Below, piece by piece: positions 1-64,000 of a DNA stretch of 64,000 nt (within the stretch, counting starts at the first letter, position 1; each line of letters opens with the position of its first letter). This DNA comes from Pseudovirgaria hyperparasitica (taxonomy: Eukaryota): NCBI GenBank assembly GCA_010093815.1, contig ML996575.1. The stretch is one strand, 5' to 3'. The notes beneath the pieces are model-generated. The model was not told where the DNA came from and made no database searches. It saw nothing but the letters and a program-made list of their open reading frames with translations. The translations under genes were made by a program, and so were the position numbers.

Positions 1-1742
1 AAGTCCAGACTGCTGTCAGACTCGGGTGATGTAGACTTGTTGTTGTTGCCTGAGAATTCAATCTCGAGAAACCTCTCCCATTCCTTTTGATGCTCTGAGT
101 GACACTCGCATACTTCATTCTCATTGTTCAGAAGGTCGTCCGCTCGAGGGAATTCCTGTTTGACCAAGAACCTTTCCAGCAGATCTTGCAAATTCTGACA
201 ATCCTGATGCTCAGGAGGCACTAGTTCAACTCCGTCACTCTGGAGTTTAAGTTGTCCCCACTTTGGTTCGCTGTACCCATAAAGGAAAAGAATGAAGGTA
301 TCCGTAATATATATTGGACTGATCCCGCCTGGGACGTGATCATTCTTTTGGAGACCAAACCTTTTCCCGAACTCTTTGTAAGTAAGCCAAAGACAACGAT
401 TTCCATGTATGTCCACCGCCGCATTGATCATGCGGTCTTCTGGAACAACTGGGGATGACGGGCGGTATCTCATACTGAGGGTAGCCGAGCTAGGTTCAGC
501 CGGAGAGCCTTCAAGGAGAGGAGTCCTTACTCCCTCGTACCAACGTTCATCGAAATGAGGCGCCTCGATTATGTGCTCGTGCCTTGACTCCTTGTAATGG
601 TTTTCAAGCATGCTCACAGACGAATTACCCACAGAAATCCACCAAGCCCTGATGTCTTTCCGTAGTTCTGCGCGATTTTCCGGTTTCCCGAGGAAGTTCG
701 ATAGACGGGGATCACGTCCTGATCGAGAATCTTTCGGACGACTGACGGACCTTGTACTGCTCCCGACCTTCTCTTTCAAATAATGTGCCAACGACAAATA
801 GACCCATCGCTTCTCGCCGACGAGAGCTAGGACTTGCCTGGTTGTGTACATAATTGACGGCTTTTCTTCGATGTCCTCTTGGACCTCCTGATATCCAAGT
901 AAGGCCTTCATAGCCTCATATGAGAATGTAAGTCTGCGTTGATCATTTCGACGATCAGGCAGCCAATAAGTGATCGACTCGATGTCCGCTTTATCAGAAT
1001 TTATCTTAGATTCGAAATTCCGCGTGAAGACAAATCTACTCTCCGCATGGTATAGGGAGTTTAACAGTCCATCATCTGTCCTTCCACCGAGCCCCCGGTC
1101 GCGGATGATGAAGCGTAATGCATCTTTGCTACTCTTGTTATCTTCGATGGAGACGAGAGCTTGCTGAGGCGTATTCAGGTCCGGACGTCGAAGACTAGTC
1201 GTAAGCCAGGCTATATGTTGGAATGCGTGGAGAGCTTCACTAGGCTTTGCTTTGAATTTGAACGACTGAGACGATCTTATGACTCCACCCTCTTCAAGTT
1301 CAGTGGTCATTATGTCCATCTTGATACTACTCTGTGGCGCAGTTACTGGTCTCTTGGGACATCCAACTGCATGCCTGAGTCGATCTTCGATAGCAATAAC
1401 AGCGTTGAGACCCTTGACTTTGGTAGTAGGCCAGACTGCCTCAAAGTATTCGTTGATAGTGGAGGCGCGGGATGTCGCATGATCGCTAACCACGCAGAGG
1501 AAGGAGCCTACATCCACCATCTTGTACTTGTCATCATCACTGGTTCTATCACTGATAGATGCATTGATGGACGCTTTTAACTCGTCGAAACCGAATTGTG
1601 CAGTGATTTCTACGTCGCATTCAAGATCGTTAGCGGGATTGGGCATCACACTCAATGCCAACTTAAAGACTTCCTCAATTTTCGCCTTGGGATTGATGTC
1701 ATAACTCTCACCAAATTCTGTAGTAGCTAGAGCCTGAGACAT
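1..1742 (-). CDS. Hypothetical protein, >=580 aa, runs off the left edge of the window
   Basis: Manual translation from ATG at 1742 (MSQALATTEFGESYDINPK...) stays open for 580 codons down to position 1, with an in-frame stop just upstream. It is missing from the ORF track because no stop codon lies inside the window. Confidence 0.8.
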   Translation of the reverse strand, partial: MSQALATTEFGESYDINPKAKIEEVFKLALSVMPNPANDLECDVEITAQFGFDELKASINASISDRTSDDDKYKMVDVGSFLCVVSDHATSRASTINEYFEAVWPTTKVKGLNAVIAIEDRLRHAVGCPKRPVTAPQSSIKMDIMTTELEEGGVIRSSQSFKFKAKPSEALHAFQHIAWLTTSLRRPDLNTPQQALVSIEDNKSSKDALRFIIRDRGLGGRTDDGLLNSLYHAESRFVFTRNFESKINSDKADIESITYWLPDRRNDQRRLTFSYEAMKALLGYQEVQEDIEEKPSIMYTTRQVLALVGEKRWVYLSLAHYLKEKVGSSTRSVSRPKDSRSGRDPRLSNFLGKPENRAELRKDIRAWWISVGNSSVSMLENHYKESRHEHIIEAPHFDERWYEGVRTPLLEGSPAEPSSATLSMRYRPSSPVVPEDRMINAAVDIHGNRCLWLTYKEFGKRFGLQKNDHVPGGISPIYITDTFILFLYGYSEPKWGQLKLQSDGVELVPPEHQDCQNLQDLLERFLVKQEFPRADDLLNNENEVCECHSEHQKEWERFLEIEFSGNNNKSTSPESDSSLD

Positions 1743-3373
1743 TTCTTTGAAGACATCGATCGGGTGATGGGCAAAGAATATTCAGTGGGGAGTGTCTATA
1801 GAGTGAAGAGTGTGTATAGCAGTAAGTACGCAAGACATGGACGCTTAAAGTAGCTCAACAATGTAAGTTGGGAGTGAGGCTAAACTGCGTCTTTGTTTAA
1901 CATTGCGCGCTCGAAACAATACAAGGAACTGGTAGCTTTCACAAAGAGCCGGTCGAACGCTACAGGAAACAAGGCAATGAACGCCAGAGTGGGCCTTTGT
2001 TTCGAAATCAAGATTTCCCAAGAGGTTCATCAGGCCTTGCAAGAGTATTGTAACGCAAGACAGGAATACCGATACATTCAGTAAGCAGGTAATACAGGCG
2101 CTACATTTCTTGAATCTTCCCCACTGCTTTAATTTCCACGACTGTTATGCTCTTCGTTCCCATGAAGAATGCCAAATCCACGGTACTGGCGGTCAACGAT
2201 GCTACCGAAAACTCCGTTGCTGAAAACCTGTAAGCACGTACTACAGTACTTATTAACTTCGCTACGACCATGCTCTGAAGAGCCATTGCTCCGGTGTTTG
2301 TAACTTCTTGAGCGCCTCAAGCAAGCAAGAACGCGTGAGCGACTATAAATCAGTTAGCCGGACAAAGGTAGCCATACCGATGTAACTTTCAATCCTGGAC
2401 CAGACCGTGTGAGGACCCAGAGTTGCTGCCCGGAACTCCGATCCAATGACCAAACCGTACGGCACATGAGACCTAATCCAAGGAACGTTACTAGAGTCAG
2501 CCTTAGGCATTGTCAGAAGAGTCAGGTGTGTAGCACACAGCACTCGAGAGATTAATATCGCTGGCAAATAGTATTCGACAGCGGACGAGAACGCAATAAC
2601 AAGAAATCCAAGTATCGGGAGTCCTAGGTCAGAGAGAGTAGTGTACATACATTAACCAATGACCGACAAGCCTTGTGTAAGTCAGAACCATCAACAGATG
2701 CAGTATATGACAAGAATTATACTCCCAGATACAAAGAAGACGTACAACATTGCGCTACAGGCTTGTTCAGAAGTATACGGAGCGGTGCTAACGCCGTAAT
2801 TAGTGTAGATTAAACGACGAGGCATAGAGTACAATAGATATGATGGCGAGGGCGACAAGGAAGTCCACGACTCTAGGTGCAGACCGTGAGGAGTAGCGCC
2901 TAGTTATTGAAGTGCCAATATGAGAGGCACTATCGAAGAAACGAAGAAGGGACAAAAAAGTTATCACGCTAGGATTTCATTAGGATAGAGAATTTTTTTT
3001 GCGATGGTGATTCGAGGAGGATCTAACGCTTATGAGCTTTAGACATGACTCAGCACACACTTGAAATGCTTTGACTGACTGTATACTTTTATAGGTCGAG
3101 GTTTGTGACTTTAGGGAAGAATCATAAATGCGGAGGGATTTGTCCCTCGGTCGCAGAGTTGTAAGCTCCGAACCAGGAGCCCCTGTGGAGAGGTGGGAGC
3201 CTATCAAGGCTAAGAACTTGAGCTTAGCGTGCTGGATCATACACCCCTGCGTGCACTATAATGCCTATCAACTCGGACATTAGACATCCCCGAGGCGGAC
3301 TCGCATGGTGATTCTTTTGTCGACATCCCGAATGTTCTTCTCTTTGTGTACAATTTTCTCTAAATTCAACAGT

Positions 3374-5732
3374 ATGCTTTCTCCAGAAGATACGCACAGC
3401 TCATTCTCATCGCCCTCTGCGTCATCAGCTCGACCATCACCGAAACGCCAGCGGGTCCTTGCCTGCGTGCTTTGCCAGCAAAGAAAGGTCAAATGTGATC
3501 GCATTTTCCCCTGTAGCAACTGTTCGAAGGCAGGGGTACAGTGTGTTCCATCTTCACTCACACGACCTCAGCGTAAACGGAGATTTCCCGAGCGCGAGCT
3601 ATTGGACCGATTACGACACTACGAAAACTTGCTTCGTCGTAATGGTATATCATTCGAGCCTATACATCCAGGTGGAGGCTCTAGCTGTCTAGAGACAGAT
3701 CAGGGCTGTAGGAACGTTCCTGCCCCGTCTAATCCAACATCTGGCTCGGGCAGAGAGGGTTTAAATGGGGAGCTGGAGTCACTTTCTCGGTCTCAGAAAG
3801 ACCCAGAGGTGAAGTACAATCCAAGGTACCAATAGCTGAAGTCGCGGATACCTCAATAAAGTTGACATTATACAGGAGTATGTGGCAGCTAATGGGGTCC
3901 AAGGTAACGTCGCAATTGCACCGAGCTTAAAATTGCTGACAACCTGACTTCAGAGCCAAGACGAAGGAGACACGGATGAACTAAAACCCGATTGCGAATT
4001 AACATCCATCACGGTCGGAGAGAAGGCAGTAAGATCAGTATGGGATCAACTCTATAAGGGGAACGATAACCTACTGTTCGCTCTTCCCGACCTGGGCATG
4101 GAACTATACGAACTTCATCCAGATCAAGTGCAAATCTTTAGGCTCTGGCAGATTTACCTTGACAACGTCTGTCCTCTTCTTCGAGTCACACATACTTCAT
4201 CTCTTCAGGTTCGAATTATCGATGCAGTTGAAGACCTGAACAAGATTGATGCCAATTTGGAGGCATTGATGTTCAGTATATATGCCGTTGCGACCATGAC
4301 CCTTACTGAGGCTGAGTGTCGTACTTCATTCGGCGAGCCGAAGAAAGAACTCCTTGCAACATATCATCGTGGTCTACAGCAGGCACTCCGAAATAGTGAT
4401 TTCCTTCAATCAAAGGACCGAGACTGTTTGACCGCTATACTGTTATATCTTGTAAGTCTGTACAACACAAACTTGATGAAAATGCTCAAAGTAGCTTGGT
4501 AGATATCAATCAGATCTTATGCACATCCAAGATCAGTATCAACTATGCTTGGCATCGCGATGCGTATGGCGCAGCGTATGGGAATACACAACGAGGCCCA
4601 AAACTCGAAACAGCCTGCTATGGAGGCTGAGATGCGTAGAAGGCTCTGGTGGGCACTAGTGATATTCGATTCCAGGATTTCTGATCTTGCGGATGCGAAA
4701 ACCACCTTGTTGATCCCAACGTGGGACTGCAGACTACCCCTGAACGCCAATGACTCTGATCTGCGTCCGGAGATGAAAAATGCTCCAGTTGCCCATATGC
4801 TACCCACTGAGGCGCTTTTCATCGTCGTCCGCTGCAAGATAAGTGACTATCTTCGGCATAGCCCTGAATACCTGGAGTTTGTGGATCCAGTGTTGAAGAG
4901 AATAGCCGAGGACCTACGCAACGGACCTTCACAAGTCCACCGGACTTTGGAGAGCTTGGAGAGGGAAATCGAGGAACAGTATCTTAGATACTGTAATCCA
5001 GAAAATCCTCTACATTTCGTGACGATCTGGATGAGCAGATGCTTGCTCGCAAAGAGCCGTCTGCTAGAGATATATTTGCTTGGAAACACAGGAGATTCGC
5101 TCCATCATATGGTACATTCTGATCGCGATGCCATCCTTACTCAAGCCTTAAGAATGCTTGAGTGCGACACGAAGCTTGCAGCTTCACCACTGATCAAAGG
5201 CTACACATGGCTTCTCCACCTCCACTTCCAAGCTCCTGCCTACATCATCACAATGCAGGATCTGGCACGACGGCCGACAGGAGAACACGCAGATCGAGCC
5301 TGGGCGATCATGAACGACAACTACGCCGCTCGTTTCAGCGGCTCTGAAGATAATGAGAACATGTTTTCAAAATTATTCGCTAATATCATCCTACACGCGT
5401 GGCATTTGCGGACAGCGAAACAGAGTAAATCATCTCACACAGAGATTCCGCCATCCATTGTGATGCATCTGAAGGAAAAGATGTCGCGCAGTAGCCAAGG
5501 TGGATACGAAGAATCTAGGATGAACTCTACCGGCAAACTATTGAATGGCACGAATGATCTGGCTGCATGCACCTGGGAGGGAAGACAATTGAGTACGGAA
5601 ACCGAACATCTGCAGAATTTTGATTTGGAGAATCTTGGTAACTTCCACACCGAGCCTTCAGTGGGGCTCAATTTTGACCAATTGGACTGGATGTCAATGG
5701 ATTGGAACGTGATGCATGGCAGTACATGGTAA
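3374..5732 (+). CDS. Zn(II)2Cys6 transcription factor with fungal-specific TF (MHR) domain; 4 exons (3374-3825, 3876-3903, 3954-4451, 4503-5732)
   Basis: Binuclear cluster [28 protein letters not shown]. Fungal_trans motifs [19 protein letters not shown] and [11 protein letters not shown]...[12 protein letters not shown] introns join the ORFs. Confidence 0.93.
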
Positions 5733-6290
5733 ATTCCCTGCCTCGAATCTTCTTTTGCAGTCTCTGCAGCTGAAGTCGTTTTCGTACGATTCCAAATGTG
5801 ATTTTTTCAGCTCTATGATTGATAGATACGCCTACAATTTGTACAACCTCAACAACAGGAGTGAACCGGGGTGGTTATTACTCTGCTTTTGGCCCCATAT
5901 CTAGTTTCGGTCCTCCCGCGTTGTCGTAAAGCTACCAGCAGATAAACGGAAGCCGCCAATTCGCTTTAGTTACCCAGACAGCTATAAAGCAAACATGTCA
6001 TCCAACAGTTCAACAAATCCGCTCGAACCGCTAGCCAACGGGACGCGAGAATCAACTTTCTGACAAACAGACTTGTGGGTCATGGCCAAGAATCACCATT
6101 GGTAAATTCTGTAATCATAAAAAAGAGACCAACCCTGTTCTCAAGCTTGAGAGCACCTGGGGCCAGAACATTATATTACTTTCTAGACTCGCCGCCTTTC
6201 AAAGCTAGCAACCTCACTCACCTTTGTTTAGGATGCTTCTCATGCTAGAAATATCCTCTGACATGGTTTGAAAACGACACTGACCTAACA

Positions 6291-7193
6291 ATGGCTACTG
6301 AAGCAGATTTCGAACGCATTGGCAACTACGCACGCATGTACAACAAAGACCAAGGCATCGATCGCCATTTATGCACGCGTACAACAGAGATGAAAGTGCT
6401 CGTACTGAGCATTAGTCGCACGGGAACATTGAGCATGCAATCAGCTCTTTCAACACTAGGGCTTGCCAACCCCTACCACCTCTCGTCCATGTATGACAAC
6501 ATCGGCGACACCACAATGTGGCTCGAAGCCTTCGACGCCCAGTTTCGCGGCATCGGAACCTTTGAGCGCGAGCAATGGGACGCACTGCTTGGCCACTGCG
6601 GCGCCGTCACAGACATGCCGGCCAACATCTTCGGACCCGAACTCGCGGCTGCTTATCCGGACGCCAAGATCATTCTCACAGAGCGCGATGTCGATAAATG
6701 AGCAGCGAGCATCGATCAGCTATTCACGTCGAGTCTGGGTCCGTTTTTCAAATTGATGGGCTGGCTGGACTATGAGCACGCGGGGCGCATTACGAAGGTT
6801 GGGTTGTCGTGCTATAGGTTTCAATTCGGTGCAGAGGATCTTGAGGGGTTAAGGAATGTTGCGCGAAGATCGTATGTTGAGCATTATGCGCTTATCCGCG
6901 CATTAATTCCCAAGGAACGAATTCTGGAGTATAAGTCAGGCAGTGGATGGGAACCTTTGTGCGAGTTTCTGGGCGATGAGGTGCCGAAGAAGCCTTTCCC
7001 GCATTTGAATGAATCTAAAAGTATTGAGCAAGCGGTCGAAACTCATGGCTCTCTCGCACTTGTCAGGGGAGCGAAAAACATCTTCTTCTGGAGCACGATC
7101 GCAGTGACACCGTTGGCAGGAATATGGTGGCTAAGATGGACAGGGATAATTGGGGACGTCAGGAGAGTAGTGCAGTGTTGGAAGTTGTCATGA
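6291..7193 (+). pseudogene. P-loop sulfotransferase-like protein (Sulfotransfer_4 type) with a C-terminal TM helix, interrupted by one in-frame TGA at 6699-6701
   Basis: Motifs MKVLVLSISRTGTLSM, AVTDMPA...ELAAAYPDAKIILTERDVDK* and GSGWEPLCEFLG...PFPHLNE. The two ORFs share a frame, and the stop sits where the family has Trp (R-D-x-x-x-W). Confidence 0.8.
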
Positions 7194-7647
7194 GAAGGCT
7201 TCTCTGTACGGAAGATTGGGATATATCAAGAGGGGTACCTGTACTCGATAGCGCACTGCAACGTTTGATGTGACTGCCTGGTGACGATATACCGCAAGGA
7301 AGTGAGTTTGATCAGATCCCGGGGATTGGGTAGAACTGCGGGTAAACTCCAGGAAATCGCTGCCGGTGGGGCGCCGAATTCTGCACCATTGCGACTGAAC
7401 AGCCATTCTGCTGCAGATTATGCCATCGTCATCAGATCCTAGGCAAACATTCATGTATCGTCTCAACACATAGACGCAAATGTCTCACATACTGAGCAAA
7501 GTTGTGACTCTCTGTGTCGATCTTTGTTGCTGTCGGGATCGGTAGTGTGGACTCCATCTCATCCTCGCGAAGTGAAGTGAATATCGCTTGTCAGTACCGT
7601 GTTGGCTTCAGCTAACTAAAACTAATTAGCCAAATCGAACAAACAAA

Positions 7648-8424
7648 TTGACGCTGCATTTATTAGCCACTTTAGTATTTAGCGTATCGTTCAGTCACGC
7701 CATGGTAGAGCTCCCATCCATCAAGTCCGTCTTTGACACCGATGGCCTTCAAAAGAATAAAGAGGGTTGGTTCTGCATACCAGGCCATACCAATTACATT
7801 TTCCAAAAGGACCTTGTGAAGTGGGACGAGATCGTGAGACACAACGACTTGCGCCAACGACTTGAGAGGCGCCACGAAGATGTAAGCCAATCAATATTCT
7901 GTCGCTACATGATCAAATCACCGCGAGGCGACTGCGAACTACCAAACTTTGAGATATATTGTTCCACAAGCCTAGTCAACGCCCTTATAATTGTAAAACA
8001 ATGTAAGAACCTAGACGAGGACGGCAACGGCTTCGCAAATAAGATCCATATGTCTCGAATCATCCACGACGCTATACACGATGCGAATGCAAATTTAGAC
8101 AAGCCATGGTCTGTGGTGTGCGTCGCTTTCGAACGTGTGGAAAACCTGGAATTCCGCCGTGTCATCAAGAACGAACCCGCTGTCATAGTCCCAGGAGGCG
8201 ATTGCTCGATCCTGGACGTCCAGACGTTGACGGATCAGGGGCGGGCATTTGTTGCTAGAATCATGGATGAGACTCTGGCCAAACCGATATCACGTGCGCT
8301 CAAAGATTACGCACATGAGCATGAATGGAAGAATGACGTGGTCGAGTCACTGGAGCTAAATCCAAATACGTGGTCGAATGTACGCGGTTGGGAGGCCTTT
8401 CTGGTGGTTAATTTGTCCTCCTAA
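7648..8424 (+). CDS. Orphan ~240-258 aa protein, possibly secreted; true start uncertain
   Basis: 777-nt open frame. Hydrophobic N-terminus LTLHLLATLVFSVSFSHA begins at a TTG; first ATG at 7702. Several Cys; no family recognised. Confidence 0.55.
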   Translation: MTLHLLATLVFSVSFSHAMVELPSIKSVFDTDGLQKNKEGWFCIPGHTNYIFQKDLVKWDEIVRHNDLRQRLERRHEDVSQSIFCRYMIKSPRGDCELPNFEIYCSTSLVNALIIVKQCKNLDEDGNGFANKIHMSRIIHDAIHDANANLDKPWSVVCVAFERVENLEFRRVIKNEPAVIVPGGDCSILDVQTLTDQGRAFVARIMDETLAKPISRALKDYAHEHEWKNDVVESLELNPNTWSNVRGWEAFLVVNLSS

Positions 8425-9876
8425 TCGGCATGCATTCAAAAACAGTCACCACATCGCATGGAAACACTATAGAAGCACATTTGAACGTCCGCTCATTCGA
8501 ATGTTCAATCATGGAAGGAAGACGCGCTGATCTGCATTTTGCAGACGTGAACAGCAGTGTAAAGTCCGCCGAACTCGAATGGAGGCTGCTTGGTGTCACT
8601 GCTGCTGTTCTCATATGTGCCTTCCTCGGGCGCAAACATTGACTCGGCAGTGAGTATATCTTGTAAGAGCGATTGATATATCGGGGGTACTGGGCAAGAT
8701 CATAGATGAAGCATTCACAGGTGTCTGTCTGTGGCCGGGGTCGAGGCTCTTTCAACATTTCCGACTGATGATCAAATCGATTGATGATAAGTAGAAACAA
8801 GGAGGCGAGCTCTAGTACATGCTTCACAGAAGGTTATGGGCCCTTCAAGCCGTAATATCTCGTGAAAATGGCGAACTCGATGAAAATTATTCGTGCTTCT
8901 TTCGATCCATTCATGATATGCTCCTGGAATTCTCCTTTTACGAAAATGGCTATGTAGTTTCTTGTTCGTAGGATTCCACAAACACCACACAAACGCGTCG
9001 ATCATATACGCTGGTACTTAGTCATGGTGAGTGAACGTTCATGTCCTTCGGCCAAGGCCTTTCTGTCGACCTGGTAAGGTGAGGGTCGAAGGTATTACTT
9101 TTGGTATGTAAGGAGCTTAGGTATGGAGAAAGAAGGATTACATGCGAATGAAGGTTGAATGTTATTTCGTTCGCAGATGGATGTCTATATCGAGATAATC
9201 GCCTTGCTTCACTATTCTGACAGTCTTCCATTATTTCTAATATCAGAATATCCAGCCGATAAACGACAGGTGGCCTCATTCCGATGATTTCAATGGGTCC
9301 TGGGGCCAATTCTGACACATCCTCGCTGCAGAATGTCGTTATGCAAATAGCATGGCGTACTCAATATGATGTCAGAGGAATCGAGTTCTCGCTCTCGCTT
9401 CTTCGGACGAGTTGCACCTGTCTGTAACACAATTTGATACACGAAAAGCTACATAACGTTATGGTCTGAGAGACCATCAACAGCATGCTTCGTTATACTC
9501 GACGATGATAGGCTTCGACGACCCCAGGAGCAGAAAACAAGCAATATGTATACACGTCAAAGCCCCGTGCTAGCCGTACATCTCCGCCGTCGGAGACTTT
9601 GTTTCTGGTTAGTGACATTTCTGCTTATCAAGCTCCGCATGATGAGAACATTATAAATCTACTTCTGCACACCCAGGTACTTACCTAGGTACGTAGCATC
9701 CGGATGAAACACTACCCCGCCCCCGCATCAAAACATCAGAAGGCATAGCCGCCGATTCACGACGCCATTGTACAACCCTCTTTCATACAAGACCAATAGT
9801 TCCTCCTATATACCAAAAAAGTAAATACACACACTATATTACAACGATCCAGACATACCCTTTAACACCGCCAACA

Positions 9877-10947
9877 ATGTCTACCAATCCAACAGAACAC
9901 TCCGTCTCCTATGCGCCCGACAAACACATCTCCTACCTCGACTCGGGCCCCCGGGACGGCCCCTTAATCATCTTTTCCCACGGCTGGCCGGGCTGCGCCG
10001 AAGTATGGTCGATGCAAGCCAGCCACTTCAACCGTCTCGGTTTGCGTACCATCAGCGTCGACCAGCCAGGCTACGGCAACTCGAGCACTGGCGGCGCCCT
10101 TTCAGACTACCGCCTCGAAACCCTCGTATCAGCGCTGCACGCCGTCTATAAGGCCTCAGGCGCCGTGGCACCCGCACTGTGGATCGGCCACGACTGGGGC
10201 GCGACCATCGTGTGGAGCGTCGCGGCGCATCACCCGGACATCTGCGCCGGCGTCGCGTGTGTCGCCGTCCCGTACATGACGCTGGAGCTTGGGCTGCAGG
10301 GCTTGCGCGAGACGATTAATCGTGACCTGTACCCCGCGGATGAGCATCCCAATGGCCCGTGGGACTACCAGGCGTACTACGAGACCAACTTCGAGGACGC
10401 GACGCGGGGTTACGAGGCTGATGTCGCGGCGTTTACGAAGGCCGTGCATGTCAAGGGTAATCCGGAGGCTTTGGGGAAACCAGCGCCCACGGCGGGAGTT
10501 TCGAAGGAAGGGGGTCGGTTTGGCCCGGGGGCAATCCTGCCGGCTGAGGATGCGATTCCGATGAAAATGACTGTGTTTGATGGGAAGGAGTGGATATGGG
10601 ATTTGTTGAGGGCTAAGATGCTGAAGACAGGCTATCGGTGGGGAAATGCGTATTATATGAATCATGGCGTGAATCGGGCGTATACGCTGGAGAAGAGCGT
10701 TAATGGTGGCGTATTGGAGATGCCGACGTTGTTTATCAACGCCAAGTGGGATTCGGTGTGTAGTTCTGATGCGAGCCCGAAGTTACCGGTCAAGATGAGG
10801 GAGTTCTGTAAGGGTTTGACGGAGGTTGATGTTGATGCGGGGCATCATGCGCAGTTGGAAAGATATGAGGACGTGAACAGGGCGATTGAGGGATGGCTTA
10901 GGGGCAAGCTGTCTGGGTGGTATGATGGAACGGGAGTTAAGCTGTAG
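9877..10947 (+). CDS. Soluble epoxide hydrolase (alpha/beta hydrolase fold), intronless
   Basis: HGWP oxyanion motif, DQPGYGNS, GHDWGA nucleophile motif, cap Tyr in WDYQAYY, C-terminal DAGHHAQLE His motif. Confidence 0.9.
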   Translation: MSTNPTEHSVSYAPDKHISYLDSGPRDGPLIIFSHGWPGCAEVWSMQASHFNRLGLRTISVDQPGYGNSSTGGALSDYRLETLVSALHAVYKASGAVAPALWIGHDWGATIVWSVAAHHPDICAGVACVAVPYMTLELGLQGLRETINRDLYPADEHPNGPWDYQAYYETNFEDATRGYEADVAAFTKAVHVKGNPEALGKPAPTAGVSKEGGRFGPGAILPAEDAIPMKMTVFDGKEWIWDLLRAKMLKTGYRWGNAYYMNHGVNRAYTLEKSVNGGVLEMPTLFINAKWDSVCSSDASPKLPVKMREFCKGLTEVDVDAGHHAQLERYEDVNRAIEGWLRGKLSGWYDGTGVKL

Positions 10948-11123
10948 ATGGATTCTTCTTGAAGGGACTGAGGTCGAAGGAAGTTTTGTCATTATAGATT
11001 GGTTTCAAGAAGACTTACCGGATTAAAAGATGCCGGTGCCCATAGTCTATATAGGGATCTCGATGACCATCAAGTAAGATAACTTGGTTCGAGTATACAG
11101 GCTTGAAATCTGTTGTCTTTCTC

Positions 11124-12188
11124 CTACAGCCTAATATGTGCTTCCGATCTCGAAACCGAACATCGACGACAAATTTTGAAGATTGAAGCCAGATTCTCAG
11201 CCTTCGCTCTCCCTAAGCCACACTCCGTTGAAATTCCAAACTCCGCATGCCCAAGCACCCTCTTCGCGGTCTCTATCCTCTCTCTTGTCCCCTCCTCATC
11301 ATGCGCATGTACCAACCCCAGAAATAAGGTGCTCTCTCTCGCCCTCATACTCAACATTCTCAACGGCTCGAAATACCCCGCATCTACACGATTTCTGGGC
11401 ACAGGGATGTGGTAGTAGCTCACTCTCCTCGCGACATTCGCCGCGATGCCGTTAATCACCTCCACCAAGATGCCTGCGTCCAGTGGCTCCACACAATGAA
11501 CGCCCCCGAAGTCGCCATAGCACAAATGAAATCCCAGCTCCGCATCCTCATGCACCGCATCGCCTAGCACCCTCAACTCCGCACAGATATGCTCGCGCAC
11601 ATCGTCATACCACGGCAGCATAACGTCCCAGCCGAAGCCGCCCGCACGTGGGGGGTTGTAAGTATGCTCCATATGTGCAATCTCCTGCGGGATGTCCCAC
11701 TGGATACACAGATCGTGCGGCGGAATTGCGTGCTGAATCTTGGCGAGGTCGGTGAGTATGAGACGCATATACAGCTTCTCTGCGAGCGCCATATACGGCT
11801 CACGGACCCATGCGAGCACGGCATTGATAGGACTGGGTAGACAGACTTGAAACCGCGCGTGCGAGGGCACGATCCCTTGGGCGCGCAGAGAGCAGAATAT
11901 GGGGTACGAGGTCAAGGCAGCGTCGGCATAGCCTGTGGGCTTGAGCGATTCGAAGGTGAGGACGAAGTCTGGGTCGTGGATCTGGGGGGTGTCGGGCATG
12001 AAGCGATTTGTGAGAATTTCTGGCGGGAAAACACGGCGCTGCCAGAGTGTGAAGCAACTGCGTTCGTTTGTTTCGCCGTCAGATACGCGGGAAAGTGTGG
12101 GTAAGGCTTTGCAGAAACGGGTGATTGCTTCTGAGGTGGATGTGTAGGGAGAGCTGCCGAGTAGAAGGACGGGGTGGACTTGTGTCAT
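11124..12188 (-). CDS. Cobalamin-independent methionine synthase (MetE C-terminal / URO-D-MetE superfamily)-like Zn enzyme, intronless
   Basis: N-terminal LLGSSP...SDGETNER, IQWD, Zn-ligand motif GFHLCYGD, LFLGLVH, C-terminal FGISTECGLGR. Confidence 0.8.
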   Translation of the reverse strand: MTQVHPVLLLGSSPYTSTSEAITRFCKALPTLSRVSDGETNERSCFTLWQRRVFPPEILTNRFMPDTPQIHDPDFVLTFESLKPTGYADAALTSYPIFCSLRAQGIVPSHARFQVCLPSPINAVLAWVREPYMALAEKLYMRLILTDLAKIQHAIPPHDLCIQWDIPQEIAHMEHTYNPPRAGGFGWDVMLPWYDDVREHICAELRVLGDAVHEDAELGFHLCYGDFGGVHCVEPLDAGILVEVINGIAANVARRVSYYHIPVPRNRVDAGYFEPLRMLSMRARESTLFLGLVHAHDEEGTRERIETAKRVLGHAEFGISTECGLGRAKAENLASIFKICRRCSVSRSEAHIRL

Positions 12189-13738
12189 TGTGGTATGTGT
12201 GGGGAGTTGATACCGGTCAAATTGAGATTGAGGGAGCTATGAGAGACAGAATGAAAGCAAGAGATGTCGAATGCTGACGGAGACTAGCATTTTAGAGACA
12301 TGGAAATCGGGCCTGAAGACTGGCTCAGGGTAAAGCACAGTCCTGATCAACGGCCAAGTCCCTCAAGTTTGAGTGACGTCCGTCACGCCACTGAAGTTAG
12401 CAAACCTAAAGCTCAGGGTGCCGCAGACTGTTTCGTAGCTCTGTTTATTGAGGTCTAGGGTCCTGTTCGGGAAGTAGCCAGTGGGTTCTTGGTTCTTGTG
12501 TATTCTGAGTATGCAGGCATCGTTCAATCATGTAAGAAATCAGCGGTGCAGTACTGACTCCCTTCTGGAGCCCCAATGACATGCAGTAACCTCTATACAG
12601 AGTGAAATGTAGGATGTAAGGCTGGAAGACGTTGACACTGCCGAATCGGGATGTTGGAATTTGTTTGCGCCACCCCAGACTCGCCTGTGACAAGATGGAG
12701 AAGTGGACCTCCTGCATGACTAGCGGTCGCTCCCGCTGTCAGATTCAGCCATATGACGCTTATCTCTATCTCTGCAGGAAATACGTTTTGTGTATAGAGG
12801 CGATCGGTTTGATACCAAATTCTACAATAGAGGCGCTTCCTGACTTGAGACGACCGACTTGAGGATTCCGCAGCGTCACACGGCACAGTGCGGCACAGTT
12901 TGATCGTCGGACAGGTATACAAGGATCTCCTGGGTGACGACCTCCTCTATCTCTTGTCGGTCCACTGTACATAGTAAAAGGACCGTACATTGCATCATCC
13001 TTCCACAGGGCCACATGGGAGCCCCTCCAGCAAGGAACAAGTCTGGAGACCTGGAGATAAACTCTAGAGATAAGACCCAGAGATATGACCTTAGTATATG
13101 GACAGTCCGGATCATCCCTCTTCACCTGGAGTAATCCATTGACAGTGACTGATCAAGATCATTGTATCTCGGTGGAACTTCTGGTGCTATCCAGAACACC
13201 TGATTACAACTGATAAGCCCTCGTAGAATACTTGACTAAAGATTTATTAGGATCACCGGATCGGTATAGAAGGAATGAGTCGAGTGTCCGCATCACTAAT
13301 TATACTTAAGTAGAGAAGACAGCCTCTAAGAGCTCGGGAAGTAGAAAAGTCCGTCTAACTGGTACTTTCCAAATTACCTCAATTACTTGGCAGCTAATGC
13401 AGGGGCTCCAAGCCGGCAACATCTGCCAAGAGTTCTGTTTAATTCGACCCACCCCAAGCTTGGGATTCTGTAGGAAGGTCCGAATGCCCGAGGTGCCGAA
13501 GTCACCGTCCTCCGTCGCAACGCTAACAATACCACTATGGCTTGTTGTCTATCGTGAGTATTACTTCTTCTGGAATGTTGATGACGCGTAGCACATTCAA
13601 CACGTCTGGCCTTCATGAAGCTGTCTCCCCCGCAGGAGGTATAAATATGGCCTTGGCTGGTTCGACAGGATGTTTCAACAGCTTAAGACGACTTGTCTAC
13701 AACGTCAACAGTTCCATCACTACTTTGCAAACTTCAGT

Positions 13739-14983
13739 ATGACTGTCCCATCTCTCAATATCCTCATCTCAGGCGGTGGAATAGCTGGTCATTGCCTTGC
13801 GTACTGGCTCTCCCGCACACGTCTCCAGACGTCCATCACCATTGTAGAACGAGCTCCTGTCCCCAGAATCACCGGCCAAGCCGTGGACATACATCAGCCG
13901 TCCATCGAGATCGTCAAGAAAATGGGCCTGCTCAACTCTGTCCGTGAATACAACACCACCGAAGAAGGCACCACTATGCTCAAACCCAACGGCAAGCCCT
14001 TCCTCCACCTGCGTCAGGCTGACGGCTTCTCCTTCACCAACGAATACGAGATCCTGCGAGCCGACCTCGCTGAACTGTTCAACGACGCTTCCAGCAAGTT
14101 CAGAAACGTGCAATGCAAATATGGCGACAGCGTGACATCCCTCACGCAGACGTCTTCTTCCGTCCATGTGACCTTTGCCAGCGGCACATCAGACACGTAC
14201 GACCTCGTCGTCGCGGCCGACGGGAGCGCATCACGGCTTCGCGACATGATTCTAGACCCATCCGTCACCAAAGGCTGCTACAACTTCATCGGCCAGTACA
14301 ACGCCTTTTTCAGCATTCCCTCGCGCCCCTCCGACGACAAAATGTGGCATTTCATGAACCTCCCACAAGGCCGCGCACTTATGCTCCGCCCGCATCGCAA
14401 CCCGGACACTATGGGCGCCTACGTATGCGTCACAACGCCTGGGCATGGCCACAAAGACCAGCGGATGGAAGACGCAATTGCCACAGGACACGAAGCCGTG
14501 AGAGGGCTACTACATGAGTATTTTGCCGGCGCGGGATGGCAGAGCGGCAGGATTTTGGACGGCATGGATACGGCGTCAGACTTCTACATCTCGCGGTCCG
14601 CGACTGTTAAACTACCCAAATGGACCAATAACCGTGCGTGTGTGGTGGGAGATGCGGCATGGGCGACATTCGGTATTGGCACCACGCTCGCCATTGTCGG
14701 GGCGTATCATCTCGCGGGCGAACTGGGCAAGATCAAAGCGAGCAGTGAGATCCCCGGGGCACTGGAGATGTACGAGCAGAGCTTGCGGCCATTGTATAAG
14801 GCTATGGGCGAGTTGCCTCCAGGGTATCCGCAGATCCTGTTTCCGCAAACGATGTTGGGGTTGCGGGTGAGGGACTCGGCGCTATGGGCTGTGAGCAAGG
14901 GTCGAGGTTTGTTTAAGCTATTTGGAGGTGATAAGGACGATAACAAGTTCAAGTTACCGGAGTATGATTGGGTTGATGTCTGA
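13739..14983 (+). CDS. FAD-dependent monooxygenase (FAD_binding_3 / aromatic hydroxylase type), intronless
   Basis: ILISGGGIAG Rossmann motif, EILRADL, DLVVAADG and VVGDAA motifs. Likely start is M at 13739. Confidence 0.92.
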   Translation: MTVPSLNILISGGGIAGHCLAYWLSRTRLQTSITIVERAPVPRITGQAVDIHQPSIEIVKKMGLLNSVREYNTTEEGTTMLKPNGKPFLHLRQADGFSFTNEYEILRADLAELFNDASSKFRNVQCKYGDSVTSLTQTSSSVHVTFASGTSDTYDLVVAADGSASRLRDMILDPSVTKGCYNFIGQYNAFFSIPSRPSDDKMWHFMNLPQGRALMLRPHRNPDTMGAYVCVTTPGHGHKDQRMEDAIATGHEAVRGLLHEYFAGAGWQSGRILDGMDTASDFYISRSATVKLPKWTNNRACVVGDAAWATFGIGTTLAIVGAYHLAGELGKIKASSEIPGALEMYEQSLRPLYKAMGELPPGYPQILFPQTMLGLRVRDSALWAVSKGRGLFKLFGGDKDDNKFKLPEYDWVDV

Positions 14984-16656
14984 TGAACCATATGTGTTCG
15001 ACGTTTTAGGAGGAGGATCTTCCCTGTGTGAACCTGATATTGAGCCCTCATTCTTTTCTTTCGTTTCCAGAGGCTCTAATACTGATACATGATGTATACA
15101 TATAGATTGTTTAGAATTGGTATTACTCATCACACCCCCAATTTTTGATGACACACTCACATGAATGGTGCAACGATGGTTTGAGATGCAGTGGCGGCAC
15201 AGGAAGGACTTGACCTCTCTCGACGCCGTACGTCGTGCCATGAAGCGCGTACAATCGCACTATTATTGGAATATTTAGGGGAGATATTATAAGAAGACAA
15301 CTTAGTCGTCAGGGCCAGAGTGTCGCGATAATTGGACCCATTCCTGGTACGCTTTTGCCTATTGTTGCTCTTTCACGGACTGTACGACATATCTGGCATA
15401 AGGATGAATTTTCGCCTAAGCCCAATGCTGCGTCCTTTATCGTTTGGGCTCGCACAGGTCATGAACGTTCTCGAAGGCGAAAGGTAATGCCTTGGCTGGA
15501 TTGTGCCGCATGCGAAGAGATTCCTCAATATCGTTATTTGGACGAGCCTGCTTCTCGACCCATGTGTCCCTCAATAGAAGCATCTGGGATACTGGAACGC
15601 TCGACCAGGATTTAAAGTGCTGACCGTATGATGCGAGATAAATGAATAATGATTAGTTGAATCTGAATACGAGAAGAGTGATATGCATGAGGATGTGATG
15701 GAAGGAGAAGAGAAGGAAGCGGGGCAAGTTGGTGCTTGTTTCATTCGCGGAAGAAAACACCAGGTGCACAGGCCTTTTCCCAGCCTTTTCTTACCTCGTG
15801 TCACACACACTTCTTTCTTCCTCCTACATCTTTTTCATCTTCATCTCTCATTCACGTCTCACCTTGAGGGCTTGGCTTTCCATCAACAATGCTGACTGTT
15901 ATTGCCTCTGCTAGGCTTCTTTCGATACGAAGCATTGTTGTCACCATGGGTTCAGGCTACATCCGGTCACAATATCAAAACACGTACACACAGCTCTGCT
16001 CTATCATTGTAATGGAAGCATCTTAAACCAGCCATAGCAACGATCTTTGCTATCAGTTAGCAAACTAGGAACCATGCGCGAGCTGTCAGATCATCAAGTA
16101 AGATCGGCAAACGCCCACGACACTTATGAGAACCCCTATGAATCTGCACCACGACTGATCCCGTCTCATGCATGTCAAGCTTACATGACCGGCTTCCACG
16201 TCCTAAGCGACTACCACATCGGATCTCCGAGTGTCGAAATACTTTCTATATTTTCACTCTGGTACACACAGCCTCTCAATAAGACAAGGTCCCATGCAGG
16301 CGCTGTGGCGCCTCGGAGGGCTGGCTGTTGTGCTTCTCGTGCCATCAACGGAGCTGTTGCATCCGTATCCTTTCCGATCAACACATATTTCCAGAACACA
16401 TGGCTTCCATTTTTCATTCTTGTCGTTCGGTGCATACGGCCCTTGATCCGTGACCCTTGTGAAGGCGTAGTGCATGGTCGAGTGAATATCATCGTTATAT
16501 TGCATCGATACCCGTCATCTTTCACTTCAAAGCTCAAGATTATCTAGCAGCTTGACTGACCTCGAGATTTACTTTCTGCTAAGTGTCTGCCTTTGCGTAG
16601 AAGTCTGATATTATCCAGAAAGTCGTACTTTGGATCTGGAAACGCACCGACAAAGC

Positions 16657-18384
16657 ATGGTTGAAGCCAAGGAAACCGCCACCGAAGTTCGAGCTGTGTC
16701 CGACACTGGCTCCGTAAGTCATGATGCAAATGCTGTTCATTGGCTGGTCCGATTGACGTGTTCTAGCTCCATAAGAATGCCGTAGAGATCAAGGTCATCA
16801 CCGGAACAGAGGCCTTGGCCGAGGCAAGAATCAAAGAACCTCCTCAGCTACTCGGTTTTCATGCCTTTGTCCTATATCTCTGTGCCTTCGTCGGTTTCTT
16901 CTGTTCCACCTGCAACGGCTTCGATGGTTCCATGTTCAATTCTCTCCTCACTAACAAGCAGTTCAAAGAGTACTATGGTGTCGAAAACACAGGAGCATGG
17001 ACTGGCATTGTGACTTCAATGTATCAGATTGGCGGCGTTGTGGCCTTGCCTTTTATTGGACCTGCCTGCGATAGGTTTGGACGACGATATGGGATGATGA
17101 TTGGAGGCCTCATTGCCTCTCTTGGAGTGATCATCCAATCAACAACCAAGCCTAACCACAACCCTGTAGGACAGTTCATGGGAGGACGTTTTCTGCTTGG
17201 GTTTGCCGTCCCCATCATCACCACTGCTGGCCCTCTCCATGTTGTCGAAACAGCCCATCCGTCCCATCGCGGGGTTGTGACTGGTTTGTATAACACTTTC
17301 TGGTTCGTCGGGTCGATCCTTGCTGCTGGGTCTACCCGCGGGTCGTCGAATCTGAGCGGCAACAAAACCTGGATGGTTCCCGTATGGCTCCAAATCCTGT
17401 TCCCAGGCCTCATCCTTGCACTCGCGTGGTTCCTACCCGAATCTCCCAGATGGCTGTATACTCGTGGGCGAAAAGAAGACGCTAAGAAGATGCTAACATA
17501 CTATCACGGAAATAAGAACCCTGACTCAATCTGGGTTAGTCTTCAACTTCGCGAGTACGACCAATATCTCGAAATGGACGGCGCTGATAAGCGATGGTGG
17601 GACTACCGGATCCTGTTCAAAACTCGTGCTTCTCGCTACCGCATGCTAAGTAACATCTGCATTGCTGTATTTGGTCAATGGGCCGGCAATGGCGCAATTT
17701 CATATTTCATAAGGTACGTTGAACAGTTCCTCAACTCACTACAGACATTAACCCAAACTCAGCGGCGTTCTGGACACAGCAGGGATTACGGGCGAAATTC
17801 AGCAGATGAACATCAACCTAGGTCTTGCATGCATGCAATTCGCATTCGCTGTCTTTGGCGCCACAATGGTCGACAAACTAGGCCGGCGCCCCATGCTCCT
17901 GATTGCAAACATCGGGGCCTCCTTTATCTGGATCGCCGCTATCGTGTCCGTGTCCATCAACGACAGGACCGGCACGGCCTCCTCAAGCAAAGCCTTTCTG
18001 GCCTTCATATTCATGTTCAACGCTATCTTCGCATTTGGCATGACGCCGCTACAGGCCCTATACCCCGTTGAGGTGCTCTCGTTCGAAATGCGTGCTAAGG
18101 GCATGGCGTTCAGTAATATGTCGCTGACAGTCGCGATGCTAATCAACCAGTTTGCGTACCCGATCGCGCTGGAGCAGGTCAAGTGGAAGCTGTACATCCT
18201 GTTTGCGGTGTGGTGTCCCGTGCAGGCGCTTGTGATATGGCTGTTCATCCCAGAGACCAAGAACCGCACACTAGAAGAGCTAGACGATATCTTCAACTCG
18301 CCGAATCCGCGCAATGCCAGTCTTGTCAAGACGAAGGTTGCGCTGGATGAGCGCAAGAACGTGGTCGAGGTCGAGAAGATGTAG
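16657..18384 (+). CDS. crt1: MFS sugar porter of the lactose/cellodextrin permease clade (Crt1/LacpB-like); exons 16657-16713, 16767-17713, 17763-18384
   Basis: KEPP...FFCSTCNGFDGS, GIVTSMYQIGGVVALPF, DRFGRR, PESPRWL, MDGADKRWWDYR, PETKNRTLEE. Introns restore the frame. Confidence 0.9.
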
Positions 18385-18522
18385 GTACTGGGCATGGACG
18401 GAGGAGCTTCAGTCATTAGGGTACATAGAAATGAATTTGGATATGGATATTTCATAATCGAAGACTTCTCAGTTCTTGAGGCTTATCGCTATATACAACC
18501 ACCATTCCTCAGCTTCGAGGCC

Positions 18523-20547
18523 CTAAATTAAGAACGAGTCCGGATGCGCATTGATATACTCCATCTGCTCAACGCGATAATCATCTCTGATTACCCCTGG
18601 CCCACTCTCTAAGAAATGATACGTCTCTCTGCCCTTACCCGTCCACTGCGGCCAATATGGGATATCGCGCCCATGGTTATTCGGATCCAGGGTACGCACA
18701 AACGAAATCGCCGTCGCCTGTCTATTGTCCACGTTCTTAGACAGTTGCCGCGGCAGGTTGGCGAACATGTAGAAGAAAACGTCGAACGCGTGGAACGAGC
18801 CGAGGATGGGCAATTTAGTCAGCGGATTGTTGGGTAGGAGGCCCGCGCTCGGGACGTCGACTTCGGTCAGGTAATTCCATGCCGGAGCTGGATAGTGCGC
18901 GAGAAGGTTACGGCGTTGGGCCTAGGATGAGAGGGGGCGTTAGTTGGTAGAGGGAGAAACAAGTGGAAGTGTAAACGTACCTCGAAGCTGAAATCCCCTA
19001 CGAGGGCTGCGACACGCTTGTAATTAGGCGTGGGGTTGTTGAAGATGCCTGTCCCGAACGGCGAGCCCTTTGTCGGGTCGTGTGGGTACAGGTCCATCAG
19101 ACCGGCCATGTCCTCGTCGCTGGCCTTGGGCCACCACACTGATTGAAAATAGTCCTTGAAGTCCTTTTCTGTGGTAACTTTGAGCTGTGTGAGTAGGGAG
19201 AAGAGTGTGCCTTCATCACGCATGTCGCCAATCATGAGTGGGACTTTTGCGAATTTGCCTTGTGCGGCAAGACGGTGAGGAGAGTCGGTGAGATGCTTGC
19301 CGTCGGGACGGATGGTCCATGTTGATGCGAGGGAAGAAGCGCCGAGGAAGTACTCTATATAGGCGTCAGATATTGGAGTCTGCTCAGAGACATGGAAAAG
19401 TACCTTCTTCGTTTACAGCGGCGGAGATATCTGCGTGATCAGCTTTCTTGAGACACGCGATTTTGTCTGCTGCGTCAGTGCAGCCGCAGTTCGCAACCAT
19501 TCTATCGAAGGTTGCTTGCTGCCTCTCTGGGCCGTCAACCATGACTGGACCGCCCGAGACGGCGATGGCGGCCCGGAAAAGGTCTTGTTTGCCACCGTCC
19601 CACAGCAAGTGAGTAGAGACTGACCAACTGCCAGCGGATTCTCCAAAGATTGTGAGCTTATCAGGGTCTCTACCAAACTACACTAATGTCAGGGCACCTT
19701 CTCCTTAATGGGAAATATGGAATCATCATGCCTTCGAAATGTGTTTCTTGATCCACTGCATGGCTACACGCTGGTCCTCGATGCCAAGATTCAGCAGACC
19801 AGCCTCCTCCATCTCCTTCGAAGCGCTAAATCCAAACGCATTCAGTCTGTAGCTTATGGAAGCGACAATGATGGGTTGGTCTGTTTCTACTGCAGTCTGG
19901 ACGAGGCCCGCAGGGCGGTAGTTTACAGCCAGACCCGGAGCCGCCAGAGTTTCGCCAAGCGCTGCGTAAGGGGCACCGATTTCGAAACCACCACCATGAC
20001 TAGAGAGTTGTCAGCAATATCCCTGGCGCTAGATAGCTTTGGAGCGCTGGCAGGCCTTACATCCACATGATGATCGGAAGCTTAGCATCCGGACGAGTGT
20101 TTTCTGGAACTTGGATGTTGATAAGGAGGCAGTCCTCAGACTGGGGCGAGAGCGGATACAGTGCTTCTTCAATGAAGCCCACTGCAGCACCTATGCCCAG
20201 ATCTCCAGTGCCATTGGCGGCGAGGATCGAGCCTGTGGACTTCTGGGTGCATGCTGGGCCAAAGTGAGTGGCGTCTTGGATGCCCTCGAGCTTCCTGGAA
20301 AAGAGCTGTGCATGCTCGAAGCGACCTGCTTCGGCATATGGCATGCCTGTGCACACGTCAATAAGATAATAGCGTGATCCTTGGTTTACTGACCTAGATA
20401 TCCCCATGAATGGCTCACTGGATCAGCTATGCCCTTGAAAGTGCCATAGTCAAGGTCAATATTGGGAGGCGAGTCTCGTTTCACTGGCTTCGCAAGAGCG
20501 AGTGTTGCAAAGCACAATGGCCACAACGCGCGAATACAAGGTTTCAT
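18523..20547 (-). CDS. Secreted type-B carboxylesterase/lipase, multi-exon
   Basis: Signal peptide MKPCIRALWPLCFATLALA followed by KR. Motifs SEDCLLIN, HGGGFEIG, IFGESAG, GDMRDEGTLF and GSFHAFD. Confidence 0.9.
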
Positions 20548-21567
20548 TGTGGAGTGAAAGACAGGTTTAAGGAAAACGAAAGTCTTAGACAATCGATTAA
20601 GGGCTAAGGACGAGAATCCGACTATATACTACCAAGGCACTTCGTAGCTTGCGCAAGTCTTAGCTTGAGCAAACATGTATCGTTATGCCCTCGCTCTACA
20701 TGTTCCTTTCAGGAGACGGATAATGATGAACAGCCGCAAGACCGGACCAATCATCGAGTGTGATGGTTATAACACGATGCCGTCAGTTGTTATAGCGGAG
20801 AACCTAAGGCCAACGATTCATCTTGGAACTGACATAGCCAAGCATGATCGAGTAAAGGCTTATTCTTTATGCGAACTAGGCAGGGTAGTAGCAGGCTTGG
20901 ACTGCGGGGCGCCGGTAATGGTACAACTATGGAGTTCACAATGATTCGGTGTCAGTAGTCATCCTTCGACCCTTGTGTGGTACTAGCTGTAGATCTTCAT
21001 GCAGGTCTATGGTCGCATCATGTAATAAACAGAACAGTAAGACGGCGTGCCGGCAAGCGAACATTGGGATGAATCTCCCTATGTGGCCCCAGAAATAGGG
21101 GCATAAGCCATACTTTCCTTGACGTGAAAGAGAAGAAAATTCTGCAAACTTTGGCGAATACAGTTGGAAGGTGGGAGAGGGAGGAACACGAAGAGTTTCA
21201 CTTGACCTGAGCGCAAGAACTTCGGCAACCATGAAATCCGGGGCAGAACAGCCCAAAATTACGGTTATTGTTCACCTCGGGCCGGACAGGGGAACCCCTA
21301 GCAGTCCCCGCATTAACCTTAAACTAAGCTGCGTGTCATTTCTGGGTTTATCACCTGACCATGTTCGGTTTTCTGAGCATCGGCTAGGCGATCAACTGAC
21401 ATCCTGGTAGATGTCTTATTCCGGACTGGCTCTGTAACTTCCTGTCATCTATATTATTGGTACAAGTCATTGATACATCGTAAAATACACATTTGCTCCC
21501 CATTGTCACATCACTACCAGCATACGCCAACAAAGTATGCAACCTACTTCCATAAGACCCACCAGCT

Positions 21568-22809
21568 CTATCCCATGTACTCCTCACCAGCAACCCACAC
21601 GTTTCTCACGTTGTTTATAATCTTGATGTCCGCTATGGGGTCGCCCTCGACTAAGAGCAGATCTGCCCTCAACCCAGTTTTAACCTGTCCCCTATCAGTG
21701 TACCCAAAGATTCTGGCTGGCTCCTTGGTAGCCATTCTCAGAACATCTGCATTCGACAGGCCGACTTCAGTCAACAATTCCATCTCCTCATGCAGACTAC
21801 TCCCAAATGGAAACCAAAGCTCTGTGAGGGCCCCCGGTGTTAAGGTATGCACATCCGTGCCCACGAGAAGATCCGCACCAGCGTCATACAATTTCCGCAC
21901 ATTCGACTGAATCATTGTCCAGTTGGCATCCGGATAATAGCCAGCCTGCCAGCCTTGATAGTGCACACGCAACGTCGGGACGTTGACTACACCCATACCA
22001 AGAAGTTGCTGTACTTGGTCATCGCTGATGTTTGCGTCCGTAATAGTGTGATGGATCAAGTCTGTCCCACTTCCAAGTGCGCGTACCCAGCTATCGGATT
22101 CCGTTGCATGCGTCATTACTACGCGTCCGTACTTGTGGCCCTCGGCTACGATTGCGGTTTGCATGTCTTGACTGAAGCCACCATTCTGACTGCGTAGTTT
22201 GAAGAGTTCTGACCCAGCAGCTATATTGTTGGACATGAAGGACGGGATCTGGGCGGTTGAGTTGATGAAATTGACAGATGGAACGCCGCCAGGTGTTGCG
22301 AGGTTACTGCTTCCAGGAGCAACAGCGGGGAGACCAGCGGTGATAAAGCTGGTGAGGCCTGGTAGGTTCCTAAGCTGCGCACAAAGCGTGAGATTTTGAC
22401 AGGATGCGCCGATCGTAGTAGTCACACCAGCAGCCGTAAGATTTTTCATTTCTTCGAGGGAGCCCGGGTGTGCGTGTGACTCGAAGAAGCCGGGGAGAAG
22501 GACATGCCCGGTGCCGTTGATATGGGTATCAGGCGTGACGCCGAGATTGGTGCCGATCAAGCCGATACTCGAACCAGAAATGAGCACAGTAGTCGGAGCG
22601 GATAGACCATGACCATTGAAATACCGAACGTTGTCTAGGGCAGTCACTTGGGGCGAGGACGTGGTGAGGTTTGTTGCTGGATCACTGCGTTTGCTGTATC
22701 TCGCGCGGTGAGCGGCTATGCCGACATCTGAGCCCGCAGCCGGATCATCGCCGCAAGCCAAGATAAGGCGGATGCTTGCTAGAAGAGTAAGACCTCTGTT
22801 GAGCTGCAT
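21568..22809 (-). CDS. Metal-dependent amidohydrolase (Amidohydro_1), probably secreted, intronless
   Basis: LLPGFFESHAH (HxH), VMTHA, IHH, LLVGTD, GLRADLLLVEGDP. N-terminus MQLNRGLTLLASIRLILAC is signal-like and followed by a KR site. Confidence 0.88.
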   Translation of the reverse strand: MQLNRGLTLLASIRLILACGDDPAAGSDVGIAAHRARYSKRSDPATNLTTSSPQVTALDNVRYFNGHGLSAPTTVLISGSSIGLIGTNLGVTPDTHINGTGHVLLPGFFESHAHPGSLEEMKNLTAAGVTTTIGASCQNLTLCAQLRNLPGLTSFITAGLPAVAPGSSNLATPGGVPSVNFINSTAQIPSFMSNNIAAGSELFKLRSQNGGFSQDMQTAIVAEGHKYGRVVMTHATESDSWVRALGSGTDLIHHTITDANISDDQVQQLLGMGVVNVPTLRVHYQGWQAGYYPDANWTMIQSNVRKLYDAGADLLVGTDVHTLTPGALTELWFPFGSSLHEEMELLTEVGLSNADVLRMATKEPARIFGYTDRGQVKTGLRADLLLVEGDPIADIKIINNVRNVWVAGEEYMG

Positions 22810-23479
22810 TGAAATCGGTCGAATCGAGCCTCCGAGAATCCTGAGAAAAGACAATAGAAGGTGAAAATTGGTCAAATGGGTCAGATTTGAGAGGAAACTA
22901 CCTGACGGTTTGCTTGAGATTAAGCTGGCTTATCCAATATGTTAAGAATGGTGTCTTGGTTCGATTGCTTGCTCACGGTGGTCATCATCTTTATACTACT
23001 CGTCGCTATGCATCTTTGCCCGGCAACACTAGCCACCGCTCATCGAACAACGTACGTCAATCATGGCTGCGCAGACTTGGCAATCGAAACGAGAGCCTCG
23101 AGTCCCGAACGTCCGTCTCGCAACATACCATGCGAAGCTGACCAAGGATATCCGAGACCCTCTGGAAATGTGCAAGAAGAACATGAGAAGAGCAAAGAGG
23201 ACAGACGGGAGAAGGTCCGATTTGGCACTAATTACTTCCGGCTAGAATCTCTCAAGGCTAACCAAGCTGGAACACCCAAACGCCACCAACACCCGTCAAA
23301 GGCTGAGTCCATCCCCTACCCAAATCCTCTTCTCATCGCGGAGATGCAATCTCGGGTCCGAAACGGGGCTTCCTTCCGGCTTCAGTGATGAATCAAGTCA
23401 AGATCGTACCGTGCACTGTAGAAGCTTAGGTCCTATACGGTGGTAACCATCGACGTCATATACATACAATTGCACAGTC

Positions 23480-25315
23480 ATGGTCAACCCAGGTAAACGA
23501 AGTGCAGGATGTTATACATGCCGGAAACGGCGGGTCAAGGTAAGTGTTCCTCTGGCGCCCGCCCACTGGTCTCGGTAGGGCAGGTGGATCTTCCGATGTC
23601 ATGCATGAATGTTCATCATTCGCTTGCTAACTCCTTCGACTCAGTGTGACGAACGCAAGCCCACGTGTGCTCGGTGTGAAAAGGCAAATCGTCAGTGTGC
23701 GGGCTATCCAGCAGGTACCGACCTAGTATTTCGCAATGAGAATCATATAGCACAAAGAAATGCTCTGCTTGATCTAAATATCTCAAAGAAGAAGCGAGCG
23801 ACCGAGCCTGATCTGGCTGTCGATTCGTCGTCAGGCGCAGGCCAGATCGTCATCTTTGATCAACGACCTGAATCGACTTCAGAGATATCTTACGTCTGGA
23901 CACCACCATACTCACGCACGCCTTTACCTCCATCCTCCGTTCTCGAAATGAAGGTGCTTCCTCCGAATGGAGGCCACGTGATGCTCTGCCACATGTACAT
24001 GACGGAGAAGACGTCGCAAAATCTCAGCTTGAGATTGGCAAGGGATTTGCAACTTCAAGCAGCTCCAACGTCGGCGTTGAATCCACTTGCCGAATCCATT
24101 GCATGGATCAATGCCCCAGTCGGATACGACCATAGACATGTCATTTTCAATGCCACCAAACTGTATAACAAGGCCATAACCAGTCTTCGTCGTACTATTG
24201 CGAGTCCTACTCCGGCACCATTAAATGAGACAATGGTCATAATACTGTGGATGACAAAGGCCGAGGTACTCTCTCATGTTGCATTCATGCAAATGTCTTT
24301 TGGCTTACACCTGTCAGATGGCGATCAGCCCTCCTGATGCCGTTGGTAGCGTCGTATTGTCCCATGTTAAAGGGGCTCTCAGCTTTCTTCGGGCCAGCAC
24401 AAAGATCAATCCTCTACCCAGCCTGTATGCACCGACCCTTATAGAGCTGATCAACAATATGGTAACAGCACTTTCCACAAATAATATAGATACCAACATA
24501 ACATTGACCAGGTTTCGTCATGGATCACAGCACCGACTCATATTGCCATGGAACTAGGTAAGGAATTTGAATATGTTCAACAGCTCACAGGGTGTTTCTC
24601 TCAGCTTCCTGAAGGTACTCTCGGCTTGGTACAACTTGGCATGACTGCTGCGCAGATCCATACAGAGTTGAAGTTCTATCGAAATACTGCATGGAGTGAG
24701 GTCACCCGTGCTGACTTGAAGTCCTTATATGCCAAATGTGCCAAAGCACGTGCTATCATATCTGAATGGGCATATCTTTGGACTCCTGGAGGGTTTGCAT
24801 TGTCTGCTGATGAGAAGGATAGACTGTTTGGTGCCATCACCGTGTGGAATACTCACAAGGAGAATATCAGTCTATGGGAACGCAAAGACTGGGGACAAAT
24901 ATGCACCTATCGACTATTGACCTACATCTGCACCCGTCAATGTGCAAAGAAGTATCTGGAGCTGGCTGATTCAGAACGAGACAGCACACGCGATCCTTTC
25001 GGCGAAAATCTGATAAGTGCCGAAAACGCAATGAAAGAAGCAACTGATAGGATGATATGGGAAATAAGAGAATACATGCGAACATACCTTACCGGTGACA
25101 TCGGCATCAAATCACCAAGCGAGATGGAGTCCAAATCAACCCCACGTATCGGATCTTACATGATGATACTGCCACTGCGAATTGCGAACTCCTTAAAAGA
25201 CCTCTCTGAACAAGCCAGAGGAGACCTTAGAGATGCCATACATATGATAGTGCAGTATACGGGTCTACCGCCAGAGTTCTGGATACCTCGGCTAAAAGGA
25301 AACATATTTGACTAG
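23480..25315 (+). CDS. Zn(II)2Cys6 transcription factor; exons 23480-23539, 23645-24265, 24318-24461, 24512-25315
   Basis: MVNPGKRSAGCYTCRKRRVK|CDERKPTCARCEKANRQCAGY reconstructed across an intron. Downstream exons stay in frame. Confidence 0.88.
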
Positions 25316-25578
25316 GAACGCTAGCGGGGATACATGAACCCAGTGCCATTCACAGATCCGATGGTTCACTGTTTGCAATCCCGCGTCTTGCGTGCAATGT
25401 GTCATGAACACGATAATGCCGTACCTTGCCACACAGTAAGCCGACGAGGTTTCACGAAACAATCACAAAAAGCATTGAAGCACTTGTACGAGATACACCC
25501 CGGTCGAGGATGGCCCCTCCTTAAGAACGCCCCGAACCCTTGACCCAATCATCCCATCTCGAGCTTCGCAAGACAACT

Positions 25579-26232
25579 ATGGTCATCATGATGAATCTGG
25601 TCACTCTCATCACTATTACATTGTCTGTCGCCCTGATTGTAGAGGGGAATCTATATGCCGCATTTACGCCTTCTCTACGTTGCGACACCAACAACCAGAC
25701 CGCGCCACTCCCGACCCCGACATATGGCACTGGTGGGATCTTCAGTATCTGTACCGAGCAAATCATTCGTGGCTCCATCCAACACATATACACCACTCTT
25801 CTCGACTTCCGCGCATATGCAACCTGGAACTCATTCGTCGTCGATGTGCAGCTCCCTGATACCGTCACCACTGCATCCGACGTTTACCTCAATATGCCAA
25901 TGACCTTCACCACAAGTGGATTAATTTCTGGGGTGAACACGACTTCCAACGAGATTGTGACGGTGCTGTCTGCCCCATCGCCGGGAAACCAGTATGCGCA
26001 CAAAGCGATTGCGATCAACGCTTGGCGCTGGGACGATGGTCTGGGTGGGCTTGGAAGAGCGGAGCATCCGAATCTGTTGACTGATTTGGGCGATGATACG
26101 GTGCGATATATTAGCTACGAGACGTACTATGGGGTAGGGGGTGCGCCCGTGTACGTATTACATACGCAGCTACAGGAAGCCTTTGAACGTCAGGGGAAGA
26201 ATTTGAAGGACTTCATCGAGGGGGTCTATTAA
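25579..26232 (+). CDS. Secreted SRPBCC/START (polyketide-cyclase-like) domain protein
   Basis: Signal peptide MVIMMNLVTLITITLSVALIVEG. IIRGSIQHIYTTLLDFRAYATWNSFV matches the SRPBCC N-terminal signature; C-terminal helix FERQGKNLKDFIE. Confidence 0.75.
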   Translation: MVIMMNLVTLITITLSVALIVEGNLYAAFTPSLRCDTNNQTAPLPTPTYGTGGIFSICTEQIIRGSIQHIYTTLLDFRAYATWNSFVVDVQLPDTVTTASDVYLNMPMTFTTSGLISGVNTTSNEIVTVLSAPSPGNQYAHKAIAINAWRWDDGLGGLGRAEHPNLLTDLGDDTVRYISYETYYGVGGAPVYVLHTQLQEAFERQGKNLKDFIEGVY

Positions 26233-27246
26233 AATACGTCTAGAGAAGCAAGAATACGATGCTGAAAGCTATTATGAAGCTCGCGAATCAGTTGACTAGA
26301 ATTACCATGTGTGTATCCACCTGGGCGCGAAGGATAATGTTGGCCAGTTCTTCGTGTTCTCCATGCGTATTTCCACGATGACGGAAGACAGAACTAGTCA
26401 AGTTGTGTTTCTCACTTGTTTGTATAATTCTGGCCCTTTTCGCTCTACCAGCTCCTTTAGATCATGGGTGTGGCTCAAAATCCAACGCATCTTGATCAAA
26501 ATGATGCCATTAGTCCGACCACTCGTCGAGTTGATAGCGTAAACATGTTCTTGACCATGTTAGTGCCGACCAATACACCAGCCTCAGGTTTGTCCACCCA
26601 AATACGTTTTCAAACCTCATGGTGAACTACTATACAGGTCAGTACCCGTCACAAGTGTACGGGCATGCCGGACCTACTAGATCAGTGAATCCGACATATC
26701 AATTCTTGGAAGCGGCAAAGGCAATTTCATTGTACTCTAATAACAATCATATGGATCGTCAAATGTCCCAAAAAATACAAAACATTCAGCAGTGGGTATT
26801 CGCTAGTGGTCACCCACCTAACTACTAATCCACCCCTAACGAGCTTAAATAGGCGGGAGCGAACGGGACCGCTTGCTTTCTGGTTGGTATGGCCGAATGT
26901 GCAAGAACTAGTCATAGTATAGAACTTATTTCTCTAAATCTCATTGCACGTATCAAAAAGTAGGAAGGGGTACATGCGGGATCTGAGTCGAGTCACTCAA
27001 TGAAAAAAACCAATTGCAGGTCAGCTCAGAACCTTGTCACATGGCCGTAGGTGAAGAGTAGCACACGACAAGATCATGTATGATGAACGAGGCCAATATT
27101 GGTAAAAATTATTTTCTATGTACAAGTAAGCCTTATCTAGTGCAAGTTCTGTGCTATTTCAACGCCCGCTAAGTGTGAGATAAATGGATTTCAAATAAAG
27201 TCAGTGAGCCTTCATCAGGCACGGGACGAACAAATCAATTCCGGAT

Positions 27247-28228
27247 TTATTTCTCGTAGGTATCATACCTCGTGCTCTTCCTGCTCCTGCCGCAGCAGCA
27301 GTCGACAAACCAGTACAGCAGACCGATAAACACAGCAGCAGTGCCTGCCCAGGTAAGAGCAAGAAATTTACGCCCCATATCAGCCTCAATACCAACTTGA
27401 TCACCATACTGATTGATGGCGTTGGCACCGATGACATTGACGGCCGTGGCCACACCACTAGCCGCGCCAGAAGCAACGAAGGTGAGGAGCGAGATGATAA
27501 TGACTACACACGCTGTGATGCGCGAGCCGTGGGTGAAGATGTAGATGGCGCTGATGACAAACATAATGAAGCAGAGACAGATAGTGACGACGTAGAGTGT
27601 AAACATGGCGCGGTACGCAATTCTTAATGCGTCCAGGGCGGTGATAATCTCGTTAGGGAAGTTCAATTGCTCGAGCAATTGGTCGACTGTTATAGTTGTG
27701 ACATTGGCTCGGTCGAGGGAGTCCTGCAGAGCATCTCTCGGATCGAACCAATAGCTCGACCTTGGTGACGAGCAAACAGTGACGTTTTTGTAAATATCGT
27801 CTTCGGAAACAGTCGCGTTGGGAATAGCATTAGGCAGGTAGTCGCCTGCGCAGTAGTTCAGCATATGGGCGGAGTAGAAGTCATCGAGCCCGAGATCTTG
27901 GGCGAAAGAATCTGCGGCGGTAGACGCGATGCTTTCGATGGAGTTGCGAACGTCTTCAGGGAGCTCATTGAGGATGTTTGTGATGGAGGATGGAAGGATC
28001 GAGTTTTCGCCATTCAACGCATTCTCAGCAAGAGTAGAGCCGATACGAGAGGTATTGAGCTATGACTAGTCAGTGTATGCACACATCAGGAGGCTTGTGT
28101 TGTTATACGTTGAAGAGATTGAAGTCTTCCATGAAGCCTGGTTTATTACCAGCAAACAAGCATAGAAACGAGATAACCAAGGCTCCTGCTGAAAGCAGAG
28201 CCGGTATGATTGCAAAAATTCTGATCAT
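27247..28228 (-). CDS. SUR7/PalI family membrane protein; exons 28228-28109 and 28059-27247
   Basis: MIRIFAIIPALLSAGALVISFLCLFAG, LGLDDFYSAHMLNYCAG, three further TM helices, GRKFLALTWAG, C-terminal CCCG. Confidence 0.88.
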
Positions 28229-29010
28229 ATTGAGAATGGCGCAGATCAAAACGAAAGAATGTACTAATGCAGATATTGTCGACAGCGGCTGCTGGTAAAG
28301 CCTGACGGAAAAGCTGTGAAGAGAGTGGACGTAGCGATGAAGAAGTTTGGGCCAGACTTTATCGAGAATGCTTTGTCGGTCTGTGTGCCAGGTGTACTGC
28401 GTAATGCCCAGAGCACCTAGAACGAAACGAACGTAGCTTGGCTGTTGACCAGATGTGTTTGGACGTTGGGATATTGCTGGTGGGGATGAGTGGAGAACAG
28501 GATACGATACGCGTAGATCGATACGAGCGAGGCTGCGGCCGGCGAGAAAACAAAGAGGACGATGACGTCGCTCATGGCTTGTGCGGCTACCGGTACAGGG
28601 GCAGGCTCTAGCTCTTAGCCCATCAAAGCCTAGCCTGCCTGCTCCCCAGCCACCCGCGCGGAGCGAGCGCCAATCCGGCCCTTATTAGCGGGTCTCAGCA
28701 GCCAAACATAGCAGACTCTTAGCCTCCAGCCACAGTGGCCCACGCGGCCTCTACTTTTTCTACTGCGCCTCTGACGACGACAACTGTCAATCATCTGAGC
28801 AGCAAAACAACAAGGACTATAGCACTGCAAGTCATCCTTTTCATCACCTCATCGACCCTTTCACTCGATCTATGCAACTCTGCAGATTCTCAACTGCCGA
28901 CGATCAGTGCCCAGTTCCCGATAAGATACATAAGACACCTGATCTCACGCCGCCCCATGCAAATAGCTTCAACCGCGGGCGCAAGCCATGTTTGTTGTAG
29001 GGCGAAACTG

Positions 29011-30849
29011 CTATGGAGGTATTGGGTTGTCCTCAGAGTTTACACCAGCCCGCCACCTGTATTTCGCCGCCACATGATTGCTTGGTGGTCCACATTGCCC
29101 GCGTGTCTGGTAAAAGTTCTCTCTGTAAGTTCCACCGGGCACTGCATATCCATCCCAGAACAGTTCCCTACGTTTCAGCTCTGGCAACACCAAGTCGATG
29201 ATGTCTTTGAAAGTCTGTGGAAACACTGCATAGGCCTGAGGTAGTCAGTAAACAATCGACGTACAGAGAGACATATCCCACGAACCAGATTGAACCCATC
29301 AACCCCAGCTTCTGCAACCCATGTCTCCAGACTATCCACCACCTGTTGCGGACTCCCAACAATCACTGGACCGTTACCACCAATACTGACATGCTCTGCC
29401 ACGGTATGTTTAGTCCACTTCTTGTCGCCGTCGGAGAATCGAGCGTATGCTTCTACTGTTGATCTGTATGCACGTGAGCTGAAGCTGACTCCACCACTAT
29501 ATCATTATTGCACTGCGCCTACCGTACTGCGTTGCTCTCAACCTGTCTAAGTTCCTCCTCGTCTCCGTAATCGCCAAGGTTTATACCAGTCCATCCGCAA
29601 AAAAGAGCTAGAGCACCCTCAAGCGATGCATATGTTCGATACTCTGCCAACTTTGCTTTGGCCTCTTCCTCTGTCTCGCCGACGATGATCGTCACCAGTG
29701 CCAGGAACTTGATGCTATCCTCACTGCGGCCGTACTTCTCTTTGGCCATCGTCCGGATTTCAGTGATATTCGAGGCCACCACATTCGGAGCAAACGGCGA
29801 GACGAAGATGGCCTCAGCATGCTGAGCTGCGAATTCCTTTCCAGCTTTGGATGTTCCAGCCTAGTCAAGATTAGAATATATGCATGATGCAGTCACTCTA
29901 TCTGAATAGTACCTGTAGGATCAATGGCGTTCGCTGAGGACTCGGTTGGCAGATGTGAGGCCCAGGTACAGTGAAATACTTCCCCTTGTGTTTAATTTCC
30001 CGTACAAGCTCCGGTGAGGTGTAGATACCAGTCTTGCGGTTCAGTTGAACTGCGTCATCTCTCCAAGAGGACTCGAGTAATTTGTAGATGACCTGTATGA
30101 ACTCTTCAGCCTGGGCATATCTCTCATCGTGAGCTGGCTGCGATGAGTTGAGCATGTTGCGAGCGGCCGAGTCTAGGTAGCTCGTGACTATATTCCAACC
30201 CAGGCGACCTTTTGAGAGATGGTCAATCGTTGATAGTCGTCGAGCAAGATGATATGGCTGCTCGTAAGTAGTTGAAACCGTTACCCCGAAACCTATACTC
30301 TTTGTTGCTGCTGCCATGGCGGAAACGACACTTAATGGCTCGTTGACCGGCCATTGTGCCCCTGATCTTTTAGCAGCATCTAAGTTCCCATTATAGACAT
30401 CATAGCCACCTGGTCGTAGTCAGTCATAGTCATACTTCGGCATCAATCAGACGTACCAAGCACATCAGCCACAAATATGCCGTGGAAAGAACCAGCTTCG
30501 AGTAGCTTTGCCAAACTGACCCAATGATCTACATCGTTGAATTTCCAAGATTCGTCTTCTGGGTGTCTCCAAAGACCCGGACTTTGATGTCCACTGCCTA
30601 CGATCAAAATTTAGTCTTTCGTCCAGCCTCCGGATTCGCTCCGGCTAATTACTGCCACTATTACATGTACTCACACATTTCTACAAACGCATTGAGAATC
30701 AAAGGTTTCTTCGCAGTACTATTGGCCGGCTTGACAGTATTGGCTTCAGCATCTTGCTTCGTCTTCTTGGTTCCATTTGAAACTGGTACGCTGCCACCAA
30801 CCGTATCCTCTACAGCAGCGGCTCGTTTCCTCGACCGAGTCCCTTCCAT
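29011..30849 (-). CDS. FMNH2-dependent luciferase-like monooxygenase (DszA/NtaA/SnaA family), multi-exon
   Basis: LILNAFVEMC|SGHQSPGLWRHPED, MAAATKSIGFGVT, YEQPYHLARRLSTIDHLSKGRLGWNIVTSYLDSAARN, PSPQRTPLILQ, GTYREN. Confidence 0.93.
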
Positions 30850-30954
30850 ATCTGTAAACTTGGCTAAAATTTAGTTATCGACAGGTTTCAGCTTCGTTTT
30901 GTCGTCTCAATGGGTTGACAAGGAACGTCTGTAGCTACTGCATGTTGATGCAGC

Positions 30955-30965
30955 GATGGCGCAAT
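30955..30965 (-). promoter_or_regulatory. Putative CYS-3/MetR (sulfur-starvation bZIP) binding site ATTGCGCCATC
   Basis: Plus strand reads GATGGCGCAAT, 106 bp upstream of the DszA-like start codon. It fits the CYS-3-type motif (ATGRYRYCAT / ATBRCGCCATC, as recalled). Confidence 0.55.
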
Positions 30966-31430
30966 ACTCCCCGCCCGGTAACGACATGAGCTGCGGATCC
31001 ACCAGGTTTGGCCCTTAAAACATTCAACCCTGGCACACGCGATTCAGCACTGCGGCACGCGGTGATACTGATCCCATGCAAACATCCTATCGGTTTCACC
31101 CAAAGATCTACTCCCGCCATCGTTGCAACAGCCGCCACTCTCGTTGCTATTCACAAGGTCACGTTCGACTACGTACCACAAGCAATGAGCTCCTAGAAGA
31201 GTGATCTATGCTACTCTCTGATAATCTTTCTTTGGAAATAGTGTTTGCTGACAAGAATTGACATTGCTAAGCACAATTTTGACAAGTGGCTCTTCAGGTA
31301 CAAGTCAATTGCTGCATAGGTTCTTTCTCTCATTCGGATATACTAGACCATTGGAACAGGTTTTGTAGTGCAATGAAATACGCGGGATCTTCGAGGCAGT
31401 AGGGATTCTTCTACAGAAATAACTCCAGCT

Positions 31431-31740
31431 CAGTAAGTTCTCTTGTTACACGCCTTGAAAAGGCCGTATGAATCGATCGACGCTGCCGCAATTCCTCATA
31501 CCGTACACGATGATAAAGTTCTTGTCAGAACCAGCTATTAATGGTTAAATCCAATCGACAGGAAAGCTCGGGACGATATATGCTTTGTATCCTGCACAGG
31601 TTTTGCGTTATATCTGATGAGACCTCGGGTTCGGTATTCCTTCTCTCCCACACATATCAGGCCACGAACTTGTCGAAGTGATTGTATCCATCACGAATCG
31701 CCCGCTAGGATCTGGGACGAAGTCACTTGTCAACCTCCGA
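31431..31740 (+). pseudogene. Decayed GroES-like (MDR, Zn-binding oxidoreductase/enoyl-reductase type) gene fragment
   Basis: Translates Q*VLLLHALKRPYESIDAAAIPHTVHDDKVLVRTSY*WLNPIDRKA ... FGIPSLPHISGHELV, matching the MDR N-terminus (GLNPxDWK...PxIxGxE) but with stops. Confidence 0.65.
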
Positions 31741-32571
31741 GTCAGGATGAATTATTCTACCGCACCTGCACCAATCACATCTTCCAACATCCAACGCGCG
31801 TTTTCACACTATGAACTATACTACTATCATCCTTTGTGTACACAGAATACTTCTCTCAATCTATGAGGTGTGAAACGAGATTCTCAATTTTAGCTTATTA
31901 CGGAGCTACTACATCTGAGGTCTATTGTGTTTGAATCAAGGAATAATGTATTTGACGCAAAGGACAGGAAACGTTAAGAACAATCAACCAGGCTAGTATC
32001 AAGACGGGCATTCGCTCCTCATGACTGAGCTGCTCACAAGCTACTAAATCCGATAGCATCTCCAGACCACAGTCTAGACAGTCACAACTCGAGATCTAGA
32101 CATGTCCGCACGGTTGACCTGCCGTTCCTGACATGCAACAGGATTTCTTTTTTTATGTACAACAGTGTTGAGACCATTTCCAGTGTTCTGGTACTCAAAT
32201 CAGGCAGACGGGACATCTGATGACAGGGATGATGTTATCTAGTCATGTTGAGCGGAGAGAGGAGATGTTCAGCCGTGAGACGCTTGTGCGAGAATGCTGG
32301 CCAAAGACGTGATCGCACTAGAATACGCGTGCGGACCACTGATGTGACAGATTGAAGAGAGGTTGCTGGCGTGAGATGCAAGGCAACAGCAACATACGAG
32401 TTCAATGAGGTGATGTAGCTTCAACTGCTAACGACGTGACTTGAAGGCTCTGTCGAGTTCATTTGCAACGATTCAAGTCGGGACAGTTTACAATTACCTT
32501 GATCAAAATCTCCGATAAGTTTGACGTATCCTCTTCCGACCCAAGTATATACTAGACCCAATTCGGACGAT

Positions 32572-34502
32572 ATGACAGTGATTACATGTACCGCATCGGT
32601 CAGCAATGAACGCGGCGACATCGAAACACCGACACCAGTCACCAACCGCGTCAATGGTATCAAGGACATCAATGGCCACAAAGCAGCCTCGATATCAGCT
32701 TCTCTTGTGGTTGCAGAGCCCGGTAATGACGAGGCAGTTGCATCCTACCCGAGGAGCAACTTACGACTAGACGAAGACCATCACATTGACGATATTCGCC
32801 CCCTGCGCGCTGTGGTTATTGGTGCTGGTCTATCAGGTATCTTAGCTGGTATTCTACTGCCTGCCAAAGTGCCGAAGCTCGAGCTCACTATCATCGAGAA
32901 GAATGATGATGTCGTATGTGTATGCTCTGTCAATGACTACATAAGCTGACTTAAGTTACGAAGGGAGGAACATGGCTTGAAAACATCTACCCCGGCGTAC
33001 GATGTGATATTCCCGCTCATGTCTACCAAGCAACATTCTCACCGAACACCCAATGGTCGCAACAATTTGCTGAGGGACACGAGATTTTGGCGTACTGGAA
33101 GGAGCAAGCGCGTAAATATGATGTTTATCGCAAAGTGCAGTTCAGAAGGCAGGTCGTAGACCTCGCTTGGGACGACAGATCGTCACATTGGATAGTGAAG
33201 GCAAGAGATACTGTAACGGGAACTATACATGAACAGACAGCGGACTTTGTGCTACCCGCGTTGGGTCGATTCAATACATGGAAGCTACCGGAATATCCTG
33301 GTATCCAAGATTACAAGGGACATCTACGACATACCTCCAACTGGGATCCCGAATTTGATCCGAAAGGCAAACGCGTCGCAGTCATCGGCAACGGAGCTAG
33401 CGGTATACAGGTAGTGCCCAATATGCAGTTGGTAGCAGCGCACGTCGATCACTATGCACGCAACAAGACGTGGATAGCAGGATCTTGGGCAGGTGATGCA
33501 AGGACTTTTGAGCCACAATGGTTTTCTGAACAGCAGCTTAAAGAATTCGAGGATCCGGAGAAGTATCTCGAGTTCCGCAAGGCCTTGGAGGATAAGTACT
33601 GGCGCCGCTTCCCTGCTACTTTCCGAGGATCCAAGGAGAACAAAGGGTTACGAGAGGCTTTCATTGAGATCATGAAAGGAAGAGTTACCAAGAAGCCCGA
33701 GCTGATAGAGAACCTCATCCCTGATTTCAACCCAAATTGCCGACGCCTGACTCCCGGCCCAGGATATCTAGAAGCCCTGACCGAGCCAAACGTAGATTTT
33801 ATCCAGACACCTATCAAGAGGTTTACGGAGACTGGTATCGAGACGGCAGATGGCATTGAAAGGCCTGTGGATGCGATTCTTTGTGCAACAGGCGCGCACG
33901 TTGACTTTCTACCGCGATTTCCAATCACAGCACATGGACGCGATCTAAGAGATCTATGGCGGCCTGGAGGTGAACATGGTTGGCCGTACACATATATGGG
34001 TCTCGCTACTCCCTCTTTCCCCAATCTCCTCTTCATACATGGGCCTCACGGAGCCGGTCCAGCTGGTACAGTACCTCACAGTGTTGAGGTACAAGTCGTA
34101 TACTATGCAAAGCTACTGAGAAAAGTTTCTTCGCAAGGCATCAAGACAATCACACCATCCAAAAAGGCGACAGATGACTTTGTGGAATATGCAGACGCGT
34201 TCTTTCCAAAAACTGTCTTGACAGACAATTGCAGCTCTTGGGCAAATGGTGGTAAAGCTGGGCAAAGAATCCACGGCCACTGGCCGGGAAGCGCAGCTCA
34301 TGCTACAATTGTTCGCAGGGAACCTCGATGGGAGGACTGGGAATATGAATATATCTCGAACTCTGGTAATCGTTTTGCCTATTTCGGCAATGGCTTTACT
34401 AAACGCGAGACGGACGCGGAATATGACATGACACCGTATCTTAAGCTACCAGCCGATGTAGATCTACGGGACCTGCATGAGCAGTGGCATGAGCTACCAT
34501 AG
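32572..34502 (+). CDS. Baeyer-Villiger/FMO-type flavin monooxygenase; exons 32572-32913 and 32964-34502
   Basis: VVIGAGLSG, GGTWLENIYPGVRCDIPAH, BVMO-like YKGHLRHTSNWD, VAVIGNGASG, CRRLTPGPGYL, ILCATG. Confidence 0.93.
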
Positions 34503-35059
34503 ACACGTGTGAGACATAAGCTCAACAGCCAGATCCTCATTCAGGTCTTCGACTATGTACTAGCATGAATAATCAATTCACATGGCCCTGCTAATTATGC
34601 GACACGTAATCGAAAATCAAAGAACTCGATGCGCTAGATCTGTCTTTTCCTCTTGCTCGTTCCTAGGAGCTATTCGGCTACATATTCACGGTATCTCTAA
34701 CTGCTGGGCACGGAATTCAGTGGCTCGATGTCGTGATATGGAGGGTGGGGCTCGTCTTTGATCAGGGGGCCCTCTAATCACTGTCTGTGTAGGGAGATAT
34801 ATTATCGTCACAAACAAGCACTTCCCGGGCTATGGCAGACTCTCGCCAGCCCTCGGCCGACTGCTTCAACTACCGCGCGGTTGGTGTTCAAGTTACTCTT
34901 GTTATTGTCCACTTGACAGCTGAGGCACAAATGGCGTGCGTTACCGGGTTGAGTCAGGACATGTCAATCTCTTACGACCATATATTGCTTGATAGTCTGG
35001 CCAGACAGAAATTAAAGTTCAATCCTCTTTGTCCATCTTGAGATTCATTCGATATTGCC

Positions 35060-36522
35060 ATGTCTACCATCCCGACGAGCTCTCCGTTTCTCAGGGAACA
35101 CCCAGGTGAGTGGTTTTTTAAGACGGTCTCTATTGAACACACCGTCTAATGTTTGCTACAGTCAAATGGTATCGGTCGAGTTTCTACAATGCCACCATCC
35201 TCGGTCTCTGTAATTTCGCTGCCCCTGGAATCTGGGGGGCCATGAACTCCCTTGGGGCAGGAGGGGCGCAACGTCCATATCTTGTCAACACGGCCAATGC
35301 CCTTACCTTCTGTCTGATGGTTGTGTCTTGCTACTTCTCCTCCGCCATCGTGCATTACATTGGCATCAAAAACTCGCTTGTCGTCGGTACTCTTGGCTAT
35401 GCACCTTACGCTGCAGGTCTGTATGTCAACAACCGCTACGGAAATGAGTGGCTTGTTCTCCTCGGCGCTGCTTTGTGTGGCCTCTCTGCGGGAATATTCT
35501 GGATGTCTGAAGCAGCTATCGCCATCGCGTATCCAGAGCCGTATAATCGTGGTAAATTACTTGGATACTGGCTGTCGTTCAGGATTGGAGGCCAAATCAT
35601 CGGCGGCGCAGTCAACCTTGGCTTGAACGCCGATAACAACCAAGCTGGGAAAGTATCATACACGGTCTTCCTTGTGTTCATTGCTCTGCAATGTAGCGGT
35701 CCACTCGTAGCCTTGCTGCTCAACAAGCCAAATAGGGTTCAGCGCTCAGATGGCAAACGTGTGAATCTTACTATTACGGACGGGCCATGGACGGAGATCC
35801 GCCGTACCACACACTTATTCTTTTCTCCGGGCTTCCTTCTCATTGTTCTGTTTATTGGCCAAGCTGTCTACGCAGAAGCCGTCTTCTTCACATATCTCAG
35901 CCTATGGTTCACGGTTCGCGCGCGCGCACTTGGCAGTCTTGTTTCTGCACTCGCAGCTATGGTCGCAGGCAACATTCTGGGAGCATTTCTAGACCAAAAG
36001 CGCATCAACCTGCGCATGCGGTCCAGGGCGTCGTTCATTACAGTCGCAACACTCCAGGGCGCATGGTGGATCTGGGCGACAATCTTAGTGACCCGTTTCC
36101 GGCACACTCGCCCAACCTACGATTGGGTCTCGCCCGGCTTCGGCTCTGCTTTTGGCGTCTTCGTTTTGCTCACGGCTGGATTCCAGATGAATTACCTACT
36201 GCTATACTTCATTGTTGGGCAGATGGCAAGGGATGAGCAGGAGGTCGTTCGGTACGCGGCACTGCTTAGAGGCACGGAGAGTGCGTGGCAGGCGGTTAGT
36301 TATGGTCTGAATGCGATTGTAGTATTCGCAGAGGTGGGTGGGGTGTATGTCAACTTTGGTCTTTGGGCGGTCAGTCTTGTCCCGTGTTGGTTTGTGTTGA
36401 GGAAGTTTGGAAGCACAGCACAGGATCTAGAAAACTATAGGGACGGACACAGTGATGCTACAGATGGGTCAGTGACACCGGTGGAACCCCACAAGGAGAC
36501 TGTCAAGTATGATGGTAGATAG
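35060..36522 (+). CDS. UNC-93-like (DUF895) MFS transporter; exons 35060-35105 and 35162-36522
   Basis: WYRSSFYNATILGLCNFAAPGIWGAMNSLGAGG, AIAIAYPE, ~12 hydrophobic segments, RGTESAWQAVSYG. Confidence 0.9.
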
Positions 36523-37391
36523 GGGTCAGACGAGGCGCGACATATGATAAATCTATACTTATGATCGGCTTTGTACACTCCACTCCTTTGGTGTTCGTGC
36601 ACTCCGCGATCCCAAGTATAATCACCACATATCGATACGGTTCATGGAAAGCTCCTGGCGAAAGTTGATAGCGATGCCCCTCGTTAGTCAACGGCAACAT
36701 GAACATCCCTGATGCTCTGACGTAGAATTCCGGATTGCGACATTGATGCTAGTCGATCACGTCAACCGGCCATTGATACACCATGCATCACGGCACATAG
36801 TTGCCTTATCATTCGAGTATCCGCGTTATACCGTTACATCAACCATCCCGCACTGTGTCTACGACATTGCACAGCTCGCGGCACAGCAATTCCTATGCGT
36901 GCTGTTTCACTTTCGGATCGGAAGCAGACTCTGGCTATTTCGGTCCTTATAGTGCATACTGTTAGAGTTGCGCAGAGCCCATTTCTGATAATCATGCCAA
37001 GGTACATTAGAGAATCTCCAAACATTGACTGTCCTATCTGCCTAGGTGTGTTGAATTCGTGTGTCTGTCCAAAGTTGGTATTGCTTAAGCAGAAAGTTAT
37101 GAATGCTCCTGCAAGATCTGAGCTCTGATGGGTATGTGTAGATGATTTTTGTTACTCTGAATGTGCAGCCGGAGGTCGACGCTAGTGATGCTGAAACATG
37201 GATTCATCTAGCGCTTGCAAAGGTGTTCCCTTTTGGCAGCATTTGTTACATTGTCCAAAGATACGATCACCGCGCGCCAAGGCCCGCGCGCTTCACAGGG
37301 TCTTCCCTGGTGGCTGACTGTGATGGATCAACTAACTCAAGCCCCACTTCCCTAGAGTGCCGATCCATCATTCCATGATTCCTCACAACGC

Positions 37392-38435
37392 ATGAGTTTA
37401 CCAGATATTCCCCCAGTGCCTCAAGTTTCGGCCTGTGGCCATCGACCCATAGAGACGGAACTCTGCAATGACGCTGCCCAAATTGGAGATCTCGTTCAAG
37501 TTAGAAAGCTTGTTCAGCAAGTCCTCCATAGCGATGGCTCGTCATATGGAAATCTCCAGCCTAGACCCGAATGGTTTCGCAGTTCCGTCGCCACTGCTAT
37601 TGAGCAGCATGAACTCAACATAGTAGAGTACCTCGTCCATGAAAATGTCGTCACTCCAGATGATCAATATTTTGTGGAGCTCGCCGTACGTTGCCAGACG
37701 TTTGATATCCTGGAGCTCTTCCTGCAGCGAGGATGGGATATCAATAAACCTCTGCATCGTAACCAGCCACCAGTATTATGGTATGAGCGTTCCTAATATA
37801 ATCCCTTAGTCATGCTCCATGTCTCATTATTAGGGTTTGCTAACTTCTCGTGGGGCAGGATTCCCCTCTGTGACGGACAGAAGCAGATGGTCAAATGGCT
37901 GCTAGATCACGGCGCAGACCCGAACGCGCGCTGCGCCTGGAACTACACGCCAGCATCACAAGCTATGTTATGCGCACCTCTAGACCTCATTGATTACATG
38001 TTCAGTCGTGGAGCTGATGTTGCCTACGGCGAACTATTACAATGGGCTGTCATTAGAGATAGGCCGGACGCTTTGGAAGTAGTGAAGCGGGTTGTGGAAC
38101 GTGGTGCACCAATAAATAAGCTCAAGTATGAAGATGAACCTGCAGTGTTCCTTGAGAGGAAGATCTTTGGCTTAGGAACACCTTTACATCGTGCAGCAGA
38201 GGACGGGAAAGCGGATGTCGTACGCTACTTGCTCGAGCAAGGTGCCGACCCTTTGAAGCTGGATAGTAAAGGGCATACGGCACGGTACTGGGCTGACCTG
38301 AATGGACATCCGTCCGTAGGCATTCAGCTTATACACGCAGAAGATCAATGGTTTCCCCGTCTACAACGGAGAGACTCAAGCTTAGATATGCATGGAACCA
38401 TCACGACTGTATATGAGGACATGGTCTATCGGTAG
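37392..38435 (+). CDS. Ankyrin-repeat protein; intron 37781-37858
   Basis: Repeats LFLQRGWDIN, WLLDHGADPN and GTPLHRAAEDGKADVVRYLLEQGADP. The intron joins the two ORFs in frame. Confidence 0.85.
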
Positions 38436-38974
38436 CTCGAATGGCACGAGCTTTGGAGGTAAATAATCACTGCAGAAGCTGTCGTAGGCTTCATGACATG
38501 ATAAAACGACCATATAAACGGTAACGACAGACCTTACAAGGCTATCATGTGCTTCCTCTAGCCAGTAGTCAGTCAGGCTGTTAATGTGCCAATACTGTCC
38601 AATAGAGAGGCGGAGTGTTGCAGGTTGTACCACCGCAGCTGGTAGGGTCGTCCGCTTCCTTATAGTTTTATACATATGTCGAGGGTTTGGGGCAGGTGTA
38701 TGTCTGTACGAATTGGGATTTGATGTGCCTGCATACGTAGAACGTCGTAGTTGAGTCGCACACCCTAAGACTCATTGCTGAACAAGAGAGGCTCTCTAAT
38801 TACTGTCAGGTCTACCTTACTGTTAGAGTTACCTTGCTAGCTTGTGTGTACTTATGGCGAGATTATAAGTGTGAAGGTGAGCGCGCAAGTTGATAGCAGC
38901 CCTATTATAAGTCTTGACAGGCGATGGCGATAGGTACTGACCCTCTGTAAGGGAAAAGTGACCAGCAACGCTTC

Positions 38975-39609
38975 ATGGCTGTCAAATTCTTCATTCCGCC
39001 CTGCTTTCATGAGCGGCCTCATTATCATCATCCTTCACCCCCAGAGGAGGCACTAAGACTAGAGATACAGGGACCACTAGAGTCCATACAGAAGCTTCTT
39101 CCTGACATATCCTGGCACCCAATTGTGGACTTTCCTCAGCCAGGAGGGCGGGCTCTTGCAAGCCTTATACACCAGGCATTATATTGAAAGAGTGACCCCT
39201 CTCAAGGTGATCCGCCTGTACGAAATGAATATTTGGCATGGGCAATGAACGGAAAGCGGCCATTAGAGTAAGTAGTATTACTACTACTAGAAGGCGCTGT
39301 AATGCTATGGGATTAATGTATAGCCATAGCTACATTGACTACTACGGAGTTACCTTCGACCATCTCGTCCCAGCCGATGAGTCAAACCCTAAAGTGCTGG
39401 CTATCAGTATTATTAAAGTAGACGATGATGGAGGCTCTTTTGCCAACAAGCACCTCTTATTCTCGGTGGATCCGACAGAATACACTGGGAAGAAAGTGCT
39501 CGCTGTACCAAGATGTTGCCAGCGTAAGAAAGGCACGCAGGATCAAAGAAGAATAAACGACGAGGTAGTTGAGAGGGACAACAAGATACGGCAGGCAGAT
39601 AATGTATAA
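38975..39609 (+). pseudogene. Fungal hypothetical protein with an in-frame stop (TGA 39185-39187) and one intron
   Basis: The frame continues past the stop (KSDPSQGDPPVRNEYLAW). After a GTAAGT intron it reads YIDYYGVTFDHLVP...KKVLAVPRCCQRKKG. The surrounding DNA is TpA-rich. Confidence 0.6.
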
Positions 39610-40113
39610 TGTGGGCAGGTGCAAGGATAGCGAGAATGATGCTGATGCAGGAGGAACATTAGGTAGAAACTGGTATCACATAATTTCTAATTAACAATAT
39701 CACAGGTCGCAGCCTGCGCGAGCCTGAGCGAGTCATTTTTGAACCCTCTACTAGTACAGGTGTACCACTAGTGCTCCATGGAAAAGGTTGAAATGTCTGT
39801 AGCTGCCATAAGTCAAAGCAACATTGGCACAATACTCCCTGCCTAGTAAAGACATGAGGTATAGGTCCAGCGGCACGCGGACTGTATTGATTCCGTGCGA
39901 ATATGCTCTCGGATTCACTCACGGGCAATCAATTAGCTCCCAGACGACTAGCCTATACCATTCTAGCTAATCTTCCATAAATCTTCCCTGGGAGGTAGTG
40001 TATATGAGATGAGCTTCAAGTCTGAGAATGTACTGTGCCCCTGCAGATTGAGAATTCTCCCTTTCCAGAGGCTCAGTCATACACTGCAGCATGGCTGAGA
40101 CTCTTCTTCATAC

Positions 40114-41107
40114 TCATTCCTTCAATACCTGCCCCAATGCCACAGCAACCTCTTCTGCACTCTTCAGTCCCCCCGCTCCATCCACCTCAGAAACTCCCTC
40201 AAAGACCCTCGCAATCTCTCCAAACACCCTTGCCCTATCTCCCCAACCCCCTTCCTCCGCATGCGCCTTCCCAATCTCCTCCATTTCACCCACCCACCTC
40301 CCTGCCTTGCTCGTACACCCGACAATTCCCCTTTCAGCCCTATCCCTCACTCCAGGTACATAGTCATCCAAATGCCTCTGCAACTCAGGCAACACGCCAG
40401 CACGAGACGCAGTCGTATAGCTCTGCAACGCAAGCGCAGTGAAGCCCTTCGTCAATGTCGCAAAGGTGAGCTTCAGGGTACTGGCTGTGCCGATCGCATC
40501 GCCGAGGTACGTCGTATTAAGAGCCATAGCAAGAGAGTCACCGTGGACCGGGGCACTGGTGAGAGGGGGTCCCGAAAGAGGTATGCTAGGACGCTTCCAG
40601 ACGTTTGCGTCTACGAGACTGCCGTCAGCCGGGGGAGTTGGTGGGTTGCCGATGATGCCACCGTCAATGAATACTATATCGGGTGCTTCTTTGTTGAAGA
40701 TGGATGCGATGCTTCGAGCGGTGTGTGGCGAAATAGCGTTCAGATCGAGATAGTACAGTGGATGAGACTTGCCAGCGCGCAGACTGGGGTCTGATGCATA
40801 CGCTGATACGAGACGTTGAGCGGTGGAAAGGGCGTCTGCGGGCGGCAAGATGGAGAGGACGTAATCAGATTGGGATATAACAGTAGCATCATTCTCGAGC
40901 GGTGTGATATTTGCGGACTGAGCGCGACGACGAGTTGCTTCGCTAGATATACGTCTGTAAGAGTCCTCTCACTGGAACGTCCGAGAGATGAAGAGTGCTC
41001 TACCTGCGGCCCTGAAGACTGGTCAACACTTTGTGGCCTTGCGTCTGTAGTACTTTTGCAATGCCAAGCCCCATGGCGCCAATTGAGATTACGGTTACGC
41101 TTGCCAT
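40114..41107 (-). CDS. 6-phosphogluconate/3-hydroxyisobutyrate dehydrogenase-like protein (NAD-binding + DUF1932-type C-terminus); one intron
   Basis: MASVTVISIGAMGLG Rossmann motif, YLDLNAISP, IDGGIIG, ASTLKLTFATLTKG, KAGRWVGEMEEI. Confidence 0.88.
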
Positions 41108-41609
41108 TGCTATTGGAAAAATGTGAATAGCCCTGCTTTGGTGTTGAGATGAATCGCGGGGTACAAAATAGCTATGTGTTGGATGTCGAAAAGAGCTTTG
41201 CTCGACCAGGATATGGCAGCGATAGGTGTAATTATTGTGGATCCATCGATAACATCAACGTAGCCGCATGTCATGTTATACGTCAAGTGGTGGGCCCCAT
41301 AGCTGGAGACGTGCTCTTCAAATGAGTCGTTCGTACGCAAACAGATAATGAGTACTATGGAGCGACAGTGTTGTGGCCGTAAACGAAGATGCCAGGCTGC
41401 GACGAGACCACCCAGCCAAGGGAATGCTAATAACATGCTCTTGTATGATATATGGGAGCACAAGGCCTATTATGGACCTTATAGCTTTCCAAAACGACTG
41501 TTTCCTGTGCTTGACACCGCCCAAGAACCACACGAACGCCACGCTTGAGCATCAAGCAAATGCAAAGTGACTAGAAACTATTATTACAATCGGAAGGATG
41601 GCATAACTC

Positions 41610-43360
41610 TTACTGATGCACTGCTTTCCCTGCATTCACAATTGTTTGCTCGTCGATGCGTTCTTCTGAGCCTGTAGGATACTCCACGCGCTTCCATGTC
41701 GTGATACGAGCATCAGCAGTATCAATCTCAAACACTCGAACGCGGCGGATGTATCCATCGTATCCACCATATCCTCCGAATCCACTGCCACCGGCGTAAC
41801 ACATCCAAAGTTGCGGGTTACGCTCCTGATCATGAGATATGGCGCAGTATTCGTTAGCGTGATCATGGCCACAACTCAACACACTGATACCCTGTTCAAC
41901 CAGGGCATTCTTGAAATGCGAGTTGAATGCGGGTGCAGTGACCCCTTCTCTGACCATGCCAACTACCTCGTTCTCCGGATCAATATACTCAGGCAGCGGA
42001 ATGTGGATAAAAGCCATGTCTAGATGAATATGCGTATAGTGCGTGTGCGTTTCAGACTTCGACAGTGCAGTAGCAGTGTCTTTGAACCATGAAATCTGAT
42101 TTGGTTTGATCCAATCGTAGCCTTCAAAATTGCGCTCGTCCGGTGAATAGCCATGTGAGTCAACGAAGTAAAGTGTCAGTGCAGAGTGTCTTCCGCTGCC
42201 ATGTACTAGGACCTCGACATAGTAGTTGCCAACACCATCAATATCACTAGGACCAGCCTCGCTGACCGAGTACGGTAGCGTTTCGGTGAGAGCCATCATA
42301 GAAGCGCGGTTGAGTGATCCTTCATCGTCGTGGTTTCCATAGATTGTTGCATAAGGTATTTGGCGCTTGATAACAAGTTCAGCAAATTTGAATATGGCCT
42401 AAGGTAAGTCAATGGACAGGTCATTTTCAAATATTCATGGTAGACTTACGGTCTGTGAATCTGGAGCAGTGTCGCCGTTTACTTGGTCTCCAGAAAAGAC
42501 CACCATGTCAGGCTTTTCATCGTCCAGCATCTTTCCCACAAATTCCAACGTCCTGGGATCAGCTTCACACTTGCCTCCGTGGTAACCAGCCGGTTCTGGC
42601 TCTCTGCAGGCACCTACACCAGTGCTGAGATGGAGATCGGAGACTTGCAAAATCTTGAACTTGCCATCTTTGCGAATGCGTGGTTGTGCTGGCTCCATCT
42701 TATGTGGCTTCCCTCGTCGTATGCTCAGTTTAGGCTCTAGTCCGGCCGTTATACCGTCCATCGCTATTGGAATATCTTTTATTTCCCAGCCAGGTCGAGG
42801 TTCAACGGCATCGGTACCAAAGAGCACGTCAACGGCTGTCACGGCTCTTTTAGAGTCGGACTCATGCTTCTTAACCGACCGCTTGAGCCAGATCTGACCA
42901 GGCCTCAACTCCCACTGAGCACTACTTTCCTCTTTGTCGCCTAGTGTAGGGTTTGTTCGGCCCACCTTGACATCTATCACAACCTTATCATCCTCTGTCA
43001 GATCCTCTTCCCTACTCCTTCGAATATGAACGAAAGCTTTCGTGGGTAACCATCCTTTCTTGAGGTACAGGTCTTTCTCGATGCGATGCCATCGGTCCGG
43101 GTCCAGACGACAACTCGAGATTAGGTTCAGGCCTGAGCAAGACTCAACTGTAATGTCCGTGATAACAAGGCCAGGGTGGTGCGCAGGTAGGTGGCTATGT
43201 ATTGATGCTGGTAGTACCGTATACCGTCGGTCTATGAAGAGGAGGACGAAGATGAAGACGGAAGCAAAGACTAGGAGCTGGATGCCCGTCCGGACCTTTG
43301 CGCCAGTTAGCAACATACTGTAATGATGAGAAGAATGTAACGTACGAGTCTCCGGGTCAT
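41610..43360 (-). CDS. DCR2: Dcr2-like calcineurin-type metallophosphoesterase; 3 exons
   Basis: MTRRL|VRTGIQLL start, KILQVSDLHLSTG, FSGDQ, GNHDDEG, FIHIPLPEY, SCGHDHANEYC, GGSGFGGYGGY. Confidence 0.9.
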
Positions 43361-44082
43361 ATTGAGGTTGAAGGACGCGGGAGATCACTCGATGCGGCAG
43401 CCAAGCACCGTAGATGGTTGGGGTCGTCGCGTTTGCCAGGGGAGAGCTCTTGTGCGGGGAGGGGCGCGCATGGCAAGACTTTGAGAATGATCAGAATCAG
43501 ATAGTAGAGCACAAGATAAAGCGGTCGTCTGCAGAAGCTGTCAAGAGACCAAGAAGCTAGGGACGGAGGGAGATTTTGTTGTGTGATTCGACGTCTGGGG
43601 GGAATTTGGCCGCAGATGGGTCTCCCCTGCATACTAAAAGACGATCGATAATAATCATAGTATAGCTCTGCCGGAATCCGGAGAGCAGTTGAGCTAAGAG
43701 GCTTAAGGCAGTCAGGCAGCAGAGTGTTCGCCTGAGGCATTATTATAACAAGCTAATTAGTGCTGCGGCTTCTGCTCCCTGAGCTACGGCAGCTAATTAA
43801 TTCCTACGGAATCATAAAAAGATACAACGTTTTATCTAGCGCCCGCTAGCGCCCTCACCAAAACCACGACTAAAAATCCACCTTTTCCCTCATAATAAAT
43901 TAACCACGACCTTCATCGAAAATTTATTCCGATAAATCGTGCTCCTGGCTGCGCCGAGTAATTCTATATACTTTTTATATCTTGCAGGCGCGGCGTCGCA
44001 GACGAGTTCTAGTTACAAGCCTCTGGTATCGCGTTTGGTAGCAGCTTGAAAATTCGCACGTCTTAGCCGTGGATTTTCCGGC

Positions 44083-44122
44083 GTGCCTTAGTGCCTTAGT
44101 GCCTTAGTGCCTTAGTGCCTTA
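44083..44122. repeat. Tandem 8-mer (GTGCCTTA)x5
   Basis: Five perfect copies in the divergent intergenic region, ~120 bp upstream of the methyltransferase ATG. Confidence 0.95.
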
Positions 44123-44241
44123 AATTGAGACTGCACGCAGTCTGCCGGCCGCAGGCCACCCTAGTTAGTTATTAAAACTATATACATTTCGTCTCTGCGT
44201 ATTTACTCCCGCAATTTTCATCCCAACACACCTTCACTCGC

Positions 44242-45659
44242 ATGGCATTTACGTTGTGTACACGTCAATCTGGCGTGTACAGCTTCTGCCGTAATGTTTT
44301 GCCTCTGAACTTTCGCCGTCATGCCACTGGCGGCAATGTCTTTGCTGGTACGGTAACACATGCCTGCGAAGAGCTGCAGACTGGAGCATACAGCTAACTT
44401 GACCTATAGACGGTGACACCGTGCTTCTCAAATACTTTCGACGAGGACAAGATGATGCTGAAGTGCTCGTGAAGCTCCGCAAAGGCGGAGAAGTGCACAC
44501 TGGTCGCGGTCGGACGTATCACAACGAACTGATAGGCAAAAGTCCTCGCGACCACCTTAAAAGCAGCAGTGGATCTCGCATTCGTGTGATGGAACCCACG
44601 CTGGCCGACTATTGCAGATTGACTCCGCGGCTCTGTACTCCTGTACGCTCCTTTCAAATTTCTCACACGGGCAGGACCTGTATTGACCACGTCTGATAGA
44701 TATATCCTTGGAGTGCGAATACAATTGTAAGTGCGCTAGATATACATCTACCAGAGATTGGAGACAGCGAGACTCCGCCATTGGAAATACTAGAGTCTGG
44801 GACTGGTCACGGATCCTTGACTCTCCATCTGGCAAGAGCCATACACGGAGCAAATCCACCGCGCCCTCGGGTCCCGTCGAGCTCTACACCGGAGCGCAAC
44901 ATGGAAGATGCTACATACAATGGACATAGTGCTGACGATGTCTTTGAGCACACAATGTCAGAATGGAAGAAGAATAGGCGAGCAGTAATTCACACAGTTG
45001 ACAACCGTCCGAACCACGCAAAGCGGGGAAAAGAGATAGTCCGAGGCTTCCGCCGAGGTTTATATGCTGATAACGTGGAGTTCCATGTAAGCGATGTGAG
45101 CTCGTGGATTACTCGGGAACAAGAGCGGAGGGAGTCTGAAGAACCATTTCTGTCACACGTCGTTCTCGACATGCCATCGGCACAAGCTCATTTATCAACC
45201 ATTGCAAGGGCTCTACGTGTAGACGGCGTGCTTGCTATATTCAATCCCAGCATTACGCAAATTGGAGATTGCGAGAAGCGTATACGGCTGGAGGCACTCC
45301 CCTTGACCCAGGACCAAGTCATCGAACTTGTATCACCGCGGCCATGGGACCTCACGTGTACCGTGCCGAGAAGTATTAGACCGCGAGAATACCCATCGAC
45401 GCAAACTTCGGCTGTCGAAACCGAGACCGTTGATGTGCCTACGGAGGAACTATGCACTGAGGAATCAGTGACCCCTGAAACTGAAAATGCTGGAGATCGC
45501 TCAGCACAATCGGTAATGAATGCCGAGCGCGTTGAACCAGACAGCGTTATGATTTGCCGACCAAAGTTCTATACCGGAAATACCGGCGGGGGATTCCTCG
45601 GGGTCTGGCGGCGGATGCACCTGAGGACAGTCGAGGAAATGACCAAGACACAGGGCTGA
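44242..45659 (+). CDS. tRNA m1A58 methyltransferase catalytic subunit (Gcd14/Trm61 family, probably the mitochondrial paralog); 3 exons
   Basis: Arg-rich, acid-free N-terminus. Motifs PTLADYCRLTPRLCTP|IYP, ILESGTGHGSLTLHL, VVLDMP, FNPSITQI and GGGFLGVW. Confidence 0.88.
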
Positions 45660-46081
45660 TAACTATACGCCACGTAAGAGCAGGACGCTACGGATTATCT
45701 CACCGGTCATGAATCGAGGCATGAGTGAGGTTCCGGTATCCTTGAGGCTGGGATTATCTAGGAGGTTATAGTTACTCGGCGCCCGGTTCGACGACCAACC
45801 TTGAATACATCTCGTGCACAGCCTTGAAGAACTTGAGGCACGCAAAGTGACATTATAACGGGACTCGAGATTGATAGTTGACGTTGCCAGACCGGACTTG
45901 CTCTTCTGACGAACAATTTCACGTCCTGGGCAATATATAGATAACCTTCTAGTAAGGTGAATGCTCCAACAGGATTGAACTTCATCACCGGATCTGAGAG
46001 TCCGGGTGTACCACGTGGCATTGAATAGGCGAAGATCAACATCCGCAATAAATGCTGCTTCGAACATTTTCGGTCAAAACG

Positions 46082-47575
46082 TTAGGTAACAAGGGTGTTC
46101 TTCCATCCTCCTTCTTCGCTAAATATTTTGCCTACCTCTTTCGCGACTTGCAGAAGATGACGGTCATGATATCTGGACACGACCAGCGACAGTCCAATAG
46201 GCATGTCATTCGAGCCCTTGAACCCAGGGACATTTGCAACAGGTACATGCAAAGCCTGTTCCGCATTAGCTATCATGCGATATTGTCTCTATTTAGCACG
46301 CGTGAGAGGGGATAAAACGCACCGTCCACATCGCATTGAAAGCTGCACTGCCTGTACTCTTGAGGCCTACAGGCGCTTCGTCAGGAATGCTCGGCGTAAG
46401 CACAGCATCATACTCAGATGCGATAGCATCGAACTTTGGACGCAGTGTTGCAATCCTGTCAATTGCTTCGACATATTGCTTTCTAGTAATTTTCTCGTCA
46501 TTTTCCGCTACTCCAATAAGAAAGGGGTCGAGCTTGTCTCCGTTAGCGTTGTATTCCGACAGGAAAGTTGTTCGTCCTTCGCCGAAGAGCAGTCTCTTGT
46601 TGGACTTGGGAAAATCATCAAACTCAGGGGGCAGTGTCAATTCAGTGAGCTTCGCACCATGCAGACTTAACAGCTCAAGCCCTCTCGCCAAAGCATCCTG
46701 CGTTCCTCTACCCGCTTGGTCCCATATCTCCGTCTTGCAGAATGCAATCTTGGCGCCCTTGATGTTGAACGTCTCAGGCGATGGCTCATCATCCTTGATC
46801 TCTAGGACGTCCGCGAGCATCTCTAAGTCTTCAACACTGCGGGCGAAGAAACCTAATGTGTCGAGCAATAGCGAGTAGACCTTGAGACCCTCACGCGATA
46901 CAGAATTCCAGGTTGGCTTCAGGGCGTAAACGCCATTAAACGAGGCAGGTCTGATCATGCTTCCGCCTGTTTGAGTCCCTAGAGCGAGAGGGACTTGGAG
47001 GTCGGCAACGGCGGCTCCAGATCCTGACGATGAGCCTCCAGGTGTACGACCTGAGTCGTGTGGATTCGTAGTAGCAGGGCCTTCCGTGGTCGACGCGAAC
47101 TCCGTCGTTGTTGTTTTTCCTATTGCAGGTATAAGTTTGAGTAGCATCGTAAAGGATGAAGGATTACCAAATATTAATGCTCCAGCATTGCGAAGAGTGA
47201 TGACCGGCGCGGCATCGAGCTTTGGAGCATCGTCCTTGTAGATGGTCGAGCCCATTTGAGTGGGCATGTCTATGTTGCATTAGTCTTAGAGTGATACCAA
47301 ATCATGCTGTCTCTGATCGAACCTTTAGTGTAAATGACATCTTTGACACCAATCGCAATCCCGTGCAATGGGCCTCTTCGTGCCTGCGGTACTTGATCGA
47401 GTTTTCGAGCTTCGTCTAACACCAAATCCTCATCAAAGTAAGCCCACGCTTTCACTGTAGCATCTCGAGCTTTCACTCGTGATATAAGCGATCGTGCATA
47501 TTCCTCTACTGTTATATTGTTACTCCTCAGGAGGGATGCAACCTCAGCAGCCGTGAGTTTGTACAGATCCTGCAT
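46082..47575 (-). CDS. Amidase-signature family enzyme (Ser-cisSer-Lys), multi-exon
   Basis: GPLHGIAIGVKD, GKTTTTEFA, TPGGSSSGSGAAVAD, LGTQTGGSMIRPASFNG, MPIGLSLV. Confidence 0.93.
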
Positions 47576-48251
47576 CACGTCAATGACTTATTATGGGAAG
47601 AAAGTAGCGAACTTTGAACGACGCCTGTCTGTTAAGAAATATATATACTTATTGGATGCCTAGTCAGGCTTATCTTAGAAAGCAAGGATGACTGTTGAGA
47701 GTTAAGTCGATCACCCGGGTATGGCGGGTGCTGGAATCCGCATTTACGTAAAGCCTCTCTAAAACTAACCCGTAGGGGGTAACCCTGAGCGCCGAATGTC
47801 TCCTACGGAACATATCCGTATGTCCTTTTAGGACCATTCGAACATGAATGAGTATTTACCTGGACGATTCCAGGACGTGTAGTGGTGGTAGGCGTGATTT
47901 CTGACTGTAATTCTACTGATCACGGATCGCTGTCCGATGCGTCGAACGCAATTCAGGCATGCCGATAAGGGTGGGTCTATGGTTCCATCCCTCGATGCAG
48001 TCAGAATCGAGCGAGATCACTGTTATATATCAATGTACGAGTATTAATCAAGTACACTGCCATGTGAGTGATGTGTGAGATGGGATGGAGCCGCGGAATT
48101 GCCTGAGGTGTCAAGGGGGTGAATCGGGACGCCAAGGTTAGACAAGACCCCGCCCGATCCACTATCCATGTCTCCATGCGCTCGTTCTTTAAGGAGCAAA
48201 TCCCTCTCTATCGAAACAGAAACCCTCTAATCCAGACCGACCTCAACAACC

Positions 48252-50332
48252 ATGGAGGCCAACAATGGCCTTGCACCTCCTCCTCTTCATCTCCCAGATG
48301 GTGCCTGGACCCAGGGCCCCGTATCCCTCGCCCGTGGCCGTTCTGCAAAGGACCCCAGCGCTCAGACAGCTACCTACACCGTTCATTCTCTAGAAGAGTT
48401 CGAAACAGCTCTACGCGCATACCTTGATGACCCACCTCCCGATCCCGAACATGCGGAGGGCCATTTTCATTTTTGGCTCGGTGCGAGCTTCCTCGTGCAC
48501 CCCCCGGTGCTGTCACCCCAGGAGCGAGTAGCTCTCGAAGCTCATGCTCGTCGAGTTGAGCAGCAAGCAGCACAGCAACTCCAGGAGGAGGACCAGCAAC
48601 AAGACCCAACAAACCAATCGGCATATCCTCCTACAAGCCTGGACGCGCACTATGCTGCTGCTGCTCAGGCACATCGTGCCGCACAGAGAGCAATATACGC
48701 ACAGAATGCAAAGCTTGGCCCTCGACCCGATGGACGTACTATTGTAGCAAGATCAGAGGCTTGTGGTCTGCCATCGACCAAAATCTCCATGAGCATCTTA
48801 GAGGCCCTTCAACCTACGGCCGATCCCAAAGACCGTATGCGGAAGCAAAGAGCAATAGCGAAGGCCTGTATTGAAGCCATTCAGCGGGTAGATGGCTATC
48901 GGTACAGTTTCCACAACAATTGGAACAGCAGAGAGGACGACGCTTTCAGGTTTAGTTATTACTGTAACGATTCCCTGTTGAACAAAGATCGGGCCGCCAA
49001 TGGCAAAGGTCAGAAAGTTGGTCAGTAGATCCACCTTACATGGTGAGACTATGCTAACGAATAAGCCTTAACAGGTAAGAGGGCCACAAAGCCCGTGTAT
49101 GACTGCCGAGGTGTGCTTGCTGTCAAATTCTCGTCCGTGAAGCAGAGCTTGGAAGTCCACTATAAGCACATTCCGAAGCATAAGACGTATGAAGAGCGTG
49201 CCCCGCCACCCCGACGAGATTCCAAAAGAAGGAAGCGATTGGAGGCAGACGATCCAGACGCGTAAGCAGAAAGAACATTTGGGTTGTCTGGCACAGCTGA
49301 CCTCATGAGCAGTGTACCTCAAAAGAAGCCGCGTCCGCCGCCTAAGGAGAAAGATCTCAGCGCCCTGCCGAAGAAGAAGAAGGACAAGGCAAATAAAGAA
49401 CAGCCTGCAGACTCCATTGAAAGCTCTCTTAGGGCACAAAGTCTACAATCCTTGCTTGAGCTCATACGAGTTGACGGGCCCACCGGCAGTGGAACCAATG
49501 GTGACACTGCTCCAGCTGTTGATGCTGGGATACAAATTTTCCAGGCCACCCAAGCGAGTCCTTCCGGTACTCCAGATACTTCGCACCCTGCCAAGAGGCG
49601 ACCGAGACTTGCCTGTGATCAGTGTAGGTCGAAGCGAACAGCATGTGATCATGCTCGACCAACTTGCAAGTCTTGCAACACTCGAAGTCTTCAATGTGTC
49701 TACAACGATATGGCAGACAAAGCCTCTCGACAGTCTCTACCTGCAACTGGACAGTTGGCTCAGGCACCCAGCAACAACATATCAACTCCAAACACAACAT
49801 CAGCACCACCCGTCGTGCAGAAAGCTGCTGGCCCAACGCCATCGGATGACTTGATTTTGCAGAAGATGAAAGCTGACTTGGAAGCTGCTCAATTGCGTAT
49901 TGCTCAGTTGGAAGCCGAAAAGAACACGAGTCCAACCGTGTCGACCCGCACCGTGACGCCGAATACTATGAATAATATCACTCCACAGCCCCGGCACCGC
50001 GAAGTACTTCATCAGCAATATCAGCAGATGCAGCAGAGTGAGTGGATATAGATTTCAAGTATTTTGTGAGGCTAATGATCACAGATAATATGCACCCTCG
50101 CCACGACTATCCTCGCCAGCCGGTGCAGCCACAGGGGCAAGCGCAACAAGCTCCAGCCCAACCTTCACCGCAGCAACATCAACATCAAACGCACCACATG
50201 CAGGCCTCACAGCAGACGCAGTGGCCCGCACCTACATGGAACTCATACCAGTATCCGCAGACGTCGCTGCAGGCTCCGAGACAGGATCAGTGGAACAGTC
50301 GAACTAATACTGGCAACCTGTTCCGCCAATAG
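48252..50332 (+). CDS. Transcription factor with an internal Zn(II)2Cys6 cluster, coiled coil and Q-rich tail; exons 48252-49020, 49075-49261, 49313-50036, 50085-50332
   Basis: ACDQCRSKRTACDHARPTCKSCNTRSLQC; LQKMKADLEAAQLRIAQLEAE. Splice sites keep the frame. Confidence 0.82.
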
Positions 50333-51034
50333 AGTGCATGGTAGCTGCCACTCTCGACCCTTAATATGTAATTTTGTCAATGATGTTATGATTAGCGTAC
50401 ATTCTTCTGTTCCTTAGCGTCGTCTTGAGTAGTTACTGTTACGCGGACTTGTTGGAAAACTTTCGGGAATATGCGTTTGGATGGTATCATTCTACGGGTT
50501 CATGGTATTACACCATCTTATGACAGCGTTTGATTTGGCGGTACTTGTGTGGAGCTTCCTAGGCGTTTGCGGAGGCTGTCCGGACCACAGCGAGGCAACA
50601 GGTCGGAACACGATGTTGCTCACTCATTCATTCACACGGTTCTGAGTTACGAGATCAAAAGTTCTTAAAGTCATATAATCGTCACCTATCATCTCGTTTA
50701 GTCATTCATGTAAGCTGATTTGCCCACTTCCGGACACGACCTTCGCAAGTATACGCCCCATGAAAGTGAGGATCCTGCGTGAAGCCGGAAGACGGTATGA
50801 ATGTGCGTAGGTAAGGTGGAATATCTAAGCAGTGAACTCGAGGTGAGATTGTACAAGACAAGTTCTTGGGTTGTTCATCGTCACGGTCTGGACCCGATTG
50901 GTGGCGCTGCCCACTTGTTCTTTGTTTCTTCCTCAGCTCAGCCTCACGTCCATGGACTCTACCTCGAATCATCCGCCAACTCGTCATCTTGCTCTGCGTT
51001 ACGTGCGGACATAGTATGAGCGCAAGCATAAACT

Positions 51035-52966
51035 ATGACATCCGTCTTCGGCGTCTCGGCTGGCGACTTCATAGCTACAGGCATCTTGATCAAGAACCTC
51101 ATCCAAGCCTTGCGCGTGTCCGCCGCCTCCGAGCACCTCGAGCTCTGTTCAGAGCTCGACGGACTCAAGCGCGCGCTCCACGAGATCGAACATCTGAAAT
51201 GTAGTCCTGAGCAGGAGCGAGATGTGAATGCTGTGAAGGTCGCAGCGCTCCGCTGCCGGCATCCTTTGGAGGACTTCGAGAAGAAGCTCGTCAAGTATTG
51301 GAGCATTGGGACACAGCCGACGAGTACGACTGGACGGATAGTCAGGATTGGTCGGAAGGTGCAGTGGAGTGTGAGTATGCAGGACGATGTGGATAGGCTT
51401 AGGGCAGTGATTGCGGCGCATGTTGGGAGCTTGAATATGCGTCTTCTGACGCTGGGACTGTGAGTTGCTTGTGCTAGTACTATTTTGCTACCGTGTATTG
51501 ATTTGTGAAGGAATGCTATACTGTTGGAATCTAGCACTTTGGCTGATGCGTCCACGTCCTCGGATGCGCTCCAGCGGGAGATGCCTGCGATCCGCTCGGA
51601 GATTATCAACATGAGTGGAATGGTGTCAAAGAGCACCACAATGCTGTCGTCACTCAAAGACCTTGTAACTCTGTAACGGCCGTCGAGTCTGCCTGCTCAG
51701 GACTGACTGCTAACATTTGAGCAGGAATCTTGTGCCGCAACTCTCCCACTTGACTGATTTTGCACTCAAGATATGGACGACCAATTTGGATATCCTGGCA
51801 AAACTTTCGGATGTATCTAATCAGTTGGAGATAGATCTAAAGCACACTCATTTCCAGGCACAGTTCATATTCGAAGATGCATCGGGGAATATACTGCCTT
51901 TGCCGCCCGAGCTCGGATGGAGGGTACGTATGCCTGACTCCAGCCTCCAGACTCCAATTTTATGAACGAGACATGAATGAATGACCCTTACCATTTACCA
52001 CAGGGCATGAACGCCATCGTAAAGGACCGCTACCTCACCGGCCCAGGCCATCGCAAAATCGCCGCTGGCGAGTACGAGCTATTCCACACACGAGACCGCA
52101 ACCAGCTCATCACAAGCGATACATACCCTCTCCTGCCGCCCGGATCGCGCATAACGATGTCTCTGATCATCGGCCGCTACGAAGACTGGCAGTCGCGGAA
52201 TTGCTCGCGGCCGGGCTGTGCCTCGCGTAGCTTTAGCCGGACGAGTGCTGGTGGATGGACATGGTGAGCGAGCTCCACGTCCCTACATGCCGTACCGTTC
52301 TGTCAGTCCGCAGTGTTCTAAGTTTCCGCAAACAGCGATGCGTGTGCGGTCTGGTTCGACAAATCGCACACCATGATCCCCCGACCGTTCCGCGAGCTGC
52401 ACCTCGACGATCTCGACGACGTGTCCGCAAGCCTCCTCCACGCGCATCATGTTCCGGGGGGAGGCACAAAGCGCCGTGCGGCCGGGCTTGCCGAACGTCG
52501 TCTCACGGTGCGACAGATCTTCGATATGATCACCACACTGCGGGACGACCGGAAGTGGTTTAAGAATATCTCGGTTATCGAAAGTGATCTGTCGGATATC
52601 GAGGCGTATATCAGCTCGGCGACCGTGGCCGAGCATGGACGGCCGAAGAAAGTGCCGAGAGGAGCGCGGAGCTCGAAAGTGCGGGCGCCAAAAGGGGCGA
52701 TTGAGCGAGACCGGGAACTCGTTAGCAAGGCTTATGCCGTTGTGAGCGATCTTATAGGTTATGATGTGCTTGATGAACAGATAGAGGATTATGACACGAC
52801 GTTTGCTAATTTCGGCTTCGATTCTCTCCTGGCTGTCCAGCTGCCGTTGTCACTGGAAGAAGCGCTGGGGTATCGAGTCACGATAACACCATATGAGCTG
52901 ATGAGCCAGGAGATGACGATGGCAAAATTCAAGACGCTAATCCTGAGTGCCAATCCGAAGGCCTGA
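51035..52966 (+). CDS. 558-aa multidomain protein: HeLo/SesA-like N-terminal helical domain + ubiquitin-like domain + C4 zinc ribbon + acyl-carrier (PP-binding) domain; exons 51035-51459, 51511-51672, 51725-51923, 52004-52263, 52336-52966
   Basis: FGVSAGDFIA...LKRAL...KVQW...LRAVIAAHVGSLNMRL; FIFEDASGNILPLP...GPGHRKIAAGEYELF...LLPPGSRITMSLII; CSRPGC...WTCDAC; FANFGFDSLLAVQL. Spliced length 1677 nt, with no internal stop. Confidence 0.78.
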
Positions 52967-53192
52967 TGAAGTGGCTAGGGTTGGGCTTATACATAATACA
53001 TAGGAGGTCAGGTACACACTCTAGAGTTCTGTCAGTTTTGGGAACGTAACGCATCGACACCGGGCTCGATCGAAGATGTACCGAATGCTTCTTTCTATAA
53101 AGCGACAATTGAACGCCTACCTAATGCCCCCCTTATGCCCCCCTTATGCCCCCCTTTTCCCCCTTTTCCCCCTCTCTCCCCACCTACCTCCC

Positions 53193-55067
53193 TCACTCAT
53201 CCAAAACCCCCATAACCCCCTCCGAATCCCGCACCAACACCGCCGTCCGACTCAGACTCGCCCTGACCGGCTTCCGCGCACAGAAAATCTCCGTCAACTC
53301 CTCCAAAGTTCGCCTCCGCGTCTCCACAAAGAAGAAATAAATAAACACAAACTCCAGACTATCCCAGCCGATGAACAGGATATAGTACTTCCACCCGGCC
53401 CCCGTAAACGCAATCTCCGTCACAAAAGTATTGTAGAACCCGGCCAGATTGATCACGAAATTGTTGAACCCCATCCCCTTCGCCCTGCTCTCGTAGCGCA
53501 GACATTCCACCGGGTAGAGTGCTTGCAGTGGTGTGTAGCCGGCCGAGTACACGAATCCGAAGATGAAAATCAGGCCGATGATGGCCTTTGCCTGCGCAGG
53601 GCGCTGCACGGCAATCGTCCCGTCGTCAAGCGTAATGTACGCGCCCGTCACGCCGTCAGTCCGCAGATTCGTCGCGTTCAGCGCCGCAATGGCAGCAAAC
53701 AGCACGACAATCACAAACGTCGACACCAGCAACTGCGGCCGCCGGCCCCAGCGATCCGTAAACACGGCCCCGACCATCGCGCCGCCAAACGACACAATGT
53801 TCTGCATCCCGTTGTACAGCAGCCGGATGTTATTCCCCTCGATCCCGGCGCCGCGCAGCATGGTCGGGTAGAAGTACGAGACCGGCCCGTTGCCAGACCA
53901 CTGCCCGAAGACCGCCATCGCCGCGACAAGCAGCGTCCGGTAGCGCGTCTCCCGCGAGTCGAACAGCTCCCGGTAATCCCACCAGCGCTTGTCCGCGCCC
54001 GTGACGCTGATGTCCTCGACCATCTCCTTGTACTCGAGCTGCACGATCGGACTGTCGCGACAGCCCTCGCCGTGAAACCGCGCCATCACATCCAGCGCCT
54101 CCTCATGCCGATCGTTCGCAATCAGCCAGCGCGGCGTCTCGGGGAGGAACGGACTGCCCAGCAGCACGGCCCCGGAGAAGACAATCTGCAGCCAGATGGG
54201 CAGGCGCCAGGATGCGGTCCCGGGGAGTGTGGAGGTGGCAAAGGGGACAAAGGCGCCTGGGATGCCGCCGAGGAACCAGAATGTGTTGTAGATGCCTGTC
54301 ATTGTGCCGCGGTAGCTCGGGTGGGCCATTTCGGAGACGTAGGCGGGCCCGGCGGAGGCGCAGATGGCGACGCCGAAGCCGAGGGTGAAGCGGCCGAGCA
54401 TGAAGAGGGAGAGGTGGGTGCAGGTTGCCTGGATGGCGGTGCCGAGGACGATGACGGCGGAGCCGATGAACATGCCCCATTTGCGGCCTGCGGGATTGAG
54501 TGTCAGCCAGTGAAGTGGAATGTAATGGAGTTAGGGGGACGGGGGAAGTGGTGTTATATACCTCGAAAATCCGTCGCAGGCCCAGCAGCAAACGACCCAA
54601 GCAGGTTCCCGATCGTGTATATAGCATACACAATCCCCGTCGACGGCGTGCCCTTATCAATCGGGAAATTAAAGTAAACACGGTACTGCTCATACGTGTT
54701 TATCCCAGCCATCAACGAGCCATCATAGCCATTAATGCAGCTATTCAGCGTCGCCAGCAGCAGACACGCGTACAGCTATTCTCTCACACTTTTGCGTTAG
54801 TGACTTCCCCCCAGACGTACTATGGGTTTAAGTGAGAGACATAGTTACCGAAAACATATTCCGCGTCCACGGCGAGGGCTTCTGCCGCTCCGTCGCATCC
54901 GTCAGCGCGACATTATACGAGTGCGCGACCTTTGCATCCTCCTTTTCCCGCCCTTCCTCCTCCTCCTTCTCGCCCCCTGTCGCCGAACCCCTCGAGCGCA
55001 GCGCCCGCCGGCCCCGGTACAGCCCGCTCTTTATCGCAAACTCGCGCTCCTGGGACGACAGCGACAT
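53193..55067 (-). CDS. Second MFS sugar porter of the lactose/cellodextrin permease clade; 3 exons
   Basis: QKPSPWTRNMFS|LYACLLLATLNSCINGYDGS, DFRGRKWGMFIG, PETPRWL, TGADKRWWDYREL, VETRRRTLEEL. Confidence 0.9.
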
Positions 55068-55259
55068 GACGGTAGCGGCAACATGGGACGGGTATCTCTC
55101 TCTCCTTCCGAGCAGTTTGTTTGCGGAAAGAAAAAAACAAAAGGAGAGGCTTTAGGATACTGTGTACAAACTTGAAGCCATGTAGATGTATGTAAGAGCG
55201 AGAATTGCGTGAGGGAGAGGAGGGTGGTAGTTGGCAGGCGCGTGTATATATGCTGGAGG

Positions 55260-58000
55260 GTAAGCTGAGCTGAGCTGAGCTGAGCTGACGGGTAGGTAGG
55301 TAGGTAGGTAGGTAGGTAGCAAGTAGGAGGTGCAGTGTTATATGTAAGCTGCGCACGCGAATGAGGAGGAATAGACGAGACGATGGCGGACAAGGGATGG
55401 ATGGAATGGAATGGAATGGAGATTACCCCCGTCTTACAGCGCGCCACGGTTCTACAAAGGTCGGAAGATGGGGCCGGGGGGTTACAGTTGCGGTGGTGGG
55501 ATGGTGCGTTGAGAATGGCATGCTGTGGTGTCTGGGTTGGAGTCGTGGTGCATGAGGACATGCGATTTGCGCTTTCGGTTGGTGTGAATGCATGGCATCT
55601 AATTCTCAGCCTTGTGGATATGAATGTAGATATAGATCCATATGAATCCATACAGACACGCAGCCCAAACACACCCCCCTCCCACCGCCCCAAACACTCA
55701 TCCCAAAACCCACCAACAAGACAATCCGCACAGCCATCCAAGCAACACCTTCCATCAATCCTACATAGAGACCACAACCCCCCTCACCCCACATACACAA
55801 GCCACCCACTCCGTGTATCCCAAACGATTGAAAGCTTAGAAAAAAAAACATGGGTGCGTCGCATCCGGGCATTGGCAGCACGTAGCAGCCGTGCTGGGGA
55901 ATATACGGGTATCATGGAATGGGTGGAACTGCCATGGCAATAATGGCATGGGAGGAAGATCACACACAGACACGCATACACACACGCATACATCCGGGAG
56001 GATGGATACAATGTGTCGCGTGTGGCATGGTAGAGGTCGTCCTCGACGGTCTGTCTGTTCATGCATGCATCGAATTGAATAAGATACAAGCACCAGTCCC
56101 CGCTCTCCCCCACAAAATCGCAAACTAGCCCAGCCAAGCAGCCAGGCCAGACGCGGGGACGCGAGCCGGGGGTGGGGGGCGGCGGCGGCGCTGTCAAAGC
56201 GGCTAAAGCGGGCCGCGATCCATCGTTCTATTTAATTGACATCACCATCAACGTTAGAACAATTATCATCCCTGGGTAATTAACAATTAGCTCTTCTATT
56301 CCGACTGCTTTAAGCTCGATGGTTAATACCGTTTTCTTTATTACTACGACCGCACATAGTACATAGCACGAACGTCATCGTCGTTCCTCTTCTTCCTTTC
56401 CCTTCTTCCTCTCCCTCTTCCTTCCTCTCCCTCTTTCTTTCTCCTTCCTCTAATTATAATCTAGGCCCTATGACATGATAGAATAGGACACGACATGATA
56501 GGACACGACATGGCACGACACGATATCTCACGCCCAACCACGACACGATATACCACGCCCTACCACGACACGATATACCTCCCAGGAACTACGAAAGTAG
56601 GCTAGGTAGGCACTGTAGGCTAGGTACATACATCTATATCCTAGCACATCTTATACCCAAGCACAGCTTATCCATAGCTTACCGCCCAGCTCTATAAGAA
56701 TCTATACCTAGGCAAGCACGAACATCTAATTTCAATCTAATCTAATCTAACTTGAATCTAATCTACCGTATATCTAACTTACCGTATACTCAATACACTG
56801 TATATCTACTTACCGTATATCTACTTACCGTACTTCTACTTACCGTATATCCATTGGCCGTATATCTAACTTACCGTATATCTACGTACCGTATATCTAC
56901 TTACCGTATATCCATTGGCCGTATATCTACGTATTGTATATCTAATCCACGGATATCCGATCTGCCGTATGTCCACATCCATCTATATCCACATCCACAT
57001 CCACATCCACATCTATAATCCACGGATATAGAATGGCTAAGATAGGGATAAAAGCGGGGTAACGACCATTCGTTTACTTGTTTGTTTGTTTATCCATCCA
57101 TTCATTCATTCATTCATTCATTCATTCATTCATTCATTCATCCATTCATCCATCCATTCATCCAGCCATTTTAATCCTTGTATTCATCCATCCATTCATT
57201 TTCATTCCCATCACTTGAAACCTGAGCCTCGAACCTTGAGCCTCGAAGCATGAAACTTGACACTCGAGCCTTGAAACTTGAGCCTTGAGCTTTGAGCTTT
57301 GAGCTTCGAATTGTCGAGTTGTTCCTCGAATCGTTCTTCGAATCGTTCCTCGAATCGTTCCTCGAATCGTTCCTCGGATTGTTCCTTGCACACTACACTA
57401 CACCACTACCATACCACTACCATCGCCACCACCACCACAATGCCACCACCGCCGCCATTGAGCTGGCTTGATCTGGTCTGAACTGGTCCAATTTGGTCTG
57501 ATCTGATCTGGTCTCGTCTGGTCCAATCTGGTCTAATCTGGTCTGGTCTAATCTGATCTGACCTGGTTTCGTCTGGTCTCGTCTGGTCTGGTCTGGTCTG
57601 GTCTGGTCTGGTCTGGTCTGGTCTGGTCTGGTCTGATCTGACAGGACGAGACGGGACGGGACGTGACGTACAATATGGAGTATACTGGTTACTGGTTGCT
57701 GGTTGCTGGTGACTGGTTACTGGTCGCTGGTTGCTGGTTGCTGGTTACTGCTCGCTGGTCGCTGGTCGCTGGTTACTGGTTGAGCATGCAAAACTGAGAG
57801 GATTAGGGCGTTGACTAATACGGGAGATTGGTATATATATATAAATATGCATCACTGACTGTGGCGGAGAGGCTTGGTATATATCGGACATGAGCTGGGA
57901 CTATTCCATTGCGTTCCAATTCCAATTCCAATTCCATTTCCATCCTAATCCACTCCATTCCAATCCACTCCACTCCAATCCACTCCACTCCAATCCACTC
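55260..58000. repeat. Patchwork of micro- and minisatellites
   Basis: (GCTGA)n ~55264-55288; (GGTA)n ~55290-55318; 15-mer CCGTATATCTACTTA ~56765-56945; (TTCA/TCCA)n ~57090-57165; 12-mer TTCCTCGAATCG ~57322-57380; (GGTCT)n ~57470-57640; 7-mer CTGGTTR/CTGGTCG ~57685-57782; (AATTCC)n and AATCCACTCCACTCC ~57915-58000. Confidence 0.92.
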
Positions 58001-58110
58001 CGTCATCACAATCCTCGGAAACTCCCACGACCTCCCTCTACACCTCCCTTCCCCCTCCCTCCATCCCCAATCCCTCCTCCTACACATCACAATCCCAACC
58101 CCTCACCCTC

Positions 58111-60471
58111 TCACCCCCTCTCCCCCCAAACCCACGCCCAATCCGTCTGTCCCAGCCCCTGCCCCCCCTCCCCAGCCCACCGAACAACAGCCCAACAAAC
58201 CGCACCAACAACGCCCACGCCAAAAACCACCATGCCCCCTCTCACAACCCCATCCCCAACATCACAAAGCCCCAGGGGATCTCTGGGATCAACGCTGACA
58301 CCAGCCCAGTTGACATCCCTCCCGCTCAGACCACCAGCGCCTCCGCCATGCCTCACGACGGCCCATTCGGCGTCCTTTGGCAGAGGCAGACTCTTCGCGT
58401 ACGAGCCCTCGCGCGGAGGTGAGGATGCTGAGGATGAAGTGGGGCGACCGGTCAGCGCGGTGGGCATGACGCGGCCGTTGCGTACCTCTTCGAGATGCCA
58501 TCTGGTGCGCTTGCCGTGCTCGAAGAAATTAAAGCGTTCGCGTTCGTTGCGGAGCGAGCGTTGGAGGTCGGTGGCCCACTTGGCCATGGATATCCGGGAC
58601 AGGCGTTCCTCTTCCGCGGCGGTGTGTTGGCTGAAGCGTGTGAGAGCAAAGGTATTGGTTAGTGGAGATGGAAGGTTGTCGGAATGTATGGAACCCGGGT
58701 ACGAGTAAAACGGCGATGTGCCGCATGGAACAAGGACCTCGGAAGCTCGAGGCGATGATAGGAGTGACGATGCCGCTGATGTCTGGCAGGCACCGAGAGC
58801 TGAAAACGGTGTATGTATGGTATGAGGCGAGGAATCGGGTGATGATATGCCGGTAGAAGGTATCTTGGATTGTGCCAATTTGACATACGCTTTATGCCAT
58901 GAAATGTACCTCTTGGCGGATAGATGTCGGAGCCAGGCCATGTTCTCAGGATCAAAGAGCTGCATGGCAAGAGATGAGAGGTCGGATTGAAGAAGGGGTT
59001 GGATGTAGTCAGAGGACATGAGAAGCGAGGCGTCCATGTTTTCGGTGTCGGGAGCAGTCTTGCATGATATGGCGAATGGCGCGTTTGAGTCAGTGTACCC
59101 AGTCTGCTCCGCACTCTGATCCAGACATGCAGTGGTCTCGGTGACAGTATTGGTTCGTGCCTTTGGTCGATTGGCAATATCCTTAGCGGTCTTGATAAAC
59201 CGTAATGGAGGTTGGCCACGGGATACGAGACAGGCCATGAGCCTGTCCTTGAGCTCTTTCATCGCAGTCATGTCGAGTTCGTCCGCGTGCCCGATCAGCG
59301 GAAGGACATTCGTAATTTCTGAGAGACGCAGGAACTCCTGGACTTGGGTTTCAATGTCATGATCTAACAGCAGGTCAGCTGTGACACGCTTGGGACGCGC
59401 ACATAGCCACTTACGATGTGAGAATACGAAGAGTACCAGGTCCACCTGAGTGCCTCCACTCCCACTCAGCATCGCAAGTACCTCCGAATCCGACGCCGCC
59501 GTACCGGTCCCTTCATTCCTCAAATAGGCATCCTCCACGCACCTCACTATTCCTTCCCTCCTCTCGTTCACTGGCCCTGCGTCAAGGCCTGGGGTATCGA
59601 TAAAACACAAGTTTCGCTCCAGAACGGAATCACTCATACTCTTCCTCCGCTGTTGCAACGTATGATTCTCCAACGACTCCGACCACCACGATGGGTAAGT
59701 CTTGGTACTGGCGTACGTTTCCATGACGATGTTTCCAACGCTCTTCCTCCTCCCACCACTTTTCCTCCGGCCCTCTACCGTTCGAGTATGTGAGGCTACG
59801 ACGGGTGGGTCCACGTGGACGATGTCCTCGCACGACTGCACGAGCGATCTTATCAACGCCGTCTTTCCCACCCCGCTGAAGCCGGCAACAAGGACCTTGA
59901 GCCGGCCCATCTCTTTCCCCCGAGCCGTGAAAGGCCGTCGTTTAGGCATCTGTATGCTGGGCATAACAAGCTGAGGCATACTGCCACATCGCTCCCCGTT
60001 GTGATGACCATTGTATCGCCTGTCCTCTTCCTCTTCCTCGTCACTGGACATGATCGCCTGGCTCGTCGTATCGTCCGTCACAGAATCTTCGTCGGACAGG
60101 CGGAGGGACTTCATGGACAGCGATTTCGGCGTGTCTGGTATTGTGGACCGGGAAGCTGGGGAGTCGAGGATGTTGGGAGAATGTCCTCTCGAGTCTTTTG
60201 TGCCACTGCTGCAAGCTCCTCGAGCACACCCGTCTCCAGACGTATCATCCAGCGCCTTCCCTTCCTCCACAACACCCCGATTTAGCTCCTGATCCATCTG
60301 CTCCTCAGTTCGCAGGAAGAAAGTCATAGTACCGTTCGGTCCAGGGTTGGTAATAGGCGTGAGGTCTGACGTTGCCGTTGCAGTCGTCGCACCAGACTTA
60401 CTGCGGGATCGTAGAGCCGGTCGGTCAAAGGCGACAGCGGCCTCGACCTCGACCCCGGCCGGCGGTCGCAT
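58111..60471 (-). CDS. Septin-like P-loop GTPase with a C-terminal transmembrane segment; probable 51-nt in-frame intron 59414-59364
   Basis: RLKVLVAGFSGVGKT (G1), RNLCFIDTPG (G3), NVLPLIGHAD (G4-like), hydrophobic VVFGVGVVGAVCWAVV near the C-terminus. Confidence 0.82.
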   Translation of the reverse strand: MRPPAGVEVEAAVAFDRPALRSRSKSGATTATATSDLTPITNPGPNGTMTFFLRTEEQMDQELNRGVVEEGKALDDTSGDGCARGACSSGTKDSRGHSPNILDSPASRSTIPDTPKSLSMKSLRLSDEDSVTDDTTSQAIMSSDEEEEEDRRYNGHHNGERCGSMPQLVMPSIQMPKRRPFTARGKEMGRLKVLVAGFSGVGKTALIRSLVQSCEDIVHVDPPVVASHTRTVEGRRKSGGRRKSVGNIVMETYASTKTYPSWWSESLENHTLQQRRKSMSDSVLERNLCFIDTPGLDAGPVNERREGIVRCVEDAYLRNEGTGTAASDSEVLAMLSGSGGTQVDLVLFVFSHRKWLCARPKRVTADLLLDHDIETQVQEFLRLSEITNVLPLIGHADELDMTAMKELKDRLMACLVSRGQPPLRFIKTAKDIANRPKARTNTVTETTACLDQSAEQTGYTDSNAPFAISCKTAPDTENMDASLLMSSDYIQPLLQSDLSSLAMQLFDPENMAWLRHLSAKRYISWHKAYVKLAQSKIPSTGISSPDSSPHTIHTPFSALGACQTSAASSLLSSPRASEVLVPCGTSPFYSYPGSIHSDNLPSPLTNTFALTRFSQHTAAEEERLSRISMAKWATDLQRSLRNERERFNFFEHGKRTRWHLEEVRNGRVMPTALTGRPTSSSASSPPREGSYAKSLPLPKDAEWAVVRHGGGAGGLSGRDVNWAGVSVDPRDPLGLCDVGDGVVRGGMVVFGVGVVGAVCWAVVRWAGEGGQGLGQTDWAWVWGERG

Positions 60472-61516
60472 TTTTGGTGGAATATATGTGTGTCGGGAGA
60501 GGGTGCGTGTAGTAGAAAGCTAGTATGTATGTGTATATGTACGCCGCTTTCGTCTTTTCGTCAAAAAGAATCAAAGGTAAACGAACGTGTCACAATGTTG
60601 GAGTGGACCTCTACTTGACAACAGCCCGGAGGTAGGTAAGTAGGTAGCCCGGGCGGCGGGGTACTTGAGCATGGACCACCACATCGACGTCAGTTCAAGG
60701 GGCAAGGCCCCTTGGAGTGCTGTGAATGCTATGATGCTTCACCATGCCGCCCTTTTCTTTCAGGTTAACATGCTTTGGATTGACCTTGGCTAAATGTCAC
60801 TGCAGGTGCAACAACTTATCAGTGAAGGTGTTTCGCCAGGACATTAAGCAAGACAGCAGCGTAAAAGGTAACTTTTTGTAAACATCTAGAGATTTCCATC
60901 CCTAGGAAGCGCAGCATGTGACTGAGATGCCTCCTCTATCATACAGCTCTAGCCAATTCTGCCCTCTCCTCCCAGGAATTAGCCCGCTTTCATAGTTGTA
61001 GTAAGTTTCCTGTTACTCCGTCTCCGTTCCGTCATTTTCTCAGGTGTTGTAGGACACGACGCACAAGCGACCTCCATTCGAATCTCCTTGAAGCAGCAAG
61101 CCCCTAAACGAGAAATCCACAGCCATCTTGAGCCCTCGCGGAAAGATATAAACGAAGATACATGATGCTGAAATTACAGGCAGAAGGGAAGGGGAAAGGT
61201 GTAAACACAAAAGCCAACGCTATGCAGCAAATTGAACAACAGAGGGGCTTTGAAACTAAAGGGGTACGGGGCATTGGGGTTACCCGTAGACGCGCCGAGA
61301 ACGAAAGCTTAACTTTTTCCACCATGTCCGGGGTGTGTTTCCACTATTGCGCTAAGTGTAGTAGGTAAAGTACAGGCGTAAGTTCGTGACATCAAGAATG
61401 GGTTTGGGTGCTCATTTTTTCAATTTTAAGGTGGCGTACGCTTCCGTTGGTGAATCAAGAACGGTCGAAGAGGGGGGGGGGAGGCGTTGGCGAACTGCAG
61501 AATTCGAGTGATGAGT

Positions 61517-63306
61517 CTAGGCAGCCTGGCTGTTTCCGCGTCCACGAGGAGTGGAAGTGCCACCACGTCCTCGAGGGTTGAACCCGCCCCGGCCACCATC
61601 CTGCTTGAAGCCTCCACGGCCTTGGCCAGCTGGGCGGGCATCACCGCGGCCGCCACGCTGGGCACCACCACGCGGGAACGAGTTTCCGAAGTTACCCTGG
61701 GCAGCGCGAACGCGACGCTCTTCGACGAAGACGGAATCCTCGCCAATTTTATGTGGGTTGGCAGCTACAGCTGACTGGAAGCCAGCACGGGTGGCAAAAT
61801 CGACAAAAGCGCAATTCTATAAACTATCGTTAGCTTCATCAAGAGGTCAGGGGCTTCACGTCTTACCTTGCCACGGCTAATGTCCAGATAGGTGATCTCA
61901 CCGTGCTTCTGGAGTGCTGCCTTCAGTTCATCATCCTTGACGCCCTCGAATACGTTTTTGATGTAGGCGCGCGTGGTTTGTTCCTCTGCTTGGGGCTGGC
62001 CAATGGACCGAGATTGGCGCTTGCTATGGTCGGCGCCGGCCGTCTGCCATCCAGCGGCAGAGTCGGCGCCGCTGGTGGCGGGAGAGGGGTCTCGCTGAAC
62101 TTGCGCTGCGGCCGGAGCGGATGGAGCAGAGGGTGGAGCTGTGTTGGCAGCGGGCTGTGGCGCCGAAGCCGCTGTAGATTTCGATGCGGCAGATGTGGAT
62201 CCCGAGGCAGCTCCGGGCATCTGAGGCATGGCGACTCGGTTCGCAGCAGCAGCGAGACTGGCCCAGGACTTGGGAACAGCAGGCTTCGCAGGAGTAGGGG
62301 CCGGGGCCGGGGTAGCCTTTGGTTGCACTGGAGTCGGCTCGGGATCTTTGGGCTTCTCGGGCTGCGTTACATCTTCTTCTTCCTCGACGGCGGCAGCGGC
62401 AGCCTCTTCTGATGGCTTCTCTTCAGTAGAGGTGACAGCAGCAGCAACGGGGGCATCTTCAGCGACGTCGATCTCAGCGTTATCAGGAGCTGCAGTGCCG
62501 TTGACAGCAGCTGGCGGAGCAGACACCTCAGGCTCAGCATTTGCGTCGGTCGCAGAAGCTTGCTCGTCATCCTCATCAAGCTTGTGTGCCGTCGCCTCAT
62601 CGTTGTTACTCAATGATTCGGCCGGAGTATCGTTGGCGGTGGACACCGCTTCAGTGGTGCCTGCGGCTTCGGCGTGGGATGCATCTTCTGCCTCAACCTC
62701 AGCATCCTCATCGGAGATGTAACGGAAGATGTCATTCAGGACAAAGTAACCATTCGTCTGCGCGGCAAGTACAAAGGTCTGAACGAACTTCTTGTGCGGT
62801 TGTTGCTTGTTGGAGATTTCGCCGATGACTTGGATTACTATGTGTTGATCGGAGCCCTGAGAGTCGACATTGGTAATTCTGACCTTACAGTCTTGGAATT
62901 CGAGCTCCTTGATGCGTTCGTTGATGGTCTGTCGAGGGTTGGGGTTAGACATGATCAAGCTAGAGAAGCAGAACCGATATACAATAGTACCTTTTGACCG
63001 ATGCAGACTGCAACCTTCTCCTCTTCAGTACCAGAGACGAATTGGGAGCGTTTGTTGTAGAAGAGCTGAAGACGGATTAGCAAGCTTTTGACATCATGAT
63101 CCATATTATCCGCTACTCACGAAAAGCTTCTCCGGGCTTCGGCTAAGGGTGGTGTAGTATTGCTCGACAAAGTACCAGCCGACCTCATCCTTGGGAATGT
63201 CGCTGCCACCCGATGAAGATTGAGAGGAGACGCCGTCTTTCTCTGTGCTTCCGTAGTTTTGCTGATGAGGTGCGAAGTTGCCGTTTGTAATCTGTTCGGT
63301 AGCCAT
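61517..63306 (-). CDS. nxt3: NTF2-RRM-RGG protein (G3BP/Nxt3/Bre5 ortholog); 4 exons
   Basis: EVGWYFVEQYYTTL, KKFVQTFVLAAQTNGYFVLNDIFRY, KSWASL motif, RRM (RAYIKNV...NCAFVDF), RGG-rich tail ending NSQAA* at 61517. Confidence 0.95.
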
Positions 63307-64000
63307 GATTCCGATGCGGTAAAGGTGATGTGGAGTCTTGAACGAAACAGCGATGTGGAAAGTGGGCAGGCAAGGAAGGGTGACGAAAGACTGTCTGAAT
63401 AGATGAGGGCGTCTAAATGAGACAGATGTCTAGTACGTACGCATGTCAGCTTTGTTTGAGGACCTCAAAGCTTACAACGACGTACTCGGAGATCGCGACT
63501 GGGAAGATTCAAAGGTCGAGGTCAAGCTGGGCAAGTAAAGTCGGGGGAGCTTTGCTTGGTAGAGAGGAAACGGAGTGTGCGTGGGCGGTATTATGGATGT
63601 GATGGAGAAGTGTATAGAAGAGACACGATAAGATCTAAGGTCAATTCGCGCGTAGAGAGATGGAGAGAGGAAGTCAGACGTGTCTTGATGCTGAGCAAAG
63701 GTTGTGGGGAGAACGACAATGAATCGAATTCTATCCTAGCCGGAAAAATGAGTGGCGACTAGGGAGCAGGCACCCTAGCTCCCGCAACTAATACCGCCGA
63801 CCGAGCATATAAGATATATCCACGAGCGACAATTGGGCATGCAACATGTATGTGTCGTGAATTTTACATCTGAGTACGAACTATCCACGCAACTATCGTC
63901 ATGACATGAGTCTGCTGTCCGGTCAATTTTTATACATCAAAGCTGGCATGAGCGCCTGCTCCTAATCACCAAATATTTTTCTGCCAAACTCGTGCCTCAG

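Follow-up and report, generated by a model that had tools for sequence, protein, structure and literature searches.

Carrier domains rarely occur outside synthases. The described systems closest to the locus reported here include the tails (ACP(-ACP)-TE/CLC) of fungal non-reducing polyketide synthases (NR-PKSs) and the Ascomycota 'ubiquitin-like domain-containing proteins' (PF17111 + PF22893). PF17111, currently called PigL_N and formerly Helo_like_N, is named after Monascus PigL, and according to one study it stands at the head of fungal NLRs, with a Helo_like_N cluster aligning with the MLKL executioner domain (PMC9815663). PigL, the only studied name-giver of the family, is described in another study as an ankyrin protein whose deletion leaves the pigments unchanged (PMC8241920), and it offers no functional lead. 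The gene examined here, located at 51035-52966 (+) in a 64-kb window (the whole stretch of DNA that was analysed), belongs to a small conserved carrier subfamily within a very large Ascomycota family, which combines a PigL_N-like head, a ULD_2 domain, a zinc ribbon and an RKWFKN element. The initial annotation had recognised the combination of head and ubiquitin-like domain but had not known it with a carrier domain; this architecture is not unique, as about ten relatives share it, but it is rare, and no paper describing it was found in the open-access text of the literature searched.

The gene is real, spliced and expressed. One spliced ORF of 558 aa runs from the ATG at 51035 to the TGA at 52964-52966 over five exons, with GT..AG at all four introns, as had been proposed from the letters alone, and its product is identical to the deposited hypothetical protein P0001, the exon-5 translation matching at 100% over 209 aa. 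Exon 1 (51035..51459, +) encodes the start codon and helices one to three of the N-terminal region, exon 2 (51511..51672, +) the long helix of the head, exon 3 (51725..51923, +) the end of the helical region and the start of the ubiquitin-like domain, exon 4 (52004..52263, +; ULD_2 24.1 bits) the remainder of the ubiquitin-like domain and the first cysteine pair of the zinc ribbon, and exon 5 (52336..52966, +; PP-binding 28.7 bits) the second cysteine pair, a linker, the RKWFKN element, the carrier domain and the stop. Contigs assembled from the runs X1 and X2, which represent one sample of one study with the library kind unrecorded, join 51459>51511, 51672>51725, 51922>52003 and 52262>52335 with 0 other letters. 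Because these contigs skip exactly the four GT..AG introns, the carrier exon lies on the same transcript as the others and forms no separate one, and since they cross 52262>52335, the junction 52263/52336, which the initial annotation had marked for checking, is used. An acceptor at 51535, giving 550 aa, was rejected; the acceptor at 51511, giving 558 aa, fits both the contigs and the deposited protein. The boundary of exon 3, at about 266/267 of the profile, is common to loci L001 and L003-L009, and the intron before exon 5 is located at the equal place in other loci.

The N-terminal helical region covers residues 1 to ~230 (51035..51827, +, across introns 1 and 2), with helices predicted at 9-52, 58-86, 98-155 and 159-229, and begins with the conserved motif FGxSxGDF, of which D11 is found in 51 of 55 relatives. 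PigL_N scores 20.3 bits for this head, below the cut-off of 27.2, and passes the cut-off in relatives of the same family, such as P0152 (41.1 bits), P0090 (36.3 bits) and P0030 (33.7 bits); SesA was matched at 14.1 bits in one relative only. The fold search of the head, with the 558-residue model, returned only helical bundles of a generic kind (highest Z 9.4) with no MLKL or HeLo among its 50 rows, and the scaffold profile searched against solved structures gave nothing at E<=0.01 and no MLKL or HeLo row. The earlier naming of the head as 'HeLo/SesA-like' is upheld only weakly for this protein.

The ubiquitin-like domain that follows (ULD_2, PF22893; residues 240-320, 51855..52177, +, across intron 3) is clear, scoring 36.3 bits in the full-length protein, where the cut-off is 24.5, with a pLDDT of 92-97, and Foldseek returned mostly ubiquitin or ubiquitin-like chains for it (probability mostly 0.96-1.00, E 0.009-0.08, TMt 0.5-0.6 against single-domain targets). 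The four-cysteine zinc ribbon, seen before as CSRPGC...WTCDAC, is formed by C329, C334, C349 and C352 (52202..52345, +), with three short predicted strands (339-341, 347-349 and 355-358) and a predicted metal site. Its four cysteines are invariant in 6/6 aligned sequences, and among 55 relatives C329 is kept in 52, C334 in 50, C349 in 32 (20 gaps) and C352 in 34 (19 gaps); this part of the scaffold profile reached ribosomal zinc-ribbon proteins among the solved structures at E 0.26-1.3. Intron 4 splits the codon of C349, and the zinc ribbon is therefore complete only with exon 5. A conserved helix-strand-helix element with the motif RKWFKN (residues 407-448, 52508..52633, +; pLDDT 83-95) is located between ribbon and carrier, in which R418 and R421 are invariant and K422, F424, K425 and N426 are kept at 90% or more among 10 sequences, and the motif is also found in relatives without a carrier domain. 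ULD_2 and PP-binding were the only Pfam matches of the whole protein at E<=0.001, with CLU_N at E 0.12.

The scaffold family comprises 5232 representatives at E<=1e-3, and the combination of head and ubiquitin-like domain is common in it, with ULD_2 in 53/55 and PigL_N in 23/55 of the aligned relatives at the same threshold. The carrier columns were matched in only 6 of the 150 best representatives. Different family members bear different C-terminal domains: PP-binding, zf-C2H2, Vts1, PAH, RGS, MIT and ankyrin were observed among the 52 long top matches scanned, and a TPR-bearing cluster is also present. Neither NACHT nor NB-ARC was detected in this protein at E<=1 or in the 52 scanned relatives at E<=0.001.

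The carrier domain occupies residues 470-553 (52697..52948, +), and the codon TCT at 52823..52825 (+), codon 163 of exon 5, encodes Ser512 in the motif FGFDS at the start of helix 512-526, the predicted 4'-phosphopantetheine site already placed there by the initial annotation. PP-binding (PF00550) scores 28.7 bits for exon 5 and 26.5 bits for the whole protein against the Pfam cut-off of 20.8, the pLDDT over the domain is 75-92, and all 50 rows shown in its fold search were carrier proteins or domains (Z 7.1-9.7, rmsd mostly 2-3 A). With Foldseek the best rows were likewise carriers (E 0.03-0.35; TMt 0.6-0.76 against free-standing carriers), neither model had a row at E<=0.001, and within each search the rows were almost uniform in kind. 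D511 and S512 are invariant in 10/10 relatives at 31-40% identity and in 13/13 rows. The PKS-type carrier with an intact GxDS was thus borne out in score, fold and site, and Ser512 is probably phosphopantetheinylated. Among the carrier domains passing the Pfam cut-off, that of this protein diverges most (26.5-28.7 bits against 32.6-44 in relatives), and it contains a Pro within helix II; the NCBIfam matches were PKS and EntF rows alone, all far below threshold, and Pfam detected no KS/AT or A/C catalytic domain in the protein.

The carrier domain is very probably an ancient acquisition from the ACP(-ACP)-TE tail of a fungal NR-PKS. It is kept in about ten relatives from Dothideomycetes, Leotiomycetes and Lecanoromycetes, and the three best solved relatives of the clade profile are all fungal NR-PKS carriers, namely the PksA ACP (1.3e-11), norsolorinic acid synthase (3.8e-11) and the CTB1 ACP (1.6e-10), the fourth best reaching only 3e-8. 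The Acrodontium relative bears an ACP-thioesterase tail whose TE is closest to the PksA TE (3.4e-23), and with this tail as query 14/18 matches were PKSs (best 1.7e-43), of which 13 were named as fungal or left unnamed and the remaining 1 had a metagenome as its sole source. The metagenome locus L001 encodes two tandem carrier domains (ACP-ACP) with DS in each, and the thioesterase of P0002 displays an apparently intact GWSAG together with GDHF. Variation was also observed: some lichen relatives keep LGxDSL yet fall below the PP-binding cut-off (P0005 13.4 bits, P0104 14.5 bits, P0177 no match), and carrier fold or function may be drifting in these, the DS motif is lost in the Pyrenula relative P0006, and the short relatives P0009 and P0017 are without the whole tail. 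In the tree, from which P0104 and P0024 were left out as too short, the carrier-bearing rows were not resolved as one clade (5 changes, the starred branches forcing at least 2), and a single gain is therefore not claimed. The recent domain capture suggested at the outset does not hold, as the carrier is kept across three Ascomycota classes with an invariant Asp-Ser, shares its exon with the latter half of the zinc ribbon, and follows an intron whose position is common to other loci. With the exon-5 translation as query for longer proteins, only the protein itself was found.

The reading that best explains these observations as a whole is a modular scaffold bearing a phosphopantetheinylated sensor or cargo module, to which a probability of about 0.5 is assigned; the mechanism by which such a module would work on its scaffold is proposed more tentatively. 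An Sfp-type phosphopantetheinyl transferase of the cell would modify Ser512 to give the holo protein, and the carrier domain would be the specificity module of the family, loading an acyl thioester or being engaged by carrier-recognising enzymes. The scaffold, that is the head and the ubiquitin-like domain, would convert the state of the carrier into localisation, assembly or membrane-directed action, and the protein would not act within a biosynthetic gene cluster at its own locus.

The genes of the window include several of tailoring type, such as an FAD monooxygenase, an FMO, a luciferase-like oxygenase, hydrolases, a sulfotransferase, transporters and two Zn2Cys6 factors. An ORF at 53025-54677 (+) lies antisense to an MFS transporter gene. 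No KS, AT, A or C domain was found at E<=1e-5 among the 52 ORFs scanned in the window, which extends 11 kb downstream of the gene, in agreement with the earlier statement that it holds no PKS or NRPS; the scan covered 52/81 ORFs of at least 130 aa and, of those of at least 250 aa, all except 53025-54677 (+). The window contains one carrier domain, as judged with our own ACP profile over all six-frame ORFs of at least 40 aa. PKS/NRPS domains were likewise absent from L001 and L008 within flanks of 10 kb, which leaves 3/3 loci without them over the stretches covered; a synthase may lie farther away. The genes adjoining the locus differ among these three loci; there is therefore no conserved cluster. 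Both results weigh against a trans-acting biosynthetic carrier, in which the ACP would be charged with a polyketide or fatty-acyl chain by a synthase whose gene lies elsewhere, with the head and ubiquitin-like part serving only to place it at a membrane or compartment, and so do the non-metabolic domains borne on the same scaffold in relatives. This explanation is considered unlikely, although it would be in keeping with the NR-PKS-like module, the invariant DS site, the tandem carriers of L001, the P0002 thioesterase with its two motifs and the many tailoring-type genes in the window; the tandem ACPs and the ACP-TE with apparently intact GWSAG fit a biosynthetic role as well as a sensor.

The variable C-terminal domains of the family are, as far as sequence goes, compatible with ideas of an immune switch or a decoy. 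An immune-like sensor with an integrated decoy would hold a membrane-attacking HeLo-like head in check until a foreign factor modified or bound the C-terminal domain, a mimic of a pigment-type PKS tail, and so freed the head. Such a sensor would agree with PF17111 in fungal NLRs and the alignment of a Helo_like_N cluster with the MLKL executioner domain (PMC9815663), with the C-terminal ankyrin/TPR repeats of some relatives, as in NLR sensors, and with the single domains of others copied from core proteins (PAH, RGS, MIT, Vts1, zinc fingers), but it is improbable given a head under the PigL_N cut-off and no NACHT or NB-ARC at E<=1; neither the fold search (558-residue model) nor the profile search brought up MLKL or HeLo. 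A bolder version, more doubtful still, would take the PigL_N + ULD_2 + zinc-ribbon family as guard proteins without a NOD, composed of a HeLo-like executioner head and swappable integrated domains from core machinery, in which the carrier subfamily (ACP, ACP-ACP, ACP-TE) would report attack on, or the state of, the phosphopantetheine and acyl-carrier machinery of pigment-type PKSs, with the covalent cofactor as the sensing element. The carrier might finally be a decaying or neutral fusion, an inherited inactive passenger or a small helical binding surface needing no cofactor, as the low carrier scores of this protein and its lichen relatives, the loss of the DS motif in P0006 and the missing tail of P0009 and P0017 could indicate; an Asp-Ser invariant in 10/10 at only 31-40% overall identity, a carrier fold predicted at pLDDT 75-92 and transcription of the carrier in frame (X1/X2 contigs) make this very unlikely.

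A conserved and expressed carrier on a non-enzymatic scaffold suggests that phosphopantetheine or acyl chemistry has uses beyond synthesis on an assembly line, for instance in sensing, targeting or switching. The locus also points to an unstudied fungal family of great size, with members in the thousands and C-terminal domains exchanged in modular fashion, a pattern familiar in immune receptors; the carrier subfamily, with a single Ser and a labelable cofactor, is a chemically tractable entry to the function of this family.

Compared with known systems, the protein shares its head, ubiquitin-like domain, zinc ribbon and intron positions with the Ascomycota 'ubiquitin-like domain-containing proteins', whereas most PigL_N + ULD_2 proteins of Ascomycota end after the zinc ribbon or bear other C-terminal domains. 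It resembles the HeLo-like/Helo_like_N heads of NLRs and HELLP-type proteins in the weak PF17111 match, the all-helical region and the conserved extreme N-terminus, and differs from the HeLo-like/HELLP/MLKL four-helix bundle in its much longer helices (44-71 residues) and in having no NOD and no amyloid motif. The NR-PKS ACP(-ACP)-TE/CLC tails (PksA/norsolorinic acid synthase, CTB1) are closest in sequence to the carrier and to the Acrodontium ACP-TE, with fold and DS site alike (2kr5 among the fold rows) and tandem ACPs as in L001, although identity in the search with the Acrodontium tail is only 23-30%; unlike an NR-PKS, this protein is without SAT, KS, AT and PT and carries its carrier module on a non-enzymatic scaffold. 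The internal ACP-like domain of ALDH1L1 and the ACP subunits of respiratory complex I and the Ycf2-FtsHi motor are alike in fold (7rlt Z 8.7, 7tgh, 8xqx), a kinship of fold only and not of sequence, and their partners are known; they are precedents for a carrier that works as a swinging arm or serves as a subunit with a structural or signalling role.

The gene at 51035–52966 (+) is real and spliced, with its five exons at 51035–51459, 51511–51672, 51725–51923, 52004–52263 and 52336–52966 parted by GT..AG introns, and with the carrier domain in the last exon. The translation of exon 5 matched a single protein, the deposited 558-aa product (P0001) of this dothideomycete, at 100% identity, named at source 'hypothetical protein EJ05DRAFT_501898 [Pseudovirgaria hyperparasitica]'. 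Transcript data came from two public runs belonging to one sample and one study, with the library kind unrecorded, and one contig per run omits exactly 51460–51510, 51673–51724, 51923–52002 and 52263–52334 with zero other differences, the last two cuts being ambiguous by one base and both GT..AG. Assembled cDNA is the simplest reading of these contigs, and since all four introns are skipped, the last exon is joined to the rest and acceptor 51511 is in use; the 52263/52336 junction, singled out for checking in the initial annotation, is thus used. A later intron-1 acceptor, giving a 550-aa product, was rejected, as the 558-aa form is the deposited protein and the contigs use acceptor 51511. Independently of RNA, intron 4 interrupts the codon of the third zinc-ribbon cysteine (TG/C), so exon 5 is required for a complete conserved zinc ribbon. 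A Zn2Cys6 (Zn_clus) gene lies head-to-tail directly upstream at 48231–50051 (+), and the same contigs (4410 and 4389 nt) continue into it, reaching over 2 kb past 50700 on the upstream side, therefore either two transcripts overlap or the assembly contains read-through, and the spanning contig is no proof of a single transcript.

The proposed carrier and ubiquitin-like domains were both borne out, PP-binding scoring 28.7 bits for exon 5 by itself and 26.5 for the full protein (Pfam cut-off 20.8) and ULD_2 36.3 bits on the whole protein (cut-off 24.5). The AlphaFold2 model, built from 55 aligned relatives (mean pLDDT 81.5), contains four long helices at residues 9–52, 58–86, 98–155 and 159–229; a beta-grasp domain at 243–320 (pLDDT 92–97); a zinc-ribbon part with three short strands flanking the Cys pairs; a confident helix-strand-helix element at 407–448 with the conserved RKWFKN motif; and the helical carrier domain at 470–553, where Ser512 (codon TCT, 52823–52825, +) starts helix 512–526. 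Foldseek on the whole model gave no match at E 0.001 or better, and the middle domain matched mostly ubiquitin or ubiquitin-like chains (E 0.009–0.08). Modelled by itself, exon 5 had poor confidence as a whole (mean pLDDT 58.3) but 75–88 across the carrier part, with carrier proteins as the top Foldseek matches (E 0.03–0.35; TMt 0.6–0.76 against free-standing carriers). In a fold search independent of Foldseek, 50 of the 50 matches listed were carrier proteins or domains at Z 7.1–9.7, values common among small domains, so that the carrier argument rests on the uniformity of the matches together with the Pfam score.

The FGxSxGDF motif at the extreme N-terminus is strongly conserved, with D11 present in 51 of 55 relatives. 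For head residues ~20–150, the whole-model fold search returned generic helical bundles only (vinculin tail, BAR domains, designed bundles) at Z up to 9.4, below the level meaningful for helical matches, and the scaffold profile found nothing at E ≤ 0.01 among solved structures; the 'HeLo/SesA-like' label of the initial annotation therefore rests on a weak Pfam match (20.3 bits for PigL_N, cut-off 27.2) and on alignable relatives that pass the PigL_N cut-off (P0152 with 41.1 bits, P0090 with 36.3, P0030 with 33.7), PigL_N being matched at E ≤ 1e-3 by 23 of 55 relatives. The one studied protein behind the PF17111 name, Monascus PigL, is of the ankyrin type, and deleting it does not alter pigments (PMC8241920).

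The protein belongs to a huge modular family: profile searching run exhaustively across 1.84 billion representatives recovered 5232 members at E ≤ 1e-3, of which 270 reached E ≤ 1e-30. Among 52 long proteins scanned from the top 150 representatives (every one of ≥400 aa, plus P0104), PP-binding exceeded its cut-off in three and came to 19.8 bits in one more; other C-terminal domains were zf-C2H2 (two), Vts1, PAH, RGS, MIT and ankyrin repeats, with weak Cullin and Myb matches, and many had no recognisable C-terminal domain. In the alignment, many relatives terminate directly behind the zinc ribbon. A language-model look-up offered, as a lead only, Ascomycota clusters of 'ubiquitin-like domain-containing proteins', one with TPR repeats in more than half its members. 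In four metagenome-contig loci (L003–L006), a divergently oriented ORF at 9024–9596 (-) adjoins the carrier-less relatives, matches the scaffold-profile head weakly (E ~1e-4, positions 15–137) and could represent an adjacent head-domain paralogue.

The carrier-bearing architecture is conserved and rare. The search of fungal proteomes proposed initially yielded relatives in three classes, Dothideomycetes, Leotiomycetes and Lecanoromycetes among the named ones. A near-length search gave six proteins including the present one: those of Acrodontium crateriforme (P0002, 820 aa; ULD_2 + PP-binding + Thioesterase), a JGI metagenome (515 aa), Leptodophora (554 aa), Lobaria immixta (541 aa; PP-binding only 13.4 bits) and Pyrenula (531 aa; carrier motif absent). 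The carrier columns were matched by six of the 150 best family representatives (P0001, P0007, P0008, P0010, P0013 and P0104), the names given including Leptodontidium sp. and Elasticomyces elasticus. A partial Gyalolechia protein (P0014) retains LGIDSL, and neither it nor its 539-aa cluster mate has any Pfam match. Of nine metagenome-contig loci, a custom ACP profile matched L001 twice and L008 once, with no carrier match in L002–L007 or L009 (L002 and L009 being cut contigs); L001:11107–11994 (+) encodes tandem carriers, LGLDSL and LGIDSL, each with DS, behind the same scaffold, which together with single ACP and ACP-TE makes three forms. The deposited models of P0008 (Elasticomyces) and P0104 carry a 17-residue insert (columns 378–394 of the carrier-bearing alignment) at the intron 4 site, between GG.. 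and the second Cys pair, probably an unspliced intron.

The fusion is old: it is spread over three classes, and the exon that encodes the carrier also supplies the ribbon's second Cys pair and the RKWFKN element. Exon boundaries recur as well, those at profile positions ~141/142, 266/267 and 350 being common to other loci, and in L001 and L008, too, the last exon begins just ahead of that Cys pair. The recent domain capture first suggested finds no support in this spread and shared exon structure. In the scaffold-column tree, with two short rows dropped, all eight carrier-bearing rows fall in a 19-row clade (SH-aLRT 96) with 11 carrier-less rows, six of the eight in one 8-row clade (support 94); the carrier label changes five times, at least twice by well-supported branches, and hence no claim is made that the carrier was gained only once, or of how often it was lost.

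No KS, AT, A or C core domain was found in the window (52 of 81 ORFs scanned), as first noted, and no second carrier domain by the custom ACP profile. The direct neighbours are the Zn2Cys6 factor and, convergent downstream, an MFS sugar transporter (53193–54530, -), with short C-rich tandem repeats (ccccttatgcc and cccttttcc; 53100–53230) between the ends of the transporter gene and the present one. Several oxidoreductases, hydrolases, a sulfotransferase and transporters lie farther upstream, where 3284–36522 holds a string of tailoring-type genes without core synthase: a Zn2Cys6/Fungal_trans factor (3284–5732); a sulfotransferase divided between two ORFs (6249–7193); an alpha/beta hydrolase (9697–10947); an FAD monooxygenase (13619–14983); a sugar transporter (16767–18384); an amidohydrolase (21568–22929); a luciferase-like oxygenase (29898–30419); an FMO-like gene (32955–34502); and an MFS gene (35137–36522). 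Around L001 the flanking genes are an ankyrin protein, a GDP-mannose dehydratase-like protein, an STE3 receptor and a hydrolase; neither there nor around L008 are neighbours shared with the window, and no synthase was found in either place (22 of 37 ORFs scanned for L001, 14 of 27 for L008). A local cluster is accordingly lacking at three of three loci, within 10–11 kb on the short sides.

The carrier domain would serve the scaffold as its variable specificity module rather than belong to a gene cluster, with Ser512 predicted to be phosphopantetheinylated. A biosynthetic carrier acting in trans is a rival reading, to be set beside the synthase-free loci and the thioesterase added in P0002 (residues 555–819), whose GWSAG and GDHF motifs, read off the alignment, suggest that it may be catalytically intact, with an inferred triad. 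A decaying passenger domain is another, set beside the Pyrenula protein on one side and, on the other, D511 and S512, invariant in ten carrier-bearing sequences (31–40% identical to the window protein), with G509 and L513 nearly so. An immune-like guard with an integrated decoy is the third. A fungal NLR survey (PMC9815663) lacks the words carrier, PP-binding and phosphopantetheine. No description of the HeLo-like/PigL_N, ubiquitin-like and carrier architecture was found in open-access text, and database names are automatic only ('Carrier domain-containing protein', 'aryl carrier-like protein' and the like).

The carrier domain descends from non-reducing polyketide synthases (NR-PKSs), and its single ACP, ACP-ACP and ACP-TE forms are those expected of NR-PKS tail pieces. 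The Acrodontium ACP-TE tail gave 18 matches among longer proteins, namely 14 PKSs (13 fungal-named or unnamed, one metagenome-sourced only; best 1.7e-43), the other four being three NRPSs and a PKS-like protein from a bacterium. Against solved structures, the top three matches of the carrier-clade profile were fungal NR-PKS carrier domains, PksA (1.3e-11), norsolorinic acid synthase (3.8e-11) and CTB1 (1.6e-10), the next following at 3e-8, and the Acrodontium ACP-TE was closest to the PksA TE (3.4e-23 and 2.6e-18); the NR-PKS tails of PksA/norsolorinic acid synthase and CTB1 are the best solved relatives of the scaffold protein's carrier domain.
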